A stretch of 64,000 nucleotides of DNA, taken from assembly GCA_963760575.1 (NCBI GenBank), contig CAVXEM010000004.1:8299-72298 (forward strand), written 5' to 3'. The notes beneath the pieces are model-generated. The model worked only from the letters and a program-made list of their open reading frames with translations, did not search any database and had not been told where the DNA came from. This stretch comes from Bryobacterales bacterium. Its GTDB lineage: Bacteria; Acidobacteriota; Terriglobia; Bryobacterales; Bryobacteraceae. This document shows, in pieces, positions 1 through 64,000 of this stretch (positions within the stretch are counted from its first letter, which is position 1; every line of letters begins with the position of its first letter). The position numbers were made by a program, and so were the translations under genes.

Positions 1-402
1 CCCGAGGCCGTGCTGCCGCATTACGCCCACGGACCCGATGAGGACGCTGGCATGGATCTGCGAGCCGTCGAGCGCGTAGTGCTGTCGCCGGGCGCGGCAC
101 AGGGAGTTCCAACCGGTATCGCTATCGAGCTGCCGGCGGGCTATGAGGCGCAGGTGCGGCCGCGCAGTGGGATGGCGTTGAAGCACTCGGTCACCGTGAA
201 TTTCGGAACCATCGATCCCGGGTATCGCGGTGAGATTCGCGTGGTGATGTTCAATCTGAGCGCCGCCGATTACGTGATTGAGAAGGGTGATCGTATCGCG
301 CAGTTGGTGGTGGCGCGGTATGAGGCGGTGGAGTGGGAAGAGGGCGGCGAACTCGGCGAATCGCGGCGCGGCGCGGGCGGCTTTGGCAGCTCGGGGCGTT
401 AG
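1..402 (+). CDS. dut: dUTP diphosphatase (dUTPase), 5' end cut by window edge
   Basis: The frame is open from nt 1. The translation ...DAGMDLRA...PTGIAIELPAGYEAQVRPRSGMALKH...GTIDPGYRGEI...GDRIAQLVV...RGAGGFGSSG carries the classic trimeric dUTPase motifs. Confidence 0.85.
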   Translation, partial: PEAVLPHYAHGPDEDAGMDLRAVERVVLSPGAAQGVPTGIAIELPAGYEAQVRPRSGMALKHSVTVNFGTIDPGYRGEIRVVMFNLSAADYVIEKGDRIAQLVVARYEAVEWEEGGELGESRRGAGGFGSSGR

Positions 403-412
403 AATTACAAAC

Positions 413-1573
413 ATGAACGGTGAAGCCTTGGCCCTGTTTCCGGAACTTTTGTTGCCCGATGATGAATCGCTCAGCAAAGGGATTTTGCCGGTCCAGCGTC
501 TGGAGGAACTGGTGAGGAACGGGAACATTCGCGCCACCACTCCCATTGCAGAGGATCAAATCCAGCCGTCCAGCATTGACCTGCGCTTAGGCAAGAGAGG
601 CTACCGCGTTTCTGCGAGCTTCTTGCCCACGCAGTACTCGACCGTGCAGCAAAAGTTGCAGGAGATGGTGGTCGAGGAAATCGATCTGGCGAACTCTGCT
701 CTGCTCAAGAAGGGCTCGGTTTATATCGTTCCTTTGCAGGAGGAATTGTTCCTTCCGGATTTCATTTCAGGAAGAGCGAATCCCAAGAGCAGCACGGGGC
801 GGTTGGATATTTTCACGCGGCTGATCACGGATTATGCCGCCCGGTTTGAGGATGTGAGGGCGGGATACAAAGGAAAACTCTACGCGGAGATCGCGCCGCT
901 TACATTCGACGTGATTGTGCGCGAAGGTTCGAAGCTGAATCAATTGCGGCTGAGTCGCGGTGCGCCGCGCTCATCGGACACCATGCTGCGGGAAATGCGC
1001 GAAACGGAATCGATTGTGTTTTCGCCGGACGCCTCGCCAATCGCGCCGATGATCGCGGAGGGATTGCAACTGTCAATCGACCTCGAAGGCACTGAAGCGA
1101 GTGACATCATTGGCTACCGAGCTCTGCACAACACCGCGCCGATTGATCTGGCAAACATCGGCTATTACGAGCCCAAGGAATTCTGGCAACCAATTCGCAG
1201 AAATGCCAGAAAAACGATTGTCTTGGAAGCGGGCGAGTTCTACATTCTTGCATCGAAACAAAAGGTCAGCATCCCGCCGGGTTACGCGGCCGAGATGATT
1301 CCTTACGATCCTTCGGTGGGCGAGTTTCGCATTCATTACGCGGGATTCTTCGATCCGGGTTTTGGGTGGGGTCCCGCGGAACGCCGGGGAACTCATGCGG
1401 TGCTTGAAGTGCGTTCGCACGACGTCCCGTCGCTGCTTGAGGACGGGCAAATTGTTTGCCGTCTGGTTTACGAACAGCTGCTCGCTCCGCCGGACAGACT
1501 TTATGGACGAGAGATCGGGTCGTCGTACTCAACTCAAAGACTGGCACTCAGCAAACACTTCAAGCGCAGCTAA
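413..1573 (+). CDS. 2'-deoxycytidine 5'-triphosphate deaminase-like protein (long, two-domain DCD family)
   Basis: The ATG at 413 sits 11 nt after the dut stop. The ~386 aa product contains ...QPSSIDLRLG...GSVYIVPLQEEL...NPKSSTGRLDIFTRL... and a second dCTP-deaminase/dUTPase-like half, ...YAAEMIPYDPSVGEFRIHYAGFFDPGFG.... The upstream part of the track ORF (278-412) overlaps dut and looks non-coding. Confidence 0.7.
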   Translation: MNGEALALFPELLLPDDESLSKGILPVQRLEELVRNGNIRATTPIAEDQIQPSSIDLRLGKRGYRVSASFLPTQYSTVQQKLQEMVVEEIDLANSALLKKGSVYIVPLQEELFLPDFISGRANPKSSTGRLDIFTRLITDYAARFEDVRAGYKGKLYAEIAPLTFDVIVREGSKLNQLRLSRGAPRSSDTMLREMRETESIVFSPDASPIAPMIAEGLQLSIDLEGTEASDIIGYRALHNTAPIDLANIGYYEPKEFWQPIRRNARKTIVLEAGEFYILASKQKVSIPPGYAAEMIPYDPSVGEFRIHYAGFFDPGFGWGPAERRGTHAVLEVRSHDVPSLLEDGQIVCRLVYEQLLAPPDRLYGREIGSSYSTQRLALSKHFKRS

Positions 1574-2232
1574 AGAATATTGACGGCGCGGGCGGCTAGC
1601 AGCGCGATAGTCGCCAGCGAGATGATGGCCTGGATCATCATCAGTCCCTTGGCCCAGCGCGAGAGCACCGGGACGTCGGTGGGCGAGAACGCGGTGCTGG
1701 TGTTGAAGGCCAGGAACAGGTAGTCCATGAATCCAGGCTTCCAATCGTCCTCTTCCATTTCGATGCGAAGCTCGCGGCTCAGTGTCATTTGCGGGAACAG
1801 GAAGGCGCCGTCGGTGTGGCACACGCTGAGGTCGCGTTGATGGGGGCCGCCGGCGTCGAGGCGCCAGTACCACGAGGCGAAGATCAGGACGTTGCAGATC
1901 CACAGAGCGGTGGCGGCGCGCAGCAGTTCGCTGGGCGATTCCTTATGGAGCGGCAGGCGCGAGACCAATAGCCACAGAGAGCCGATCATGGCCAGGGTCA
2001 AGATGCTCGACGCGGCGTGGCCTAGGACGCGGGTGAGCGTAAGGTGCCGGATAGAGTGGATGAAGGCCCCGGGCACCGTCAGCACGACGACTAACACCAC
2101 AAACAGCCAATCGGGACCGACCTTCAGCGCGGGCGGGAGCGCATAAAACAGTGCACTGACCGCGAGCAGCGCAACCATGGCGGGCCAGCGCGGTTCGCCT
2201 TGACGGAGGTCGGGTGACGTCGGCACTGTCAA
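1570..2232 (-). CDS. Integral membrane protein (DUF1345-like, from memory)
   Basis: 220 aa with several hydrophobic helices and the motif ...ASWYWRLDAGGP.... It overlaps the upstream gene convergently by 4 nt. Confidence 0.55.
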   Translation of the reverse strand: MTVPTSPDLRQGEPRWPAMVALLAVSALFYALPPALKVGPDWLFVVLVVVLTVPGAFIHSIRHLTLTRVLGHAASSILTLAMIGSLWLLVSRLPLHKESPSELLRAATALWICNVLIFASWYWRLDAGGPHQRDLSVCHTDGAFLFPQMTLSRELRIEMEEDDWKPGFMDYLFLAFNTSTAFSPTDVPVLSRWAKGLMMIQAIISLATIALLAARAVNIL

Positions 2233-2599
2233 ATGTTCGCATGACGACTGCGAATATTCAAATCTTCTCTGTTTCGGCTCGATCCTTAAAAAAATTTGGG
2301 GCCCCGCCCGCTGAATTTACCCCCAACGGCAGGAGTCCGCTTCGTAACCCGCAACGGAGTGGGACCGGTCAGGTACCGGCAAACCCCCAACGCACACAGG
2401 CCCTCGCGACAGGATCTAGAATGCCGCTCTTCGCTTTCGCTGGACCGGTCCAAGCTCTCCGTTGGAAGAACGCTCGAACTCCTGGCTACACGGTTACACG
2501 GCGGGGGTGGCGCGGGGGCGGAGGGAAACGCGAAGTTGCGGAGGCGGCGGGGAATAGAAGCGCGGGGCGGTGTGTGAACGCCATTTTGCGGGATAATCG

Positions 2600-3407
2600 G
2601 TGACTATGAAAACCCTGGTGATGGTCTTCGCTAGCGCGGTGACGCTGTGCGCGCAGTGGCCGCCGCATCCGAGTGCGGGAGTTCCGAAGACGGCTGCGGG
2701 CAAACCGAATTTGAACGCGCTGGCGCCGCGGACGGCCGATGGCAAGCCCGACCTCTCGGGAGTCTGGGAGAACTTTCGGGAGGCGGCGGGGCCTCCGACG
2801 ACTGGTCTCGGGCCGACGCTGGGGTCGAATCAGTTTTGGGACATCGGTTATGGAATGAAGGATGGCTTGCCGTACCAGCCGTGGGCCAAGGATCTGCTCG
2901 CGAAGCGCATAGGAGAAAACAGCAAGGACAATCCGGACGCGCACTGTCTGCCGATGGGTCTGATGCAACTGCACACGCACCCGCAACCCCGGAAAATCAT
3001 TCAGACTCCCGGCGTAATCGTCATTTTGTATGAAGGGAACAGCGGCATCCGGCAAATCTTCACTGACGGGCGCGCACTGCCGTCTCGCGATGCGCAGCCG
3101 TGGTGGTATGGCTATTCCGTAGGCAAGTGGGATGGCGATACTTTGGTGGTCGAGACCACCGGTTTCCGCGACGACGGGTGGCTGGATGTGAATGGGAGTC
3201 CGCTGACCGAGGCCGGGAAGATGACGGAGCGCTTCCGGCGGGTGAACTACGGGAATCTGGAAATCGAGGTCACGGTGGATGATCCCAAGGCGTACACCAA
3301 ACCGTGGACGGCGAAGATGACGCAGCGCGATCATGCTCGACACCGAGTTGATTGAGTTCGTGTGCAATGAGAACGAGAAGTCTGTGACGCACCTGGTGGG
3401 CAAGTGA
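2600..3407 (+). CDS. Exported hypothetical protein, 'GDTLVVET' secreted family. The C-terminus is frameshifted: the track ORF ends at 3355 and homology continues in the +1 frame to 3407.
   Basis: Signal peptide MTMKTLVMVFASAVTLCAQ. Family motifs ...DAHCLPMG...YGYSVGKWDGDTLVVETTGF...VTVDDPKAYTKPWT.... After ~3326 the next frame reads AIMLDTELIEFVCNENEKSVTHLVGK*, which matches the E..C tail of the paralogs at 57815, 58576 and 60123. Confidence 0.7.
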
Positions 3408-3979
3408 TTCTGGAGGGCACGCAGGTGCGGCTGGAGCCGCTGACCTTGGAGCATCACGCGGCGTTTTGCGAGGTGGGGCTCGATCCGGAGTTGTGGCAAT
3501 GGATTCCTTACCGCGCTACTACCGCCGAGGAGATGCTCGCTTACATTCAGAGCGCGTTGAAGGATCAGGCGGCAGGGACGGCGCAGCCGTTTGCAACGGT
3601 GGAACGGGCGACGGGCCGCGTGATCGGATCGACGCGCTACATGAATATCGACGTCGCGAACCGGCGGAGGGAGATTGGCGCGACGTGGATCGCTAAGCCA
3701 TGGCAGCGCACGGCGATCAATACCGAAGCCAAGTACCTGATGCTGCGGCACGCCTTTGAAACGCTGGGGTGCGTGCGCGTGGAGCTGAAGACGGACGCGC
3801 TGAACCAGAAGTCGCGCAACGCAATTTTGCGCATCGGCGCGAAAGAGGAAGGCACGCTGCGGCGGCACGTCGTCACCTGGACGGGCCGCGTTCGCGACTC
3901 GGTCTATTTCAGCGTTCTCGATTCCGAGTGGCCGCAGGTGAAGGCGGCGCTCGAGGCGAAGCTCACGCGAGTTGGCTGA
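3404..3979 (+). CDS. GNAT family N-acetyltransferase (RimJ/RimL-like)
   Basis: 191 aa containing ...STRYMNID..RRREIGATWIAKPWQRTAINTEAKYLMLRHAFETLGCVRVELKTDALNQKSRNAILRIGAKEEGTLRRH.... The GTG start overlaps the TGA of the shifted upstream reading frame (GTGA). Confidence 0.85.
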   Translation: MILEGTQVRLEPLTLEHHAAFCEVGLDPELWQWIPYRATTAEEMLAYIQSALKDQAAGTAQPFATVERATGRVIGSTRYMNIDVANRRREIGATWIAKPWQRTAINTEAKYLMLRHAFETLGCVRVELKTDALNQKSRNAILRIGAKEEGTLRRHVVTWTGRVRDSVYFSVLDSEWPQVKAALEAKLTRVG

Positions 3980-4739
3980 TGGCGGCGACTACTTCGGCCG
4001 GTTTTTCGAAGGGAACGAGATGTCCGGCTTGCGGGATCATGGTAACGCTGGAGCCGGCGATGCCGCGCTGGAATTCCTGGGCGTAGACGGGTGCTATTAA
4101 TTTGTCGCTGTCGCCCCAGATTAATTGCGTTTTAGCGCGGATGCGGTAGAGGCGGCTGGCGAGTCCACGCTCCGGGATGGGGAACAGGATCTTGCCGGCA
4201 GCGCCGAGCTGGCGGGCGTTTTGCACCAGGAAGGCTTGCAGGAAACTGGGGTCGCTCAAGTCCACGCCGGCGGTCATGGCTTTCGATCCAGCCTTCTCGT
4301 CATAGAAAAGAACGGGCGGTAACTCGAAGGGCAGCATCGCGAAGAAGTCGGGGATGGGATGCTGGTCGAGCCACAGGCCGGCGGGCGCAATCAGAGCGAG
4401 CCGCGAAACATCGTTAGGAGCGATGGCGGCCATTTCACTGGCGATCATGCCGCCCATCGAGAAGCCCGCCAGCACGGGATCTTTCAGGCCGAGCGCGCTG
4501 ACGACGTCCCAGGTGTGCAGCGTGAAATCCAGCATGTCGCGAAGTTCCGGACACTCTTCGCTATCGCCGTAGCCGGGGACCAGGGGCGCGTAAACATGGA
4601 AGCGCTGGGCGAGCGCGTCGAGAAAGGGCAGATCCATATCGAGACCGCCGGCGCCGTGGAGGAAAACCAGCGGCGTGCCGGAGCCACCTTCGTAATAGCG
4701 GACGGGTACGCGGGTGGTAGCGATGGTCTTGAGTGTCAT
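3963..4739 (-). CDS. Alpha/beta-fold hydrolase
   Basis: Start is MTLKTIATT at 4739 (ATGA overlap with the upstream LLM gene). It has HGAGG, the nucleophile elbow GFSMGG, and ...GDSDKL...AGHLVPFEKP. Confidence 0.85.
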   Translation of the reverse strand: MTLKTIATTRVPVRYYEGGSGTPLVFLHGAGGLDMDLPFLDALAQRFHVYAPLVPGYGDSEECPELRDMLDFTLHTWDVVSALGLKDPVLAGFSMGGMIASEMAAIAPNDVSRLALIAPAGLWLDQHPIPDFFAMLPFELPPVLFYDEKAGSKAMTAGVDLSDPSFLQAFLVQNARQLGAAGKILFPIPERGLASRLYRIRAKTQLIWGDSDKLIAPVYAQEFQRGIAGSSVTMIPQAGHLVPFEKPAEVVAAISQLA

Positions 4740-5980
4740 CGGGCGAGTACCTCCACCGGCAGGGTCGCGGGAGTCACGCGCTTTGCTAGAGGATGACACC
4801 AGAAGCGGCTGTCGTCGGCGTATTCGGGATACAGGTGCCGCAGTTTCGGCATGACCTGCTCGGCGAACAAGCGCGTCGAGTGCTGCACTTTGTCCTTGGG
4901 CATGTCGCCCATTTGCATCAGGCAAAACACATTGCCGACGCGCAGACCTTTGATCAGGTCCTCCATGCGCTGGCGCACCGTCTCCGGACTGCCGGCGATG
5001 ACGCGGCCGCTCTCGATCAGCTCGCCCCAGGGGACTTCCTCGAAGATCTTGGTGGGCGCGTATTGATTGAGAATGCCTTTCTGCATGGTCTTGATGGTGC
5101 GGTAGCCGGGAGCGTCGGCGAAACCGGGGAACACGTGCAGACAGCGGTTGTAAAAGTAGTGGGCGTGCTTGGCGTAGAGGCGCTCGGCATCGGCGTCGGT
5201 ATCGGCAACGCAAATGAACTGCGCGAAACCGGCGCGGTAGGGCGAGGTGTCGGGCGCATTGCGCTCGGCTACGCGATTCCAATAGCCATCCATGAGCGCC
5301 TTGCCGCGCAGATAGCCGCCGAAGCTCAGATACGAATACGAGTAGGTGTTGTCGATGCAGAAGTCGTAAGTCTCGATCGACCCGCCGCCGGGAATGTGAA
5401 TGGGCGGATGCGGCTGCTGGATGGGGCGCGGCCACACGTTGACGTAGCGCAACTTGGTGTAGCGGCCGTTGAAGGCGAAGGGCTCGGGCTCGCGCCAGGC
5501 GCGCATGATCAGATCGTGCGCTTCCGCGTATTTTTCGCGGGTGAGTCCGGGGATGGTGCCGTAGCAATAGTTGGTGTCCATCGAAGTGCCGACCGGAAAA
5601 CCGGCCACCAGGCGTCCGCCGGAGATGCAATCCAGCATGGCGAACTCTTCGGCGACGCGCGTCGGGGGATTATAGAGCGCGATCGAATTGCCGAGCACGA
5701 CGATGGCGGTGTCCTGGGTGCGGCGCGCAAGCGAGGCGGCGATCAGATTCGGCGAGGGCATGAGACCATAGGCGTTCTGATGGTGCTCGTTGACGCCGAT
5801 GCCGTCGAAGCCCACCTGGGCGGCGTATTCGAGGCAATCAAGGTGATCGTTATAGACGGTGTGGGCGCGCACCGGATCGAAATAGCGCGAGGGGATGTCG
5901 ACCCACACGGAGCGATTCTTCTCGCGGAAGTCGTCGGGCAAATCAGGCCACGGCATCAGGTTGAACCAGGTGAATTTCAT
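4736..5980 (-). CDS. LLM-class (luciferase-like) flavin-dependent oxidoreductase
   Basis: 414 aa containing ...GFDGIGVNEHHQNAYGLMPSPNL...GGRLVAGFPVGT.... A GGGAGG Shine-Dalgarno sits ~7 nt upstream of the ATG. Confidence 0.85.
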   Translation of the reverse strand: MKFTWFNLMPWPDLPDDFREKNRSVWVDIPSRYFDPVRAHTVYNDHLDCLEYAAQVGFDGIGVNEHHQNAYGLMPSPNLIAASLARRTQDTAIVVLGNSIALYNPPTRVAEEFAMLDCISGGRLVAGFPVGTSMDTNYCYGTIPGLTREKYAEAHDLIMRAWREPEPFAFNGRYTKLRYVNVWPRPIQQPHPPIHIPGGGSIETYDFCIDNTYSYSYLSFGGYLRGKALMDGYWNRVAERNAPDTSPYRAGFAQFICVADTDADAERLYAKHAHYFYNRCLHVFPGFADAPGYRTIKTMQKGILNQYAPTKIFEEVPWGELIESGRVIAGSPETVRQRMEDLIKGLRVGNVFCLMQMGDMPKDKVQHSTRLFAEQVMPKLRHLYPEYADDSRFWCHPLAKRVTPATLPVEVLAR

Positions 5981-6049
5981 GCTTTTGCCTCCCGGCTTGG
6001 CCAGTATACATCGGGAGGAGGGGCTTCCGCGTCAGTGTACGCGTGCGAG

Positions 6050-7252
6050 TCAGGCTCGGCGCAAAATATGCGACTTCCATACGTGGAGGAAGAGTGGGAA
6101 AGCCGGGGGGCCGCGCCGGGCAAATATCATACGCGCGACTTCCAGCGCCGCCCAGCCGAAATAGATCCAGGTAATGACCGGCTCCATGGCAGCGTTGAAG
6201 AAGGGAATCACAAACAGGACAGCGAGCGCAGCGGCTTCCCACCAGACCAGTTCCATATTAAGCAGGAACACCAAGGCGATGGTCGCTTGCCCCAACGTCA
6301 GCCAGAGTTCCATCTCTTGTTTCACGTCGAAGGTGATGGGGGTGACCGCGCCCATGCTCATCGAATAAACGATGGGCAGCATGGCGGCGAGCAGAGTCCA
6401 CTGATTGATGTTGCTCGACACCATGTTCATCAGGGCCATGGGCGCGCGATCGGAGCGGCGGGCCCAGTAGAGCGTCGATAGCATTTCGGGAAATTCGCTG
6501 ACCAACGGGGCGATCCACTGCACGAAGACGAAGTCCGGCACTCCGGCGAGCACGGACAGAGCCAGCAGGCTGGCCAGGAAGGGCTCGGCACTCAAGTAGA
6601 TGAGCGCGCCTCCGGCGACGAACAGCGCGCCGATGGCGAAGATGCGCCTGCCCCGGCGGGCCTTCACGATGGTGCGCGGGATGATCTCCAGGTCCTCGAC
6701 GGTTTCGTGGTCTTCGGAAGGAAGTTTTCCGAGGATCCACAGGTAGGCGGCGTAGATCACGATCAGGACCATACCGTCGTACACGGTGAGCGAGCCTTTG
6801 ATCGCAATTACAGGGATATAAAGTAATGCGACCAGCAGACCCATCACTTCTACGGCGTGATGTTCCTCCAACAGGATGTGGCGGAGCGGCTTCCCGGTGC
6901 GGCGCCGGTGGAACAAAGCGGCCGTGAAGTAGATGAGCGGCCAGCCGGTGCCGGTGAGCAGGCGCAACGCGCCGGTGAGGTTCGCCAGCAGCAGGTGGGT
7001 TTGCTGGTGCCAGGCGAGTACGGCTTCGACGGCGAACTCCGGCAGCGTCTGCAGCCAGGCGAGCATGGCCAGCGCAAACCCTTGCGCCACGAAATACTGC
7101 GCGGATTCGGCGGCCCAGGCGATCATCAGCGCCGCGAGCAGGATGGCAGGAGCGGTCCACAGAACCGTGGCGGGGCTGGTTTCCTTCAACGGAGCCGCGA
7201 CGAAAAGGAAAGCTAAAAACAGGGGATAGACGGCCTGAGGCAACACGCCCAT
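6050..7252 (-). CDS. Polytopic membrane protein, Ca2+/cation antiporter (CaCA)-like
   Basis: 400 aa with more than 9 hydrophobic helices. Two alpha-repeat-like segments (...LQTLPEFAVEAV... and ...PLVSEFPEMLST...) resemble the G(T/S)SLPE motifs of Na+/Ca2+ exchangers. Confidence 0.5.
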   Translation of the reverse strand: MGVLPQAVYPLFLAFLFVAAPLKETSPATVLWTAPAILLAALMIAWAAESAQYFVAQGFALAMLAWLQTLPEFAVEAVLAWHQQTHLLLANLTGALRLLTGTGWPLIYFTAALFHRRRTGKPLRHILLEEHHAVEVMGLLVALLYIPVIAIKGSLTVYDGMVLIVIYAAYLWILGKLPSEDHETVEDLEIIPRTIVKARRGRRIFAIGALFVAGGALIYLSAEPFLASLLALSVLAGVPDFVFVQWIAPLVSEFPEMLSTLYWARRSDRAPMALMNMVSSNINQWTLLAAMLPIVYSMSMGAVTPITFDVKQEMELWLTLGQATIALVFLLNMELVWWEAAALAVLFVIPFFNAAMEPVITWIYFGWAALEVARMIFARRGPPAFPLFLHVWKSHILRRA

Positions 7253-7266
7253 GGTACAACGAACGT

Positions 7267-8344
7267 ATGCCCGGTTTTCGTGTGGAAACGCCGCAGCGCG
7301 CCTACGATGCCATCGTCGAGCGCGGTTCGCTCGCGCGCATCGCAGAGTTTTTGCCGGCGCGGGCGGGCAAACTTTTCGTGGTGACCACGGCGGATGTTTG
7401 GGGTTTCCACGGGGCCCGCGTCGAGCGCGCGCTGGCCGGGCGGGCGCATCAAGTGCTGTTCTTCCCGGGCGGCGAACCGCGCAAGAAGATGGCTGAAGTG
7501 GAGGCGCTGGCCGAGCAGATGATCGCCGGCGGCGGGGACCGGTCGAGCGTGGTGGTGGCTTTCGGCGGCGGGATCGTCACCGACGTCGCTGGGTTCCTGG
7601 CAGCGGTGTTCATGCGCGGGATTCCAGTGATCCAGGTTCCGACGACGCTGCTGGCGCAGGTGGATGCGGCAGTCGGCGGGAAGACCGGTGTCAATCTCAT
7701 CTCTGGTAAGAACCTGGTGGGGAGTTTCCATCAACCGCTGGTTGTGCTGATCGATCCCGAGGTCTTGAAGACGCTGCCCGAGCGCGAGTACCGCGCGGGG
7801 TTGTACGAGATCATCAAGTGCGGCGTGATTCGCGATGCTGAACTGTTCCGCGTGCTGGCCGAGGGCGCGGACCGCGTGTTCGCGCAGGAGCCGGCGACGG
7901 TGGATCGAATCATCGCGGACGCGGTGCGCATTAAGGCGGAAGTTGTGACCGCGGACGAGCGCGAGGGCGATCTGCGGCGCATCCTCAATTTCGGGCACAC
8001 GGTGGGTCACGCGCTCGAAGCCGACACCCAGTACGAGCGCTTCTTGCATGGCGAAGCGGTGGCGTTCGGCATGCACGCGGCGACGGCGCTGGCCGAGCGC
8101 GTGGTCGAATTGGCACCGCCCGACGCCGCCCGCATCCATGCGGTGATTCGCAAATATGGACCGATCCCGGCGCTCACCGGCATCACTGCGTCGAGCTTGT
8201 TTGCGCGGTTAGGCGGCGGACAAGAAGACGGTGCAGGGAAAGGTCCATTTCGTGCTGCCGGTAAAGATTGGCGACGTGAAGATCGTCACCGGCGTTGACG
8301 ATCGCGCGGTGATGGAAGCAATCGAAGTGGCGCTCGCATCATGA
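7267..8344 (+). CDS. aroB: 3-dehydroquinate synthase. The last ~40 codons are displaced by a +1 frameshift near 8212-8220; the track ORF ends at 8298.
   Basis: ...VVAFGGGIVTDVAGF...RGIPVIQVPTTLLAQVDAAVGGKTGVN...KNLVGSFHQP...LNFGHTVGHALE...HGEAVAFGM.... Frame 2 from 8219 gives DKKTVQGKVHFVLPVKIGDV...ALAS* and ends in an ATGA overlap with ubiE. Confidence 0.9.
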
Positions 8345-9114
8345 CGCCCGCGACCGGCACTACGCCCCAGGGGATCACCAGCGAAGAGGCTGCGTCGCGT
8401 TGGGTGCGCGGGATGTTCGGGCGGGTAGCCGCACGCTACGACCTGCTGAATCATTTGCTCTCTTTCAACCTGGACAAGCGTTGGCGCGCGCGTACGGTGC
8501 TGCGCGTGTCCGATGTGCTGGCGCGGCCGGGGGCGAAGGTTTTGGATTTGTGCTGCGGCACCGGCGACGTTTTGTTGTCGCTCGAAGCGCGCGGCGGCGG
8601 CGCGGTGATCTATGGGAGTGACTTCTGTCATCCCATGCTGATCGAAGCGCGGCGCAAGGTTGCGGCGCACAAGTTTCGCTCTCCGCTGTTCGAAGCCGAT
8701 GCGCTCGCGCTGCCGCTGGCCTCGAATTCGCTCGACTTGATCACGGTGGCCTTCGGCTTCCGCAATCTCACCAACTATCGCCACGGCTTGGAAGAACTGG
8801 CGCGCGTCCTGAAACCCGGCGGCACGCTGGCGATTCTGGAATTCTCGCAGCCCACCAATCGCGCCTTCGCGGGACTCTACGGGTTCTTTTCGACGCGCGT
8901 GCTGCCGGTCGTGGGGGGGATGATCTCGGGCTCGCGCGACGCGTATTCGTATTTGCCGGAGTCGATCAAGAAGTTTCCGGGCGCCGAGGGCTTGGCCGAG
9001 CAGATGCGGGCCGCCGGATTCGGCAAAGTCGAGTTCGAGCGCCTGACCTTCGGCGCAGTGGCGCTGCATTTAGGGAAAAAGGAGTCCAGTGTCCGACCTG
9101 CGGGCGCTCCTTAA
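8341..9114 (+). CDS. ubiE: Demethylmenaquinone/ubiquinone C-methyltransferase
   Basis: ...FGRVAARYDLLNHLLSFNLDKRWR...VLDLCCGTGD...VAFGFRNLTNY...LKPGGTLAILEFSQP...YSYLPESIKKFP... are typical UbiE/MenG motifs. Confidence 0.85.
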   Translation: MTPATGTTPQGITSEEAASRWVRGMFGRVAARYDLLNHLLSFNLDKRWRARTVLRVSDVLARPGAKVLDLCCGTGDVLLSLEARGGGAVIYGSDFCHPMLIEARRKVAAHKFRSPLFEADALALPLASNSLDLITVAFGFRNLTNYRHGLEELARVLKPGGTLAILEFSQPTNRAFAGLYGFFSTRVLPVVGGMISGSRDAYSYLPESIKKFPGAEGLAEQMRAAGFGKVEFERLTFGAVALHLGKKESSVRPAGAP

Positions 9115-10600
9115 GAAGCACTGGGGCTATGCGGAATTCCGCGCGCGCCAGGAAGCCATCGTCGAGGCTATCCTGGGCGGGCGCGACGTCGCCGTGGTGA
9201 TGCCCACGGGCGGCGGGAAATCGCTGTGCTACCAACTCCCCGCTGTCGTTCTGCAGCGGACCGCGGTGGTAGTGAGCCCGCTGATCGCGCTGATGCAAGA
9301 CCAAGCCGCGAGCATGCGCGAAATCGGCGTGACCGCGGCGTTTCTGAACAGCACTCTTGACTACGAAGGTGCGCGCGATGTCCGGCGGCAGGCGGAATCA
9401 GGAGCGCTGCAATTGCTGTACGTGTCGCCAGAGCGCATCGTGCAGGAGAACATGTTGGCGTGGCTGAAGCAGGTACCGCTCGCCTTCTTCGCCATCGATG
9501 AAGCCCACTGCATTTCGGAATGGGGTCACGAGTTCCGCCCGGAATACCGCCAACTGGGAATTCTGCGCGAGCGTTTTCCGGAGGTGCCCATTGCGGCCTT
9601 CACTGCCAGCGCGACACGCATCGTCCGCCACGATATCCTGGCGCAACTGGGGCTGCGCGATCCGGCGCTTTCGGTCAGCAGCTTCTACCGCCCCAATCTG
9701 CGTTACATCGTGCACGAGTGCGCGCCGCGGCAGCAGGATGCCATGCTGGACGCCGCGCTCGATTGGTATCAGGAAGGCAATGTAATCCTGTACGCGCCCA
9801 CTATTAAAGCGGTGGAATCGATCGCAGAGCGCCTCGGGAAACAAGGCGTTCCCATCGTGCCTTATCACGGCAAAATGGACACGGCTCTGCGCCAGAGGAA
9901 TCAGGAACTGTGGATGTCCGGCGAGAAGCGCGTCCTAGTAGGCACGCTGGCGTTCGGCTTGGGAATCAATCAGCCGGCCACGCGCGCAGTGATTCACCTG
10001 GCGCTGCCGAAATCCATCGAACAGTTCTATCAGGAGGCCGGCCGCGCCGGACGAGACGGCGAACCGGCCGATTGCGTACTGCTGTGGCAGAAGCGCGACA
10101 TCGGCTTGCTCACGCATTTCGTACAGCAGTTGCAGGACCCTGACGAACGCGAGCGCGCCTGGCAGCGCTATCACACGCTGCGCCGCTTCGTCGAACAGCC
10201 GCGCTGCCGCCATCGCCAGATATGCCTGCACTTCGGAGAAACGCCGAAGTGGGAAACCTGCGCAGCCTGCGATGTGTGCGGGGTCGAGCTCGAGTGGACC
10301 ACCAAGAAATACACGCCAGCTCCGCGCGTGAAGGCCGCGAAAGCGGCAGCGGCGGTGGCACTCCCCACGGCCGTCGATGCAGGCTCGGACTCGCTCCGTG
10401 AGAAGCTGCGCGCGTGGCGGCGCGATCTGGCCAAGCAGCAGTCTGTGCCCGCGTATGTCATCCTGCACGACGCCACGCTCGATGCGCTGTGCCGTCAGCG
10501 TCCGCGCGATCTGGGTGAACTACTTGAAGTCCCCGGCATCGGCGAGCGCAAAGCCGAGCGCTTCGGCGCAAAACTTCTGGAGCTGATTGCGGGCGCTTAG
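9089..10600 (+). CDS. recQ: RecQ-family ATP-dependent DNA helicase (short form: helicase core, Zn-binding Cys cluster, C-terminal HRDC)
   Basis: ...FRARQEAIVEAIL.GRDVAVVMPTGGGKSLCYQLPA...AIDEAHCISEWGHEFRPEY...TATA...CRH..CLHFGE...CAACDVC.... The HRDC-like tail reads ...VPAYVILHDATLDALC...LLEVPGIGERKAERFG. Confidence 0.9.
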   Translation: MSDLRALLKKHWGYAEFRARQEAIVEAILGGRDVAVVMPTGGGKSLCYQLPAVVLQRTAVVVSPLIALMQDQAASMREIGVTAAFLNSTLDYEGARDVRRQAESGALQLLYVSPERIVQENMLAWLKQVPLAFFAIDEAHCISEWGHEFRPEYRQLGILRERFPEVPIAAFTASATRIVRHDILAQLGLRDPALSVSSFYRPNLRYIVHECAPRQQDAMLDAALDWYQEGNVILYAPTIKAVESIAERLGKQGVPIVPYHGKMDTALRQRNQELWMSGEKRVLVGTLAFGLGINQPATRAVIHLALPKSIEQFYQEAGRAGRDGEPADCVLLWQKRDIGLLTHFVQQLQDPDERERAWQRYHTLRRFVEQPRCRHRQICLHFGETPKWETCAACDVCGVELEWTTKKYTPAPRVKAAKAAAAVALPTAVDAGSDSLREKLRAWRRDLAKQQSVPAYVILHDATLDALCRQRPRDLGELLEVPGIGERKAERFGAKLLELIAGA

Positions 10601-10634
10601 TGGTGTATTCTCGTCATTAAGAGGTAGGCTTCCC

Positions 10635-12224
10635 GTGAAAGGCGCCTTGCTTTTTTTCGTCGCCCTCCGCTTGGCGGTTTGCGATCCGCAATCCGCGCCC
10701 GAGCAGCAGCTTTGTACGATCAAAGGCACGGTCACCGACGCGCTCACCCACCAAGGATTGCGCAAGGCCTACTTGAGGCTGGGCGAGTATCCGGCGGTTA
10801 CAGATGACCGCGGCGCGTTTACCATCGACAACATTAAGCCGGGAACATATGTTCTAATGGCGGAACACCAGGGTTATATCGATGGAGAATTCGGCGAGGC
10901 GGATGGCGCGGCCCTAGCAATTAGATTGTCCCCTGGGCAGACTCTGACGGATATCAACGTCAAGCTGACGCCGCAAGCCGTGATCTCCGGTCGCGTGGTA
11001 GATGAAGACGGCGAAGTTTGGACTCACGCGCAAGTGAACCTGCTTCGCTCGAAACGGACCCGCGGCCAGTCCAAGATTGAGGGCTTCGCGGGCGACAGCG
11101 TAAACGATCAAGGGGAATTTCGCATTGGCCAAATTCCGCCGGGAAAGTATTACCTATCCGCGGAACCGGATGCGGGTTGGGAATTTCGACACCAAGCGCT
11201 CTCCCCACAACGACAGCCTACCTGGTATCCCAGTTCCCTCGACCTTGAGGGCGCAACCCCTATCATCGTGAGCGGTGGGAACCAAGTCACTGGTTTGGAA
11301 ATCCGCATCCGCCGCGGCAGCATGCACCGGATACGCGGAACGCTGGTGGGCGCCGAGAATATTCCCGCTCCCGATGGGCCTGAACCATACGCCCGGCGAA
11401 GGGTTTCGGCGCAGTCGACATCAGGCGCGGCTGCTAACGGAAGGGGCGCCATTATTCACCCCGACGGCTCTTTTGAGATCTTAGCAGTTCAGTCTGGATC
11501 CTATGAGATTCGCGTGAGCCAGGGATTTCCTCCCATCAATCTTGGAATGGCAAAGGTTCAAGTAGACGACCGTGACGTGGAAGATGTGTCCATTCAGCTC
11601 ATCCCGCCGCAGCGGCTAAACGGAATGATCAAGATCGCGGAGGAGGGTTCGAAAAAACCTGCGGGGCTTCAAGTGGAGCTCGACCCCGTTCATCCCGGTC
11701 GAAGCTCTTATATATTTTCCCGCGCAGATGGCAGTTTCGAGTTCCCGCCCATTGCGGCCGAGCGATACCGGGTGAGCGTCGGAGGAATCGGACACTATCT
11801 GAAAGAGATTCGCTATGGAGACGCGGTGTCGACCGACGGCACCGTCACTGTCACCGGTGCGGGGGGAAGTCTGCTGTTGGTTCTAAGTCCCCGGGTCGCC
11901 CATTTGACGGGACAGATGAGCACCGCCGCGGTTGGTGCGCCCCGGATCGTGCTGATACCGGCGGGCGCCGGGGACGAAGTTAGACAGGCCACGCTCGATC
12001 AGACCGGCGCGTTCTCCTTCGGCGATCTGCGTCCGGGAACCTACAAGCTGTACGCGTTTGAAGGCGCGCCTGACGGCGTGTGGGAAGACCCCGGCTTCAT
12101 GAAAGAATTTTCCGCAGCCGGAGTAGAGATTCACTTGGACGAGGGCGAAGCGAAGAACGCGGATGTCCCTCTAATCCCCAAGTCCGATCTCGCGCCTGTG
12201 TTGAAAAAGCTCGGCCTCGATTGA
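10635..12224 (+). CDS. Exported carboxypeptidase-regulatory-like (CarboxypepD_reg) multi-domain protein
   Basis: The GTG at 10635 is preceded by AAGAGG, and the signal peptide reads VKGALLFFVALRLAV. Repeats of the type GTVTDA..G..L....V.L...TDDRGAFTIDNIKPGTYVL recur. The track ORF begins at 10587 and overlaps the recQ stop. Confidence 0.6.
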   Translation: MKGALLFFVALRLAVCDPQSAPEQQLCTIKGTVTDALTHQGLRKAYLRLGEYPAVTDDRGAFTIDNIKPGTYVLMAEHQGYIDGEFGEADGAALAIRLSPGQTLTDINVKLTPQAVISGRVVDEDGEVWTHAQVNLLRSKRTRGQSKIEGFAGDSVNDQGEFRIGQIPPGKYYLSAEPDAGWEFRHQALSPQRQPTWYPSSLDLEGATPIIVSGGNQVTGLEIRIRRGSMHRIRGTLVGAENIPAPDGPEPYARRRVSAQSTSGAAANGRGAIIHPDGSFEILAVQSGSYEIRVSQGFPPINLGMAKVQVDDRDVEDVSIQLIPPQRLNGMIKIAEEGSKKPAGLQVELDPVHPGRSSYIFSRADGSFEFPPIAAERYRVSVGGIGHYLKEIRYGDAVSTDGTVTVTGAGGSLLLVLSPRVAHLTGQMSTAAVGAPRIVLIPAGAGDEVRQATLDQTGAFSFGDLRPGTYKLYAFEGAPDGVWEDPGFMKEFSAAGVEIHLDEGEAKNADVPLIPKSDLAPVLKKLGLD

Positions 12225-12227
12225 CGG

Positions 12228-15200
12228 CTACTTGAAGCGCTTGCGGAACAGGAAGTCGATCCCAAACAGCCCGTTGCTATCGCGCACCGCTACGGCGGAC
12301 CACTGTTTGCTGAAGTCCCACTGGATGCGCACGGTCTGTTCCTGGGTGCGGTTCAGGTTGGTGATATATGTGAGGGTGATGTCGCGCGAGATCTGCTGTT
12401 CCAGGGTCAAACGCGCGGCGGGCAAGTTGTCGGTGGCGTCGATGGTCGGGTCGATCTTGACGCGGCTCGCTCCGAAGAAGCGCTGCAGGCGATTCGATAA
12501 CTGCTCGGAAACGGCCTCTCCCAAAATGCTACCGGCACTGCCGAAAGACGCAGCGGAGGTCGCAATTTGTCCGCCCACCTGGCTCGAAGTAGGATCGCGC
12601 CCCACCGCCAGCAGCGCAATAATTTCGTTCGATTGCAGCGGCGGGTCCGAGCTGTAATTCACGGCGAGGCGTTGCGGCGAGCCTGCCACTGTCACCGTCA
12701 CCGTGATGCCGCGGGTGCGGGTTTCGAGGTCCAGGTCGAGGGTGGGCTCGATCTTCACCGGATTCAGGAAGCGGATGTCACCGCGGTTCACGGTATAACG
12801 ATTGCCGAAAATCTGGATTTCGCCGCTATTGACCGTAATCGTGCCCAATAGTGCCGGGCTCAGCGGCGTGCCGCGCAGACGCAGATCCACTTCCGTCTGC
12901 ACGTTGCGGGTGAGAGACGTTTCCAGTTCAAATAGCGGCGCGCTTTGCAGACGCACATCGAAGCGCATGCCGCGCAGATACTCGCTGGGGCTGGGCGGCG
13001 CCGGTGACGGCTTGGAGGCTTCCGCCAGTAGCCTCGCCAGATCCACTCCGGCCGCGATGGCGGCGCGATTCAACGTCACGGTGCCGGAAAGCGTGCTCGC
13101 CTCCGAGGTCCCGTTAAGCGACAGTTGTGCGTTGGACGTGAAACTCACGTCTTCGGGATAGCGCACGCGGACCTGGCGCACCTCGGCCTGCAGGCGATAG
13201 ATCAGCAGATCGCCGAATTCCAAAAAGCCGCGGAAGGCGACGCTGCCGCCGCCGGTTTCGGCTGTCAGCTTCTCAATGGTGGCGCGGTTGCGGTCGAACA
13301 GGATGGTCCCGCTGGCGTTGTCGACACCGTTGGGCACGTCGTTCATATAGAGAGACGCGTTGGCAAAGTCCAGGCGTCCATTCATCTGCGGATCGCGCAG
13401 CGAGCCGCGTAGCGTCGCGTTGACGTTGGCGGTGCCGCGCGCCAGCAGATCCGCATTCAAGAGCTGCAAGATGCCCAGATTTACGGTGCCTTTGACGGCA
13501 AGGTTCGCGCCGCCCGTGTCGTTGAACGGAATCACGCCGGTGGCTTCGAGATTGGTATCGCGCGCGGTGAAATGCGCGGAGGCGATTTTAGCCTCCTGCG
13601 CGGTGACCGACACCAGAATGGGCTGCGTGTTGCGAATCTGCACGTCCTGCGTCTGTACGTCCAGTCGCAGCGCCTGCTGGGGCTTGGCGTTGAGTTGCAG
13701 GGTATCGATCTTCACGTCCGCGCGAAAGTTCCGCGCATCCCGCAACGCAACCGTGAAGGTGGCGCTGCCTTCGATGAAACCTTCGACCGGGGGCGCCGCG
13801 GCTTTCTGGGCGGCGGTGCCGCGCAGCATTACCAGATCATGCAGGGTGGCCACCGTGAGTCGCGGGAACTTCAGAGTGCCGGAGCCCGGAAAATCGCCAT
13901 CCAGACGCCACTTGCCCTGCGCTTCGAAGGCGGTGTCGCGTACCTGCGCTTTCGCCTGCAGCGCTAACTCGTTTCCGCTGGTTGCGGCGGTGAGCGTGAC
14001 ATCTCCGAGCTTTTGCTTGTCTAGCGTGACACCACCAGCCGAAGCTTCCCCGCTCACCGCTCGCAGCAGCAACGCGCCGCGATCGATGTGGAGATCAACC
14101 TTGGCTTTGCCGTCGAGCCGCGCTTCGGCCCCGGGTTCCAGTTGCCGCAACGCCGCAATGCGCGACGCGGCGATGGCTTGCGCGGTCACGTCCACGTGCA
14201 GATCGCCGTTATGGAGGTCGCCCGCCTGCGGGGTATAGGCGCCCGCGAACAGCAGTTTGCCCGTGCCCAGATCCGCTTGGCCTGTGTTGAACGCAATCGA
14301 CTGCCCGGTGTAACGCAGGTTCGCACGCACCCGTTCGAACTTTTCGCCGAGCGCCGTGGCCTGAGTGGCGTCGAGCGCGATATCCGCTTGCGGGTTCCGC
14401 GCCGAGCCGGACAGTTTGACATTGGCGGACGCCAACGCATCCGCATCGACGCTGGCAACAGTAGCGACGCCGAATTCGCGCGCCGTCGAGGCCAGCGGCA
14501 GGCTCTTCACGCTCAACTGCGCGGTGAGCGGACCATCCAGGAAATTGCCGGCGTTGGCGCTGACCACCGCGTCTCCGGTCACCTGCGTCTGCGCGCGCGT
14601 GAGCACCAAACGGCGCATCGCGATGGCTTGGGCGGAAGCCTGCACGTCGGCGCTGAAGCGGTCGAACCCATGGCCTTCCACGCTGGCGTTGGTAACGGTA
14701 ACCTGCCCTTGGAACTGCGGGGCGTCGAGCCGTCCGCTCACCAGACCCACCGCCGCCGCCTCACCCTGCTTGCGCGGATCGAGCTTGAGCGGCAACGCCG
14801 CCGGCGCGCTGTCGCTGAACATTCCCAGGGCCGGCAGTAAGTCATCGAGATTCGTGGAGCGGGCGCGGACATCCAGAGTCTGGCCCAACGTGCCAGATAA
14901 ATTCAAGCTGGTGGCGGGCGTAGCAATACGGGATTCGCCGAAGTTCACGGTACCGGCGCGCTGGTCGTAATGAACGTCAAGCTGGCCTGTAATCTGGCCC
15001 TGAATGGCCGCTGTCGTATCGACCACGGCCCGGCGCTCTCCCACCACCGCATCCACGTCCAGCGTGCCGGAGAGCGATCCGTTCCAGGGAAGCGGGCGCG
15101 GAGTCAACGTGGCCGCGGCCTCGCGCACATCCAGACCGTCGAAGTTCCCATCGAAATGGAAATCCTTCCAATGCTCGAGTTCCGCCTGCCCAATGACCTT

Positions 15201-16232
15201 TGCGCCGAAAGCCGACGCCTGCATGCCGCGTAGCGTAAGGCGTTCCGGGTTCAGGTTCACGGCGGCGCTCAGCGTAGCGTTCTGGATGCGCACGCGATCC
15301 TGCGAATACCCCAATCCACGGGCGTCGATTCTCCCAGCGAGCACGTAATCGAAGGCGTTGACGAAAGAAAAAGTCAGGTCGCCATCGAAATTGGCGCTGC
15401 CCGTCGATGCCACCGGCAGCGAAAACAGCGAAACCGCATCGCGGACGGCAAACGCGGCCTTGGCCTTAAACACGCCGCGGGGCGCTTTTAAGTTGGTCAG
15501 CTCCCCGGCGAGATCGATGCGCGAGCTGCCTAGCGCGATTTGCACGGACGACAGCGCCAACCGCGCAGCATCCAGCGTAAACGCGGCCGCGAAGTCAGCT
15601 TCCGCCGGCGCCATAATATTCGACGCGATGCGCAGACGCCGCGAGGCAACATTGCCGCGGTAGCGCGCGGCCGTTGCGTCACGGGTCATCTGCACCCGTA
15701 AATCCTCGCCGTTGAAACTCAGCGGGACTTGCCGGATATCGATATCCGCTAGGCCGTTGGTCACGGAGTAGCGGTGCACCTTGAGATTCACAAAGTCTTC
15801 CGCCCAGCTCCTGCCGCTCTTGGGGCCGGGCGGCGCAGGCAGGTTATTGGACCCGTCGGGATAAATCACGATGCGCACGCGAGGCTGATCGACACTCACC
15901 GAATCGAGATCGACTTTGCGCTCCAACATCGAAATCACGCGCAGACCCACGCTCGCCGATTCGACGCGTAGCAGCGGCGTTTCGGATTCCGGCTCAGTGC
16001 CATGCAGCACCAGCGGCGAAATTTTTGCCGTCAGCGTTTCCCATTTGAACGAAAAGTTGCCGACTTCGACGTGCCCCCCGGTGGCTGCTTCGATTTCCGT
16101 GACAATTCGCTCGCGCACTAATTCGCGGAACCAGCCGCTACGCACTATTAGCAACCCGGCGACGGCGCCGATCACTACCAGGATCACCGCAGCCACCAGG
16201 ATCTGGCCCGTTAAATGGCGTGCGCGTGTCAC
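12228..16232 (-). CDS. tamB: Translocation and assembly module protein TamB (DUF490 C-terminus)
   Basis: 1334 aa with an N-terminal signal anchor (ILVAAVILVVIGAVAGLLIV), a long beta-rich body, and a C-terminus ...YSSDPPLQSNEIIALLAVG...TLTYITNLNRTQEQTVRIQWDFSKQWSAVAVRDSNGLFGIDFLFRKRFK typical of TamB. The GTG start overlaps the upstream stop (GTGA). Confidence 0.8.
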   Translation of the reverse strand: MTRARHLTGQILVAAVILVVIGAVAGLLIVRSGWFRELVRERIVTEIEAATGGHVEVGNFSFKWETLTAKISPLVLHGTEPESETPLLRVESASVGLRVISMLERKVDLDSVSVDQPRVRIVIYPDGSNNLPAPPGPKSGRSWAEDFVNLKVHRYSVTNGLADIDIRQVPLSFNGEDLRVQMTRDATAARYRGNVASRRLRIASNIMAPAEADFAAAFTLDAARLALSSVQIALGSSRIDLAGELTNLKAPRGVFKAKAAFAVRDAVSLFSLPVASTGSANFDGDLTFSFVNAFDYVLAGRIDARGLGYSQDRVRIQNATLSAAVNLNPERLTLRGMQASAFGAKVIGQAELEHWKDFHFDGNFDGLDVREAAATLTPRPLPWNGSLSGTLDVDAVVGERRAVVDTTAAIQGQITGQLDVHYDQRAGTVNFGESRIATPATSLNLSGTLGQTLDVRARSTNLDDLLPALGMFSDSAPAALPLKLDPRKQGEAAAVGLVSGRLDAPQFQGQVTVTNASVEGHGFDRFSADVQASAQAIAMRRLVLTRAQTQVTGDAVVSANAGNFLDGPLTAQLSVKSLPLASTAREFGVATVASVDADALASANVKLSGSARNPQADIALDATQATALGEKFERVRANLRYTGQSIAFNTGQADLGTGKLLFAGAYTPQAGDLHNGDLHVDVTAQAIAASRIAALRQLEPGAEARLDGKAKVDLHIDRGALLLRAVSGEASAGGVTLDKQKLGDVTLTAATSGNELALQAKAQVRDTAFEAQGKWRLDGDFPGSGTLKFPRLTVATLHDLVMLRGTAAQKAAAPPVEGFIEGSATFTVALRDARNFRADVKIDTLQLNAKPQQALRLDVQTQDVQIRNTQPILVSVTAQEAKIASAHFTARDTNLEATGVIPFNDTGGANLAVKGTVNLGILQLLNADLLARGTANVNATLRGSLRDPQMNGRLDFANASLYMNDVPNGVDNASGTILFDRNRATIEKLTAETGGGSVAFRGFLEFGDLLIYRLQAEVRQVRVRYPEDVSFTSNAQLSLNGTSEASTLSGTVTLNRAAIAAGVDLARLLAEASKPSPAPPSPSEYLRGMRFDVRLQSAPLFELETSLTRNVQTEVDLRLRGTPLSPALLGTITVNSGEIQIFGNRYTVNRGDIRFLNPVKIEPTLDLDLETRTRGITVTVTVAGSPQRLAVNYSSDPPLQSNEIIALLAVGRDPTSSQVGGQIATSAASFGSAGSILGEAVSEQLSNRLQRFFGASRVKIDPTIDATDNLPAARLTLEQQISRDITLTYITNLNRTQEQTVRIQWDFSKQWSAVAVRDSNGLFGIDFLFRKRFK

Positions 16233-16849
16233 TTGAACGCTCCCTCGCGATATACGATCGCGGCCTCGCTGCGCGTCATATCCAGCCAGCGGTCCAGCGC
16301 CTGCATGGTCTGTTGATCCGTCAGCAGCTTCTCTATATCGCCGCGGCTGGCCTCGAAGGTCTGCGGCGGGCTCACCTTGTTGTAATAGGCTCGCAGTGTT
16401 TCCTCGGAGAGTTGAACCTCAGGACGGAAACGAAGATCGGTATAGCGCAGCATACGCAGGCCCGCCAACAACTGTTCCGACAATTCCGCTTCGCTGATCT
16501 GCGCTTGCGCGAGGGCGGCGCGGTATTCCTGATCCGACGTGTAACGAGTCTTGATGGGAGTCAGCAACCCAGCCACGTCCGCGGCAGGGGGCGGAGGCAC
16601 GCGCGTCTCCGTGGCATCTTCCAACACCAGGTACTGATCCACCAGGCGCTCCGCAGCTTTGCGTTTTTGATCCGCGCTGAAATCAGGAGCCTTGCTGTCA
16701 ATGAAGGCCGAAATACGGATGTCCTGCAAGATATCGTGTTCGGAAATCACATGCCGCCCAACGGTGACCGCGATACGGTCGAGGGTTTCGGCGCCGGCGC
16801 TCGTTGCAGTCAACAGCGCCACGATCGCAACTGGGAAGCACCGCGTCAT
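16229..16849 (-). CDS. Periplasmic chaperone-like protein (SurA N-terminal-domain-like)
   Basis: Start is MTRCFPVAIVALLTATSAGA at 16849, sharing one base with the bamA stop (TGATG). The helical ~206 aa protein, ...LDRIAVTVGRHVISEHDILQ...LVDQYLV..., lies between bamA and tamB. Confidence 0.5.
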   Translation of the reverse strand: MTRCFPVAIVALLTATSAGAETLDRIAVTVGRHVISEHDILQDIRISAFIDSKAPDFSADQKRKAAERLVDQYLVLEDATETRVPPPPAADVAGLLTPIKTRYTSDQEYRAALAQAQISEAELSEQLLAGLRMLRYTDLRFRPEVQLSEETLRAYYNKVSPPQTFEASRGDIEKLLTDQQTMQALDRWLDMTRSEAAIVYREGAFK

Positions 16850-19800
16850 CAGAAGGTCTGCCCCAGTGAAAAGTGGAATTGAAAAGCATTGATGCGCTGC
16901 GGCACACCCACGCAAAAGGGTGGGTTGGGCGGAATCCCCGCATTGGGTTTGCACAGGAGCAAATCGTCGCGGGTCCCGCTGAATCCCACGAAGCGTGGAG
17001 CATTGGGGCTGTAACTTAGATCCACGCGAATGGGTCCAACCGGGGTTTTGTAACGGATCCCAAAGCCGACCGACTGAACCATGTAATTGAAATCCTGGTT
17101 GTCTTTTTGACGGAAACGGAAGCTTACCTGGTCGATGCTCGAGTAAACGTTGCCCATGTCGTGAAACAGCACGCCACCTACATTTTCGCCGAACAGCGGG
17201 AAGCGCAGTTCGGTGGAATGGAACAGGAACGCGTTGCCCCCCAGGGGGAATCCGGTCTCGGCGTCGCGCGGCCCGGCCTGGTTATCCGGGAAAGCGCGCT
17301 GCGAAGAAGCGCCGCCCGCGAAGAAGCGTTCCCCCAGGGGAATTTGGGCCAGGCCGCCCAGGCGCTGAATGTAGCCGAACTGCAAAGTTCGCGCGAGCAC
17401 TACCTCGCGGCTCAGCGGATGATAGGTGGAATTGCGAAACACCAGCCGGCTGTAGTCGGTTTGCGAGCCGAACTCCGGCAGGGCGATACCCACGTCCACA
17501 GTATTGTAGATCCCGCGATGCGAATCGGTAGGGTTGTCGCGGCGGTCATTGATATAGGACATAGATAGCAACCCCACGCGCACCGGCTGCGACAACAGAG
17601 GGACCAGCAGCGGTTGGATTTCCAGCGAATTCACCGTGACTTTGCGGTACGCGAAACGGTACTGCAAGCTGTTGGCACGCGATAGGCGCTGCGCCAACTG
17701 GATGGCCCCCTCCATCCGTTGCGCCGCAAACGTGCGCACATCGTGGGACCTGTCGAACAACCCGGAAACCGTCAGCGTGAGATTCTCGTTGCCCGTGAAC
17801 TCCGGCATCAGATAACTGAGTACGCCGCGCTGTTCCAGCGTCGAGGCCAGTGTTTGCAAGCTGAGCGTGCGCGCCCGGCCCAGGAAATTCAGGCGGCTGA
17901 TGCCGGCGGAAACCCGCGGGCTGAAGCCGGTAGTGCCCGCCGGACTGTCAAAATTTTCCACGCCCCCGCCGATCCGCGCCAGCTCCGCGCCAATTCCGAC
18001 GTTGAAGGAATACTTAGCGGCTTCGTCCAGTTGGAACAGCACGTACTTGCTTTCTTCCTTGCCGTCGGGATCCTGTAGCGCCGTCTGTACCTTGGAAAAA
18101 ATGCCTAGGTTGTAAAGGCGCTGCTGGGTTTCGCCGATGCGCCCTTGCGAAATCGGATCGCCCGGCCGAATCAGGATGCGGCTCGAAACCACGCTGGGCC
18201 GCGTGGTTTCGAGACCGCGCACTAGTACGTTACGGACGAACTGCCGCTCGCCCGGCTTGATGTTGTAGTGCAGATTCGCGTGGGTCGGAATACCGGCAGG
18301 CGTCTGCGACCAGTCGAAAGTGGCGTCGGGATAGCCATTGTCGAAAAAGTAACTCAAGATCGCGTCGCGGTCCGCCGCAATATTCGCCTCGCTGAAAGGC
18401 TGACCCGCAGCCGATTGAATCATCTCGCGTAAACGGGCCGTGTCTTCGGGAGACGCGCCTTCGATCTCAAGTTGGCTCACGGTCCACTGCACACCCTCTT
18501 CGATTTCGTAACGTACCCCCAGTTCGTCGGTGCGTCCGCGATAGTCATCGAGAGTGGTGGCCGCCACCTGCACGTCGCGGAAACCGTTGGAGCGGTACAA
18601 GTCGAGAATGGCATTCCGGTCGTTATCGCGCAGCTTCTGCGAGTAACGCCCGTAGCGATTGCGCAACTTGCCGGCCTCGCGCACGGCGAGGCGCTCGCGA
18701 ACCGTAGCGGTATCGAAGAAACGATTGCCGGTGATCTCGACGCCCACCAGGCGGTGACGGGCATTGCGGGTGACCGCGTAGGTGATGCGCTGCACGCCAG
18801 GCGTGGGCGCCTCTTCGTCGAAATCCACCGCCGCGTTGAAATAACCCTGGGACTGGAAATAATCCACCAGGTTGCGGGTGCCTTCGAGCAGCAGGCCGCG
18901 GTCGACCGCGCGCTCCTGGAAGATGGGAATCAACTGGCGCAGCTTCCCCTGCGAGACCTTCGCGCCAGTGGTTTGGACTTCGACCAATGGCCCGTTGTCG
19001 ATCATGATGGTGGGCGTGACCGTATTGGTCTTATCGTGATAATCCAGGCGGTCCAGCGTCACCTTCACCTGCAGGCGATTTTGGTTCTGGAAATCCTTGC
19101 GCACGCGTTCGATGCCGCTTTGAACCCGCTCTTCCGTGGCGAAACTCCAACCCGGAAACTGGATGAAGAGGAGGCCGCGCCGATAGCGAGTGGCACGGAT
19201 GATTTTGTCCGCGGGCTGCTCGAAGGTGCCAGTGAGATTAATGCCATCGAAGCGCGCACGCGGCCCCGCGTTCAACTGGAAGCGGACGCCGATCTCCTCG
19301 GTGGACGGGTTGCGGTCCAGGTCATAGCGGATGGTGGCGCGATGCAAACCGTTGGCGCGCAGCCGCTCCTGCAGGTTGTCGACCGACTGTTTCAGTTGCG
19401 ATTCGTTGAACGGCGCGCCCAGTTCCAGCTTGGTGGCCGTGAGGAGCTGATTACGATTGGGCGGGTCGGCGACGCCCTCAAAGGTAACGCCGCCCACGAA
19501 GTAGTTGAATTGCGTGGAGACGCGCAGGACCACGCCGTCGCCCATGGGCTCCGCGTCGATGGTGACGTCGGCAAAGCGCCCCGTATCGAATAGCTTCTGC
19601 AGAGATTGGCGGACGTCGGCCTGGTGCAGAGGGCCGCCGGCGTGCAGCGGCAGCAGGCGGTCCAACTCGTCACGGGGGAGCGGCTGCGTGGCGGGATCGA
19701 AATCGATCCGCTGGATGGTTCGGCCTTCCAGGTTCTGTGAATTCTGAGCCGGGGCGATCTGTGTAGTTTGACCCGACGCCGCTACGGCGCCGAGCAGCAG

Positions 19801-19911
19801 CGGCAGAAACGTCAACACCGGCGGACGCACGTTCTTAAATGATAGCTTGCTTCGCGGAGGGCACTGGGATCCTGCTGCTACCATCGGTATGAGGCCCACG
19901 GAGCCTTCCAA
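16849..19911 (-). CDS. bamA: Outer membrane protein assembly factor BamA (POTRA repeats plus Omp85 barrel)
   Basis: ~1000 aa with multiple POTRA-like units. The barrel end reads ...FFAGGASSQRAF...LFHDMGNV...GFGIRYKTPVGPIRVDLSY...FQFHFSLGQTF. The true start may be internal: ATG at 19884, or GTG at 19830 giving VRPPVLTFLPLLLGAVAASG. Confidence 0.85.
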   Translation of the reverse strand: MEGSVGLIPMVAAGSQCPPRSKLSFKNVRPPVLTFLPLLLGAVAASGQTTQIAPAQNSQNLEGRTIQRIDFDPATQPLPRDELDRLLPLHAGGPLHQADVRQSLQKLFDTGRFADVTIDAEPMGDGVVLRVSTQFNYFVGGVTFEGVADPPNRNQLLTATKLELGAPFNESQLKQSVDNLQERLRANGLHRATIRYDLDRNPSTEEIGVRFQLNAGPRARFDGINLTGTFEQPADKIIRATRYRRGLLFIQFPGWSFATEERVQSGIERVRKDFQNQNRLQVKVTLDRLDYHDKTNTVTPTIMIDNGPLVEVQTTGAKVSQGKLRQLIPIFQERAVDRGLLLEGTRNLVDYFQSQGYFNAAVDFDEEAPTPGVQRITYAVTRNARHRLVGVEITGNRFFDTATVRERLAVREAGKLRNRYGRYSQKLRDNDRNAILDLYRSNGFRDVQVAATTLDDYRGRTDELGVRYEIEEGVQWTVSQLEIEGASPEDTARLREMIQSAAGQPFSEANIAADRDAILSYFFDNGYPDATFDWSQTPAGIPTHANLHYNIKPGERQFVRNVLVRGLETTRPSVVSSRILIRPGDPISQGRIGETQQRLYNLGIFSKVQTALQDPDGKEESKYVLFQLDEAAKYSFNVGIGAELARIGGGVENFDSPAGTTGFSPRVSAGISRLNFLGRARTLSLQTLASTLEQRGVLSYLMPEFTGNENLTLTVSGLFDRSHDVRTFAAQRMEGAIQLAQRLSRANSLQYRFAYRKVTVNSLEIQPLLVPLLSQPVRVGLLSMSYINDRRDNPTDSHRGIYNTVDVGIALPEFGSQTDYSRLVFRNSTYHPLSREVVLARTLQFGYIQRLGGLAQIPLGERFFAGGASSQRAFPDNQAGPRDAETGFPLGGNAFLFHSTELRFPLFGENVGGVLFHDMGNVYSSIDQVSFRFRQKDNQDFNYMVQSVGFGIRYKTPVGPIRVDLSYSPNAPRFVGFSGTRDDLLLCKPNAGIPPNPPFCVGVPQRINAFQFHFSLGQTF

Positions 19912-19918
19912 CTGTTTG

Positions 19919-20938
19919 ATGCGCCCCGCCGAATCCCGTTACTCACGCCAGATCCGCTTCGCTCCCTTGGGCGAAGCAGGCCAAGCCAAGATCCGCGCCG
20001 CCAGCGTCGCCATCGTCGGCTGCGGCGCGCTGGGAACCGTTCAGGCGGAAGCCCTGGCGCGCGCCGGCATCGGCCGCCTGCGCATCATCGACCGCGATTT
20101 CGTCGAATGGTCCAACTTGCAGCGCCAGTTCTTGTTTGAGGAAGCCGACGCCGCCGAAGCTCTTCCCAAAGCCGTAGCGGCAGCGCGCCGTCTGGCGCGG
20201 GTAAACTCTGAGGTCACGGTGGAACCCATGGTGGCCGATCTCACCGCCGCCAACGTCGAGGATTTGTTTGAGGATATCGACTTGATCCTCGATGGCACCG
20301 ATAATTTTGAGACCCGCTTTCTGATCAATGACGCGGCCATCGATCGGGAAATCCCCTGGATCTACGGCGCGGCAGTAGGCAGCTACGGAATCAAGCTGGC
20401 AATCGTCCCCGGCCACACCGCGTGTTTCCGTTGCGTCTATCCCGAACCACCGCAAGGCGCGCAACCCACCTGCGAAACCGAGGGCGTGCTCGCTCCTGTC
20501 ACGGCCGCCATCGCGTCGCTGCAAGTGGCTGATGCGCTGAAAATCCTGGCGTGCGGTATCGATTCCGTCGCCGCGCGGCTAACAACTGTCGACGTATGGA
20601 CCGGGACCATCCGGCAACTCGCTCCTCCCGCGCGCGATGCGCAGTGCCCGTGCTGTGTGCGCCGGGAGTTAGTGTATCTCGACGGCTCGCGCCGCGCCCC
20701 CATCAGCCTGTGCGGCCGCAATGCGGTGCAGATTCATGAACGCTCGCGCCCCGTCGATCTCCCTGCGCTAGCCCTACGCCTGGCTACAGTGGCGACGGTC
20801 CGCTCCAACGAATTCGCGTTGCGCGTAGCGCTCGATCCCTACGAACTCACCGTCTTCCCCGATGGCCGCGCCATCATCAAAGGCACCACCGACGTGGGAG
20901 TCGCCCGCAGCCTATACGCCCGCTACATAGGGGCGTAG
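19919..20938 (+). CDS. thiF: ThiF-type adenylyltransferase (E1-like, Bacillus-ThiF architecture)
   Basis: ...RYSRQIRFAPLGEAGQAKIRAASVAIVGCGALG...IDRDFVEWSNLQRQ...DGTDNFETRFLINDA...CFRC...CPCC.... The C-terminal tail reads ...VFPDGRAIIKGTTDVGVARSLYARYIG. Confidence 0.8.
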   Translation: MRPAESRYSRQIRFAPLGEAGQAKIRAASVAIVGCGALGTVQAEALARAGIGRLRIIDRDFVEWSNLQRQFLFEEADAAEALPKAVAAARRLARVNSEVTVEPMVADLTAANVEDLFEDIDLILDGTDNFETRFLINDAAIDREIPWIYGAAVGSYGIKLAIVPGHTACFRCVYPEPPQGAQPTCETEGVLAPVTAAIASLQVADALKILACGIDSVAARLTTVDVWTGTIRQLAPPARDAQCPCCVRRELVYLDGSRRAPISLCGRNAVQIHERSRPVDLPALALRLATVATVRSNEFALRVALDPYELTVFPDGRAIIKGTTDVGVARSLYARYIGA

Positions 20939-20986
20939 GTTTCATCCGACATCCGTTTCCCGTAGACCTGATCGATAGACAGGTAC

Positions 20987-23900
20987 ATGCGGTTATTAGG
21001 GTTGTTGTTGGCCGTCGCGCTGGAATTGGCAGGCGAGTCCGTTAGTCCGCTCTTCTTCATTCAAGACTCACCGGACCGTTACCTGATCCGGGTCCCCGGC
21101 ATGACAGCAGCCTTCACTCCCCAGGGCGCTGAGTTTCATACGGTTCAAACGACATTTCTCGGCGCCAACCAGGCACCGGACCTGCACGGTCTCGACCCCA
21201 TGGGCGACGCCAATTTCCTGGTGGGGCGAGACCCGAGCCATTGGCGCACCGGTTTGCCGACGTCGCAGAAGATTCTCTACTCCCATCTCTATCCAGGAAT
21301 CGATCTGCTCTATTCCGCTACAAAAGGGCGCGTCAAATCCGAGTTCCGAGTCGCGGCAGGCGCGCGCCCCGGTGATATTCGGGTCCATTATTCAGTCGAC
21401 CTCTCGATCGACGCGAGCGGTCGCTTGCACGCCGCCGGCTTGACGGAGGATGCTCCGGAAATCTACCAGGAAGCGCCCGCGGGCCGTGTCAGCGTGGCAG
21501 GACGCTACCGCCTGCTCGATGCGCGCACCGCCGGTTTCGAGGTAGACGCGTTCGACGCTTCGCTTCCGCTGGTAATCGATCCGGTGATCTCGTATGCAAC
21601 CTATATGGGCGGCACCGGACTGGGAGCCGTAACCGGAGTAGCGCTCGACAGCGCCGGCGATCTGTATGCGGCCGGCTGGACTGAAGCGCTGAACTTCCCC
21701 ATTGTCCTGGCCGCGCAAGCCGCGAGCGGAGGCAGTGTGGACGCCTTTATAGTGAAACTAAATCCCACCGGCACTGCCCTGCTCTACGCCACCTACATCG
21801 GGGGATCTGGCGACGACCGCGCCACGGCGATCGCGGTGAATGCGAGCGGTCAAGCCTACGTCACGGGATCGACGGCGTCCACCAACTTCCCCTTATTGTT
21901 GCCGCTGCGGACGACGCTGGGCGGCTCGAAGACGGCGTTCGTGTTGAAGTTGAGCACGACCGGCAATCAGCTGCTCTATAGCACGTACCTGGGAGGAACG
22001 AATCTCGAAGTAGGCACGGCAATTGCGGTTGATGGATCGGGAAATGCCTACATCGCAGGAGACACACAGTCCACAAACTTCCCGGTGGTCGGTGCATTCC
22101 AAGCGGCCCCCGGCGGCGGCATGGATGCGTTCGTCACCAAGCTGACTGCGGCCGGAGCGTTTTCGTACAGCACTTACCTGGGCGGCGCGGCGAATGAACA
22201 CGCGGGCGGGATCGCTGTGGATACGAACGGCAACGCATACATCGCCGGCGGAACGTTTTCGACCAACTTCCCGCTCGCCGGAGCGATCCAGACCACCAAC
22301 CGCGGCGGGCAGGACGCCTTCATCAGTAAGCTGAGCGCGAGCGGCGCGGTTCTTTCCTACAGCACCTATCTTGGCGGCAGCGGTGTGACCGAGCAGGCCA
22401 ATGGGATTGCGGTGGACTCGAGTGGCAATGCCTACCTGACGGGTGCCACCAACTCAGCGGATTTCCCGGTTACCGTCGGGGGGCTGCAAAGTCAGTTCCG
22501 GGGCGTTGCGGACGCGTTCGTGACGAAAGTCAATCCGGCTGGCAGCGCTTTGATCTACAGTACCTACCTGGGAGGCACCGATTTTGAGGCGGCCTGGGGA
22601 ATCGGTATCGACAGCAGCGGCAATGCCTATGTGGCCGGGTCCACTTTGTCTGTAGATTTTCCCCAGACCAATGCCGTACAGGCAGCATTCGGCGGATTCT
22701 CCGATGCTTTCGTTTCGAAATTGAATGCCGCGGGGAACGCCTTGGGTTTCTCGACTTGGTTTGGAGGCAGCGGGACGGAAGTCGCCAATGCTCTCGCTGT
22801 CGACGGGAGCGGCAACATGTTTCTGGGCGGGCAGACCAATTCCGCGAACCTGCCGCTGGTGGGCCCAATCCAATCCTCGAACACCGGAGGCAGCACGGGC
22901 TGGCTGGCGCGGCTGGGAGTGACTGCACCGCCGCCGCAGATGCCCGCCGCGGTATCGGTGACGCCCGCGTCCGGCAGCGGAAATTCTGTCGTGTTCTCTG
23001 CGCAGTTCACCGATACCGGCGGGGCAGCGGCGCTGACTACTGTGTCGTTGCTGGTCGGCACCAGTGCGTCCACCGGACTCACCTGCTACGTCACTTATAA
23101 CTCCGCGGGAGGCGTTCTCAATCTGGCCAACGACAACCCCGCCACGGGATCGCAGGTAGTGACTTTCGGCGGCGGCGCCCAGCAGAACAGCCAGTGCATT
23201 GTGAACGGCGCCGGCAGTTCCGTTAGCCTCGCGGGCAGCACCTTGACCCTCAATCTCTCCCTCACCTTCCTCCCCGGATTCGCCGGTACTAAGACCACCT
23301 ATCTGTACGCCGCCGACGCCGGCGCCAACACCGGCTGGGTCGCACGCGGAGCCTGGACGGTCGTCATCCCGCCGCCCCAACCTTCGGCCGATTCGGTATC
23401 GCCCAACGGATCGAGCGGCGGCAGCCAGACCTTCACCTTCGTCTTCTCCGACAATCAGAGCGCCACCAATCTGATCGGCATGGCCATGCTCTTCAGCACC
23501 ACCAGCGCCAGCGTCACCAACTCCTGCGACATCGTCTACGACCGCAACGCCGGAACCGTAGCGCTCATCTGGGATAGCGGCGCTGGGTCCGATCAGAAAG
23601 CGCTTGGCTCCCCCGTAGTCTTGAAAAACAGCCAGTGCCAGGTAGGCGCCGTAACCGCCGCCGCTTCTGGGCTCTCGCAGATCCTCACCCTCTCCATCAC
23701 CTTCACAGCAGCCTTCAGTGGGACCAAGAACATTTACATGTACGGTTCCGATGCCGGCTTGAACACGGGATGGGTGCTGCGCGGCACCTATCTGGTGGCC
23801 GCCGGCGGGCTGCCCGTGGCAAATTCGGTGGTCCCCGCCAGCGGCTCGGGTCCTGCACAGCGCTTCAGCTTCACGGCCTCCGATCAAGGAGGCTCCGGCT

Positions 23901-24670
23901 TCATCACCGGCATGGCCATGCTGCTGTCTACATCGCTTAGCACCAGCAACGCCTGCAGCATGGTGTATGACCGCACGCGTAATGTGGTCTCGCTGGCCTT
24001 CGACAACCCCGCAAATGGGGCAGCTTCGGTGACGCCGGGCTCGCCTACCATCGTTTCCAATGCGCAGTGCAGCTTGAACGGAGCGAACACAACGGTGGTG
24101 ATCGGCGTCACCTCCGTCGTAGTCACAGTGGACCTGACCTTCAATGCGAATTGGTTCGGCGCGAAGAATACTTACCTGCTGGCGTCGGAAACCATCGTCA
24201 ACTCGGGCTTCGTCCCTGTCGGCAGTTGGACCGTCACAGGAGGCGCGCCCACCGCCGATTCCGTATCCCCGGCATCGGGAACCGGCACGTCCCCCAACTT
24301 CACCTTCACCGTGAGCGATTCGACATCGCAATTGAACATCACCGGCATGTCCATGCTGATCACCTCCGGCGCGCCCACGACCCTGGCCAACGCTTGCTAT
24401 CTGGTCTACAACCGCGTCACCGCGACTATCGGCCTCTATAATGACGCCGGTACCGTACTCAGCACCAAACCGATCGGCTCCTCCGCGAATCTATTCAATA
24501 CCCAGTGCGCCGTGGGATTCACGGTGATGGTCAACTCCGGCAATTCCGTCTCTTTCACTATCAACACTGTGTTCCTCACTTTCAGCGGAGCCAAGAGCGT
24601 CTACCTGCAGGCCAACGAGCCCAACACCAACTCCGGGTGGGTGCAGCGGGGCGCCTGGACGGTACCATGA
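20987..24670 (+). CDS. Giant exported protein: SBBP beta-propeller repeats followed by four ~145-aa tandem domains
   Basis: Signal peptide MRLLGLLLAVALELAG. There are at least 9 repeats of the pattern YSTYLGG.....A.GIAVD.SGNAY..G.T.S.NFP......Q.......DAFV.KL, which is the SBBP repeat pattern. A repeated Cys-containing domain follows. Confidence 0.75.
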   Translation: MRLLGLLLAVALELAGESVSPLFFIQDSPDRYLIRVPGMTAAFTPQGAEFHTVQTTFLGANQAPDLHGLDPMGDANFLVGRDPSHWRTGLPTSQKILYSHLYPGIDLLYSATKGRVKSEFRVAAGARPGDIRVHYSVDLSIDASGRLHAAGLTEDAPEIYQEAPAGRVSVAGRYRLLDARTAGFEVDAFDASLPLVIDPVISYATYMGGTGLGAVTGVALDSAGDLYAAGWTEALNFPIVLAAQAASGGSVDAFIVKLNPTGTALLYATYIGGSGDDRATAIAVNASGQAYVTGSTASTNFPLLLPLRTTLGGSKTAFVLKLSTTGNQLLYSTYLGGTNLEVGTAIAVDGSGNAYIAGDTQSTNFPVVGAFQAAPGGGMDAFVTKLTAAGAFSYSTYLGGAANEHAGGIAVDTNGNAYIAGGTFSTNFPLAGAIQTTNRGGQDAFISKLSASGAVLSYSTYLGGSGVTEQANGIAVDSSGNAYLTGATNSADFPVTVGGLQSQFRGVADAFVTKVNPAGSALIYSTYLGGTDFEAAWGIGIDSSGNAYVAGSTLSVDFPQTNAVQAAFGGFSDAFVSKLNAAGNALGFSTWFGGSGTEVANALAVDGSGNMFLGGQTNSANLPLVGPIQSSNTGGSTGWLARLGVTAPPPQMPAAVSVTPASGSGNSVVFSAQFTDTGGAAALTTVSLLVGTSASTGLTCYVTYNSAGGVLNLANDNPATGSQVVTFGGGAQQNSQCIVNGAGSSVSLAGSTLTLNLSLTFLPGFAGTKTTYLYAADAGANTGWVARGAWTVVIPPPQPSADSVSPNGSSGGSQTFTFVFSDNQSATNLIGMAMLFSTTSASVTNSCDIVYDRNAGTVALIWDSGAGSDQKALGSPVVLKNSQCQVGAVTAAASGLSQILTLSITFTAAFSGTKNIYMYGSDAGLNTGWVLRGTYLVAAGGLPVANSVVPASGSGPAQRFSFTASDQGGSGFITGMAMLLSTSLSTSNACSMVYDRTRNVVSLAFDNPANGAASVTPGSPTIVSNAQCSLNGANTTVVIGVTSVVVTVDLTFNANWFGAKNTYLLASETIVNSGFVPVGSWTVTGGAPTADSVSPASGTGTSPNFTFTVSDSTSQLNITGMSMLITSGAPTTLANACYLVYNRVTATIGLYNDAGTVLSTKPIGSSANLFNTQCAVGFTVMVNSGNSVSFTINTVFLTFSGAKSVYLQANEPNTNSGWVQRGAWTVP
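22925..24667 (+). repeat. Four in-frame tandem copies (~435 nt / ~145 aa each) of an uncharacterised domain inside the giant protein
   Basis: Units start near 22925, 23362, 23795 and 24233. Each reads ..P.ADSVSP.SGSG..Q.F.F..SD..G...I.GM.ML.....S....C.(V/I)VY.R....V.L..D..........P.......NSQC.......SG....(L/V)......F...F.G.K..Y(L/M)......NTGW(V)..G.W.V. Confidence 0.7.
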
Positions 24671-24676
24671 AGACAC

Positions 24677-24943
24677 ATGTCCGTCTACGAAGACCGCAAA
24701 CAAGCTCTCGAAGAGTACGAGTTCCGCATGGGCCTGGAACGCGGCCGCCTGGCGGTGACGCTGGACCTGCTCACCGACGCCCTAGTGCTGGTCGGCCAGC
24801 ACGGAGTCTACTGCCAGAGCGCCCGCCAGCCCGGAAAACCGGCCATGGACGTGCAGATCATCAGCCAGTGCCTGACCGGCGCCAAAGAGCTGATCACCAC
24901 CGTCATGACCGAAATCCAGCGCAAGAAATCAGAGGCTTTGTAG
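24677..24943 (+). CDS. Hypothetical small protein (88 aa)
   Basis: ATG lies 7 nt after the giant-protein stop. The sequence looks helical and has no recognisable motif. Its 3' end overlaps the convergent MBL gene by 15 nt. Confidence 0.35.
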   Translation: MSVYEDRKQALEEYEFRMGLERGRLAVTLDLLTDALVLVGQHGVYCQSARQPGKPAMDVQIISQCLTGAKELITTVMTEIQRKKSEAL

Positions 24944-25561
24944 AAACGGATTGCGCTCTTTTTCGCGGCCAATGGTAGTGTTCGCGCCGTGCCCGGGGAC
25001 CACCACGGTTTCCTCGGGCAGCTTCAGCAGCTTGTCCTCAATCGAGCGCAGAATCTGCCGCGGATTGCCGCCCGGCAGATCCGTGCGCCCGATACTGTCG
25101 CGAAACAAAGTATCGCCCGCGATCAATTTGTTCTCCGCCGGAATCCACAGGGAAATGCTGCCCTGCGTGTGGCCGGGCGTGTGCAGCACGCGGAATTCAG
25201 CCGGGCCCAGCGTGAGCACGTCGCCGTCGCGGGCCGCATCGTCGATGGCGGTTTGCGCAGGTGGCTCCATGCCCAGCCAGGACGCCTGTACGTCCAGGTG
25301 ATCGTAAAGCTCCTGGTCGTTAGCATTCATAAGAACCGGCGCGCCGGTGGCGGCTTTCAGCTTGGCGGCCCCTCCAATGTGATCGATGTGCGCGTGCGTG
25401 ATCACAATGGTCTTCACGCGCAGCGCATGCCTCTCCAGAATCGCCAGAATCTCGTCGATGTTGTCGCCGGGATCGATCACAATGGCTTCGTGCGATTGCT
25501 CGTCGCCGAAGATCGAGCAATTGCATTGCAGCATGCCCACCGGCAGGATTTCATGGATCAT
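24929..25561 (-). CDS. MBL-fold metallo-hydrolase (glyoxalase II-like)
   Basis: Start is MIHEILPVGMLQCNCSIF at 25561. Motifs present: ITHAHIDHIGG, ...HTPGHTQGS...GDTLF...GRTDL...VVPGHG. The upstream part of the track ORF is GC-shadow. Confidence 0.85.
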   Translation of the reverse strand: MIHEILPVGMLQCNCSIFGDEQSHEAIVIDPGDNIDEILAILERHALRVKTIVITHAHIDHIGGAAKLKAATGAPVLMNANDQELYDHLDVQASWLGMEPPAQTAIDDAARDGDVLTLGPAEFRVLHTPGHTQGSISLWIPAENKLIAGDTLFRDSIGRTDLPGGNPRQILRSIEDKLLKLPEETVVVPGHGANTTIGREKERNPFLQSL

Positions 25562-25587
25562 TTTTCGCCTCAGTATACAGTAGAAGT

Positions 25588-26493
25588 ATGGATGGATTAC
25601 GCGAAAGCGCTGCTTGGCTGGACCTATCCGCGCGCGGCAAGATTCGCGTGACCGGCGAGGACCGCGCGCGCCTGCTGCACGCCATGACCACACAGGACGT
25701 GCAATCGTTAACTCCCGGTCAAGGCTGTTACGCCTTCTTCCTGAACGCGCAAGGCCGCATTTTGGGCGACGTCAACATTTTCTGCCGCGAAGATTCCTTC
25801 CTGCTCGACACCGAGCCCGAAACGCGCCAGAAACTGTTCGACCACATCGAACGCTACATCATCGCCGACGACGTCACCCTGGAAGACGTGACCGGAGAGA
25901 TGTCCACCATCGCCATCGAAGGCCCGCAATCTGCGGCAGTCCTGGAGCGCCTAGGTGCACCCTTGCCCGAAGCAGACTACGCGGCACGGTCCTGGAACGA
26001 AGCAATCGTTGCACGAGTGAGTTCAACCGGCTCGAGCGGGTACTTCATCTTCCTACCACCAGCCAAGAAACGCGACCTGATCGCTGTCCTCAAGATCTTG
26101 GAAGCCACGCCCGAAGACGCACGCACAGTCCGCATTGAACACGGGAAACCGCGCTATGGCGAAGAAATCACCGAGCGCTATCTCGTCCAGGAAACGGGGC
26201 AACTACACGCAGTCAGTTTTAGCAAAGGCTGCTATCTAGGACAGGAAATCGTTGAACGAGTCCGCAGCCGTGCGCAGATTCATCGAGTCCTGCGGCGCCT
26301 CGCCATCGATGCCACGGAGCCGCCACCCGCCGGCGCAAAGTTAAAATCCGGCGACGCCGACTCCGCCGAAATCGCTAGCGCCGTCTACTCGCCGGCCCTT
26401 GGGAAAGTGGCCGCCTTGGCCTACGTGCGCACCCAGTTCGCCGAGCCTGGCACCGAGATGCGCCTAGCGGACGCGCGCGTGGTCGTGCTCTAA
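25588..26493 (+). CDS. ygfZ: Folate-binding YgfZ/GcvT-family protein
   Basis: ...LDLSARGKIRVTGEDRARLLHAMTTQDV...GCYAFFLNAQGRIL... plus the signature KGCYLGQEIVERV. Confidence 0.75.
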   Translation: MDGLRESAAWLDLSARGKIRVTGEDRARLLHAMTTQDVQSLTPGQGCYAFFLNAQGRILGDVNIFCREDSFLLDTEPETRQKLFDHIERYIIADDVTLEDVTGEMSTIAIEGPQSAAVLERLGAPLPEADYAARSWNEAIVARVSSTGSSGYFIFLPPAKKRDLIAVLKILEATPEDARTVRIEHGKPRYGEEITERYLVQETGQLHAVSFSKGCYLGQEIVERVRSRAQIHRVLRRLAIDATEPPPAGAKLKSGDADSAEIASAVYSPALGKVAALAYVRTQFAEPGTEMRLADARVVVL

Positions 26494-27117
26494 GCGCGGA
26501 TTCACGGTATCCCGCGCATCTTCGACCGGGAACACGTAAGTCTCGCCCGCCATGTTGATGATCAGCTTTCCGGTTCCCAGAGGCTTGCCCTGGTTGGGGT
26601 AAAACACCGCACCATCCGTCGATTGCCCCGGCGCAAGTTTGGTGGTGACCAGCGCGATCGCCGAAGCCGCCGCCGCAGCCTTCAGTTTCGACGACCCCAG
26701 ATCGGCAAACGCATTCTGGCGGCGCGTCTCATAGCCGTTGGTCGAATGAATCTGTGCATTGTTGAACAGGCTGGCTTCGTAAGCGGCGATCAGCTTGATC
26801 ACGTCGCCGCGCTTGGCCTTTTCGCTCAAGGTATTCACCACGGTTCTGGCCGCTAGGGCTTGGATGGTCTGGCCATCGGGTTTCTCAAAGTTGCAGTCCT
26901 GGGGCTTGATGGTCCAAGAAATCGAGGAGCCGTTAGAGATCGCCACCTGCACAATGGCGTAATCGCGGATGTGCATGGGCAGCAGCGAAAACATGACAGT
27001 CACCCCGCCACGCGTCATCGCCTTGTACTTCAGCCCCGCGGATTCGAAATCGATGATCGCCTGGGCGCTCCCCGCGACACTCAGCATCGCAGTCAACAGC
27101 AGCGCACGCAGGATCAT
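26464..27117 (-). CDS. Exported hypothetical protein
   Basis: Start is MILRALLLTAMLSVAGSAQA at 27117. There are no recognisable motifs. The track ORF extends upstream through the intergenic repeat block and is not credible there. Confidence 0.5.
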   Translation of the reverse strand: MILRALLLTAMLSVAGSAQAIIDFESAGLKYKAMTRGGVTVMFSLLPMHIRDYAIVQVAISNGSSISWTIKPQDCNFEKPDGQTIQALAARTVVNTLSEKAKRGDVIKLIAAYEASLFNNAQIHSTNGYETRRQNAFADLGSSKLKAAAAASAIALVTTKLAPGQSTDGAVFYPNQGKPLGTGKLIINMAGETYVFPVEDARDTVNPRLEHDHARVR

Positions 27118-27160
27118 CACGCTTCCATGATATGACGTCCCGCTTTGCAACGTAATTTGC

Positions 27161-27356
27161 GAGCCGCTTGCTGTCGCGCGCGGTTCTGTGGTCCGCGTAC
27201 CGCGGCGCCCGGTGTGCTCGCCAACCCTGCGCTGGGTCCCCTTGTTGCAGCGCGCGGTTGTGCTCGCCAACCCTGGGCTCAGTCCGCTTGCTGTCGCGTG
27301 CGGTTCAGTGCTCGGCAACCCTGGCACAGAACCGCGACCGCAGGGAGCGGACCCGC
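27161..27356. repeat. Intergenic block of imperfect ~47-nt tandem repeats ending in a long imperfect hairpin (REP-like element)
   Basis: Units begin at 27214, 27260 and 27308, each with GTGCTCG(C/G)CAACCCTG.... The sub-motif CCGCTTGCTGTCGCG(C/T)GCGGTTC occurs at 27164 and 27284. An inverted, diverged copy (GAACCGCGACCGCAGGGAGCGGAC, 27329-27352) pairs with 27282-27306. Confidence 0.7.
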
Positions 27357-28123
27357 TAAGGTTTCTTGAAATACCACAGCCAAAAATACTGGGTATCCGC
27401 GCCGTGCCGGTAGCGCGGCTCGAAGCCGTTGCGCTCGGCCATCGCGCAAGCTTCCTGATCGGAAAACGAAACGCCGTTCCAAGTGTCATCTGGCCGGTTC
27501 TCCAGCGGAAACCCCTGCACTTGAAACTTGAACAACGCGCCCGGCCGCAGCAGCCGGTGGACTTCGCCCACATAGCTCTCGATCACCTCGCGGCTGGGAA
27601 TATGCTGGAAAACGATGTTGGAATAGGCAAAGTCAAACTCGCGCTTCCAACCAGCGGGCGCTATCCGGCCCAACCAGCGCGGCAGCCGGAACGCTTTCCC
27701 CTGCGGACTCCGCGCGAACGACGGCACCACCGCCAGGTCGTAGCCATTGTTCTGATAGACGTGGGCGTTAGGCTTGTCAGCCAGCGCCTGCCGCGCATGA
27801 GCAATCATTTCGCCGCTGACATCCACCGCGTGCACTTCGCCGAACAGGTTCGCCAGCGCCCGAGTGAGGCGCCCGGCACCGCAGCCAATCTCCAGAACCC
27901 GCATGTCCTTGGGGTCTTTGCCCTGACAGATATTGATCATGTCCGTGAGGATGTCATCGGCAATGGCCTGCTCGCCGGAGGCAAAGAATTCTTCGTCGGA
28001 CCAATTGGTGTTGCCGGTGGCAACGTAATAGCGGGCGTTTTCACGCGCGCGCTGGTCCCAATCACGCTGCATTTTTTCGAGCTGCTGGGTCCGGGATAAG
28101 GATTCGGAACGTCCGAAGTTCAC
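27356..28123 (-). CDS. Class I SAM-dependent methyltransferase
   Basis: SAM motif I VLEIGCGAGRLT, then ...VHAVDVSGEMI...FDFAYSNIVFQHIP...LRPGALF. Confidence 0.85.
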   Translation of the reverse strand: MNFGRSESLSRTQQLEKMQRDWDQRARENARYYVATGNTNWSDEEFFASGEQAIADDILTDMINICQGKDPKDMRVLEIGCGAGRLTRALANLFGEVHAVDVSGEMIAHARQALADKPNAHVYQNNGYDLAVVPSFARSPQGKAFRLPRWLGRIAPAGWKREFDFAYSNIVFQHIPSREVIESYVGEVHRLLRPGALFKFQVQGFPLENRPDDTWNGVSFSDQEACAMAERNGFEPRYRHGADTQYFWLWYFKKP

Positions 28124-28156
28124 TCTTTCATAATATGCCGAATGCTTTAGCAGGGG

Positions 28157-28185
28157 CCCGGCCGGACCTCCGAAGTCCGGCCGGG
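28157..28185 (-). terminator. Perfect 11-bp GC-rich hairpin downstream of the 28206 gene (possible terminator, no U-tract)
   Basis: CCCGGCCGGAC-CTCCGAA-GTCCGGCCGGG, located 21 nt past the stop of the minus-strand gene at 28206. No T-run follows on either strand. Confidence 0.35.
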
Positions 28186-28205
28186 TGTTGAAGGGATCAG
28201 GGGGG

Positions 28206-28619
28206 TTACGGATGGGATAGCACCACCGAACCCTTCGATGGCAGCGTCAGCGCGGCGGTGAGGCGCTTCACCGGCGCAACCGTAAGCGTCAGTCCGCTCG
28301 TGAGGTTCACGCCCGAGAGCGTCGCCAGGTCCGCGCCTTTATCGAAGACCATGCCGGGCTTCGGAATGGCTTCATACGCCGCGGGTGAAGCCATCACCGC
28401 GGCCGTTTCTCCGGAACTGGCATTGTGGATCATGATGACCCCTCCAGCAATCGAATCGACGGTATAAACCCCGGCGGGGAAGTTCTTGCCCGCCGCCTCA
28501 AAGGCAAAAGGCACCTCAGCCGAGAAACTCTCGGCATGAACGGCGGTTGCCATTGCGCCCATCAAACCCAACGCCAGCGTGAAATGCATCCAGTTGTTCT
28601 TCATGTAATTGGTTTTCAT
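28206..28619 (-). CDS. Exported hypothetical protein (137 aa)
   Basis: The ATG at 28619 has an AAGGAG ~8 nt upstream. Signal peptide ...WMHFTLALGLMGAMATAVHA. Confidence 0.6.
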   Translation of the reverse strand: MKTNYMKNNWMHFTLALGLMGAMATAVHAESFSAEVPFAFEAAGKNFPAGVYTVDSIAGGVIMIHNASSGETAAVMASPAAYEAIPKPGMVFDKGADLATLSGVNLTSGLTLTVAPVKRLTAALTLPSKGSVVLSHP

Positions 28620-28897
28620 TTGTGAAACTCCTTTAGAAATTTGTAAGAAAGAAAATGAGCTTGCACATGCGCGCAGCATGCGCCCGTAAACTTCAGCTAG
28701 GAATGCAAAGGTCGGCAGGGACGGGGAAGATAGTACGACGGGGAGAAAACGTGGACGAAAGCAACCCGCTTCCGTGATTACAATCCCACTATAAATGAAA
28801 AGGGCTGGCGCCGCAAATCAATTATTGTGATCGCACGGATACGGAATAATTTTAGGGTGTTTCTCTTAACACTCTGTAACAAAACGGGAGAGAAAGT

Positions 28898-28973
28898 TGG
28901 TGGACGGCGGGGGGCTCGAACCCCCGACCCCCGCATTGCGAACGCGGTGCTCTCCCAGCTGAGCTAGCCGCCC
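28898..28973 (-). tRNA. tRNA-Ala (anticodon CGC), CCA encoded
   Basis: The reverse complement folds by hand: acceptor GGGCGGC/GCCGTCC with the G3:U70 alanine identity pair; D arm GCTC-AGCTGGGA-GAGC; anticodon arm CCGCG-TTCGCAA-TGCGG; T arm GGGGG-TTCGAGC-CCCCC; then A-CCA. Length 76 nt. Confidence 0.9.
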
Positions 28974-29073
28974 ACACGAGCAATCACATTCAATATACCA
29001 TGTGAGCAGTGCACACCTCTGTCATCAATTATTCACTTGCGGCGCAGGACGAATCGAAGGACACTGAAGGCTC

Positions 29074-31011
29074 ATGGCAAGTGTAAGAGCCAACGAGACC
29101 GCACCGGTGCGCGAACCGGCTGACCGCTGGTCGATCGCCGAAGCGGGCGAGCTGTATGATGTCGCCAGTTGGGGCAAGGGCTATTTCTCGGTCGAACCCA
29201 ACGGCCACGTGTGGGTGCGCCCCGACAAAGACCCCGCGCGCGGCATCGATCTCAAAGAGCTGGTCGACAACCTGCAACTGCGCGGCATCTCACTGCCCAT
29301 CCTCATCCGCTTCGGCGAAATTCTGAAGCATCGCTTGGGCGAGGTGCACCAGGCCTTCCAGAACGCCATCGCCGAACACAACTACAAGTCGACCTACTGC
29401 TGCGTGTATCCGATCAAGGTGAATCAGCAGCGTCAGGTGGTGGAGGAAGTCTTCGAATACGGCCGCAAATACAAGTTCGGCCTCGAAGCGGGATCGAAGC
29501 CCGAGCTGCTGGCGGTGCTGGCCATCGCCGATAACGAAACCCCCATCATCTGTAACGGCTTCAAGGACGACGAATATATCGAGATGGTCATGCTGGCCAA
29601 GAAGATCGGCCGGCAAATCATCCCCGTGGTGGAGAAGTACACCGAGCTCGACCTGATCCTGAAACACTCCGCGCGCGTCGGCGTGCGGCCCGTCATCGGC
29701 CTGCGCATTAAGCTCGCGAGCCGCGGCTCGGGCCGCTGGAAGTCGTCGGGCGGCTACCGCTCGAAGTTCGGACTTACCGTAACCGAAGCCCTGCGGGCGC
29801 TTGAGCAGTTGAAAGCCCTGGGAATGGAAGACTGCCTCCAGCTTTTGCACTTCCACTTAGGCAGCCAGATCACCAACATCCGCCAGATCAAGGCCGCGGT
29901 AATCGAAGCCGCGCGCGCCTATGTCGAAATGCGCCGGTCAGGTGCGGGCTTGAACTATCTGGACGTCGGCGGCGGCCTGGGCATCGATTACGACGGTTCG
30001 CAGACCGATTTCGAATCGAGCGTCAACTACACGCTGCAGGAATACGCCAACGACATCGTGTATCACATCCAAAGCGTGTGCGACGAAGCCGAGGTGCCGC
30101 ACCCGACCATTGTCTCGGAAAGCGGACGCGCGGTGGTGGCCTATCACAGCGTGCTGGTGTTCAACGTCCTGGGCGTGACCGGATTCGGCGAAGAAGAAAC
30201 GCTGCCCGAATTCTCGGACGACGTCGAGCAGCCGCTGCTCGATCTCAAAGACACTCTGCGCGGCTTGAGTTCCAAGAACCTGCTCGAAAGTTTTCACGAC
30301 GCGCAGCAGGCGCTCGACTCCGCGCTCAACCTGTTCAGCCTCGGCTACCTTCCGCTCCAGCAGCGCAGCTGGGCGGAGAGCACCTACTGGGTGATCTGCC
30401 GCCGCATTCAAAAGCTCGCCAAGGATCTGGACGATTTCCCGGAAGAGCTGGAGGGATTGGATTCCCTGCTCTCCGACACCTATTTCTGCAACTTCTCCTT
30501 GTTCCAAAGCATGCCCGACAGTTGGGCCGTGAAGCAGTTGTTCCCCATCATGCCGATCCACCGCCTGAACGAAGAGCCCTCGCATCACGGCATTCTGGGC
30601 GACATCTCCTGCGACTCCGACGGTAAAGTGGACCAGTTCATAGACCGCCGCGACGTCAAGAAGACCCTGCCGTTGCACACCTTCAACGGCGAGCCCTACA
30701 TACTCGCAACGTTTTTGGTCGGCGCGTATCAGGAGATCCTCGGCGACCTGCACAACCTGTTCGGAGATACCAACGCCGTACACGTGCAGTTAGACGAGAA
30801 GGGCGCGGTAGTGATCGATGCCCTGATCCGCGGCGATACCGTACGCGAAGTCCTGGATTACGTGCAGTTCAAATCCACCACGCTAGCCGAACAATTCCGC
30901 CGCGACGTCGAAACTGCCGTGCGTGAAGGCCGCATAGGCTACGAAGAATCCGGCGTGCTGCTGCGCTTCTACGAAGACGGCTTGAACGGGTACACCTACC
31001 TAGAGCAATAG
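29074..31011 (+). CDS. speA: Biosynthetic arginine decarboxylase
   Basis: 645 aa containing ...YCCVYPIKVNQQRQVVEEV...GLEAGSKPEL...HFHLGSQI...YLDVGGGLGIDYDG...ESGRAVVAYHSVLV...GDISCDSDGK...GAYQEILGDLHNLFGDTNAV.... Confidence 0.92.
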   Translation: MASVRANETAPVREPADRWSIAEAGELYDVASWGKGYFSVEPNGHVWVRPDKDPARGIDLKELVDNLQLRGISLPILIRFGEILKHRLGEVHQAFQNAIAEHNYKSTYCCVYPIKVNQQRQVVEEVFEYGRKYKFGLEAGSKPELLAVLAIADNETPIICNGFKDDEYIEMVMLAKKIGRQIIPVVEKYTELDLILKHSARVGVRPVIGLRIKLASRGSGRWKSSGGYRSKFGLTVTEALRALEQLKALGMEDCLQLLHFHLGSQITNIRQIKAAVIEAARAYVEMRRSGAGLNYLDVGGGLGIDYDGSQTDFESSVNYTLQEYANDIVYHIQSVCDEAEVPHPTIVSESGRAVVAYHSVLVFNVLGVTGFGEEETLPEFSDDVEQPLLDLKDTLRGLSSKNLLESFHDAQQALDSALNLFSLGYLPLQQRSWAESTYWVICRRIQKLAKDLDDFPEELEGLDSLLSDTYFCNFSLFQSMPDSWAVKQLFPIMPIHRLNEEPSHHGILGDISCDSDGKVDQFIDRRDVKKTLPLHTFNGEPYILATFLVGAYQEILGDLHNLFGDTNAVHVQLDEKGAVVIDALIRGDTVREVLDYVQFKSTTLAEQFRRDVETAVREGRIGYEESGVLLRFYEDGLNGYTYLEQ

Positions 31012-31368
31012 CTTCTCGCGGCGCAAGTCATCTAGAAGATCGGCGCCCGCGTTGCGCGGATACCCGAAATCCCAAAAAGCATTGTCCGGGCCGCTCTCCC
31101 AAACGCGCTTGTCTGTCGCAATGAGGTGTCCCCGCAGGCGCTCGTCAAGTGCGTGCACCTCCGCGTCATCCGCGTTCGCCAGCGCAATGATACCGCGCAC
31201 GTCCAAGTCATTGCGGTAGTCTTCGATGCCGAGCGAATAGCCGCGCTCCACCTGCTCGATGAATTCGCGCCAGCGCCTCAGAAGTCCGGCGCGCCCTTCG
31301 CGCACCACATGCTGCGGATACCCGTTCTCGCTGAGATAATGCCGCACTTGTGCGTCCGTCATACTCAA
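31000..31368 (-). CDS. Small acidic cytoplasmic protein (candidate immunity partner)
   Basis: 122 aa with roughly 23 D/E versus 17 K/R and no signal peptide. Its ATG overlaps the upstream gene's stop (ATGA at 31365-31368). Its 3' end overlaps the speA stop by 12 nt. Confidence 0.5.
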   Translation of the reverse strand: MSMTDAQVRHYLSENGYPQHVVREGRAGLLRRWREFIEQVERGYSLGIEDYRNDLDVRGIIALANADDAEVHALDERLRGHLIATDKRVWESGPDNAFWDFGYPRNAGADLLDDLRREKLLL

Positions 31369-31721
31369 TTCGCCCCACGTTTCGATGCCTGTCGGTGGAA
31401 ATAACGCTCGCCCGTGTTCGGGATGAAGAAGGTGCGGATCGTTCTGTCGCGGTTGTAAGCGCCGAAAGCCCCGCTCCTGCGATCGAATCGAGAGACGATG
31501 CCATCCCGCGTGCGAGCTTCGAGGATGGGCCCGCCGGCAGGCGCGTCGCGCAGCGCCTGTGCGCGCGCTAAATATTCCTGCGAAGAAATGTTGCCGAATT
31601 CGGGACCGTGCTTAGCGTAATGCTCCTCGAACAGCCGCCGCGAGCGGAACCCCGGACCCGCCGCCACCAATAGCAGCGCGCCCACCAACAGGGCCACCGA
31701 AATACGCAGTGCTTTAGCCAT
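31365..31721 (-). CDS. Small basic exported protein (candidate RNase-like toxin)
   Basis: Start is MAKALRISVALLVGALLLVAAGPGF at 31721, a signal or anchor sequence. The ~90-aa Arg-rich domain follows: ...LFEEHYAKHGPEFGNISSQEYLARAQAL...TIRTFFIPNTGERYFHRQ. An alternative ATG at 31742 would overlap the ptrB start. Confidence 0.45.
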   Translation of the reverse strand: MAKALRISVALLVGALLLVAAGPGFRSRRLFEEHYAKHGPEFGNISSQEYLARAQALRDAPAGGPILEARTRDGIVSRFDRRSGAFGAYNRDRTIRTFFIPNTGERYFHRQASKRGAN

Positions 31722-31740
31722 CGCTAGAATATAGTTTCCC

Positions 31741-33742
31741 ATGCCTCCGCTCGCGAAAATCGTTCCGCACTCGATGACCGTCCACGGCGACACCCGCATC
31801 GACAATTACTTCTGGCTGCGCGATCGCAAAGATCCCGACACGATCGCCTACCTCGAAGCCGAGAACGCTTACACCAAACAGAAACTCCAACACACCGAAG
31901 CCTTGCAAGCCGCGCTCTATGCCGAAATGCTCGCTCGCATCCAGCAAACCGACTTAAGCGTCCCCGTGAAGCGCGACGAATACTTCTACTACACGCGCAC
32001 CGAAGAAAGAAAGCAATACGCCATCCATTGCCGCAAAAAAGGAGCGGGGCCCGAAGAAATCCTGCTCGATTGCAACCAACTCGCCGAAGGCCACAAATAC
32101 TTCCGCCTCGGCGCCTTCATCGCCAGCCCTAACCATCGTCTACTGGCCTATTCGGTGGATTTCGAGGGCGATGAAAAGTACACCGTTCGCGTGAAGAATC
32201 TCGACACTGGAGAGTTGCTGGCGGACGAAATTCCGAACACCTCCTCCACGCTAGAGTGGGCCGCCGACAACGCGACCTTCTTCTACACCATCCTTGACGA
32301 GGCACTGCGCCCTTACAAAGTCTTCCGCCACGCATTGGGCATAAAAGAAGACTCGCTGATCTATCACGAGCCCGACGAACGCTTCACTGTCGGCCTATCC
32401 AGCACCAGGAGCCGCGCCTACATCTTCATCAACATCAACAGTTCTCTGACGTCCGAAATCCGCTACCTGCACAAAGATCAACCGGCCGGCGAATTCCGCA
32501 TACTTCTCCCGCGCGTCTACGAAACCGAGTACGACGCCACCCACCGCGGCAACTCGTTCTTCATCCGCACCAACGACGGCGCCAAAGGTTTCCGCGTGGT
32601 CGAGGCGCCCATAGCCGATCCCGCGAAAGCCAACTGGAAGGAATTCATCCCCGGCCGCGAAGGCATCACCATCGAGCGCGTCAGCGCGTTTGCGGATTAC
32701 CTAGTGACCGAAGAGCGCCACCGCGGCCTGACGCAGATTTATCATTCGCGATGCCCACACCGGCGCGCAACACTCCATCGAATTCCCCGAGCCGGTGTAC
32801 ACAGCCGAGCTCGGAACCAATGCCGAGTTCAACACCAAGCTCCTGCGCTTCCATTACACCTCGTTAGTCACTCCTGCGTCGGTCTACGACTACAACATGG
32901 AAACGCGCGAACGCGAGCTGAAGAAGCAACAGCAGGTGCTAGGAGGCTACGACCCACAGCAGTATCGGTCCGAGCGAATTCACGCCGGCGAGGTGCCGAT
33001 TTCGCTGGTCTATAAGAAAGGCTTCGTGCGCGACGGCCGCGCCCCGATGCTGCTCTACGGCTACGGCTCCTACGGCATCAGCATCGACCCGTCCTTTAGC
33101 TCGGACCGCCTCAGTCTGCTCGACCGCGGCTTCGTCTACGCCATCGCGCACATCCGCGGCGGCATGGACCTCGGCAAACCGTGGCATGAAGCCGGTCGCC
33201 TGCTCCAAAAGAAAAATACCTTCAACGATTTCATCGCCTGCGCCGAAAAACTGATCGCGGAAAAGTACACATCGCCCGCAAGACTCGCCATCATGGGCCG
33301 CAGCGCCGGTGGACTCCTTATGGGCGCGGTGTCGAACCTGCGCCCGGATCTGTTCTCCGCCATAGTCGCCGGCGTCCCCTTCGTCGATTCCCTGAACACC
33401 GCGCTCGACGCGTCGCTGCCCCTCACCGTCGGCGAATACGAAGAATTTGGCGACCCCAGCAAGCGCGAGTTCTACAACTACATGAAGTCCTACGCGCCCT
33501 ACGAAAACGTAACGGCGCAAGCTTACCCCGCGATGCTGGTCACCGCCGGCTTGAACGACCCCCGCGTCTCCTATTGGGAACCCGCCAAATGGGTGGCGAA
33601 GCTCAGAGCCCTGAAGACAAACGATCGCCCGCTGCTGCTCAAGACGAACATGGGCAGCGGCCACTTCGGTGCCTCCGGCCGCTATGAATACCTCAAGGAA
33701 ACCGCCATCGAGTACGCCTTCCTGCTGGACGTTTTATGCTGA
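31741..33742 (+). pseudogene. ptrB: Oligopeptidase B (S9A prolyl oligopeptidase family), split by a +1 frameshift at ~32738-32740
   Basis: N-terminal part: ...HGDTRIDNYFWLRDR.DPD.IAYLEAENAYT.... After ...GLTQI the homology continues in the next frame (IIRDAHTGAQHSIEFPEPVYTAELG...). The catalytic region reads GRSAGGLLMG...DPRV.YWEPAKW.AKLR...GHFG. The two track ORFs are 31741-33015 and 32795-33742. Confidence 0.85.
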
Positions 33743-33748
33743 ACGTAT

Positions 33749-34045
33749 ATGACTCCGCAGCCGCCCCCGCAAACCAAGATCCAGCTCACCAACACCTCCG
33801 ATTACCGTGAGCACTACGCCAACAGCGTGCAAGTGCGCGTGAGTCTGTGGGATTTCTTCCTGCTCTTCGGCACCATGAACCAGTCGGCGCCCGACGCCGT
33901 GACCATCCACAACTTCGAAGGAATCTACTTGAGCCCGCAGCAAGCCAAGGCCCTCGCCAATGTGCTCAACCAGAATGTCTCGCAGTACGAATCGACCTTC
34001 GGTGAGATCAAGCTGGAACCCAAACAGCCGGGCTCCATTCAATAG
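33749..34045 (+). CDS. DUF3467-like small protein (from memory)
   Basis: 98 aa containing ...HYANSVQVRVSLWDFFLLFG...IYLSPQQAKALANVL.... Confidence 0.55.
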   Translation: MTPQPPPQTKIQLTNTSDYREHYANSVQVRVSLWDFFLLFGTMNQSAPDAVTIHNFEGIYLSPQQAKALANVLNQNVSQYESTFGEIKLEPKQPGSIQ

Positions 34046-34048
34046 CGG

Positions 34049-35920
34049 CTACTGATCCAACGCCTGGCGCACCGTTCCCATCAGCGCCCCCAGCGTGAAA
34101 GGCTTCTGCAGGAACCGCGCGCCCTGCGGGAAAGCCCCGCCACGTACCGCGTCGTCGTCGGTAAAGCCCGAAATGTACACAACCTTCAACTCCGGCCGGG
34201 TTTCGAGCAACTGCGTCGCGAGCTGACGGCCGTTGCGATCGGGCAACATCACGTCCGTAAGCAGAAGCTGGATCGGACCCCCGTGCGCCGCCGCTGCAGC
34301 TACCGCTTCCGCAACGCTTCCCGCTTCGAGTACACGATAGCGCTCGCGCCGCAGGATCTTGACGATCAGCGCACGGATGCCTGCTTCGTCATCCACCACC
34401 AATATGGTTTCGCGCAGCGCTTCTGCTGGGGTGGCTGCGGCAGTAGGCGCTTTGGGTTGCGCCGTCTCCGCCTCCGCCAGCGGCAAGTACATCGTGAAGG
34501 TCGAACCCTGCGCGGCCTCGCTTTCGAAGCCTAGCTCTCCGCCCCACTCCCTGACCAATGCATACGCGCGAGCCAGCGCCGCACCCACCGGTTTGTCTGT
34601 CTCTTTGTGTAGAAACGATTCGAAGATCGCCTTGCGCTTCTCCGGATCCATCCCGCGCCCCGGGATCGCCAGAATCAGGCGCGCATAGTTGCCGGGCGCG
34701 AGCGTTGCGCCTACCAGTAGTTCCGTGATCGCAGCCGTATCGCAAGTGATGGTGACCCGCGCACGCTGCTCCTTCACGGCTGAAACCAATGCCGCTAGAA
34801 TCTCTTCAATCTGCTTCCGGTTCGCCTTCGCCCACACGGGTTTCGCAGCCCGTATTTCGACCGAAGCTTCCGCGAGACCCGCCAGCACCGCCGCAAGATC
34901 CACCCGTTCCGCCGCACTCGCTTGCTTGCGAGTGAACTCGAGCAATTGAGCCGTCAAGTTGCTGATGCGCTCCGTCGCCGCCAGAATTTCCTCCAGCTCG
35001 CCGCGCCGCGGATCGTTCGGCGCCAGCGGCCGCAGGATCTCTTCCGCGTAGCCCGCGATGATCATCAGCGGATTGTTCAAGTCATGCGCCAAGCGTGCGG
35101 AGAGCCCATGCAGAGCCGAATTCCGCTCGGCCGTAATCTGCATTTGTTCGATCTGCCGGCGTTGCCCGATTAGGGTAAGGATACCCGTGAGCACCCCGGG
35201 TCCGGCCGGGCGCACAGTCTCCCGGCACCATGCCGGCTGACCCGCAGCTGTCACCATGCGAAACTCCGCACTCACTTCGCGCGATTGCTGAACCGCGGTC
35301 CGGTACAGCGCCAACACCGCCTCACGATCCTCCTGGTGAATCCGCTGCGCAAAGAAATTGGGGGATTTTAGCCAATGCGCCGCCGGATAACCCAGCATCT
35401 GTTCCGCCCCCCCGTTGACGGCCGAGAACTGCGGCCCCGCGGCGTCCGCGCGCCAAACCACGGCCGGCACGTTCTCGAAAGGCGAAGCCGTTGGCGCTGC
35501 CGCGAGAGCGCCCGATGGCAAGCCCGTGATGTCGTCCACCACCAGCAGCGTTTCCATTGCCATCTCTTCGTCCCCGTTGCGAAGAGGAAGAATGGCGATC
35601 CGCCAGAGTTTTCCACCGTGCTCAAGCTGCAACGCCGGCTGCGGAATTCCGTTGACCATCGTGTTCCGGATGTTTTCGATCAACCGATCCGATGGCAGAA
35701 TCTGCTCGATGTTCTTGCCCTGCAGATCGTCGTTGCGAACCCCAAACGCTTGCCGGAACGCACGATTGCTGGAAACGATCGAGCGGTTCGCGGAAAGCAC
35801 CACCAGTCCCACCGGCAACGCGGAAACCAAGTCCTGGTAATAGCGCCGCTGGTTTTCCACCAGCGCCAATAGCTTGGCGACCTCTTTACCCTTCCATGGC
35901 TCGAAGCCGGTGCGATCCAT
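34049..35920 (-). CDS. Cytoplasmic hybrid sensor histidine kinase / response regulator (2 PAS, HisKA, HATPase, REC)
   Basis: H-box ...LSARLAHDLNNPLMII.... The ATPase part reads ...GRGMDPEKRKAIFESF...GAALARAY...GGELGFESEAAQGSTFT. The receiver reads ILVVDDEAGIR...LLLTDVMLPDRNG...VVYISGF. No TM segments were seen. Confidence 0.85.
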   Translation of the reverse strand: MDRTGFEPWKGKEVAKLLALVENQRRYYQDLVSALPVGLVVLSANRSIVSSNRAFRQAFGVRNDDLQGKNIEQILPSDRLIENIRNTMVNGIPQPALQLEHGGKLWRIAILPLRNGDEEMAMETLLVVDDITGLPSGALAAAPTASPFENVPAVVWRADAAGPQFSAVNGGAEQMLGYPAAHWLKSPNFFAQRIHQEDREAVLALYRTAVQQSREVSAEFRMVTAAGQPAWCRETVRPAGPGVLTGILTLIGQRRQIEQMQITAERNSALHGLSARLAHDLNNPLMIIAGYAEEILRPLAPNDPRRGELEEILAATERISNLTAQLLEFTRKQASAAERVDLAAVLAGLAEASVEIRAAKPVWAKANRKQIEEILAALVSAVKEQRARVTITCDTAAITELLVGATLAPGNYARLILAIPGRGMDPEKRKAIFESFLHKETDKPVGAALARAYALVREWGGELGFESEAAQGSTFTMYLPLAEAETAQPKAPTAAATPAEALRETILVVDDEAGIRALIVKILRRERYRVLEAGSVAEAVAAAAAHGGPIQLLLTDVMLPDRNGRQLATQLLETRPELKVVYISGFTDDDAVRGGAFPQGARFLQKPFTLGALMGTVRQALDQ

Positions 35921-36032
35921 TTGAAAAGACAGGATTCCTTAGCTACTAGTGTGTTCTGGGGGACCGCAGACGAACAAGGTACTTTGGGTGGCCGCGTAAT
36001 GGTACCCGGGGGAGTACTTATTGCGAAGCGCT

Positions 36033-36827
36033 CTAAGGTTGTTGAGGGGTCTCCGCGACAGACCCGCCCAGCCCGGCGTACGTTTCTTTCACTTTCACGA
36101 CTTTGTCGCCGGTGAACGTCACGAACGTGACGCGCCCGGGAGGCTCGCCGTAGATCCAATCTTCGTAGTCGGTTCCCTCTTTCGATTCGCGGGTCTTGCG
36201 CACCGGCCGCCCCACCGCCAGAAGGACCTGATCGCGGTTCATTCCCTCGATCGCCTTCTTGGCCTTCACAGCTTCCTTGATGGGCTCGGGTAGGGTATCG
36301 ACATAGTTTTCGGTAACGCTGGATTTTTCGAAATCGAGAACCGGCTGCAGCATTTTCTTGATGTCGGCTGAGGTGGTCTCGCCAATCGGACCGCCAAAGG
36401 TCAGTGCAACCGTGGTGCCGCCCGGAGCGTTGGTGGCGGGTCCGGTGATGGGGCTGGTGGTGTCACCCATGCCAATCTGTACATGGTCAAGGAATCTCTT
36501 GCCGCTCTTCATCCCGCCGTTGAGTTCCAGCACAATGCGGTCTTTGTCGATTTCAACGCGGGTGACCTTAATCAAGTCGCCTACCCGGCCTGCCGGACCG
36601 AACTCTTTGAAGGCGGCGTTCCAAACGTCATGGTCCCAGGTGCCGTCGCTTGAAAATTCCAAGGCCTTCTTCGAACGCGGCAGCAGAACTTTGATCTTGG
36701 CGTATTCGGAGCTAAGGCCGCGCAGAATCTCGATGCGCTGGTCCTCGGTGAGCTTTTTCGCATCGGCTTGCAGACGGGCCGAGGCCACCGCAAAGATCAC
36801 AACCAGCGCGAGCCGTCGCATAGTCAT
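36033..36827 (-). CDS. Exported hypothetical protein
   Basis: Start is MTMRRLALVVIFAVASARLQA at 36827, with an ATGA overlap with the CPBP gene stop. No known motifs. Confidence 0.6.
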   Translation of the reverse strand: MTMRRLALVVIFAVASARLQADAKKLTEDQRIEILRGLSSEYAKIKVLLPRSKKALEFSSDGTWDHDVWNAAFKEFGPAGRVGDLIKVTRVEIDKDRIVLELNGGMKSGKRFLDHVQIGMGDTTSPITGPATNAPGGTTVALTFGGPIGETTSADIKKMLQPVLDFEKSSVTENYVDTLPEPIKEAVKAKKAIEGMNRDQVLLAVGRPVRKTRESKEGTDYEDWIYGEPPGRVTFVTFTGDKVVKVKETYAGLGGSVAETPQQP

Positions 36828-37639
36828 CCTCGCTCCGGGATCAGACGGTACAGCACGACGAATAGCCCGGCCACCACGCCCGTCGTGAACAAGCCGCCTT
36901 CCAGGCCGTACAATCCACCGCTCCAAAGAACTCCGGTTCTCCAGTGCAGTTCATACCCGGTCACACTTATTGTAAACCCGCTGAGATTCTCTCCCAGGAA
37001 CGGCATGGCCACGTTCCAGCCGTAGTGCATTCCAATCGGCAGCCACAAAGTGCGCGTGCGCAAGTAAGCGCAGCCCAGCAGCACGCCCCAAGCCATGGTG
37101 TTGACGACAGCCAAGAAGGTGACGTTTTGATTTCCCATGTGCATCAGTCCGAACAGAATGCCCACAGGCAGTACCGTGGCGAACTCCCCCATATGACGCA
37201 CCAGGTGTTGAAACGCGTAGCCGTGGAATATCAGCTCTTCGCCCACGGAACCGAATAACAGCACGATCGCCAGCAGGGGAATGCCCATCCACGCGCGCGG
37301 CGCCGCGGGAACGGCGTCGAAGCGAGCCATGCCCGCGAGCAGCGCGACGATCATGATCAGCACCGCGCCCCCCGTTCCGCAAGCAATGCCGGTCACAAAC
37401 TCGCGAGCGGACGCAGGTTCCCAGGCGAGTCCGAAATCCGCAAGCTGCCCCCGCTCCCATCCCCGAGCAACCACCGCATTTGCCAATGCACCAGTCGCGA
37501 AGGCGGAAAGCGCGGAGACGACCAGCAATCCGCCGAAAGGCTGCATCAGCCCGGGAAAAATGAGTTGCCCTAGAACCGCCAGCAGAACAAAAACGCCGAC
37601 GCGCACCAGCAGGCGCAGCCGGTCCGCCGGAAAGCTCAT
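36824..37639 (-). CDS. CPBP-family intramembrane glutamic endopeptidase (CAAX protease / Abi-like)
   Basis: Polytopic, with the CPBP motifs ...GSVGEELIFHGY... and ...FGLMHMGN... and ...HYGWN. Confidence 0.8.
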   Translation of the reverse strand: MSFPADRLRLLVRVGVFVLLAVLGQLIFPGLMQPFGGLLVVSALSAFATGALANAVVARGWERGQLADFGLAWEPASAREFVTGIACGTGGAVLIMIVALLAGMARFDAVPAAPRAWMGIPLLAIVLLFGSVGEELIFHGYAFQHLVRHMGEFATVLPVGILFGLMHMGNQNVTFLAVVNTMAWGVLLGCAYLRTRTLWLPIGMHYGWNVAMPFLGENLSGFTISVTGYELHWRTGVLWSGGLYGLEGGLFTTGVVAGLFVVLYRLIPERG

Positions 37640-38208
37640 CGAGGATGCACCTGCCGCCGCAGCAGGATGACCATCAGCGCGGAGAGAGCCACCGACAGTT
37701 CCACGCCCCGCAGCGGGACGTCAGGCAGCCGCTGGGCCTGGAACAAGAACAGCAGCAGCAGTCCTAGAAAGATGGCCCGCATGCCGTAGCGTGCCGCGCC
37801 CGCCGAAAACCGCAGCGTCATCCAGCCCGCGAGTAGAGCCAGCGCAATCGAGCCAAACAGCCCCAGCAACTCCGCTTCGCCCAGCACGTCGAGTTCAGGC
37901 AGGAGCAACCGCCCTCCGCTAACGCTCACCGTAACCACGCCGGCCATGAGGATAGTCAGCGCCAGTCCCTCGCCATATCCGACCGCTTTGGCAGTCCGCC
38001 AAAACGCCTCCCACATGGTCTGCGGGCGCCCTTTCGAGAACGCCACAGCCGCCGCCGGAGCCGCGAATAATACACCTAGACAGGCATATGCCGAGATCAT
38101 CACCGGGTCCAGGAAACCGATCCCCTTGCGCAGCGGGAGCAGGACCCCGAAAATAGCAATTAGAGCGAGATGGAGGAGGGCGACTCGCAGAAACGGCTCC
38201 GTCAACAC
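37636..38208 (-). CDS. Polytopic membrane protein, unknown function
   Basis: 190 aa with ~6 hydrophobic helices. Its stop overlaps the CPBP start (ATGA). Confidence 0.55.
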   Translation of the reverse strand: MLTEPFLRVALLHLALIAIFGVLLPLRKGIGFLDPVMISAYACLGVLFAAPAAAVAFSKGRPQTMWEAFWRTAKAVGYGEGLALTILMAGVVTVSVSGGRLLLPELDVLGEAELLGLFGSIALALLAGWMTLRFSAGAARYGMRAIFLGLLLLFLFQAQRLPDVPLRGVELSVALSALMVILLRRQVHPR

Positions 38209-38305
38209 ATGGTACCAGCCACTCCTAAATGGCGGCTAGGGTATAAATTGCCTAGGGTCCCGCAGCTAAACAATTGCGGAGGAGTGCGACGATAAACAAG
38301 TAGAC

Positions 38306-38683
38306 ATGATGGACAGGCGTATAGAACCCCGGTTACTTTGTGCGGATCTGGTGGACGTCCAGTGGAAGGACCAAACCGGCCGTGTCCGGCGCAGTGTGGC
38401 CAACCTCGAAGACATCTCGCTGTCAGGCGCCTGTCTGCAAGTGGAACGCCCGGTTCCGCTGGGGACTCCCTACCGCATCACCTATCCGAAGGGCGTGCTC
38501 TCCGGCAAAGTGAAGTACTGCGTGTTTCGCGAAATCGGCTACTTCCTGGGCATCGAATTTGAAGCCGGCAGCCGTTGGTCGCGCAACGATTTCCGCCCGC
38601 AGCATCTGCTCGACCCGCGCCGCCTGGTCAACCGCGCCGCCAACCGCACCAAAGAAGACGCCGCGCCCGAATCCGCCGCTTAG
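38306..38683 (+). CDS. PilZ domain protein
   Basis: The RRIEPR ... DISLSGACL pattern matches the c-di-GMP-binding RxxxR / D.S.GG motifs of PilZ. Confidence 0.7.
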   Translation: MMDRRIEPRLLCADLVDVQWKDQTGRVRRSVANLEDISLSGACLQVERPVPLGTPYRITYPKGVLSGKVKYCVFREIGYFLGIEFEAGSRWSRNDFRPQHLLDPRRLVNRAANRTKEDAAPESAA

Positions 38684-38810
38684 GCGCCTTCTTCTCCTCC
38701 GCTTGCTCTGCTTTTTTCGAACCTGCGCCGAAGATAATCCCGAGCGAATAACCTACGCAGCCCAACCACGGATACGTGAACAACATAACAGCCCACCATG
38801 CTTCTCCTTC

Positions 38811-39146
38811 TTAGGGTAAACAGTCTGAAGCTCGCGCAAACATCGCGTTGTGAACCGATGAAAAAGCCGCTACTACCAAGAAGCTCGGCAAAAGCCAGAC
38901 CCACCGTCCCGACGAGGCAATACGTGGCCTGAACCCCTGAACCAGAAGACCACACAAAAGAGCGGGTCCGAAGCCGAGGGTAATAATACACAGCGCTTCG
39001 GCTAGGTTTCCACCGCTGGCACTACTCAGTCCGGCAGGAACTTCGACGGTAACCAAGGCTGAAAACAAAGAAGCGATGCAGACTCCCACCTGCTGGAACG
39101 CAAATGATAGGAACGATCCTCCCTCGTCAATTTCCGTTTCAAACAT
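38811..39146 (-). CDS. Hypothetical small membrane protein (uncertain)
   Basis: 111 aa and hydrophobic, in a locally AT-richer stretch. It ends at a TAA that is followed, in the same frame, by another TM-like segment (see findings). Confidence 0.3.
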   Translation of the reverse strand: MFETEIDEGGSFLSFAFQQVGVCIASLFSALVTVEVPAGLSSASGGNLAEALCIITLGFGPALLCGLLVQGFRPRIASSGRWVWLLPSFLVVAAFSSVHNAMFARASDCLP

Positions 39147-39157
39147 CTTTCTTGGGC

Positions 39158-40543
39158 TTACTTCCTCGCCGCAACCTCGTCACCGCGCCAACTGAACTCC
39201 ACAAATTTGTAGAGCGACGATTCCTCCAGGCGCTCGACGTCGCTGTGCCAGCTATAGCTCGTGCGATCAAGGTCCGACACTGGCGGATCGATCCCATAGC
39301 ATTGCACCCCCTTCGCGCGCAGTTGGGCGCAGTCGGTAGCGGCGGTGAGCATCACCGGCAGCGTGGTCGAGCCAGGATACAACCGCTTGCTCACGGCTTC
39401 GAGCGCGTGGAACATCTCGTTGTCGATCCGCGATGGCGGCGTGGGAACGCGGTTGCCCGACGGAATCCGCTCGATGTGTACGGCCGGGTCGCCTACGATG
39501 CGCGCCATCTCTTCGGAAAACTTGGCGAGGTCTTCATCCGGCAGCACCCGGACGTCGATGTTGGCTTCCGCCTCGGAGGGGATCACGTTGGTCTGGAAAC
39601 CGGCCTTCAGGACCGTCGGCGTGACAGAAGTGCGCAGCATCGAGTAATGTTCGGGTTCGTTCTCTGCCAGATAGCGCTGGATGGCGGCGGACTTCTGCGG
39701 GTCCGTCAGGCCGTTATAGCGGGCGGCCTTTTCAGGCGGACTGATGGTGGCCAGGCGCTCGAAGTAGGTGCGGGTGGTATCGTTTAGCCGCATGGGAGTC
39801 TCCCAGGCGCCCAGCTTCGCCACCGCCGTCGAGAGGTGCACCACCGCGTTATCCACGCGCGGGATGGACCCGTGGCCCGACGTACCGTCAACTACCAAAC
39901 GAACCCAGCGCGGCACCTTCTCGGCTGTCGCGACCTGGACTGCGGTCACTCGACCATTCTCCAGGCGGGTCCGGCCGCCCTCGTTGAGAGCAAACTCGGC
40001 GTCGATCTCGCTAAAGTGCTCATTCACCATGAAATCGATGCCCAGGCTCGTGGTTTCTTCGCCCGCTTCGGCTAGGAAGATGACGTCGCGGTCGAGCGCG
40101 ACGCCGCTGCGCTTCAGCAGCAGCATGACCATCAGGTCGGCAGTCAGCTTGTCCTTGTCATCCGAGGTGCCGCGGCCCCATACGTAGCCGTCCTTGAGGA
40201 TCGCGCCAAAGGGGTCAACCGGCCACTTGGGGCGCTGCACGCCGACGACATCGGTGTGCGCCATGAGCAGGATGGGGCGCTTCGTGCCGTTGCCTTTCAG
40301 GCGAGCCACCAGGTTGGCTCGTGACGGTTCGGAGGCGAAGGTTTTGGTAGCGATCCCCTCAGCTTCGAGGACCTGCTTCAGGTAATCGACAGCTTTGGTT
40401 TCGTTGCCGGGCGGGTTAGACGTGTCGATCTGCACCAGGGCACGGTAATGCCGCAGCGTCTCGGCCTTCTGCTGGTCCCAGTTGATCGCGGGTGTCTGCG
40501 CAAACGCGGTTGCGGCAAATACGGTCAGTATGATGCTCTTCAT
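39158..40543 (-). CDS. Exported M20-family metallopeptidase
   Basis: Signal peptide MKSIILTVFAATAFAQ. Motifs: ...LLMAHTDVVG...WGRGTSDDK...FLAEAGEE.... Confidence 0.85.
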   Translation of the reverse strand: MKSIILTVFAATAFAQTPAINWDQQKAETLRHYRALVQIDTSNPPGNETKAVDYLKQVLEAEGIATKTFASEPSRANLVARLKGNGTKRPILLMAHTDVVGVQRPKWPVDPFGAILKDGYVWGRGTSDDKDKLTADLMVMLLLKRSGVALDRDVIFLAEAGEETTSLGIDFMVNEHFSEIDAEFALNEGGRTRLENGRVTAVQVATAEKVPRWVRLVVDGTSGHGSIPRVDNAVVHLSTAVAKLGAWETPMRLNDTTRTYFERLATISPPEKAARYNGLTDPQKSAAIQRYLAENEPEHYSMLRTSVTPTVLKAGFQTNVIPSEAEANIDVRVLPDEDLAKFSEEMARIVGDPAVHIERIPSGNRVPTPPSRIDNEMFHALEAVSKRLYPGSTTLPVMLTAATDCAQLRAKGVQCYGIDPPVSDLDRTSYSWHSDVERLEESSLYKFVEFSWRGDEVAARK

Positions 40544-41933
40544 TTTTTGCTCGCGGCGACTTCGGTGACCGCATTCCAGGTGAACTCCACGAAGTTGTAC
40601 AGCGACGATTCGACCAAACGCTCGACGTCGCCGTGTGCGCCGAAGTTGGCGTTATCCTCTTCACTCGAATAGGGGCCGATGCCGTAGCTTTGGACACCCT
40701 TGTTCCGCAATTGCGCTTTGTCGCTGGCCCCCGTCGACATCGTAGGGAGCACCGTCGAGCCGGGATACATCTTGTGGCTCACTTGCTCCAATATCCGGTA
40801 CATTTCGGTATCGAGGCTCGACGCCGGCGAGAAGGGGCGTATCGCTGGCAGCGGCACGATCTTCACTTCCGGATCGCCGATCACCTTTTGCATTTCGCTA
40901 TAGAACTGCGAAATGTTTTCATCGGGCAGGGCGCGGATGTCGAGTGTCGCCTCGGCTTCCGACGGAATCACGTTAGGGCCGACCCCGGCTTTCATCATGG
41001 TGGGCACCACCGAGGTACGCAGCATGGAGTAACGTCCAGGCTCGTGCTGGCCGCCAGATAGCGCTGCGCGGCAGCGGCGCGCTGCGGGTTCAGCAGACTG
41101 TTGTAGCGCGCGGCCTGCTCAGGCGGGCTGATGGTGGCCAGCTTTTCGAAATAGGTCCGGGTGGTGTCGTTCAGGCGCATGGGCGTCTCCCACTTGCCCA
41201 CCTTCTCGACGGCGGCTCCCAGATGAATCAAAGCGTTGTCCAGGCGCGGGACGGAACCGTGTCCGGAAGTACCGTTGGCGACCAGGCGGACGCGCGCCGG
41301 GACCTTTTCAGCAGTTCCGATATTCACCACGCTGACGCGCTTCCCATCGAACGTGGAGCCGCCGCCTTCCGTGAGCGAAAACTCGGCGTCGATTTCATCG
41401 AAATGCTGATTCACCATGAAATTGATGCCGACTCCGGTGACGTCGGCTTCCTCGGCGGATTCAGCCAGAAAGATCACGTCGCGATCCAGAGGCACGCCAC
41501 TGCGTTTCAGCAGCAACATCACCATCAGATTGGCGGCCAGGATGGGCTTGTCGTCACGACTGCCGCGTCCCCAAATGTAACCGTCTTTCATGATGGCGCC
41601 AAAGGGATCCACCGGCCATTTCTCGCGCTGCACGCCCACCACGTCCGTATGCGCCAGGATCAGCAGCGGCCGCTTCGCGCCGTTGCCTTTCAGACGAGCC
41701 ACCAGGTTGGCACGGTTAGGGTCGAGCGCGAAGGTCTTGGTTGCGATGCCTTCGGATTCCAGTACCTTCTTCAAATACTCAACCGCCCTGGTTTCGTTTC
41801 CCGGCGGACTGGTGTCGATTTGCACCAAATCGCGGTAATGCTGGAGAATTTCAGCCTTTTGTTGGCCCCAATCGAGAGCGGGTTGGGCGAATGCGGCGGA
41901 AGCGCAGAGAGCGATCACGACGTATTTTTTCAA
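40540..41933 (-). pseudogene. Tandem paralog of the M20 metallopeptidase, split by a 1-nt deletion near 41043-41046
   Basis: The TTG at 41933 has a GGAG 8 nt upstream and gives LKKYVVIALCASAAFAQ. Motifs ...LILAHTDVVG...WGRGSRDDK...FLAESAEE.... After ...QRYLAAS the homology (EPGRYSMLRTSVVPT...) continues in another frame, matching ...QRYLAENEPEHYSMLRTSVTPT of the neighbour. The two track ORFs are 40995-42065 and 40540-41025. Confidence 0.8.
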
Positions 41934-42044
41934 GACAATGCTCCTATCAAAAGAGTAAGGCTGCGTGGCCGTTCGCCATAGTACCCTCTGCGCGGATGGT
42001 TCTATTCTTAGGCCCTGTTTTATCACATATACTGTAATCAGTTT

Positions 42045-42938
42045 ATGGCGTCGGCTGTCGACCACCTTAGCGAACAGCGAACCGCACCCCCATCCCGCCC
42101 CATGCCGTGGGCGGCCCTAGCATGGTTCACCGTGCTGCTGATCCTGGCTTACTTCCCGGTGGTCTCGCACTTAGTCGAACAGTGGAGCACCGATGAGGAT
42201 GTCGGCCATGGCTTCTTCGTGATCCCCGTGGCGGCCTTTATCGTGTGGCAGCGGCGCGAACAGATTCTGGCTCTCCATTACCATCCCGCCTGGTGGGGTT
42301 TGGGCGTGATGGCGTGGGCTGCAATTCAAGGTTATATAGGCACGCTGGGCGCCGAACTGTTCTTACAGCGCACTTCGCTCCTGATTGCTTTGGTGGGATT
42401 GCTGCTGGTGACCGGCGGTACGAAGCTGGTGCGGGAACTGGCGTTTCCCCTGCTGCTGCTGCCTTTCATGATTCCGATCCCGACGGTGGTTTATAACCAG
42501 ATCACTTTTCCGCTGCAGTTGTTCGCGAGCCAGGTGGCGGAGTTCAACCTGGGGATGGTTGGAATCCCCGTGCTCCGCGACGGCAACATCCTGGAACTGG
42601 CGAGCCAGAAACTTTCGGTGGTGGAGGCATGCAGCGGCATTCGTAGTCTGCTCTCGCTATCTTTCTTATCGTTGGTCTACGCATATTTCTTCGACAAGCG
42701 CGTGTGGATGCGCTGGGTGCTACTGGCCGCGACGATACCGGTGGCCATCGTCGCCAACGCAGGACGAGTCACCATTACGGGAATCCTGAGCGAAGTCAAT
42801 CCCGAGCTGGCGCGCGGCTTCTTTCACAGCCTGGAGGGTTGGATCATCTTCCTGATCGCCTTGGTTTTATTGGGTGGCCTGCACCTGCTGATTTGCCGTT
42901 TCACCAGAAAGAATCCCGCGGAGGCCGCCGTTGCTTAG
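42045..42938 (+). CDS. Exosortase (EpsH/Xrt family)
   Basis: Polytopic, with the signature ...LSVVEACSGIRSL... and ...IVANAGRVTITG.... Confidence 0.85.
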   Translation: MASAVDHLSEQRTAPPSRPMPWAALAWFTVLLILAYFPVVSHLVEQWSTDEDVGHGFFVIPVAAFIVWQRREQILALHYHPAWWGLGVMAWAAIQGYIGTLGAELFLQRTSLLIALVGLLLVTGGTKLVRELAFPLLLLPFMIPIPTVVYNQITFPLQLFASQVAEFNLGMVGIPVLRDGNILELASQKLSVVEACSGIRSLLSLSFLSLVYAYFFDKRVWMRWVLLAATIPVAIVANAGRVTITGILSEVNPELARGFFHSLEGWIIFLIALVLLGGLHLLICRFTRKNPAEAAVA

Positions 42939-43578
42939 ATTTTTGAAATCGCCGCCGATTATGGCCGCCACCCTTCTGATTGTTTTGCAGGGAGCGTTGA
43001 TCTATAGCGCAGTGCGTCCGGAAGCGATTCCGGCGGGGCGTCCCCTGTCTTCGCTACCGGCAACACTAGGTTCCTGGAAGTTCCTGCAGGAAGGCGTGGT
43101 CGATAATGACACCCGGGAAATATTGAAGGCGGACGATCTGCTAAACCGCTTTTACGGCTCAGGCACCACGGGTGCGAATCTGTTTGTGGCCGCGTTCCGC
43201 TCGCAGCGCAACGGGAAAGCTCCGCATTCTCCCAAGAACTGTCTTCCCGGCAGCGGTTGGACGCCGCTCAATTCGACCCAAGTTTCAATCGACGTCGGAC
43301 GCGCCACGCCGATCGTGGTCAACCAATATGTGGTGGCGCATGGCGACGACCGCAGCCTGGTGCTGTATTGGTATCAATCGCGCGACCGGGCCATCGCCAG
43401 CGAGTACACCGCGAAGTTCTGGGTAGTGGTGGATGCCATGCGCCTGAATCGCACCGACACGGCGCTGGTGCGTGTGGTGGTTCCTATCGTGAATCGCGAT
43501 GAAGACGCCGCCGCGAAATCGGCCACCGACTTTGTGAAAGCATTCTACGGGACATTGCGCGAATACCTGCCTTCCTGA
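42931..43578 (+). CDS. EpsI-family exosortase-associated protein
   Basis: The TTG start overlaps the exosortase stop. One N-terminal TM helix is followed by ...LGSWKF......D..........AD.LL.R.Y......LFVAAFRSQR.GKAPHSPKNCLPGSGW.... Confidence 0.7.
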   Translation: MLRFLKSPPIMAATLLIVLQGALIYSAVRPEAIPAGRPLSSLPATLGSWKFLQEGVVDNDTREILKADDLLNRFYGSGTTGANLFVAAFRSQRNGKAPHSPKNCLPGSGWTPLNSTQVSIDVGRATPIVVNQYVVAHGDDRSLVLYWYQSRDRAIASEYTAKFWVVVDAMRLNRTDTALVRVVVPIVNRDEDAAAKSATDFVKAFYGTLREYLPS

Positions 43579-43595
43579 AGTACACTCTGAGTGAA

Positions 43596-44975
43596 ATGTA
43601 CTTTCAGCAGTTCTACCTGACCTGCCTGTCGCACGCTTCTTACATGTTGGGATCGGAAGGCGTGGCCTGCGTGGTGGATCCGCAACGTGACGTGTCCATC
43701 TATCTGGACGAAGCCCGGGCGCAGGGTCTCAAAATCGAGCACATCATTGAGACTCATCTGCATGCCGATTTCGTGAGCGGACACGTGGAGCTGGCGGCCA
43801 AAACCGGCGCGCAAATCTATCTGGGCGCGGCGACGGATTCGCCCCTGCAGCACGTGGCGGTGCATGACGGCGACGAAATTCGCTTCGGGCGCGTGATTCT
43901 GAAATTCCTGGAGACGCCCGGACACACCGTGGAAAGCGTCTCGGTGGTGGTGACGGATCTGGATCGCGGCGAGAAACCTTGGGCCGTCCTCACGGGCGAT
44001 ACCTTGTTCATCGGCGACGTAGGGCGGCCCGACTTATCAGGCGATAAGACGCCGCAGGAGCTGGCGGCGATGCTGTACGACAGTCTGCACCAGAAACTAG
44101 TGCCGCTGGGCGACGACGTCGAAGTGTATCCGGCGCACGGGGCCGGGTCGCTATGCGGCAAGCAAATGCGGCCGGAGCGGCAGTCGACCATCGGCAAAGA
44201 GCGGGAGCTCAATTACGCGTTGCGGGCTTCGAGCAAAGAAGAGTTCGTAAGGCTGCTGACGGCGGATCTGCCCGACCGCCCGGAATACTTTGCGCAGGAC
44301 GCCGAGATCAACCGCACCGGCGCAATCCCCCTGGAATTTTTGTTGCCAATGGAGGCGCTGACACCGGCCCAGGTACTGGAGCGGCAGAAGGCCGGCGATA
44401 TCCTCTTAGATACCAGCCCCGCGATGGACTTCGGCAGCGGACACGTCCCGGGCTCGGTGAACATTCCCCTGGCCGGGCAGTTTGCAGGCTCGGCCGGAGC
44501 GCTGCTGGGTCTGGAGCATGACATCATCCTGATTGCCGAAGACCAAGCCGCGGTAGAAGAATCACGCACGCGCCTGGCGCGTGTGGGTTTTGAGCGCGTA
44601 GCCGGATACCTGGATGGCGGCATGCCGCGCTGGGTAGCCGACCACATGCCCACCGTGCAAATCATGCAAATAACGGCGGCGGAATTGAAGCGGGAACTGG
44701 ATAACGAGCCCGGCTCCATCCAGATCGTAGACGTTCGCCGCAAGCCGGAATGGGACCAAGGCCACATCGCGGGCGCCCTGCACAAGCCGCTAGACCGCGT
44801 CGCCAAAATGCTGGGGGATCTGGACCGCACAAAGCCAGTGGTAGTGCACTGCAAGGGCGGCTATCGCAGCGCCATTGCGTGTAGTCTGCTTCAGCGGGCG
44901 GGGTTTGAGAACGTCACGAACCTGATCGGCGGCTTGGATGCGTGGCAGGCGACGGGCTTGGCCGTAAGCGCCTAG
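43596..44975 (+). CDS. MBL-fold persulfide-dioxygenase-like domain fused to two rhodanese domains
   Basis: ...IIETHLHADFVSG...TPGHT...GDTLFIGDVGRPDL...YPAHGAGSLCG.... The rhodanese modules follow, with the active-site loop VVVHCKGGYRSA. Confidence 0.85.
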   Translation: MYFQQFYLTCLSHASYMLGSEGVACVVDPQRDVSIYLDEARAQGLKIEHIIETHLHADFVSGHVELAAKTGAQIYLGAATDSPLQHVAVHDGDEIRFGRVILKFLETPGHTVESVSVVVTDLDRGEKPWAVLTGDTLFIGDVGRPDLSGDKTPQELAAMLYDSLHQKLVPLGDDVEVYPAHGAGSLCGKQMRPERQSTIGKERELNYALRASSKEEFVRLLTADLPDRPEYFAQDAEINRTGAIPLEFLLPMEALTPAQVLERQKAGDILLDTSPAMDFGSGHVPGSVNIPLAGQFAGSAGALLGLEHDIILIAEDQAAVEESRTRLARVGFERVAGYLDGGMPRWVADHMPTVQIMQITAAELKRELDNEPGSIQIVDVRRKPEWDQGHIAGALHKPLDRVAKMLGDLDRTKPVVVHCKGGYRSAIACSLLQRAGFENVTNLIGGLDAWQATGLAVSA

Positions 44976-45649
44976 CCCTTACTCGCGGCCTTCGCCGAAG
45001 CACTCACCCCGGCTCTTCTAAGCTTGCGTTGTTGGCGCTGCCAGGCCAACAGCTCGCGGCGGCGGCGGGATTTCACGTGACTATCCACGCTGCCCCAGAA
45101 CTTGCGGAAATAATCGGCGGCGGAGACCAGCGCGAACAACACCACGGCCCACATCGCGATCAGCCCTAACTGGTCGAGCTGCGGCCAGCGGATTCCGGCA
45201 ATCACCAACGCAATCGCTACCACCTGCGCCACCATTTTGGTTTTCCCCAAGTCGCTCGCTTCGATGGTGTAGCCGCCTGCGGCGGCGATGGAGCGCAAGC
45301 CGGAGACCGCGAATTCGCGGCCGATGATCAGGATCACCATCCACGCCGGGACGCGGTGCACATCCACCAACGAAACCAGCGCGGCGGAGATCAGCAGCTT
45401 GTCTGCGATGGGGTCGAGCAAGGTTCCCACCGTAGTGATTTGCCCCCAACGCCGCGCCAGATAGCCGTCGAGCAAGTCGGTCGCGGCGGCGGCCAGGAAG
45501 ATCAATAGCGCGAAGGTCTCCCGCGTGATCGCCAGCGGTCCCGTCAAAGCGGCTAAATAGGGTTCGACGAATCCCCCTCCGAGTAGCGCTGCCACCAGCA
45601 GTGGTACGAAGAAAATCCGCAGAAGTGTAAGCAGATTCGGCCCGTTCAT
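44972..45649 (-). CDS. pgsA: CDP-diacylglycerol--glycerol-3-phosphate 3-phosphatidyltransferase
   Basis: ...PNLLTLLRIFFVPLL...AAATDLLDGYLARRWGQITTVGTLLDPIADKLL... is the CDP-alcohol phosphatidyltransferase motif. The C-terminal tail is basic. Confidence 0.85.
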   Translation of the reverse strand: MNGPNLLTLLRIFFVPLLVAALLGGGFVEPYLAALTGPLAITRETFALLIFLAAAATDLLDGYLARRWGQITTVGTLLDPIADKLLISAALVSLVDVHRVPAWMVILIIGREFAVSGLRSIAAAGGYTIEASDLGKTKMVAQVVAIALVIAGIRWPQLDQLGLIAMWAVVLFALVSAADYFRKFWGSVDSHVKSRRRRELLAWQRQQRKLRRAGVSASAKAASKG

Positions 45650-45669
45650 CCGTTGTTTCTCATGATAGC

Positions 45670-46986
45670 CTACGCCACCAGATATTTTGCCAGACGGCGG
45701 CGGATGGATTCGGGGGTCTCGGCCCGGATCACGCAGTCGTCGCCCGAGTAGCGCGTGGAGAGCACCCGCGCGCGCTCATGCAGCGTGTGAATCGGACCGC
45801 CCTCGCCGGCGGGGATGCGGAAGGTGCACTCGGTGACGGCGTCCAGCGCCAGCGTCTCGTCGATTTTCTTGAGCAACGCTTCAAAACCGGCGCCGGTGCG
45901 GGCCGAGATGGCGACGGCGCCGGCGGGCTGATGGTCAGGGTCCTCTAGAATGCGGCGGGCCAGCGATTGAGCGTCGGGCTCGCCGGGAATTTGATCGATC
46001 TTATTCAGCACCAGAATTTGCAGCGTGGTGTCGGCGCCGATCTCCTGGAGCGTGGCCATGACGTGCGCGGTGTGCTCGGCGGCTTCGGGCGAACTGGCGT
46101 CGACCACGTGCAATAGCAGCTCCGCTTCGATCACTTCTTCGAGCGTGGCGCGGAAGGCTTTCACCAGCGTGGTGGGTAGATTGCGAATGAAGCCGACGGT
46201 GTCGCTTACCAGCACGCGGCGGCGCGAAGGCAGCGTGATGTGGCGCACGGTGGGATCGAGCGTGGCGAACATCTTGGCGTCGGCCAGCACTTCGGCGCCG
46301 GTGAGCCGGTTGAACAGCGACGACTTGCCGGCGTTGGTGTAGCCTACTAGCGCGATGGTCGCGAGGGGCACGGCCTGCCGCTGTTGACGCTGCGTCGTGC
46401 GTCCCCCGCGTACGCGTTCGAGTCCGCGCTCGATGGCGTGGATGCGCTGGTGAATGCGGCGGCGGTCGGTTTCGAGTTTAGTTTCGCCGGGACCGCGCGA
46501 GCCGATACCGGCGCCGAGCCTGGACATGGCGGCTCCGTGTCCCGTCAAACGTGGCAGCAGGTAGTTCAACTGTGCGAGTTCCACTTGCAACTGGCCTTCC
46601 CGGGTGCGCGCGCGGCGCGCGAAGATGTCCAGGATCAATTGAGTGCGATCGAGCACCTTCACATCCAGCGCCTTTTCTAGATTGCGCTGCTGCGTAGGTG
46701 TCAGCTCCCGGTCGAAGATCACCACGTCCGCGCCGTGCAGGTGAATCAGCGCCTTCAGCTCATCTACTTTGCCGGAGCCCACCTGCGTTGCCGAATCTAC
46801 TTTAGGGCGCGATTGAATCTGCCTGTCGGCCACGCGCACTCCCGCCGTCGCGGCGAGCGATGCCAGTTCCGCCAGCGAATCCTCGGCGCTGGATTGCGCG
46901 GATTCGCCGCTGGGCGATTTGCGCTGCGCCCCGCGGCCCGTGAGGTTCAGGCCGACCAGGATCGCAACTTCTTCGACGTCTGACAA
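45670..46986 (-). CDS. hflX: GTPase HflX
   Basis: ...[35 protein letters not shown]...[11 protein letters not shown]...[13 protein letters not shown]...ATLDPT...DTVGFI...NKID. Confidence 0.9.
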
Positions 46987-46995
46987 GGCTAGCTT

Positions 46996-47286
46996 TTAAT
47001 GGTGCTCTTCGACGGCCGGAGCGCCGGGCGCAACGTGCGTGCCTACGCTAGCGGCGTTGGACTGCGGCGCCGAGTGATACGGCCGCGAAACCACCACCGT
47101 GGAAATTGCGTGCTTGAAGATAAGTTGTTCCTGACTATTGGTTTCAAGTACCACGGAGTACTTATCGAAGCTCTTAATACGGCCGGAAAGCTTCACGCCA
47201 CTCATCAGGTAAATAGTCAAAAACGTTTTGTCTTTGCGCGCATTGTTTAAAAATGCTTCTTGTATGTTTTGCGCTTGTTTTTCCAT
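46996..47286 (-). CDS. hfq: RNA chaperone Hfq
   Basis: ...[40 protein letters not shown]...[12 protein letters not shown] carries the Sm1/Sm2 motifs. It lies directly upstream of hflX. Confidence 0.92.
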
Positions 47287-47401
47287 GGAAAGATCCTCGG
47301 TTCACAATCTCACGGGACCCTGGTAAGCCACCCATCCAGGCGAACTTTATCCGTGCTCTTCATCATATCGTAATGCGCTCCTGCCTTATTCTGGGGTCAG
47401 G

Positions 47402-48769
47402 GTGATATTCGATCGGGTCCGCCAGCTAAACCAACCTGAAATGCGCGTGGGTGGACGCTACGTTCTGTATTGGGCGCAGATGAACCGGAGGGTGGAATCC
47501 AATCACGGGCTGGCCTACGCAGTGGAACTGGCGAATGGCTTGGGGTTGCCGGTGCTGTTTTACGAAGGGTTGACCTGCTCTTATCCCCACGCGAGCGACC
47601 GCTTTCATACGTTTCTGCTGGAGGGCGTGCCGGCGACGGCGCGGCGATTGAAGACGTTGGGCATCGGCTACGTGTTCCATCTGCGGCGACGCCGGACGGA
47701 TCCGAACGACGCGTTCTACCGGTTGGCCACGGAAGCCGCCGCCATGGTGACTGACGATTATCCGGTGTTCGTGGCTCGCGATCACAACCGCAGCGTTCCC
47801 GCCAAGCTGACGATTCCCTACTATGCGGTGGACTCCAGTTGCATCGTGCCGATGGGGCACTTCACCAAGCAGGAGTACGCGGCGTACACCATTCGGCCCA
47901 AGATAAGGAAGGTACTCGACGAGTGCCTCAAGCCCGTCGAGCTTCCACGCGTGAAGCGCCGCTTCACGGGTGCATTGCACGCATTGCACACAACCGTGGC
48001 CGAATCCAATATCGCTGAGTTGGTGGCGGCTTGCGAGATCGATCATTCGATTCCGCCTTCAACAGAGCGTCGCGGCGGCCGGGATGAGGCTGAGCGCCGC
48101 TTGCGTTATTTTCTGGAGAATAATTTGCGCCGTTACGCCAAGCTGAACCGGGAGCCATCGGCGCATGCGACTTCGGAACTCAGCCCTTATCTGCACTTCG
48201 GACATATTTCGTCGCTCGAAGTCGCTCTGGCCGTACGCGAGTACGCGGCAGAACACAAGCTAATCGCGGATGAATTTCTGGAGCAGTTAATTGTGCGCCG
48301 TGAGTTGGCTTTCAACTTCGCGCGCTTCTCGCCTTCACTCGATTCTTTAGATGCGCTGCCCAATTGGGCGCGGGCGACTCTGGCGAAGCACGCCGGTGAT
48401 CCGCGCGATCCCGTTTACACCTGCGACCAGTTTGAGCGCGCGGCAACCCACGATGCCCTGTGGAATGCCACGCAGACCGAGTTGCTCACACGCGGCGTCA
48501 TCCACGGCTACTATCGGATGTATTGGGGGAAGAAGATCCTGGAATGGTCGGCCACTCCCGAGGAAGCGCTGGCGACGATGATCTATCTGCACGACCGCTA
48601 CGCCTTGGATGGGCGCGATCCTAACACCTACACCAACATCCTTTGGTGCTTCGGTTTGCACGATCGCCCGTGGTCCGAGCGGAAGATTTTCGGGATGACA
48701 CGATATATGAATCTGGAGGGGATGAAGCGCAAGACCGACGTCGACGCTTACATTCGCGAAGTCGTATGA
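47402..48769 (+). CDS. phr: Class II CPD photolyase
   Basis: 455 aa containing ...YVLYWAQMNRRVESNHGLAYA...SELSPYLHFGHIS...LIVRRELAFNF...HGYYRMYWGKKILEW...DGRDPNTYTNILWCFGLHDRPW.ERKIFG..RYM.... Confidence 0.85.
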   Translation: MIFDRVRQLNQPEMRVGGRYVLYWAQMNRRVESNHGLAYAVELANGLGLPVLFYEGLTCSYPHASDRFHTFLLEGVPATARRLKTLGIGYVFHLRRRRTDPNDAFYRLATEAAAMVTDDYPVFVARDHNRSVPAKLTIPYYAVDSSCIVPMGHFTKQEYAAYTIRPKIRKVLDECLKPVELPRVKRRFTGALHALHTTVAESNIAELVAACEIDHSIPPSTERRGGRDEAERRLRYFLENNLRRYAKLNREPSAHATSELSPYLHFGHISSLEVALAVREYAAEHKLIADEFLEQLIVRRELAFNFARFSPSLDSLDALPNWARATLAKHAGDPRDPVYTCDQFERAATHDALWNATQTELLTRGVIHGYYRMYWGKKILEWSATPEEALATMIYLHDRYALDGRDPNTYTNILWCFGLHDRPWSERKIFGMTRYMNLEGMKRKTDVDAYIREVV

Positions 48770-49609
48770 AAGTCGTCATCACCGGAGGATCGGGCTTTAT
48801 CGGACGCGCCATTGCGGAGCGCCTGCGGTCCGCCGGCCACAGCGTCACCGGGCTTTCGCTGCGGACTCCGCCGAGTCCCGAAGTCTTCGCGGGTTGTGAG
48901 GCGGTCGTGCATCTCGCAGGCGAACCGGTGGCCCAACGGTGGACGGCCGCGGCAAAGGAGCGGATCGTGAACAGCCGTGTCCAAGGCACACGGACGCTGG
49001 TCGCCGCGCTTCGTCAGCACCCGCCGGCGGTGCTGGTGAGCGCTTCCGCAATCGGCTACTACGGCTCGCGCGGCGACGAGATTCTGACCGAAGCTTCGCC
49101 GCCGGGTTCCGACTTCCTGGGACAAGTGGCCGTCGCCTGGGAACAGGAGGCTCGATCCGCTGAAGCGTTCGGCCTGCGCGTGGTGACTCCACGCATCGGC
49201 GTGGTGCTGGGGCGCGGAGGCGGCGCGCTTCCCAAGATGGCCCTCCCTTTCCGCTTCGGCGTGGGCGGGCGCTTGGGGAGACGGCAAGCAATGGACTTCG
49301 TGGATTCACCTGGACGATCTGGTCGCGCTGGTTGAATTCTCGATCGCGAAAACAGCCATCCAGGGCGCTGTGAACGCCGTGGCTCCGAATCCCGTGACTA
49401 ACGCCGCGTTCACACTGGAACTCGCAGAGGCCTTGCATCGCCCCGCGATCTTTCCGGTCCCCGCGACAGCCCTCAAGCTTCTCCTCGGAGAAATGTCACA
49501 GGTGGTGCTGGCCAGCCAGCGCGTGATTCCGGAAGCGGCTCTGCGCGCCGGTTTTCAGTTTCGCTTTACGCATGTAGACGAAGCTCTACGACAAATCTTC
49601 GCGGCCTGA
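48766..49609 (+). pseudogene. TIGR01777-type NAD-dependent epimerase/dehydratase (YfcH-like), split by a +1 frameshift in a GGGG run at 49275-49278
   Basis: The start MKVVITGGSGFIGRA makes an ATGA overlap with the photolyase stop. After ...FGVGGRLG the homology (DGKQWTSWIHLDDLV...NAVAPNPVTNAAF...) continues in the next frame to 49609. The two track ORFs are 48643-49335 and 49370-49609. Confidence 0.8.
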
Positions 49610-50227
49610 AGCCGCGGCATTGGGTTCCCACAGCACTGCGGGTACGCCGAGAACGTGATTCACCCAACGGCTCCACACGAACATGGCATCGCTCAGGCGA
49701 TTCAAATAAGGAATCACTTCAGGTGGGATGGATTCTTCGCGCGCCATCGCCACCACCAGCCGCTCGGCGCGGCGGCAGACGGTCCGCGTCACGTGTAGCT
49801 CGGCGTTGAGGCGCGTTCCTCCCGGCAGGACGAAGCTGCGCAGCGCGGGTAGATCCGCATTCATGGCATCGATTTCGCGTTCCAGTTGCGCGATCTCCGC
49901 GGCAGTGACGCGCGGTTGATTCGGATGCACGTCCGCAGGTTCCGTCGCCAGAATCGAGCCAAGGTTGAACAACTCATGCTGCACGCGGCGCAGAATTGCC
50001 GCCAGCGGCGCGAGCCTGGAATCTTCGGCGCAGGATACGGCGGCCAAGCCGACGAAAGCATTCAACTCATCCACGGTGCCGTAGGCTTCGATGCGCGGCG
50101 TGTCTTTCGGTACTCGCTGACCGCCCACCAGTCCCGTTTCCCCGGCATCTCCGCGCTTGGTATAGATGCGATTGAGGGCGATGCGCGGTTCGTCGAATCT
50201 TTCGGCCACCTTTCCATAGAAACACAA
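49586..50227 (-). CDS. PduO-type ATP:cob(I)alamin adenosyltransferase
   Basis: ...[33 protein letters not shown]...LQHELFNLG...FVLPGG...[13 protein letters not shown].... The start may be the GTG at 50209. Confidence 0.85.
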
Positions 50228-50280
50228 ATCGGGAGGCGGCCTCCCAGGCCCACCTCCCGTGCGGCAGCAAGGAGTTCGCG

Positions 50281-50730
50281 TTACTTCTCCACGATTTCCG
50301 GCTTCATAGGGCCCAGAGCACCCAATAGATCGCCCTTCTCTTTCTCGCCCACCTTAAATTTATCCAGCGCCCCCACCAGGTCCTCCACCAGCGCATCGAA
50401 CTGCGGGCCCGTAATCCCCATGCCCATGTGCGCGGTTTTCATATCCTTGCCCATGTACTTGCAAGGGCCGCCGCTGGCTTGGCAGATTTGATCCACCAAC
50501 TTCATCTTGAACGACGCCAGACGCTGCGGGTCCGCCGCCGCGGCCGCAAAGTAGCTATTGATGCGGGTGTCGGCAGCCACACGGCCGACGAATTCATCCA
50601 CCACGGCGCTGATGGCTTTCTTTCCGCCCAGGCGGTCATACAAAGTCTTCTCTTTGGCTTGCGCCACCGGCAGCAGAGTGCATGCGGCCAAGGCGGCGAG
50701 TCCGGTCCAGTTGCGAATCGTCTTCATCAT
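50281..50730 (-). CDS. Group 1 truncated hemoglobin with an N-terminal export signal
   Basis: Start is [25 protein letters not shown] at 50730. The globin part reads ...[33 protein letters not shown]...[22 protein letters not shown].... The rest of the 439-aa track ORF is GC-shadow. Confidence 0.8.
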
Positions 50731-50802
50731 GTGGGTTGTCCGCTCCTTCGTTGGTGTATACGCAAGCGGCGGGATTTTGGATTTGCTAAGGTCACAAGTG
50801 AA

Positions 50803-52101
50803 ATGTCTTCCTCGGATCTTCACTATCAGTCCGGCTTCGGCAACGAATTCGAGACGGAGGCCCTGGCGGGCGCGCTGCCGCGCGAACAAAACTCCCCGCA
50901 AAAGAACCCTTTCGGCCTCTATGGGGAGCAGTTGACGGGCAGCGCATTCACCGCAGCGCGCGGGGTCACCCGATGGTCCTGGACCTACCGCATCCGCCCC
51001 TCCGTTCTGCATGAGCCCTTTCGTGAAATGACGGCAGGGCTGTGGCGCAGTGGACCTTTCAACGACGCGGCCCCGAATCCCAATCAAATGCGCTGGGCGC
51101 CGCTGCCGGTGCCTAGCAAGTCCACCGATTTTCTGGACGGCATCATCACCATGGGCGGCAACGGCGATCCGGCGCTGCAGACCGGCGTGGCGATTCACCT
51201 CTATGCCGCGAACGCTTCCATGCAGGACCGTTTCTTTTATAACGCCGACGGAGAAATGCTGATCGTGCCGCAAGTGGGGAAGCTCCGCTTTCATACCGAG
51301 CTGGGAGTTTTGGAAGTGGCGCCGGGTGAGATCTGCGTGATCCCGCGCGGCATCCGCTTCCGCGTGGAATTGCTGGAGCCCGCTGCGCGGGGCTACATCT
51401 GCGAGAACTACGGCCAGTATTTGCGGTTGCCGGAACTCGGGGTCATCGGCACATCCGGCCTGGCCAACGCGCGCGACTTCTTGGCGCCCGTGGCGTCCTA
51501 TGAAGATCGCGAAGGCGATTTCCGCCTGGTGGCCAAGTTCGGCGGCGGATTGTGGGAAGCGGAGATCGATCATTCCCCGCTGGATGTCGTCGCCTGGCAC
51601 GGCAATTTAACACCCTATAAATACGATTTGGCGAAATTCAATTGCATTAATACGGTGACGTGGGATCATCCCGACCCATCGATTTATTGCGTGCTGCTGT
51701 CACCGTCGGCAATTCCAGGCACGGCCAACATGGAGCTATCTGTTTTCGGCCCCCGCTGGAGTGTGGCGGACCACACCTTCCGTCCGCCTCCCTTTCATCG
51801 CAACATCGCCAGCGAATTTATGGGCTTGATCCACGGGCAATACATCGGTAAGGCGGAAGGCTTCGTGCCGGGCAGCGCGAGTCTACACAACTGCATGAGC
51901 GGGCATGGCCCCGACGCGGAGGCTTTCGAGCGCGGCGTTTCCGCGGAGCCGAAACCGGAGTTTCTGGGGAACACCATGGCATTCATGTTCGAGACGCAGT
52001 TACAAATCCGGTTGACTCAGTTCGCGCTCAAAACCGATTTGGTGGAACGCACTTACTACACCCATTGGCAAGGCATCAAGAAGCAGTTTAAAGCAGGCTA
52101 A
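50803..52101 (+). CDS. hmgA: Homogentisate 1,2-dioxygenase
   Basis: Start is [51 protein letters not shown] at 50803. Also ...WHGN..PYKYDL..F...FHRN..SEFMGLI.G.Y. Confidence 0.92.
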
Positions 52102-52113
52102 GAGGAGAAACGA

Positions 52114-53964
52114 ATGAAACGTGGAGTCGCGAGTGCGGCCGGGTTGCTTTTTTGCGCGGCAAGCTTCCTATATGCGCAGGACGGAGAGGGCTGGTACAAG
52201 CAAGGCTGCGCGTCCTGCCACGATGGCGGCCTGGACCGCGCGCCCAGCCGCGAAGCCTTCAAACAAATGAGTCCAGCGGGCGTTTTGGCGGCCATGGAAA
52301 CGGGGCCTATGATCTCGATGGCGGTGCGCTTTTCGCAGGCGCAGCGGCGTGCGATCGCGGAATATTTAACCGGCAAGTCGTTTAGCGATCCCATCGAGAT
52401 CGCGGCCTCGCCGAAAGCCATGTGCGCCAATGGTCCTGGGACTTTTTCGCTCCCCGCAGCCGGGCCTACCTGGAACGGCTGGGGCATGAATACCTCGAAC
52501 ACGCGCTTTCAAGATGCGGGCGCCGCCGGATTCACGGCCGCTCAGGTGCCCCGTCTCAAGCTGAAGTGGGCCTTCGGATTCCCCGGCGAGTTGACGCGCA
52601 TGGGCGCACCAAACCTGGCGGGCGGACGCGTCTTCGTGGGCAGCGCGGACGGCAAAGTGTATTCGCTCGATGCCGCAAGCGGCTGTGTTTACTGGGCGAT
52701 TGACGCGGGTTCGGGAGTGCGCTCGGCGATCACCATTGCGCAGATCAAGACGGACTCGGGAACTCGCTATGCCGCGTTGTTCGGAGACGGCCGTGCTTTC
52801 GCTCACGCCGTCGACGCCGCGACGGGCCAGGAAATCTGGAAAACCAAGGTGGACGATTTTCCCGTGGCAGGCATCACCGGGGGCTTGGTGTTTTACAAAG
52901 ATCGCGTGTATGTCCCCGTAAAGTCGGGAGAGGAAGCGGCGGGAGGATCGGCAAAGTATGAATGCTGCCGCTTCCGTGGATCGCTGGTGGCGCTGGACGC
53001 GTCGACGGGAAAGCAGATTTGGAAAACCTACACCATCGAGGAACCCAAGAAGACCAAGGTCAATAAGATCGGCACGCAACTGTGGGGGCCCTCCGGCGCG
53101 CCTATCTGGAGCACCCCGGCCGTCGACCCGCGTCGCAACACTATTTATGTAACGACTGGTGACAATTACAGCGACCCAAGTTCGAGCATGAGCGATGCGT
53201 TTATCGCGATGGACGCGGACACCGGCAAGATTTTGTGGTCGCGGCAGATGACCGCCAACGATGCTTACACTTCCGCTTGCCGCATGCCCGACAAGACCAA
53301 CTGCCCGGAGGTGAACGGCCCCGATTTCGATTTCGGCGCGTCACCGATTCTAGTGACGCTCGGCAATGGCAAACGCCTAGTGGTGGCGGGTCAGAAATCC
53401 GGCATGGTGCACGCCATCGATCCGGATCAGGGCGGCGAGCTGGTATGGTCGACGCGCGTCGGCATCGGCGGAACCATGGGCGGAGTGCAATGGGGCTCGG
53501 CCGCGGACGCGAATAATATCTACGTCGCGAATTCCGATATTCTGCGTGTCATGCTGCCGTTTGCGAATAACACCGACGCCGACCCCAAGCGCGGCGGCGG
53601 CATGTATGCGCTGCGGCTCGACACCGGGAAGCAGGTGTGGTTCACGCCACCGGTTGGTTGCGGAGAAAAGAAGCGCTGCAGCCCGGCGCAGTCGCAGGCG
53701 GTGACAGCGATTCCCGGCGTGGCGTTTTCAGGCTCCGTCGATGGGCACTTGCGCGCTTACGATGCCGCAAACGGCAAGATCGTATGGGACGTAGATACGG
53801 CCGTCGACTACAAGACAGCCAACGGCGTCACCGCGCACGGCGGGTCGCTCGATGGGGCAGGACCGGTAATCGGCGGCGGGATGCTGTACGTCAATTCGGG
53901 GTATTCGTCGGCCGGCGGAATGCCTGGCAACGTACTGCTGGCGTTTTCCGTCGACGGAAAGTAG
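52114..53964 (+). CDS. Exported PQQ-type beta-propeller dehydrogenase with an N-terminal cytochrome c domain (polyvinyl-alcohol-dehydrogenase-like architecture)
   Basis: A signal peptide is followed by the heme site CASCH with a Met-rich segment (...AMETGPMISM...). Repeated ...G.VY.LDA.TG...W... propeller blades follow. Confidence 0.7.
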   Translation: MKRGVASAAGLLFCAASFLYAQDGEGWYKQGCASCHDGGLDRAPSREAFKQMSPAGVLAAMETGPMISMAVRFSQAQRRAIAEYLTGKSFSDPIEIAASPKAMCANGPGTFSLPAAGPTWNGWGMNTSNTRFQDAGAAGFTAAQVPRLKLKWAFGFPGELTRMGAPNLAGGRVFVGSADGKVYSLDAASGCVYWAIDAGSGVRSAITIAQIKTDSGTRYAALFGDGRAFAHAVDAATGQEIWKTKVDDFPVAGITGGLVFYKDRVYVPVKSGEEAAGGSAKYECCRFRGSLVALDASTGKQIWKTYTIEEPKKTKVNKIGTQLWGPSGAPIWSTPAVDPRRNTIYVTTGDNYSDPSSSMSDAFIAMDADTGKILWSRQMTANDAYTSACRMPDKTNCPEVNGPDFDFGASPILVTLGNGKRLVVAGQKSGMVHAIDPDQGGELVWSTRVGIGGTMGGVQWGSAADANNIYVANSDILRVMLPFANNTDADPKRGGGMYALRLDTGKQVWFTPPVGCGEKKRCSPAQSQAVTAIPGVAFSGSVDGHLRAYDAANGKIVWDVDTAVDYKTANGVTAHGGSLDGAGPVIGGGMLYVNSGYSSAGGMPGNVLLAFSVDGK

Positions 53965-54494
53965 TGGAATGGAGCGGTGTTGTGCCCGAATTGGACGAAC
54001 CGATTCACTTGTGTACCTATGACAAGCGATGGCCGGATCTGTTCGCCTCCGAAGCACTGCGGATCGCTGCTGCATTGCCGCCGGATGTAGCGATCGAACA
54101 CATCGGAAGCACCGCCGTTCCCGGTCTCTTGGCCAAGCCGATCATCGACCTGATGCTCGGCGTCGAGCCCGGCTGCGATGTACTCAGCATCCGAACGGAG
54201 TTGGGAGTGCTTGGGTACGAGGATCTGGGCGAAGCTGGCGTTCCAGGCCGCCTTTATTTTCGGCGAAGGCGGAAGTCTGCTTTCAACATTGCACTCGTGG
54301 AACGCGGTGGCGCCATATGGAGGTCCAACCTCGCCTTGCGTGATTACCTGCGAACGAACCCCGGCGCCGCGCGGGAGTACGCCGCGGCCAAGCGCTCCGC
54401 CTTAGAGAGCGGCATCAGTTCATTGCTGGCATACTCGGAGTACAAAGGTCCGGTCGTCGATCGCCTGCTCAAGCAAGCGCTTGCCGTCGCATGA
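53964..54494 (+). CDS. GrpB-family protein
   Basis: ...YDKRWPDLF..E...I...L....V.IEHIGSTAVPGLLAKPIIDLM.GV...RDYLR..P....EY...K.... The start is GTG at 53964 (TAGTG overlap) or GTG at 53982. Confidence 0.75.
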   Translation: MEWSGVVPELDEPIHLCTYDKRWPDLFASEALRIAAALPPDVAIEHIGSTAVPGLLAKPIIDLMLGVEPGCDVLSIRTELGVLGYEDLGEAGVPGRLYFRRRRKSAFNIALVERGGAIWRSNLALRDYLRTNPGAAREYAAAKRSALESGISSLLAYSEYKGPVVDRLLKQALAVA

Positions 54495-55231
54495 AGTCAA
54501 TATTATTACTCGGACTCGCGGCCATCGCGCTCTGCGCGCAGAACGTGCAGGTGTATTCGGAGCTCGCGCAAATCAATGACGCGGGCGAGGTGCTAGCGCC
54601 CGAAAACCCTCGCGAAATTCTATCGCCGGCCGTCGCCCGCAACGCTTTCAGCTCGTTTCAAATTGCGATCCAGGTTCCTAAAGGCAAAAAGTTCCTGGTA
54701 TACATGGGCCAGAATCCGGATGACGCCGCGAAAGTCACGCTCTACCGTCGCGCTGCCGCCAAACCGGGGCTGGAGCGCGTGGAGCTGCCGTATTCCGGAG
54801 AATCGTCGCAGGTCCTGTGGATGGATCTGTGGATAGATGCGAACGCCCCCGTGCGCCGCGTGAAAATCGAGCCTCAAGTAGGCATCGATGGCGATTGGGT
54901 GACCTATCCGATGGAAGTGCGCGTGATGGAGCCGGTGGTTCCCAAATCCGTGGCTTTCACACCGGGAGTCGCAAGCCCCTTCGAAGTCATGCGCGCATTC
55001 TTGTGCGGTACGAAAATACGGCCGTCGGCGGGACGTGTCCCGGTCGGCGCGGATCTCCTCTTCCGCAACGCCCAACAGGACGTGGCGCTGGCGGCAGCGG
55101 GCTCCCTGCCGCTTCGCGACGAACTGAAGAAGGCTATGGGCGGCTGCAACGCCAACCCGCCCGCCGATCCCGAATTCTATCTCCGCTTACGCGACTATTT
55201 ATTCACGCCCCTATGGAAAAAGGTGCGCTGA
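54491..55231 (+). CDS. Exported hypothetical protein
   Basis: ATGA overlap with grpB. Signal peptide [17 protein letters not shown]. No known motifs. Confidence 0.55.
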
Positions 55232-55268
55232 AGCGGCCCGCCGCGCTAAACTTGGTATTCGCCCCCGC

Positions 55269-55358
55269 GGAGAGATGGCCGAGTGGTTGAAGGCGCACGC
55301 TTGGAAAGCGTGTTTAGGGGAAACTCTAACGAGGGTTCGAATCCCTCTCTCTCCGCCA
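55269..55358 (+). tRNA. tRNA-Ser (anticodon GGA), CCA encoded
   Basis: Acceptor GGAGAGA/TCTCTCC; anticodon arm CACGC-TTGGAAA-GCGTG; long variable arm; T arm GAGGG-TTCGAAT-CCCTC; then G-CCA. Length 90 nt. Confidence 0.9.
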
Positions 55359-55606
55359 TTTATTCAATAACTTAGATCGCAACTATCGCGCGCAAGCTGA
55401 AGCGGTACTACGGTTACTACGACACACTTGGCTGTGAAGAAACCTGGGGTTTTAGAACGTATCGCGGGGTCACAATAATCCGGCTCCGATCGGCGCAGCG
55501 CCCCAGGTCGCGACCGCGAACGCCTGGCGCGTCCTCAAGCGCCTCCTCTATCTCATCCTGGTCGCGTCGGAGCGCGATGGATCCTTCGAGGCCAGCCGAC
55601 GGATTG

Positions 55607-56488
55607 TCATCCGTTCCTGGATCCCGAGGATCCATGAACGTTGCGGAGTTGAGACGCAGATTCTTTCTGAGAGTTTTTCTCGGTCGCCATTGCTCGTTCG
55701 ATCTCGCGGGCTCCCGCAATCGTTAGAGGAAGAATGCGCCCCACGAGCGTCTCATCCGCGCGGTAGGCTGGTAGCACAAAACTCAAACTGCCGAGCAGAG
55801 ATCCGTCGGCACCGACAATCGCAGCGGCTATTCCGACCCTGCCCCGATCGATCTCACCCCTGGTAACGCATGCGCCCGCACGACGAATGGCGCTGAGCGC
55901 TTTCCGAAACGTTTCCCAGCTATTTCCCAGACCCGCGGCTTTGATTTCCTTCGAGTGTCTTACGAAAAGATCCTTAAGAAATCGGGAGGGCAAGTTTGCC
56001 AGGACGACTTTGGATGTCGCACCACGGAACAATGGCATGGGCTTACCCCGCTCATAGCTCACGAGAACTTGAGGGCCCGAACCCATCACCTGATGAACAC
56101 AGATCACTTTGCCGCGGAAAGCCCGACAAAGAAGGATCGCAGAGCCTTCAGGAAAATACCGAATCAGATCCTCCATGACTGGCCTGCCAGCGATCAAGAG
56201 GGGGTCACAAAGCCGAATCTGCCGATCTAGCTCAATGACCGCCGGACCCAGAGTGTAACCCGCCCTCGGTCCGGGACTGATGAGACCGACGCGGGAAAGA
56301 CTCTTGAAGTACCTGTAGACCGTCGGCGCGGAAGCGTGAAGTCGGGTGGCTGCCTGCTCGACTGTCCAGGCGGGTTGATCCTCCGAGAACAGTTGCAACA
56401 CTGCAAGAAGTCGATCGCCGCTGCTCTGCGGCGCTTGATCGGAACTGGATCTCATTTGAGTGGATATAGGTTGAAATTGTAGGGGCAT
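55607..56488 (-). CDS. IclR-family transcriptional regulator
   Basis: N-terminal wHTH ...LLAVLQLFSEDQPAWTVEQAATRLHASAPTVYRYFKSLSRVGLI..., followed by an IclR effector-domain-like region ...PLFRGATSKVVLA...GIAAAIVGADGSLLGSLSF.... The C-terminal tail is unusually long. Confidence 0.85.
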   Translation of the reverse strand: MPLQFQPISTQMRSSSDQAPQSSGDRLLAVLQLFSEDQPAWTVEQAATRLHASAPTVYRYFKSLSRVGLISPGPRAGYTLGPAVIELDRQIRLCDPLLIAGRPVMEDLIRYFPEGSAILLCRAFRGKVICVHQVMGSGPQVLVSYERGKPMPLFRGATSKVVLANLPSRFLKDLFVRHSKEIKAAGLGNSWETFRKALSAIRRAGACVTRGEIDRGRVGIAAAIVGADGSLLGSLSFVLPAYRADETLVGRILPLTIAGAREIERAMATEKNSQKESASQLRNVHGSSGSRNG

Positions 56489-56581
56489 CGTGATTTGGTT
56501 CGGAGCATAAAAGCAACCGCCGGCATGCTGCCTCCTTCACGTGCGGAATCAAGCTCCTGCCAAGCTGCAAGATGACACGAG

Positions 56582-56600
56582 TTTCTCATAATACGATAAT
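56582..56600. promoter_or_regulatory. Candidate operator S1 (TTTCTCATA-A-TACGATAAT) in the iclR / SnoaL-like divergent intergenic region
   Basis: Matches the perfect palindrome at 62518-62536 in 15 of 18 arm positions. Confidence 0.4.
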
Positions 56601-56674
56601 ACAGCCAATGTGGTACATTGACCGAAGTTACGGCCTTTCGAAAAGATCATTGAGATTAGATAGAGGAGATCGCT

Positions 56675-57127
56675 ATGAAAATGCCTAGGGTATTTCTTGC
56701 AGTAGCTTTGTGCTGTTTGACAGGTGCGCTAGCGGCTCAGAATCGAGACGTGAAGACGGAAGAAGCCAATAAGAAAATGGTGCTCACGTTCTACCAAGCG
56801 TTTTTCGGGGATCACGATCTCAGCGCGGCAGAAAAGTACCTTGACCCCGGCTACGTTCAGCACAATCCCGGACTGCCGGACGGGCGTGACGCTCTCATCA
56901 ATATGGCGAAAGGGATGTTCGCGAACACGCCCAAGGGCAAGCCGGATATTCGCAGAGTTGCCGCCGACGGCGACTTAGTTTGGCTCCATGTTCGCGGTCA
57001 ATTCGGGCCGGGACCTGCAAGCTCTGTCGTGGACATCTTCCGCGTCAAGAACGGCAAGATCGTCGAGCACTGGGACACTATTCAATCGATTCCCGAAAAG
57101 TCGGCGAACCCGCATCCGATGTTTTAG
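56675..57127 (+). CDS. Exported SnoaL/NTF2-like protein
   Basis: An AGAGGAG lies upstream. Signal peptide MKMPRVFLAVALCCLTGALAAQ. ...NKKMVLTFYQAFF......KYLDPGYVQHNP...G...........V.....DGDLVWLH.......VDIFRVKNGKIVEHWD. Confidence 0.75.
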   Translation: MKMPRVFLAVALCCLTGALAAQNRDVKTEEANKKMVLTFYQAFFGDHDLSAAEKYLDPGYVQHNPGLPDGRDALINMAKGMFANTPKGKPDIRRVAADGDLVWLHVRGQFGPGPASSVVDIFRVKNGKIVEHWDTIQSIPEKSANPHPMF

Positions 57128-57236
57128 CCGGCCTTGCGAGTCTCTCTAAAGATTCTGAGCCAATTTGCGATGCCTAACCACTGCCTTGCGTCCCAACCTC
57201 GCAACGCAATTCCCATAGAAGCCCGATCGGCTAGTG

Positions 57237-57255
57237 ATTTGCAGAGTATGATAAT
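57237..57255. promoter_or_regulatory. Candidate operator S2 (ATTTGCAGA-G-TATGATAAT), ~135 nt upstream of the DUF6152-like gene
   Basis: The right arm is identical to the 62518 palindrome (9/9). The left arm matches 6/9. Confidence 0.35.
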
Positions 57256-57389
57256 TTTGCTCATGCCTCAATGGCCCGCAACCTGGTGGCGATTTTTAGA
57301 AATCGCTGTTCGGCTTGAAAAGCACCGGTCTCCAGACTACGACCACTGGCCTCTTCCGGTGACAGTATACCGACCCTAGGAGAAGCTCA

Positions 57390-57809
57390 ATGCGTTATTG
57401 CAAATTGTTTTTGCCCATTTTGAGCACGTCGCTTTTGCTCGCTCCGCTGGCTGTGGCGCATCATTCCGATGCGGCTTACGACAAGGCCATCACCAAGACG
57501 ACTTCCGGCACCTTGAAGGAGTTCGACTGGAACGCGCCGCATGCTGGCGTATTGGTCGAGTACAAGAATGAGAAAGGAGAGACGGCCGAGATCTACGCCA
57601 CGACCTTTGCGCCGCAGCAGCTCGCGCGCCAAGGCTTTGCCCCGAAGGATTTCAAACCGGGACAGAAAGTGGAGCTGGTGTGGCACCCGGCGCGCAGCGG
57701 AGCTGGCGGCGGACTTTTGGTCAGCTTAAAGCTGGAAGACGGCCGCGTCGTGAGTGCCGGCGGGCCACCGGGCCAGCAAACGGCAACACCTCCGGCCCCC
57801 AAACCCTAA
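57390..57809 (+). CDS. Small exported protein (DUF6152-like, from memory). The mature N-terminus is predicted to be His-His-Ser.
   Basis: An AGGAGAAG lies upstream. The signal peptide is ...LLLAPLAVA|HHSDAAYD. Also ...GTLKEFDWNAPHAGVLVEY...GQKVELVWHPARSG.... Confidence 0.6.
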   Translation: MRYCKLFLPILSTSLLLAPLAVAHHSDAAYDKAITKTTSGTLKEFDWNAPHAGVLVEYKNEKGETAEIYATTFAPQQLARQGFAPKDFKPGQKVELVWHPARSGAGGGLLVSLKLEDGRVVSAGGPPGQQTATPPAPKP

Positions 57810-57814
57810 TCGTT

Positions 57815-58543
57815 GTGCGAGGCGAGCCATTGAATATTGCAAACCCGAAAAAGCCCACAGAGTTGGGGATTGCGGCGCTTATGTTCCTGGGAGTGTTGCC
57901 CCTCTCGGCTCAGGAGCGACCGAACCTGGAGGGCGTTTGGAAACTCGCTCAGCCGCAAGCCGCGCTCTTGCCGAGCGATAACCGGCCCGTGCCTTTTACC
58001 GAGAAGGGCCGGGCGCAATATGAGCAGAACAAGCTCGCGGCCGAGAAGGGCGACTATGCTTTCGACGCGACGATGTCGCGCTGTTCGTCGCCCGGCCTGC
58101 CGCGCCTGATGCTGACGCCCGGCCGTTTCCGAATCTTTCAGCGCCCGCTAGTAATCGGCATGGCGTTCGAGTGGAACCGCTTGTTCCGGCAGATCGACCT
58201 GCGAAGCGGTCCGCATGAGCGTCCCCTGATTGACACGATGAAAGGCGTGACCTATGGAACGTGGGAAGGCGGAACGCTCGTGGCGCGCTCCTATGGATTC
58301 TCCGAGAAAACGCTGCTTGACCAGCGGATTCCCCACAGTGACCAATTGGAGCTGGTCGAGCGTATTCGGCTGCGGGACCGGAGTACGTTGGAGGATCGTA
58401 TTACCATTACTGATCCCGAAATGTTTACTCGCCCGTGGGAAGCGATGCTCTCCTACAAGCGTCAACCTGACGACGCTTTCCCGTTTCCGGAAGACGTTTG
58501 CTTGGATCGAAAGAACGCGGGTCAGCCGCCGCTCCCGCGGTGA
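57815..58543 (+). CDS. Exported protein, 'GDTLVVET' secreted family, copy X1
   Basis: The GTG lies 5 nt after the upstream stop. Signal ...GIAALMFLGVLPLSAQ. ...LEGVWK...CSSPGLPR...GVTYGTWEGGTLVARSYGF...ITITDPEMFTRPWEA...EDVCLD. Confidence 0.6.
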   Translation: MRGEPLNIANPKKPTELGIAALMFLGVLPLSAQERPNLEGVWKLAQPQAALLPSDNRPVPFTEKGRAQYEQNKLAAEKGDYAFDATMSRCSSPGLPRLMLTPGRFRIFQRPLVIGMAFEWNRLFRQIDLRSGPHERPLIDTMKGVTYGTWEGGTLVARSYGFSEKTLLDQRIPHSDQLELVERIRLRDRSTLEDRITITDPEMFTRPWEAMLSYKRQPDDAFPFPEDVCLDRKNAGQPPLPR

Positions 58544-58575
58544 TCGCCACTGGTGTGAAGAGGAGATTAGCCAAG

Positions 58576-59412
58576 ATGATACGGTACGGCCGATGCGGAA
58601 AGCTGTTAGTAGCGAGCTTGGTATTCGTCGGAATGGCGGTGGCGCAGGCGCAGCCTCCATCGGGACCGACCCGCGATAGTGCACCCCCAGGCGGCGCGCC
58701 GCCGCCGGCGCTGCCGCCTCTGCCGGCCGACGCACCCAAACCTTCGCCTGATCCCAGAAACCTGGAGGGCACTTGGTTTCACGATCAGCGCTTGGTATTT
58801 CGGGTTGAGACCGACCTGTACGGCAACCGCCTGCCCTTTACAGCCAAGGGGCAGCGCATCCGCGATCGCCGCGTTAAATCGACCTATGAAGATGGCTTGC
58901 CTTATGCCAACGCCTCGGCGGAATGCAAGCCTCCCGGGCAGACCTGGCAGCTCGATTTGAACTTCCCGTTTCAGATCTATCAATCGAGCAAAGAGATTGT
59001 GTTTGTGTTCCAGGAATATCACGGCATGTGGAATATCCGCATGAATCAGCCGCATCGGAATTCGGGCCCCCGCGAATACTTCGGAGACTCCGTGGGCCGA
59101 TGGGACGGAGACACGCTGGTGGTCGATACCGTCCGCTACAAACAAGGGCTGTGGATCGACGTGGACGGCACACCGACGTCCGCCGAGGCGCACCTGATAC
59201 AGAGGATACGCCGTATCGACTACGGCGGTCCCAAGCTCGAAATTCTCACCACGGTCGATGATCCGGAAATGTATACGACGCCTTGGTCGATCGTCCGCAC
59301 CTTCGCATGGCGCCCGGACAAGGTGATCTTCGAGGAATACAACTGCGAATGGCAGGTGGGAACGCCTGGCGCATTGACGCGCTATGGCCTGGTTCCGGAA
59401 CCCGAGGAGTGA
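58576..59412 (+). CDS. Exported protein, 'GDTLVVET' secreted family, copy X2
   Basis: The ATG is preceded by GAGGAG. Signal ...LLVASLVFVGMAVAQAQ. ...LEGTWFH...CKPPGQ...GDSVGRWDGDTLVVDTVRY...TVDDPEMYTTPWS...EEYNCEW. Confidence 0.65.
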   Translation: MIRYGRCGKLLVASLVFVGMAVAQAQPPSGPTRDSAPPGGAPPPALPPLPADAPKPSPDPRNLEGTWFHDQRLVFRVETDLYGNRLPFTAKGQRIRDRRVKSTYEDGLPYANASAECKPPGQTWQLDLNFPFQIYQSSKEIVFVFQEYHGMWNIRMNQPHRNSGPREYFGDSVGRWDGDTLVVDTVRYKQGLWIDVDGTPTSAEAHLIQRIRRIDYGGPKLEILTTVDDPEMYTTPWSIVRTFAWRPDKVIFEEYNCEWQVGTPGALTRYGLVPEPEE

Positions 59413-59415
59413 CTC

Positions 59416-59919
59416 ATGAAGATGCAACGCAACTGGCACTTGAGTTTGACGGCGGTGGTGTTGTTCGGTGCCGCTCCAGCCCCGGCCCAAGCGCCCCAAG
59501 AAGCAGCTAACAAAAAATTAGTGCTGGATTTTTACAATGAACTCTACAAGGGGGAAGCCGACGGCAATCTGAAGGATCGGATTGCAGGCATAGCGGAGAA
59601 GTATATGCTCCCCGATTATATTCAGCACAACCCAGCGTTTGGCGGTTCCGGTGGTGGGCGTGAAGCGTTCATTCGCGCGATGCAACAACAGCCGGCGCGG
59701 CCGCCAAACCCAAACTTTAAACCTCCGGAAACCGTTGCGGTCATGGCGGAAGGCGACCGCGTGATGCTATTCACCAAGCGGGAGGTCCCGGCTGGCAGAG
59801 ATGGTCAAGTGGCGTCTGTATACATCTTCAACATGTTTCGTATAAAGGACGGCAAGTTTGCAGAGCACTGGGACGCGGGAGCCGGACCGCCGGGCGGTGG
59901 CACCCGCGAGTCCCGCTAA
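59416..59919 (+). CDS. Exported SnoaL/NTF2-like protein (paralog of 56675)
   Basis: The ATG lies 3 nt after the X2 stop. A signal peptide is present. ...NKKLVLDFYNELY......KYMLPDYIQHNP...FNMFRIKDGKFAEHWD. Confidence 0.7.
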   Translation: MKMQRNWHLSLTAVVLFGAAPAPAQAPQEAANKKLVLDFYNELYKGEADGNLKDRIAGIAEKYMLPDYIQHNPAFGGSGGGREAFIRAMQQQPARPPNPNFKPPETVAVMAEGDRVMLFTKREVPAGRDGQVASVYIFNMFRIKDGKFAEHWDAGAGPPGGGTRESR

Positions 59920-60122
59920 ATTTGAAGAGGACACTTAGATGGCCGTAGAAAATGGCCGGTCGATGACCTTTGGATTGAGCTAGCCAGGCAATCCGAACCA
60001 GGCGCTTACGTAAACACAAAAACCGCCCCAACCGTGGATGCAAAAACGCGTGCTGCTGGTCCAGACAACACCTACCTAAGAACCTCTATCGGTCCCGTAG
60101 CGCGAGCAGGGCATGCAGGGTA

Positions 60123-60332
60123 GAGGAGCAATTCCACCGCGTCGACCGGGACACCCTGGAACTGTCGATGACGATTGATGATCCTAAGGTGTACACGAGG
60201 CCTTGGGTAGCTCTCGATCAGTTGCGTTTCAAGTTGCAACCACCGAATACGGATATCCGCGAAATGCTATGCTCACCCTCAGAGATTGCCGCCTATAACC
60301 GGAAACACGCCGCTCCCGGTGCGGGAAAATAA
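60123..60332 (+). pseudogene. 3' remnant of a 'GDTLVVET'-family gene
   Basis: Only the family tail is present: EEQFHRVDRDTLELSMTIDDPKVYTRPWVALDQLRFKLQPPNTDIREMLCSPSE...*. The upstream frame translates to non-protein-like sequence, and there is no N-terminal part or signal peptide. Confidence 0.55.
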
Positions 60333-60342
60333 TCGAGGGAAT

Positions 60343-60783
60343 ATGAGTTTGTTGAAGAACGCCTACAACTGGAGACCCTACTTACTGAGTCTGCTGCGTA
60401 TTGGAGTCGGGTTGGTGTTTTTCCAGCATGGTGCCGAGAAACTCTGGGGATTCGCTGGCGCACGAACGGTTGGCATGCATTTCACTTTAATTGGACTTGC
60501 CGGACCGCTCGAAGTCGGAGGTGGGCTATTACTGGTGCTTGGACTGTTCACGCGCACAGTTTCGTTCATTCTCTGCGGAGAAATGGCAGTAGCCTATTTC
60601 ACGTTGTGGGCGCCTCGTGGATTCTTTCCCATTAACAATGGCGGCGAAGAAGCGGTGATCAATTGTTTCCTATTTCTTTGGCTTGTCACAGCCGGACCGG
60701 GCCCCTGGAGCCTGGACGATTTATTTCACGGAAATTACAAGAAGACGAAGGCCGATCTCAAGCCGACGGGCACGCGGATTTGA
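60343..60783 (+). CDS. DoxX-family membrane protein
   Basis: ...LLSLLRIGVGLVFFQHGAEKLWGF...GPLEVGGGLLLVLGLFTR...NGGEEAVINCFLFLWL...GPGPWSLD. Confidence 0.8.
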   Translation: MSLLKNAYNWRPYLLSLLRIGVGLVFFQHGAEKLWGFAGARTVGMHFTLIGLAGPLEVGGGLLLVLGLFTRTVSFILCGEMAVAYFTLWAPRGFFPINNGGEEAVINCFLFLWLVTAGPGPWSLDDLFHGNYKKTKADLKPTGTRI

Positions 60784-60813
60784 TGCCAGCCGCGAGCAAG
60801 CGCGGAAAGGAGT

Positions 60814-61266
60814 ATGCACATGACTGAGGCAATTAGTTCTTGGGAAGGGTACGCACGATCGGTGCTCCGAATCATACTTGCCTTTGTGTTTTCGCTGCAT
60901 GGATACCGCCACCTCTTCGACGCGTTCCCGCGACTGGGCGGCCGTCGGGGCGCGGTACCGATGGCGCTGGACGCATTGCCGTCCGTGGTTGGCGTCTTGG
61001 AAATCGGCGGCGGACTGTTATTACTAATCGGACTATTCGCCCGATCCACGGCCCTAGTCCTATGTTGCGAATTGCTGGTCGCCTATTTTTTTGTGGCGGC
61101 GCCCCGAGCGATATGGCCGATCCGCAACGGTGGAAACGAAGTGATCCTCTATTTCTTGGCCTTTCTATACTTGGCTGTGAACGGGCCGGGTACGTGGAGT
61201 TTGGATCATTCTCTAGAAGAGCCTAGGGCGGAATTGGCTGGGCCGAGCGTTCGTGGAAAGACATGA
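60814..61266 (+). CDS. DoxX-family membrane protein (paralog)
   Basis: ...VLRIILAFVFSLHGYRHLF...VGVLEIGGGLLLLIGLFAR...NGGNEVILYFLAFLYL...GPGTWSLD. The second ATG (60820) has better spacing from the AAGGAG. Confidence 0.75.
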   Translation: MHMTEAISSWEGYARSVLRIILAFVFSLHGYRHLFDAFPRLGGRRGAVPMALDALPSVVGVLEIGGGLLLLIGLFARSTALVLCCELLVAYFFVAAPRAIWPIRNGGNEVILYFLAFLYLAVNGPGTWSLDHSLEEPRAELAGPSVRGKT

Positions 61267-61273
61267 GGATCAC

Positions 61274-62419
61274 ATGGTAACTGCACGGAAAGTATTATCG
61301 ATATCGAAACGGGTTCCGGGGCTCATGCTGGCTCTCGCAGTGGGGGTCGGGGCACTTTTGACAGCCGCACCCGGGGCGGCGCAATTGGCTGGCCAGCCTA
61401 GAACGGCTGAGCAAGTTTACAAGAACATCAAAGTGCTTCAGGGAAGCCCCGCCGACAGCTTCAATCAAGGGATGCATCTCATTTCGGGCGCGCTCGGAGT
61501 TAACTGCGAGTATTGCCACGTGGAAAGGGACTTCGTCAGCGACGACGTGAAGAAGAAAGACGTGGCACGCGGGATGATTACCATGACTGCCGAATTGAAT
61601 CAGCGGTCCTTCCAAGGCAAACCAGTGATTACTTGCTATACCTGTCACCAGGGCAACGCCATCCCGGTGAATATGCCGGTGCTTCCGCGACCCCGCTATC
61701 CTGAAGTAAGGAAGGCCGAGCCCGGCTTGCCTTCTGCTTCGCAAATTCTTTCTAACTACGTCGCTGCATTGGGGGGCGAGCAGAATCTGAAGAAGATCAA
61801 AACCCGGCTCATTACAGCGCAACAGGATGTTCCGACCGGACCTGGCGGAGTTAACCCCGCGCCGGCGCAGGTCGAGATCTATCAGAAAGCACCGAATCTT
61901 TTGCTGCGGGTGGCAAAAACCAATCAGGCAACGCTACTGAGTGGCTTCGACGGAACCACGGCGTGGGGGCAAGACCCCAGGGGACGGGTGGTCCCAGCGG
62001 TTGAATTGGAGGCGATTCGCGAGCGCAGAGGCGCTGATCTTTACGAGCCGCTGAATATCGCTAAGGAATACTCGGACTTAAAAGTTGAGGGTACCGAAAA
62101 GGTTGGTGACCTGGAAGCTTACGTTCTCGTCGGCCGGCCTTCCGAAGGTATTCCCGAGCGGTTTTACTTCGATACGAAATCCGGCCTTCTAGTCCGGAGA
62201 CTCACGGTCGTGCCAACAGCGGCCGGCGACAGCCCCTTTCAAGTGGATTACGAGGACTACAGAAATGCAGGAAGCGGGGTGAAGTACCCGTTTCGCATCC
62301 ATATGGAGCCCGCGGGATCCAGAACCGAACTAATAACGCACTCGACGATCCAGGTTCAGCAAATCCAAGAGAATATCGCGATAGACAACGCTAAGTTTGT
62401 AAAACCCGAATCAAAGTAG
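61274..62419 (+). CDS. Exported di-heme c-type cytochrome (reaction-centre-cytochrome-c-like N-terminal module plus a ~230-aa beta-rich C-terminal domain)
   Basis: A GAGGA lies 5 nt upstream. A signal peptide is present. ...VYKNIKVLQG.PA..F...M..IS.ALGVNCEYCH.......D..K.....R.M..M....N........ITCYTCHQG... contains two CxxCH sites. Confidence 0.7.
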   Translation: MVTARKVLSISKRVPGLMLALAVGVGALLTAAPGAAQLAGQPRTAEQVYKNIKVLQGSPADSFNQGMHLISGALGVNCEYCHVERDFVSDDVKKKDVARGMITMTAELNQRSFQGKPVITCYTCHQGNAIPVNMPVLPRPRYPEVRKAEPGLPSASQILSNYVAALGGEQNLKKIKTRLITAQQDVPTGPGGVNPAPAQVEIYQKAPNLLLRVAKTNQATLLSGFDGTTAWGQDPRGRVVPAVELEAIRERRGADLYEPLNIAKEYSDLKVEGTEKVGDLEAYVLVGRPSEGIPERFYFDTKSGLLVRRLTVVPTAAGDSPFQVDYEDYRNAGSGVKYPFRIHMEPAGSRTELITHSTIQVQQIQENIAIDNAKFVKPESK

Positions 62420-62476
62420 GTTCCCCACGCACTTCCCGCAGCAAAGGAGTTTGTACGGTGTCCCATCGGGATTCGT

Positions 62477-62495
62477 TTTGTCATAATACGACTGT
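62477..62495. promoter_or_regulatory. Candidate operator S3 (TTTGTCATA-A-TACGACTGT), effectively a half-site
   Basis: Left arm matches 7/9 and right arm 5/9 versus the perfect palindrome. It shares TCATAATACGA with S1. Confidence 0.3.
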
Positions 62496-62517
62496 TCTCT
62501 TGCACACTGAGTCGCCG

Positions 62518-62536
62518 ATTATCATAGTATGATAAT
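62518..62536. promoter_or_regulatory. Candidate operator S4: perfect palindrome ATTATCATA-G-TATGATAAT, ~140 nt upstream of the 62675 gene
   Basis: Perfect 9-nt inverted arms around a single central base, in a 255-nt AT-rich intergenic region. Confidence 0.45.
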
Positions 62537-62674
62537 TTGATCAGGTTAGCATGGAGCCGACGCATCTTATCAAGAAGAATTTCTCAAACGAATGCTAACG
62601 CTCACGGGCTGGATTGGAACGGCAGGAACCAGCTTAATATAGTAGCGATTGCAGTTGAAGAGTAAGAGGACCTG

Positions 62675-63571
62675 ATGATCAAAAATGCCCGAAAATTTCT
62701 GACCTACTCCGGGTTGTTCTCGTTGGCGTGGCTGTGGGCGGCCCTGCCGGCTTTAGCGCAGATCGACATTTCCGGCGAATGGATGCCGCGGATCCATGAA
62801 GACCAGCCGCATCGCGTTCCGGGGCCGGAGTTGGGCGATTACACGGGACTTCCGATTAATGCCGCAGCCCGCCAGAAGGCCACTAGTTGGGATGCGTCGA
62901 TTTTGTCGCTGCCGGAACGCATGGCGCAGCCGCATCCCGCTCAGTACTTCATGCGCGGGCCGGGGCCGCAAATGCGCATCAGCAAAGTTATCGATGCAGT
63001 TACCCAGACGTTAATCGCATACACGCTCGAGGGCGTATTCGGGCGCGATGACCGCGTGATCTGGATGGATGGACGCCCGCATCCGTCAGAGTATGCCGAG
63101 CACACCTGGGATGGCTTCTCCACCGGCGCGGTTCACGGGAATCAACTTATCATCACCACCACGCATATGAAGTACGGTGTGATTCAGCGCAACGGCGTGC
63201 CCGCCAGCCCTCACGCGACCATGACAGAACAGTTCATCCGGCACGGGGATTACTTGACGCTGGTGTCGATCATAGATGATCCCGTGTACCTCGAAGAACC
63301 GTTCATCCGGACTTCCACGTGGCTGCGAAGCTCGAACCTGACGCTCGACCAGCGCTTCATTTTCGAGGTAGTGGATGAAATTGCCACACGTGCACCGGGA
63401 TCCGTGCCGAGCTATCCGCTGGGAACTAAACAAGACGGCTACGCGCTGAAGCATGGGCTGCCGTTCGAAGCCACGCAAGGCGGCAAGGCCACGACATACC
63501 CGGAGTACGAAATGGTTATCCGCAAGATGCTGGCCAATATGCCGAAGACGCCGATCCAGGCAGCCAAGTGA
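62675..63571 (+). CDS. Exported hypothetical protein, a distant relative of the 'GDTLVVET' family
   Basis: An AAGAGGA lies upstream. Signal ...LAWLWAALPALAQ. ...ISGEW...HTWDGFSTGAVHGNQLIITTTHM...IIDDPVYLEEPF... shows the same order of elements as the family, but diverged. Confidence 0.5.
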   Translation: MIKNARKFLTYSGLFSLAWLWAALPALAQIDISGEWMPRIHEDQPHRVPGPELGDYTGLPINAAARQKATSWDASILSLPERMAQPHPAQYFMRGPGPQMRISKVIDAVTQTLIAYTLEGVFGRDDRVIWMDGRPHPSEYAEHTWDGFSTGAVHGNQLIITTTHMKYGVIQRNGVPASPHATMTEQFIRHGDYLTLVSIIDDPVYLEEPFIRTSTWLRSSNLTLDQRFIFEVVDEIATRAPGSVPSYPLGTKQDGYALKHGLPFEATQGGKATTYPEYEMVIRKMLANMPKTPIQAAK

Positions 63572-63572
63572 G

Positions 63573-64000
63573 ATGGCGATGAAATTCAGGTTAGCAGTTC
63601 CCTTTCTCGTCCCGATGCTGAGCGTGTGTGCGCAACAAGCGCCGATTATCACCGCGCTCACGGCCGAAAGGCCCGAGATCCTGAAGGTGGAAGGGATTGA
63701 GATTCTTCACGTTCAGAAGAACATGTACCTTCTCGCCGGGGGCGGCGCGAACGTCGCGGTCCAGATCGGCGAAGGCGGTGTCCTGGTGGTTGACGCGGGC
63801 AACGAGGGTCAGGGGGAGAAGATCTTCGCGGCGATTCGCCACCTGACGCACAAGCCCTTGCGCTACCTGGTGAACACTAGTCCGGACGCCGATAAAGTCG
63901 GCGGCAATGCCGGCTTGGTGCAGGCGGCCGGGGGGATCACGGGAATCATCGCCGGCGCGGCGGGGCGCCCCGCCAACGCCGGTATCGAAACGATCGCGCA
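63573..64000 (+). CDS. Exported MBL-fold-like protein with a degenerate metal motif; 3' end cut by window edge
   Basis: The ATG lies 1 nt after the upstream stop, and the frame is open to nt 64000. Signal MAMKFRLAVPFLVPMLSVCAQ. ...VQKNMYLLAGGGANVAVQIGEGGVLVVDAG......I..AI..LT.KPLRYLVNTSPDADKVGGN has SPDADK where HxHxDH is expected. Confidence 0.55.
   Translation, partial: MAMKFRLAVPFLVPMLSVCAQQAPIITALTAERPEILKVEGIEILHVQKNMYLLAGGGANVAVQIGEGGVLVVDAGNEGQGEKIFAAIRHLTHKPLRYLVNTSPDADKVGGNAGLVQAAGGITGIIAGAAGRPANAGIETIA

Follow-up and report, generated by a model that had tools for sequence, protein, structure and literature searches.

Organization of the locus downstream of tRNA-Ser

Within the 64-kb window (the whole stretch of DNA analyzed), a tRNA-Ser(GGA) gene (55269–55358, + strand; ARAGORN, and Rfam at 63 bits) forms the left boundary of a gene cluster, as the initial annotation had proposed. 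The cluster encodes, in order, an IclR-family regulator on the − strand, followed by a SnoaL protein, DUF6152, X1, X2, a second SnoaL protein, two DoxX proteins, a cytochrome c, X3 and an MBL-fold protein, a content and order first read from the sequence alone and now backed by Pfam and NCBIfam. An N-terminal hydrophobic segment and an A-x-A-type site occur in all soluble products of the cluster, in agreement with the signal peptides previously assigned to every one of them. Spacers measure 3–32 nt within units and, as originally described, are long between units (234, 262, 423 and 255 nt, the first being 186 nt if the regulator gene uses a possible start as far upstream as 56488). The near-zero spacers claimed for the remaining window did not hold, with gaps of 250–700 nt at about ten places on a rough ORF map.

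The AT-richness reported for the region is correct on average (GC 0.568 vs. 0.612 upstream, i.e., 4.4 points lower, with 0.594 for the poorest-GC upstream 8.6-kb window) but patchy: the dip is due to the spacers (0.46–0.54), DoxX_A (GC 0.52, GC3 0.58), the cytochrome, SnoaL_A and iclR, while DUF6152, X1 and X2 (GC 0.60, GC3 0.71) match the flanks. Overall, four parts make up the locus: a DUF6152-X1-X2-SnoaL cassette, an MBL-P290-X3 group, a DoxX-DoxX-cytochrome c unit, and an adjoining IclR gene, along with a palindrome that precedes three of the units. The first observation of a distinct cluster is in this sense partly confirmed, and its interpretation as a periplasmic electron-transfer, metal or small-molecule processing system under ligand control partly supported.

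A conserved cassette of exported proteins

The first cassette gene (57390–57809, + strand) encodes a small exported DUF6152 protein (PF19649, 65.6 bits) with a mature N-terminus of His-His-Ser. All full-length DUF6152 homologues in the examined loci carry the corresponding A-HH[S/G/A] motif, which bears out the mature His-His N-terminus noted earlier; invariant residues are H24, H25, S26, Y30, D31 and H51, and H99 is at least 90% conserved. The AlphaFold2 model (mean pLDDT 81, core >90) predicts an OB fold, with weak Foldseek matches to OB-fold proteins (E ≥ 4.6e-3). The periplasmic copper chaperone CusF has an OB fold as well, and so shares the fold predicted for DUF6152, although Foldseek did not place it among the best matches for DUF6152. 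A metal or redox role for DUF6152 appears conceivable.

X1 (57830–58543, + strand) is an exported member of a superfamily, here called X, that has no Pfam model, and neither Pfam, NCBIfam nor PDB sequences gave any match to it. Its 425 homologues are all named “hypothetical protein,” and a profile search (E ≤ 1e-3) placed 9,136 cluster representatives in the superfamily. The AlphaFold2 model of X1 (pLDDT 90.5) has FABP/CRBP barrels as best PDB matches (Foldseek E 4e-4, which is weak; target-normalised TM 0.55–0.63), and an FABP/calycin-like beta-barrel is accordingly the predicted fold. Invariant polar residues of the family are D79, R92, N116, D164, D195 and R211, with no invariant histidine or methionine found. 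X2 (58576–59412, + strand) is a paralogue of X1 (29% identity, E 6e-18); the two are neighbors in nearly all loci and occur as natural X1-X2 fusion proteins (e.g., P0160, 529 aa), and X2 is probably a partner subunit of X1 in a heterodimer.

SnoaL_B (59416–59919, + strand; SnoaL_2 37.5 bits) completes the conserved cassette as its fourth gene and encodes an exported NTF2/SnoaL-like protein; this family is also found in X-SnoaL (P0187, P0194) and SnoaL-SnoaL-X fusions. SnoaL_A (56675–57127, + strand; SnoaL 62.7 bits, SnoaL_2 62.6 bits), likewise exported and NTF2/SnoaL-like, is a lineage-specific paralogue of SnoaL_B (35% identical, E 4e-18) that is missing from sister Bryobacterales loci.

The core cassette is widely conserved, periplasmic and previously undescribed: it is found in Acidobacteriota, Alpha- and Gammaproteobacteria, including many soil and bog bacteria. 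Of 47 genome loci anchored on X1 and spanning 8 kb or more, 42 contained DUF6152, 29 SnoaL and 25 a TonB-dependent receptor. In a DUF6152-anchored metagenome sample, 42 of 53 DUF6152 genes had a co-directional X gene no more than 1.5 kb downstream (X in 27/29 and SnoaL in 19/29 of the loci of at least 8 kb). All these counts overstate independence, since many sampled loci come from few genomes or related species. The association of DUF6152, X and SnoaL, on which the initial annotation had staked the module, is strong, and X-X and X-SnoaL gene fusions exist as well. Neither DUF6152 nor DUF6644, a membrane protein found in pairs near the cassette, was mentioned in the literature searched, and RefSeq names cassette-type products hypothetical, DUF6152 or DUF6644, consistent with the earlier description of exported products without assigned biochemistry.

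Copy number can be high: Novosphingobium sp. Rr 2-17 carries at least 10 loci, and one Caulobacteraceae MAG from a bog at least 13. Elsewhere the cassette lies beside TonB-dependent receptors, genes for aromatic ring cleavage, DUF6644 pairs and cytochromes; no TonB-dependent receptor was found in or beside the cluster of the window. Same-strand aromatic catabolic neighbors in Sphingomonas and gammaproteobacterial MAGs include an FAD_binding_3 hydroxylase, an ADC-like protein, a VOC extradiol dioxygenase, an FAA hydrolase and a VAO/PCMH-type flavoprotein, together with a putative aldehyde dehydrogenase that was recognized by inspecting its sequence and not through Pfam; catabolic neighbors in Acidobacteria include Amidohydro_2 and a two-domain VOC protein. 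YceI adjoins the cassette in Proteobacteria, MFS transporters lie near some cassettes, and several loci carry a sub-module of SnoaL, DUF6644 and DUF6644 with either cytochrome b561 or a Moco oxidoreductase behind it. Genes linked to metal transport also recur, with HupE_UreJ_2 near the cassette in 8/47 loci and P-type ATPase genes nearby in L056 and L143. DUF6644 has weak DUF2214/CopD similarity, its CopD score (17.4 bits) falling well short of the threshold (32.1). Lignin-derived aromatics are carried by TonB-dependent receptors in Sphingomonads, with DdvT as an example (PMC7376174), a precedent for such a receptor carrying aromatics.

The DoxX-cytochrome unit and the X3-MBL-P290 trio

DoxX_A (60343–60783, + strand; DoxX 46.5 bits) is a small integral membrane protein, which scored 40 as HvfX (cut-off 80), and DoxX_B (60814–61266, + strand; DoxX 44.4 bits) is its paralogue (38% identity, E 4e-21). 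Alongside the X1/X2 and SnoaL_A/SnoaL_B pairs, this pair substantiates the paralogue multiplication described earlier. The next gene (61274–62419, + strand) encodes an exported di-heme c-type cytochrome (NF033196 c_type_nonphoto 75.1 bits, cut-off 70; CytoC_RC 70 bits) with heme motifs CEYCH and CYTCH. Its PDB matches to PufC are limited to residues 38–170, in a PufC-like N-terminal domain, and the C-terminal domain (~230 residues) has no Pfam match. Some homologues bear the JGI label “outer membrane lipoprotein-sorting protein” (LolA-type).

The initial annotation had asked whether DoxX co-occurs with the other families. DoxX was found beside the cassette in 0/47 genome loci and beside cytochrome homologues in 0/7, and is not a conserved partner; the DoxX-DoxX-cytochrome c unit is specific to this lineage. 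The proposed cytochrome link fared better: DUF6152 directly follows the cytochrome in five of seven homologues, from independent acidobacterial loci, with an X-type gene next in four, and the same cytochrome-DUF6152 adjacency occurs in L004, L005 and L007. The usual neighbor of this cytochrome family is therefore DUF6152-X, not DoxX. CbiM/CbiQ-ABC genes occur in two of the seven, adjoining cytochrome-DUF6152 in L056 and, in L060, the cytochrome together with a TonB-dependent receptor. The position of the DoxX pair is taken elsewhere by two DUF6644 membrane proteins and, judged by gene position only, DoxX-DoxX-cytochrome may be the equivalent of a DUF6644 pair with a cytochrome.

X3 (62675–63571, + strand), the first gene of an X3-MBL-P290 trio, was previously considered a distant X relative, as profile comparison now supports (hhalign of X vs. 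X3: 96.8%, E 2.6e-10). The exported MBL-fold protein that follows (5′ part at 63579–64000, + strand) crosses the window end; the full-length copy in L001 (329 aa; Lactamase_B 44.4 bits) is followed by P290, whose ORF likewise lies just past the window end and encodes a further X relative (hhalign of X3 vs. P290: 99.7%, E 3.3e-27). The MBL metal motif is indeed degenerate, as earlier stated, reading DADK here and [GS][PA]DxD[HK] in the family in place of the expected HxHxDH. The trio is conserved in L004–L007, L026, L033 and L062, and missing from sister contig L002.

An IclR regulator and a shared palindrome

The IclR-family regulator (55607–56440, − strand; HTH_IclR 35.8 bits, IclR_C 52.1 bits) is encoded divergently to the exported-protein genes, and scored too low for the PcaR/PobR subfamily (69.9, cut-off 284.75). 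L004, L005 and L007 each have an orthologue (72% identity) at the corresponding place. The divergent IclR gene to which the cluster had been linked is thus present, but the link is restricted to Bryobacterales, Proteobacteria having GntR-like or TetR regulators instead. Across cassette loci the regulators seen were IclR, GntR-like, TetR and MarR, all organic-ligand-sensing kinds; no riboswitch and no regulator of the metal-sensor families (Fur, NikR, CsoR/ArsR or MerR types) was seen at these loci, and Rfam found nothing in the cluster spacers.

Scanning the 64 kb for ATTATC-N7-GATAAT with up to two mismatches yielded three matches (0.69 expected), each upstream of a cluster unit. Candidate operator site 1 (TTTCTCATAATACGATAAT, 56582–56600) precedes the SnoaL_A start codon by 93 nt and overlaps the −10 element of a promoter-like site at 56572–56600. 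Site 2 (ATTTGCAGAGTATGATAAT, 57237–57255) precedes the start codon of DUF6152 by 153 nt, and its equivalent ATTCGCATATTATGATAAT is conserved 135 nt upstream of DUF6152 in L004, L005 and L007. Site 3, a perfect palindrome (ATTATCATAGTATGATAAT, 62518–62536), is found 157 nt before the start codon of X3, and a counterpart (ATTATCACATCAGGATAAT) immediately precedes the MBL-P290-X3 operon in the same three loci. That the only three palindromes in 64 kb all stand at cluster units and are conserved in the sister genus suggests a shared regulon, with the palindrome as a putative IclR binding site. The scan found no operator-like site upstream of the DoxX unit, which may therefore fall outside this regulon.

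Proposed function of the cluster

It is tempting to speculate, at somewhat less than an even chance, that this is a ligand-responsive composite accessory locus around a periplasmic cassette that binds and redox-processes a hydrophobic aromatic ligand (a phenolic or quinone-type compound, or its metal complex). The compound would enter through a TonB-dependent receptor in most lineages and be bound in the periplasm by the X1/X2 barrels and the NTF2-like protein, with DUF6152 as a redox or metal-bearing partner. A c- or b-type cytochrome and two small membrane proteins (DoxX-DoxX in this lineage, DUF6644-DUF6644 elsewhere) would carry electrons between the membrane and these periplasmic proteins, the direction of flow being conjectural. 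IclR would repress SnoaL_A, DUF6152-X1-X2-SnoaL_B and X3-MBL-P290 via ATTATC-N7-GATAAT until the ligand appears. A hydrophobic ligand is suggested by the FABP/CRBP-like model of X1, the SnoaL/NTF2 domains, the YceI neighbors and the LolA-type names of cytochrome homologues, and its aromatic nature by the catabolic neighbors, the kinds of regulators and the multiple copies per genome. The redox component is suggested by the cytochrome-DUF6152 adjacency and by the cytochrome b561 or Moco oxidoreductase that follows SnoaL-DUF6644-DUF6644. Several observations count against this reading as a whole: the Foldseek matches are weak (X, E 4e-4; DUF6152, none below 4.6e-3), the cluster of the window is without a TonB-dependent receptor, its DoxX-DoxX-cytochrome unit is conserved nowhere else, and the recurring HupE_UreJ_2 and CbiM/CbiQ-ABC genes, like the His-rich N-terminus of DUF6152, point to metal.

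The main alternative, a credible though rather unlikely one, is metal-chelate uptake, in which the TonB-dependent receptor (adjacent in 25/47 loci) would import a metal on an organic (e.g., phenolic or catecholate) ligand, the cytochrome c would reduce the metal, and the His-His terminus and conserved histidines of DUF6152 would capture it and pass it to an inner-membrane permease. Siderocalin holds catecholate siderophores, and the calycin barrels would hold the organic ligand in a similar way. The universal His-His terminus, the conserved H51 and H99 and the predicted OB fold (also that of CusF) all fit such a role for DUF6152, while the X family is without an invariant histidine or methionine. 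Similarly, membrane proteins linked to metal import recur (paired DUF6644, HupE_UreJ_2, and CbiM/CbiQ-ABC in L056 and L060), and P-type ATPase genes lie nearby in L056 and L143, but the CopD similarity of DUF6644 is far under threshold, the regulators are of organic-ligand-sensing rather than metal-sensor families, and at least 10 copies per genome inside aromatic catabolic operons would be odd for metal homeostasis.

A passive periplasmic shuttle, with barrels and NTF2-like proteins only ferrying hydrophobic nutrients from the outer-membrane receptor to inner-membrane transporters without chemistry, seems improbable. The cytochrome and DoxX proteins would then be accidental neighbors in this lineage, as might be expected from their absence at most cassette loci and from the DoxX unit having no upstream operator-like site, yet in 5/7 independent acidobacterial loci the cytochrome is directly followed by DUF6152 and then, in most cases, by an X-type gene, and cytochrome b561 and Moco oxidoreductase genes follow the SnoaL-DUF6644 pair. 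The FABP-like fold of X and the MFS transporters near some cassettes would suit a carrier, but the many invariant polar residues of X and the invariant His cluster of DUF6152 point to something beyond a simple hydrophobic pocket.

Sister contigs and integration at the tRNA

Identity between the window and sister contig L001 rises from about 93% to 98–100% near position 55,500, at the tRNA. Sister contig L002 retains only the last 21 nt of tRNA-Ser, beside relaxase, PemK and TrwB-like genes. A mobile element lies there between the tRNA remnant and iclR, ending at a 21-nt copy of the tRNA 3′ end that immediately precedes iclR. The tRNA-Ser is thus an integration hot spot in the sister strain, and, since the element ends at this copy, the cluster was the flank in that insertion event. 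An integrase adjoins the cluster in L004; neither an integrase nor the direct repeat of the tRNA 3′ end sought at the suggestion of the initial annotation was found within 11.8 kb downstream. The tRNA flank is limited to this lineage, the sister genus carrying the same cluster without it. A classical genomic island at tRNA-Ser, its cargo assembled by transfer and not by shared function, would explain the boundary tRNA, the lower GC, the identity step, the units present or absent between strains, the use of tRNA-Ser as integration site in L002 and the integrase beside the cluster in L004, but is very unlikely given the lack of an integrase and repeat over the 11.8 kb downstream, the flank-like GC and GC3 of the core genes, the tRNA-free cluster of the sister genus, and a cassette linkage across phyla and by gene fusions that argues against random cargo.

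The preferred reading of an accessory locus around a conserved cassette sits alongside clear signs of rearrangement. The gene remnant first placed at 60123–60332 extends here over 60093–60320 (+ strand) and encodes the C-terminal end (76 residues) of a protein of the X family, X′ (blastx 62% identity, E 6.5e-30), matching residues 187–262 of X′ in the cytochrome-DUF6152-X′ operon of L004, L005 and L007. Strains further differ by the presence or absence of whole units and by one deletion variant, which together with the remnant confirms the earlier picture of a rearranging locus.

Gene Content and Conservation of the Cluster

Downstream of tRNA-Ser(GGA) (55269-55358, plus strand, with ARAGORN and Rfam in agreement), open reading frames (ORFs) and domain matches fit the gene content and order proposed in the initial annotation. 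An IclR-family regulator on the minus strand (55607-56440, domain matches), whose stop codon lies 248 nt from the tRNA, is followed on the plus strand by SnoaL_A (56675-57127, domain matches), by a four-gene unit of DUF6152 (57390-57809, Pfam PF19649), X1 (57830-58543, an ORF without family model), X2 (58576-59412, an ORF and a paralogue of X1) and SnoaL_B (59416-59919, domain matches), by DoxX_A (60343-60783), DoxX_B (60814-61266; one domain match each) and a di-haem c-type cytochrome (61274-62419, NCBIfam and haem motifs), and by X3 (62675-63571, profile similarity to X) with an MBL-fold gene running from 63579 beyond the window end (domain match on the full-length copy of the metagenome contig L001). 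Upstream of DoxX_A, the gene remnant already suspected in this spacer is real: it codes for the C-terminal 76 residues of an X-type protein (60093-60320), 62% identical to X', the X-type gene of three sister-genus Bryobacterales loci (L004, L005, L007). Every soluble product begins with a hydrophobic segment closing at an A-x-A-type site, in keeping with the signal peptides first assigned to them.

Spacers measure 234, 262, 423 and 255 nt between units and 3-32 nt within them. The long spacers noted for the cluster are thus present, but the near-zero spacing attributed to the rest of the window is not, as about ten gaps of 250-700 nt occur elsewhere in an ORF map that is rough, includes some spurious ORFs and was used for this check only. 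A search of the long spacers with Rfam brought up neither a riboswitch nor any other RNA, and promoter and terminator scans of the locus stayed at chance level.

To evaluate which of these genes travel together, we collected 51 genome loci anchored on X1, the nearest being Bryobacterales (Acidobacteriota) MAGs with 82-83% X1 identity. Across the 47 loci of at least 8 kb, DUF6152 was found in 42, SnoaL in 29, a TonB-dependent receptor in 25, paired DUF6644 membrane proteins in 13, a PufC-like cytochrome in three (Bryobacterales only) and DoxX in none, counts that are inflated by paralogous loci and related species. A scan of metagenomes anchored on DUF6152 gave a matching picture, with X at most 1.5 kb downstream on the same strand for 42 of 53 DUF6152 genes, and X in 27 of the 29 loci of at least 8 kb. 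The co-occurrence expected from the window therefore holds for DUF6152, X and SnoaL, and fails for DoxX. The resulting cassette (DUF6152-X1-X2-SnoaL_B in the window) occurs in Bryobacterales, Sphingomonadales, Caulobacteraceae, Methylocella, Rhodoblastus, Nitrospirillum, Steroidobacteraceae and Hydrocarboniphaga, with many loci from peat or bog samples, and it is multiplied in some genomes (at least 10 loci in Novosphingobium sp. Rr 2-17, at least 13 in one Caulobacteraceae MAG).

DUF6152, SnoaL-like and X Proteins

The DUF6152 protein of the window matches PF19649 over profile positions 6-97 of 98 (65.6 bits against a threshold of 27, E 4.5e-18). In 37 homologues, an A-H-H-S motif split between A and H by the predicted signal-peptide cleavage site is invariant, as are Y30, D31 and H51, and H99 is conserved in at least 90%; all full-length DUF6152 ORFs of the loci examined carry A-H-H-[S/G/A]. 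The mature His-His N-terminus read from the single window sequence is thus a family trait, and the free N-terminal histidine, the second histidine and the two further conserved ones suggest a metal site. The predicted structure is an OB fold (pLDDT 81, core >90), whose best fold matches (SSB, PriB and LysRS-N) are not significant, and a profile search of PDB chains found none related by sequence.

Both SnoaL-like proteins exceed the cut-offs of PF07366 (28.4 bits) and PF12680 (27 bits), SnoaL_A with 62.7 and 62.6 bits and SnoaL_B with 35.0 and 37.5 bits, respectively. They are exported, unlike the polyketide cyclase SnoaL itself, and no polyketide genes were seen near them.

X1 has 425 detectable homologues, all named "hypothetical protein" and none with a Pfam domain. 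A profile built from 41 members matched 9,136 of 1.84 billion cluster representatives at E <= 1e-3, of which 3,528 remained at E <= 1e-10 (clusters at 50% identity, ~9,000 in all). No Pfam or NCBIfam family was found for X1, X2, X3, diverse X representatives or P290, a 290-aa ORF beyond the MBL gene, and sequence searches of PDB chains with X1 and the X profile gave nothing usable; neither X nor DUF6152 has a solved structure. Invariant residues of the superfamily include W37, Y64, D79, C85, R92, W115, N116, W145, D164, D195, W203, R211 and C224, with C85 and C224 probably forming a disulphide.

The AlphaFold2 model of X1 (pLDDT 90.5) finds its best Foldseek matches among the fatty-acid- and retinol-binding barrels (FABP, CRBP), weakly (E 4e-4) and with superpositions of TM 0.55-0.63 normalised to the target, 0.34-0.39 normalised to the query and an rmsd of 5.6-7 Å. 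In FABPs, an Arg/Tyr pair in the last strand holds the ligand carboxylate, and X likewise has a Tyr-x-Arg (Y209, R211) in its last strand. However, X shares only 9-15% identity with these calycins, is ~100 residues larger, is exported, and has a conserved cysteine pair (C85, C224) as well as adjacent paralogue pairs; its place among the calycin/FABP-like barrels is putative.

Within the superfamily, X1 and X2 are paralogues of each other (29% identity, E 6e-18), and the distant relatives X3 and P290 are linked to X by hhalign (96.8% for X3, 95.6% for P290, and 99.7% for X3 against P290). Members occur as adjacent pairs (X1-X2, P290-X3), natural X1-X2 fusions exist, and together these observations suggest that X proteins may form heterodimers. 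X-SnoaL fusion proteins also exist. P290 and X3 belong with the MBL gene to a second conserved trio, found in L004-L007, L026, L033 and L062. The MBL protein itself scores 44.4 bits against PF00753 (cut-off 22.7, full-length L001 copy) and is without the HxHxDH motif, the family having [GS][PA]DxD[HK] and the window copy S-P-D-A-D-K.

The X family has a sixth member in the window, a solitary gene at a great distance from the cluster (2600-3355, plus strand, 251 aa, signal peptide) with unrelated genes on either side. Its nearest match is the X-like domain of proteins that contain CarboxypepD_reg and lie beside cytochrome-DUF6152 operons; such proteins of 330-350 aa, paired at the end of cytochrome-DUF6152-X operons, also match X in BLAST (L055 359-1402, L056 259-2248 and L061 194-2198). 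From these matches, they may represent a further X branch fused to a different N-terminal domain.

The Cytochrome and the DoxX Pair

The cytochrome, with haem motifs CEYCH and CYTCH in its translation, scores 75.1 bits (cut-off 70) against NF033196, a family of non-photosynthetic PufC relatives. A photosynthetic PufC (NF040706) is rejected by score (74.6 against 150 bits) and by the presence of two haem motifs, not four. The likeness to PufC is confined to the N-terminal 100 residues with their two CXXCH motifs, and the alignment to PufC chains spans residues 45-155 only. PufC is a tetrahaem cytochrome subunit of photosynthetic reaction centres, whereas the window protein has two haem motifs. 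Genes for a reaction centre are absent from its surroundings, and it ends in an additional domain of ~230 residues, for which there was no Pfam match and whose "LolA-like" label has a JGI name as its sole source.

The neighbourhoods of seven cytochrome homologues (50-75% identity) point to partners other than DoxX. DUF6152 directly follows the cytochrome in five of the seven, with an X-type protein (266-308 aa) next in four of these five and an unclassified 165-aa ORF in between in the fifth (L061). CarboxypepD_reg-type outer-membrane barrels, which we read as TonB-dependent receptors, adjoin three homologues, CbiM/CbiQ-ABC genes adjoin two, and DoxX adjoins none. In the sister genus, a cytochrome-DUF6152-X' operon lies on the other side of iclR. 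This operon, the adjacency to DUF6152 in five of seven homologues and the X' remnant in the window together indicate that the canonical partner of the cytochrome is DUF6152-X, and that the cytochrome-DUF6152-X' operon was broken in the lineage of the window, where DoxX-DoxX-cytochrome now stands after SnoaL_B. As an arrangement of genes in the window the DoxX-DoxX-cytochrome unit stands, then, while DoxX as a conserved partner does not (none of 47 loci, none of seven homologues). The unit has a low GC3 (0.58-0.62), and by analogy the DoxX pair plus cytochrome might be seen as the positional counterpart of the DUF6644 pair plus cytochrome elsewhere.

Both DoxX proteins clearly belong to PF07681 (46.5 and 44.4 bits, threshold 23.6). 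The HvfX family of Cu-binding RiPP maturation (NF050144) was rejected at 40.1 and 37.9 bits against 80, and no DUF692- or DUF2063-type neighbours were seen near the two genes. An argument from DoxX-linked hydroquinone resistance (MhqP) was dropped because a published study describes MhqP as an azoreductase.

A Candidate Operator

The regulator carries HTH_IclR (35.8 bits, cut-off 22) and IclR_C (52.1 bits, cut-off 24) domains and falls far below the PcaR/PcaU/PobR subfamily (TIGR02431, 69.9 against 284.75 bits). A 6-7-6 palindrome, ATTATC-N7-GATAAT, occurs three times in the 64 kb at up to two mismatches, against 0.69 expected, and only 2 of 100 shuffles reach three. The copies lie 93 nt upstream of SnoaL_A (56582-56600, overlapping a promoter-like -10 element), 153 nt upstream of DUF6152 (57237-57255) and 157 nt upstream of X3 (62518-62536, a perfect match), and no site was found upstream of DoxX. 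Matching sites precede DUF6152 and the MBL-P290-X3 operon in L004, L005 and L007 (at 9425 and 15046 in L004). The adjacent IclR protein is the obvious candidate to bind this putative operator.

Genomic Context and Possible Function

In Proteobacteria, a 469-aa GntR-like protein and YceI typically precede the cassette, and two DUF6644 proteins follow SnoaL, often with cytochrome b561 or a Moco oxidoreductase beyond. DUF6644 proteins have weak, sub-threshold matches to DUF2214 and CopD, and one conserved histidine in the first helix of each paralogue. Genes flanking the cassette, many of them on its strand, encode a TetR regulator, an FAD_binding_3 aromatic hydroxylase, an ADC-like protein and a VOC extradiol dioxygenase, as well as an FAA hydrolase, a VAO/PCMH-type flavoprotein and a putative aldehyde dehydrogenase (this last one from sequence inspection, without Pfam check); HupE_UreJ_2 and a di-haem cytochrome c occur together in eight cassette loci. 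RefSeq names these proteins "DUF6152 family protein", "DUF6644 family protein", "hypothetical protein" or "TonB-dependent receptor". SnoaL-DUF6644-DUF6644 sets are also seen without DUF6152 or X (L039 12270-13302; L025 12260-13279 and 1474-2477), and there the next gene encodes cytochrome b561 or an MsrP-like Moco oxidoreductase.

No family in the locus has a characterised member near enough for function transfer, and the literature searched held no mention of DUF6152 or DUF6644 and, for combinations of the domain names, nothing relevant. A parallel in organisation is provided by the TonB-receptor catabolic uptake loci of Sphingomonads, where TonB-dependent receptors transport aromatics (e.g., DdvT for the lignin-derived biphenyl 5,5'-dehydrodivanillate, PMC7376174). 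The proteobacterial cassette likewise stands beside TonB-dependent receptors and aromatic hydroxylase or ring-cleavage genes, under small-molecule-sensing regulators. However, the described Sphingomonad systems are without DUF6152, calycin pair or SnoaL in the periplasm, and the cluster of the window, unlike them, has no receptor gene. An accessory set in the periplasm that is regulated and connected with catabolism and with uptake across the outer membrane is a familiar kind of system; neither the parts found here nor the way they are combined are familiar.

Taken together, the ligand-binding folds, the His-rich OB protein, the cytochromes and TonB-dependent receptor, the aromatic genes and the regulators of organic-ligand-sensing type lead us to favour, tentatively, a system that binds a hydrophobic compound of phenolic or quinone type in the periplasm and processes it by redox chemistry. 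The predicted calycin barrels and NTF2-like proteins, as small-ligand-binding folds, would work with the His-rich OB-fold protein in the periplasm. Cytochromes and small membrane proteins are associated with this set, a TonB-dependent receptor would usually supply it, its genes are embedded in aromatic catabolic clusters, and its control would lie with regulators sensing organic ligands. p-Cresol methylhydroxylase-type flavocytochromes offer a precedent for such chemistry, oxidising a phenolic in the periplasm and passing the electrons to a c-type cytochrome. VAO/PCMH-type FAD_binding_4 genes do lie between cassettes in several loci, but the cluster of the window is without a flavoprotein, and PchF and PchC have no relatives among the cassette proteins.

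The main rival, which we consider unlikely, is that the system takes up a metal chelate, releases the metal reductively and passes it on by way of DUF6152. The DUF6152 histidines would suit this role, as would the HupE, CbiMQ and CopD-like neighbours, but the regulator types, the copy number per genome and the catabolic context speak against it. Known metal systems resemble the locus in part. CopC-CopD and the related YcnI/YcnJ likewise combine a small exported beta-protein with a His-first mature chain and small multi-helix membrane proteins; CopC, however, is a cupredoxin-like sandwich where DUF6152 is a predicted OB fold, and these systems have no counterpart to the calycin pair, SnoaL or the cytochrome. 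Copper import of the CopC-CopD type was rejected on the OB model of DUF6152, on the score of DUF6644 against CopD (17.4 bits, cut-off 32.1) and on the presence of DoxX, not DUF6644, in the window. CusF, a chaperone of periplasmic Cu(I)/Ag(I), is like DUF6152 as modelled in being a small, exported OB-fold protein with histidines near its mature N-terminus, but its Met/Trp site is not evident in DUF6152, CusF is absent from the top 50 Foldseek matches of DUF6152 and no sequence similarity was found.

Returning to redox processing of phenolics or quinones, it is tempting to speculate on a fuller version, which we also consider unlikely. DUF6152-X-X-SnoaL, the small-membrane-protein pair and the cytochrome would constitute a redox enzyme system of the periplasm that is widespread, hitherto unrecognised and coupled to TonB-dependent receptors. 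DUF6152 would hold a metal at a histidine-brace-like site made by its free N-terminal His-His and oxidise or reduce hydrophobic phenolics or quinones bound in a calycin heterodimer, with dedicated cytochromes connecting it to the respiratory chain. A purely passive shuttle is less likely still, and we regard it as improbable.

The X superfamily and DUF6152 are common in Acidobacteriota and Proteobacteria of soil, peat and freshwater, with at least 10 copies in some genomes. A fixed cassette, as evidenced by gene fusions, a shared regulatory palindrome and recurrent partners (TonB-dependent receptors, cytochromes, paired membrane proteins and aromatic ring-cleavage genes), gives what had been a group of hypothetical proteins the shape of a defined system whose parts can be tested. 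If its targets in the periplasm are phenolics, quinones or metal complexes of these, the cassette bears on peatland carbon and metal cycling, and on substrate uptake by aromatic-degrading bacteria. Should the metalloenzyme reading be true, it would represent a new class of extracytoplasmic metalloenzyme, relevant to phenolic turnover in peat and soil.

The tRNA Flank and the History of the Locus

The weakest of the explanations considered, that the cluster is a cargo island of unrelated genes, is to our mind likewise improbable. In composition, the cluster is indeed AT-richer than its surroundings (GC 0.568 against 0.612 upstream, where the minimum over 8.6 kb is 0.594), but the shift is patchy: DUF6152, X1 and X2 have flank-like GC (0.60) and GC3 (0.71), and the dip stems from the spacers (0.46-0.54), DoxX_A (0.52), the cytochrome (0.55), SnoaL_A and iclR.

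The same locus was recovered on two metagenome contigs, L001 and L002. From 46 kb onwards the window is collinear with L001, which extends 3 kb past the window end, through the MBL gene (329 aa) and P290 to a convergent Zn-alcohol dehydrogenase and a VOC-family protein. The dehydrogenase (L001 18788-20176, minus strand), just past the window, has an N-terminal RR motif (SRRDVIRKGAA) followed by a hydrophobic stretch and, on this signal, may be exported via the Tat pathway; the VOC/glyoxalase-family gene after it encodes 165 aa. Compared with L001, the window is 89-97% identical (mean 93.7%) as far as ~55,500 and 97.6-100% identical over the remainder; around the step (window 54500-56000), the ~93% level still includes the tRNA itself. 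This step implies that the shared history of the cluster is more recent than that of the left flank, and suggests that the cluster may have been exchanged between strains more recently.

L002 (ERZ25039517 contig_95964) has only 55336-62479 in common with the window; it is without X3-MBL-P290, the dehydrogenase gene directly following the cytochrome gene. Its left side (1-8096) is a mobile element with relaxase (Replic_Relax), PemK toxin and a TrwB/DUF87-like ATPase, whose border, immediately in front of iclR, is a 21-nt copy of the 3' end of tRNA-Ser (corresponding to window 55336-55358); no intact tRNA was found in the 8 kb of L002 examined. This junction indicates that a mobile element integrated at tRNA-Ser with the iclR cluster as its flank, and hence that tRNA-Ser(GGA) is an active integration site in the population.

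For the cluster itself, a classical tRNA-integrated island is not demonstrated. Of what such an island would show, the tRNA boundary and a differing composition and history are present, but neither window 55359-64000 nor the 11.8 kb of L001 that follow the tRNA contains a called integrase, and no second tRNA 3' end (up to three mismatches) was found in the window or over the same 11.8 kb downstream in L001. In L004, L005 and L007 the cluster is present with no tRNA within 10 kb. A phage-type integrase (tyrosine recombinase, L004 3028-4134, plus strand) adjoins the X' end of the cytochrome-DUF6152-X' operon in L004.

The locus is clearly variable. L144 (GCA_030841365.1, JAUPWX010660485.1), a noisy contig with a left flank unlike that of the window, is without 57727-60377 (2,651 bp). 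The gap opens in the 3' end of DUF6152, closes in the 5' end of DoxX_A and creates an in-frame DUF6152::DoxX fusion (P0124); it may reflect a genuine deletion or a fault of assembly. To the left of the tRNA, the gene calls of L001 5581-7819 (~52.2-54.5 kb of the window) are short fragments with HgmA_C, Cytochrome_CBB3 and PQQ_2 matches, as against two long ORFs in the window (50428-52101 and 52114-53964), and ~570 nt (window 53958-54526) are unaligned between the two.

Follow-up and report, generated by a model that had tools for sequence, protein, structure and literature searches.

Gene cluster and IclR-family regulator

The window (the whole stretch of 64,000 nucleotides that was analysed) carries an IclR-family regulator gene beside a cluster encoding DUF6152, three unnamed families, SnoaL-like proteins, DoxX and cytochrome c. 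The genes relevant to this work are the following:

55607..56455, minus strand: IclR-family regulator gene, 282 aa from the ATG at 56455, with HTH_IclR and IclR_C; proposed binder of the motif
56675..57127, plus strand: exported SnoaL-like protein (Pfam SnoaL, SnoaL_2); presumed target of site 1
57390..59919, plus strand: DUF6152 - unkA - unkB - SnoaL operon (Pfam DUF6152, SnoaL_2); presumed target of site 2
62675..64000, plus strand: unkC, then an MBL-like gene; presumed targets of sites 3 and 4

The regulator gene has an alternative start, an ATG at 56488. Its product combines an N-terminal HTH_IclR domain (PF09339, 35.8 bits, cut-off 22) with a C-terminal effector domain (IclR_C, PF01614, 52.2 bits, cut-off 24), and it is a member of the IclR family. 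The best-scoring named subfamily was TIGR02431 (PcaR/PcaU/PobR). The score was 70 bits against a curated cut-off of 284.75, so the regulator lies outside this subfamily. The best match among solved structures was 8eju, a Pca regulon regulator (E = 2.8e-11). A PT(A/V)YRYF stretch, which we read as the recognition helix, is conserved throughout the clade. Among 41 relatives and 400 genomes of the phylum, no orthologue exceeded 35% identity. A search of genome contigs gave only Burkholderiales homologues (42% identical), and these were without the motif described below. The clade appears to be uncharacterised.

The products of unkA, unkB and unkC are unnamed exported proteins, for which the profile searches matched no family. 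DUF6152 is a Pfam family of unknown function, and we found no mention of it in the literature searched. The MBL-like (metallo-beta-lactamase-fold) gene extends beyond the window end. Rfam models found nothing but tRNA in 55000-64000. An RNA element was likewise rejected for the 141-nt leader after site 3, which folds like its shuffles (z = -0.03).

Motif sites in the window

The original prediction described a 19-nt palindromic motif at four places. On re-reading the sequence, all four coordinates were exact:

56582-56600, plus strand: site 1, TTTCTCATAATACGATAAT, non-coding, between the divergent IclR and SnoaL genes
57237-57255, plus strand: site 2, ATTTGCAGAGTATGATAAT, non-coding, 135 nt upstream of the DUF6152 operon
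62477-62495, plus strand: site 4, TTTGTCATAATACGACTGT, non-coding, candidate auxiliary site
62518-62536, strand-symmetric: site 3, ATTATCATAGTATGATAAT, non-coding, 139 nt upstream of the unkC / MBL-like operon

Site 3 is a perfect palindrome around a central G, as had been claimed. The proposed consensus was wTTnTCATA-r-TAyGATAAT, and two separate forms describe the sites better. The first, ATTyGCATAwTAyGATAAT, belongs to the DUF6152 and IclR promoters. The second, ATTATC-N7-GATAAT, belongs to the promoter of the unkC / MBL-like operon and is also found beside other members of the regulator clade.

Site 4 had been called a close variant, but it is weak. Only its position and its 11-nt core (TCATAATACGA), the same as that of site 1, argue in its favour. 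It has 6 mismatches to the palindrome, a level reached by 144 other sites in the 5.28-Mb genome, and its score with the matrix introduced below (8.2 bits) is background. Measured from centre to centre, it lies 41 bp from site 3. In the related loci, no tandem counterpart of site 4 is visible. At best it is an auxiliary site, and this is uncertain.

Rarity in the window and in the genome

Only three sites in the whole genome have three or fewer mismatches to the palindrome. They are sites 1-3, all within 6 kb. None of 100 shuffles of the window contained any match at this threshold. The word TAYGATAAT occurs four times in the window, against 0.15 expected. Genome-wide, TCATAnTAYGA is found at five distinct sites, three of them in this cluster, and ATTATC-N7-GATAAT occurs once, at site 3. 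Sites 1-3 are beyond chance.

The genome-wide matrix scan suggested with the original prediction was run with a weight matrix trained only on 7 sites from related metagenome loci, that is, from other organisms. Sites 1, 2 and 3 took the first three ranks (31.2, 25.0 and 24.7 bits, the last on either strand), and rank 4 fell to 18.7 bits. The DNA around sites 1-3 has no open frame longer than 83 aa. Every one of the next-best matches lies inside a stop-to-stop frame of at least 286 aa, several of them at the 5' end of the frame. The motif is thus not equally frequent across the genome or inside genes, and the strong sites are confined to non-coding DNA of the cluster. The scan found no further site in the window, upstream regions of the DoxX genes included, as had been noticed. 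Matches at or below 18.7 bits, at or inside unrelated genes, were dropped as members of a wider regulon. By eye, the genes at these matches are membrane or glycosyltransferase-like, SMP-30-like, AAA ATPase and TonB-like.

More than 40 other copies of the DUF6152 gene exist in the genome, all without the motif. As a regulon marker, the motif therefore holds for the cluster but not for these copies. The regulon predicted from the sites is local, with the motif marking one cluster.

Conservation in related loci

We compared eight related loci (L005, L006, L007, L059, L130, L131, L132 and L133), which encode IclR proteins with 68-85% identity to this one. Several are closely akin to one another, and the samples are not fully independent. 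The motif is present at equivalent promoters in all eight. Upstream of the orthologous DUF6152 genes, the alignment shows the motif as a conserved block with diverging flanks. Site 2 aligns with this block in L006, L007 and L059, whose DUF6152 operons are 74-83% identical to the one studied here. In the closest ortholog, L132/L133 (IclR 85% identical), site 1 matches at 16 of 19 positions and the flanks are unrelated. The spacer half (ATTyGCATA or ATTATC) is also conserved between loci.

Likewise, the MBL/unkC operons of L005, L006 and L059, homologous to the one here, are preceded by ATTATC-N7-GATAAT. The unkC homologues adjoin Lactamase_B genes in L005-L007, behind the same element. These sites keep both outer inverted halves and vary in the centre.

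An unseeded count of shared 8-mers in 13 IclR upstream regions returned pieces of GCATAATACGATAAT as top words, present in 5 of the 13 regions. In shuffled regions, the top count had a mean of 2.98 and a maximum of 4. In metagenome contigs, an exact search for the 19-mer ATTYGCATANTAYGATAAT gave matches at 120 loci at least. Among the matches listed, the cluster was present only at L059, and nearly all the others were chance matches in AT-rich samples. The scan is therefore unusable as an enrichment test.

The motif follows the regulator clade

ATTATC-N7-GATAAT is also present within 200 bp of IclR genes 59-67% identical to this one, in other gene contexts. The mismatches were 0 in L134, 1 in L136, 1 in L008 and 2 in L129, with no other match at two or fewer mismatches in the roughly 96 kb of these four loci. 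L135 had no site, and L137-L142 had sites with 3 mismatches and none with two or fewer. The IclR gene is the only gene common to all palindrome-bearing loci. Since the palindrome stands beside IclR in unrelated gene contexts, it is tied to the regulator and not to the target genes.

The contexts of the clade comprise Mo-enzymes like pyrogallol transhydroxylase together with DoxX, ring-cleavage genes, and the exported DUF6152/SnoaL/cytochrome c cluster. More distant members of the clade adjoin aromatic-catabolism genes (LigB, FAD_binding_3 and cupins).

Promoter elements at the sites

Site 1 overlaps a putative promoter:

56572..56600, plus strand: sigma-70-like promoter of the first SnoaL gene, ATGACA-17-GATAAT, with a predicted transcription start

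It agrees with the consensus at 10 of 12 positions, and the candidate operator occupies its spacer and -10 hexamer. The start codon of the first SnoaL gene is 75 nt downstream of site 1. The related loci have the same layout, TTGACA-N4-motif, with the motif inside TTGACA-17-GATAAT promoters. Sites 2 and 3 have the -10 hexamer only, with poor -35 hexamers. On its reverse strand, site 1 carries TATTAT.

Comparison with known systems

The group-1 operators of the IclR family are palindromes with the core YCRY-W3-RYGR, and the WTT-11-AAW subgroup follows WTTYCRYW3RYGRAAW (Suvorova and Gelfand 2021, PMC8222616). This subgroup is the nearest to our motif. Both are two-box palindromes, TCATA-n-TATGA corresponds to YCRYW-W-WRYGR, and site 3 matches at 14 of 17 positions. 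Sites 1, 3 and 4 read TCATA-n-TAYGA and fit the core. Departures from it at -5 and -2 (GCAGA, GCATA) are seen in site 2 and in the left halves of sites from related loci. Placement is also alike, with sites upstream of the regulator gene itself, or in its divergent region, and at promoters nearby. On the other hand, the motif has A/T at -6/+6 where the consensus has T/A, and its conserved block reaches 19 bp, ATTATC...GATAAT. Taken as a group-1 operator, it shows the core, the placement, the conservation relative to flanks and the tracking of the clade across targets. For the family, tetramer binding to tandem sites is also described, with a spacing of about two, three or four turns that puts the sites on the same face of the helix (PMC8222616).

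The regulators PcaR, PcaU and PobR of the beta-ketoadipate pathway resemble the present one as its best named subfamily and best structure match, and the distant clade members lie near aromatic catabolism. Nevertheless, their operators follow GTNCG-N5-6-CGNAC, unlike this motif. PcaR is an IclR-family activator that binds within a promoter, as reported for pcaI, and its site GTTCGATAATCGCAC contains GATAAT, like this motif.

Bidirectional promoters reportedly have overlapping symmetric -10 regions, with starts 18 bp apart. In L005, L006, L007, L059 and L130, the motif is similarly flanked by TTGACA and, on the other strand, by TGTCAA. Each of these flanks stands 16-17 bp from a -10-like hexamer in the motif, which is GATAAT for one direction and, for the opposite one, TATTAT or CATAAT. 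They differ in that the shared region here also resembles an operator, and the implied starts are roughly 25-35 bp apart, not 18.

Discussion

The sites exist, are unique to this cluster within the genome, are conserved, and co-occur with the IclR clade. According to the original prediction, they are candidate operators for the IclR regulator next to them, placed both at the divergent promoter of its gene and at promoters nearby. This reading is supported by the confinement of the sites, their conservation, the clade co-occurrence and the family core, and we consider it likely to be correct. From the sequence we infer binding by the IclR protein, repression, the transcription starts and the effector.

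The half-sites contacted by a dimer of the regulator would be the two inverted arms of ATTATC-N7-GATAAT, and TCATA-n-TAYGA would be the inner core. GATAAT, the arm on the right, would double as the -10 hexamer of a sigma-70-type promoter, so that a bound regulator would lie over both spacer and -10 element, from about -25 to -7, and shut out RNA polymerase. Binding of an effector to the IclR C-terminal domain would then release it. Site 1 would act on the first SnoaL gene, site 2 on the DUF6152-unkA-unkB-SnoaL operon, and site 3 on the unkC / MBL-like operon, perhaps aided by site 4, four helical turns away. The regulator probably controls its own gene too, because site 1 lies in the divergent region and carries the reverse-strand TATTAT. 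The overlap of the operator with the -10 region is most likely for repression and autoregulation.

If the motif is an IclR operator, we lean towards repression rather than activation. As a variant of the same explanation, the bound protein could help RNA polymerase at promoters with a weak -35 element. Sites 2 and 3, which lack good -35 hexamers, are consistent with this, as is the closest named subfamily and best structure match, the PcaR/PcaU/PobR type, whose members are mainly activators. However, site 1 and most related sites are inside near-consensus TTGACA-17-GATAAT promoters, where no activator should be needed. Moreover, the site is centred near -16 and overlies the -10 hexamer, as repressor sites typically do, and the protein itself falls outside the PcaR/PcaU/PobR subfamily. 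We regard activation as possible but rather doubtful.

A right half-site that is also a -10 hexamer means that part of the conservation is promoter conservation. The motif could even be a conserved promoter only, with no dedicated regulator; RNA polymerase or an alternative sigma factor would then read a -10 element together with a favoured spacer or an extended -10 sequence. The 17 bp between TTGACA-like hexamers and GATAAT at site 1 and in related loci agree with this, and TGATAATTT at sites 2 and 3 could serve as an extended -10 element. The next-best matrix matches also tend to fall at the 5' end of an unrelated gene, which would fit a matrix that responds in part to promoters. Yet promoter spacers are normally not conserved, whereas the spacer half is conserved here, and the outer inverted halves with a variable centre at the MBL-operon sites are the signature of a dimeric binder. 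Such a promoter would hardly be unique to one cluster in 5.28 Mb and track one IclR clade across contexts, and we find this explanation improbable. The operator of a different regulator, such as a Fur-family metalloregulator, is very improbable. The Fur box, GATAATGATAATCATTATC, is likewise an AT-rich element of 19 bp composed of GATAAT and ATTATC hexamers, and the exported products of the cluster include possible metal-binding and haem proteins. But the two hexamers stand in the opposite order, ATTATC-N7-GATAAT in the motif as against GATAAT-N7-ATTATC in the Fur box, and the Fur order occurs 0 times in the genome. A global metalloregulator should also have many sites, against three in one cluster here, always with an IclR gene adjacent as the sole gene common to the palindrome-bearing loci. 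A Fur box was rejected on these grounds. The AT-rich composition, and the exact 19-mer consensus at many unrelated places in metagenomes, might suggest that the sites are alike by chance or stem from a small repeated element. The empty shuffles and the clustering of the three genomic near-matches leave this a negligible probability, and the motif is kept in related loci while flanks differ between copies. Likewise, a REP or MITE element was discarded, with three strong genomic copies only and unrelated flanks.

A broader form of the favoured IclR-operator reading is offered tentatively and is, in our view, unlikely as a whole. One dimer would gate a fully overlapping bidirectional promoter, with the right half as one -10 element and the centre as the opposite one, and so control the regulator's own gene and the divergent operon together. 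ATTATC-N7-GATAAT would be the operator throughout the clade, whose gene contexts would point to a shared phenolic or quinone effector. If true, such an effector would point to a function for these exported proteins.

The proposed mechanism is what a local IclR regulator would be expected to do, and the switch is very probably of the ordinary local kind. Through the motif, a cluster of exported proteins without known function becomes accessible to testing. It would define which genes are co-regulated, and it names a regulator; knowing the effector of that regulator would show which compound is the inducer. The promoter and operator may also be a pair ready for use in a biosensor. Annotation gains a predicted binding motif for an IclR clade that soil and peat metagenomes commonly contain and that is missing from the characterised sets.

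Motif sites and gene cluster

We found the four copies of the 19-nt motif exactly at the positions and with the sequences of the original prediction, and its gene calls in the cluster were borne out. All four copies lie between genes, as it had claimed. No open frame across them is longer than 83 aa.

Sites and genes of the cluster (window positions)
55607-56455, minus strand: IclR-family regulator, 282 aa
56582-56600: site 1, TTTCTCATAATACGATAAT
56675-57127: SnoaL-like protein, exported
57237-57255: site 2, ATTTGCAGAGTATGATAAT
57390-57809: DUF6152 protein, followed by unkA, unkB and a second SnoaL-like protein, ending at 59919
Between DUF6152 and the second SnoaL-like gene: unkA and unkB, no family match
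60343-61266: two DoxX genes
61253-62419: cytochrome c, photosynthetic-reaction-centre-like
62477-62495: site 4, TTTGTCATAATACGACTGT
62518-62536: site 3, ATTATCATAGTATGATAAT, perfect palindrome about a central G
62675-63571: unkC, no family match; an MBL-like gene (metallo-beta-lactamase fold) comes next

The cluster (55400-64000) begins directly after a tRNA-Ser(GGA) gene (55269-55358). Its G+C content is 0.53-0.57, against about 0.60 upstream. No close relative of the regulator was found in 41 related genomes, 400 genomes of the phylum or the species representatives. Taken together, the start at a tRNA gene, the lower G+C and the absence of the IclR gene from the 41 relatives and 400 phylum genomes suggest an island gained by horizontal transfer.

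In the stretch that separates the second SnoaL gene from the first DoxX gene (59920-60335), one frame reads ...IDDPKVYTRPW...CSPSEIAAYN... and falls below the tblastn threshold. It is probably a gene remnant of the unkA/B family, since it has the C-terminal signature of that family and the N-terminal part is missing.

Rarity of the motif and extent of the proposed regulon

The whole assembly was scanned (5.28 Mb, 67 contigs, 59.8% G+C). Ignoring the centre base, only three genomic positions are within 3 mismatches of the palindrome, and these are sites 1, 2 and 3. Shuffles of the window gave 0 matches at this threshold. The outer halves (ATTATC-N7-GATAAT) have a single genomic occurrence, at site 3, and TAYGATAAT is present 4 times in the window versus 0.15 expected. 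The TCATAnTAYGA core has five distinct sites in the genome, three of them in this cluster.

A weight matrix made from seven foreign sites in related loci, and 0 from this genome, was run over the complete assembly. It ranked site 1 first (31.2 bits), site 2 second (25.0) and site 3 third (24.7); the best score after these was 18.7 bits. The next-best matches fell in unrelated genes, inside long frames or at their 5' edge. Thus, the possibility raised with the original prediction, that the motif is just as frequent genome-wide and inside genes, was not borne out. The matrix scan of the window showed no site ahead of the DoxX genes, in agreement with the same source, or ahead of the cytochrome gene.

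Site 4 is weak. It has 6 mismatches to the palindrome, as have 144 other genomic positions, and scored 8.2 bits with an earlier, four-site version of the foreign matrix. Alone, it is not significant. Two features favour it: its 11-nt core is the same as in site 1, and its centre is 41 bp from that of site 3.

On contig C42 of the assembly, GGGCTACGATAATAAGTGGAGGAAT occurs identically at G000 C42:74286-74294 and C42:79076-79084. The two copies, 4.8 kb from each other, have the look of a promoter and ribosome-binding region that was duplicated, and are unrelated to the IclR motif save for the -10-like TACGATAAT.

Paralogues are numerous in the genome: DUF6152 has more than 40, and unkA/B/C well over 100 (tblastn matches on many contigs). 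There is only one IclR protein of this clade, the regulator's own uncharacterised group. Among all the DUF6152 and unk copies, an IclR gene and the motif accompany only those of this cluster. The motif marks this single cluster, not the paralogous ones. The unkA, unkB and unkC proteins belong to one hugely expanded exported family, often adjacent to DUF6152; in the window it is represented at 2720-3322, 57830-59412 and 62675-63571.

Conservation in related loci

A large protein collection contained 677 homologues of the regulator (E ≤ 1e-20). We fetched the DNA around twelve of them and added locus L059 through a pattern scan. Six loci (L005, L006, L007, L059, L130 and L131) encode IclR proteins 68-74% identical to the regulator. 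They share a neighbourhood of IclR, glyoxalase, CytoC_RC cytochrome, DUF6152, unkA/B/C-like and MBL-fold genes, and the DUF6152-unkA-unkB-SnoaL operon of L006, L007 and L059 is 74-83% identical to that of the window. All six have the motif as ATTyGCATAwTAyGATAAT, either in the IclR upstream region or ahead of the DUF6152 operon. When four DUF6152 upstream regions were aligned, the motif was the conserved block and the rest had diverged. Likewise, L132 and L133 (IclR orthologue 85% identical) carry TTTCTCAAAATATGATAAC, which shares 16 of 19 positions with site 1; the flanks are unrelated.

The closely related L006 (10889-10907) and L059 (10190-10208) present an identical, weak half-match, ATTAGGACAACCCGATAAT (12.5 bits), past the IclR stop codon and before the glyoxalase gene, perhaps a weak internal site.

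Association with the IclR regulator

Three lines of evidence support the view that the motif belongs with the IclR protein and not with the target genes. In L005, L006 and L059, ATTATC-N7-GATAAT stands ahead of the homologous MBL/unkC operons; both outer halves are kept there and the centre varies. Such a pattern is typical of a dimeric binder, and site 3 of the window matches it.

IclR genes 59-67% identical adjoin quite different genes: LigB, cupins and an FAD monooxygenase in some, and in others a molybdopterin enzyme whose first domain is AhtL-like, along with DoxX and a ferredoxin subunit. Four of the loci have the palindrome at most 200 bp from the IclR gene: L134 (0/12 outer mismatches), L136 (1/12), L008 (1/12) and L129 (2/12). 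About 96 kb of these loci contained no further matches at ≤2 mismatches. L135 has no palindrome at that threshold, and L137-L142 have 3-mismatch sites only. The putative recognition-helix stretch PT(A/V)YRYF(K/R) is conserved throughout the clade. An unseeded comparison of 8-mers shared by 13 IclR upstream regions gave overlapping pieces of GCATAATACGATAAT as top words, in 5 of the 13 (shuffled controls: mean top count 2.98, maximum 4).

In L135 (6828-11182), L136 (6804-11256) and L137-L141, a molybdopterin oxidoreductase of 1012-1022 aa follows the clade IclR gene (59-62% identical). The enzyme has an AhtL-like first domain and resembles pyrogallol transhydroxylase. A Fer4_11 subunit comes next, and DoxX is also present in L135 and L136. 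These pyrogallol-transhydroxylase-like genes hint that the clade might sense phenolic or quinone compounds. Across the wider clade, the neighbouring genes make phenolics, quinones and hydroxyquinols candidate effectors.

The main IclR motif class is GKTYCRYW3-4RYGRAMC, with a subgroup WTTYCRYW3RYGRAAW (Suvorova and Gelfand, PMC8222616). With the centres aligned, the perfect palindrome agrees with this subgroup at 14 of 17 positions, and its core TCATA-G-TATGA corresponds to YCRYW-W-WRYGR. Therefore, the shape is as expected for an IclR operator. Tandem IclR sites are often two helical turns apart, more rarely three or four (PMC8222616). The best solved-structure match of the regulator is a Pca-regulon regulator (E = 2.8e-11). 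Membership of PcaR/PcaU/PobR was rejected (70 bits versus a cut-off of 284.75).

Promoters and alternative explanations

Site 1 is within ATGACA-17-GATAAT (10 of 12 consensus positions). In L005, L006, L007, L059 and L130, TTGACA stands 4 nt 5' of the motif, at a spacing of 17 nt to the terminal GATAAT; L131 has TTGGCA instead. This spacing makes the right half-site a -10 hexamer, and an operator here would reach from about -25 to -7. Those five loci have a second TTGACA on the other strand, oriented toward the IclR gene; it is 16-17 nt from a TATTAT or CATAAT that lies in the motif centre. With TTGACA on both strands, a single operator therefore appears embedded in two overlapping divergent promoters. 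The reverse strand of site 1 has TATTAT, with a -35 of only 3/6 by eye.

One rival reading is that the motif is a promoter element only. Against this, the spacer half is conserved and the outer halves are palindromic. The hexamers also bring to mind a Fur-like box; here they stand in inverted order, the genome has no copy of the Fur-type arrangement, and a global regulon is lacking. A repeat or chance similarity is ruled out by the shuffles, the rarity in the genome and the unrelated flanks. An RNA element was rejected too, with no Rfam match and a leader after site 3 that is not unusually structured. Specificity, conserved placement and co-occurrence with the clade support the original reading, a predicted operator of the adjacent IclR protein.

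As an operator, the motif would let the regulator occlude the -10 region and repress, also controlling its own gene, until released by an effector. We hold repression to be rather more probable than activation. Sites 2 and 3 speak against repression in that they are without good -35 hexamers. Both read TGATAATTT, which could be an extended -10 element.

All the sites with a poor -35 have TATGATAATTT, in which TG-n-TAATTT may form an extended -10 element (window 57246-57258 and 62527-62538; L007 5060-5078, minus strand). The sites with a good -35 (site 1, L005, L007 at 6735, L130 and L131) have TACGATAAT in its place. L006 and L059 have TATGATAATTC despite TTGACA. This may be a compensating pattern.

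The evidence supports the motif as a predicted operator, of a well-known kind, for an uncharacterised IclR clade. Its practical value is to outline a small predicted regulon whose exported proteins have no known function. It also names their regulator, whose effector would show what these exported proteins act on.
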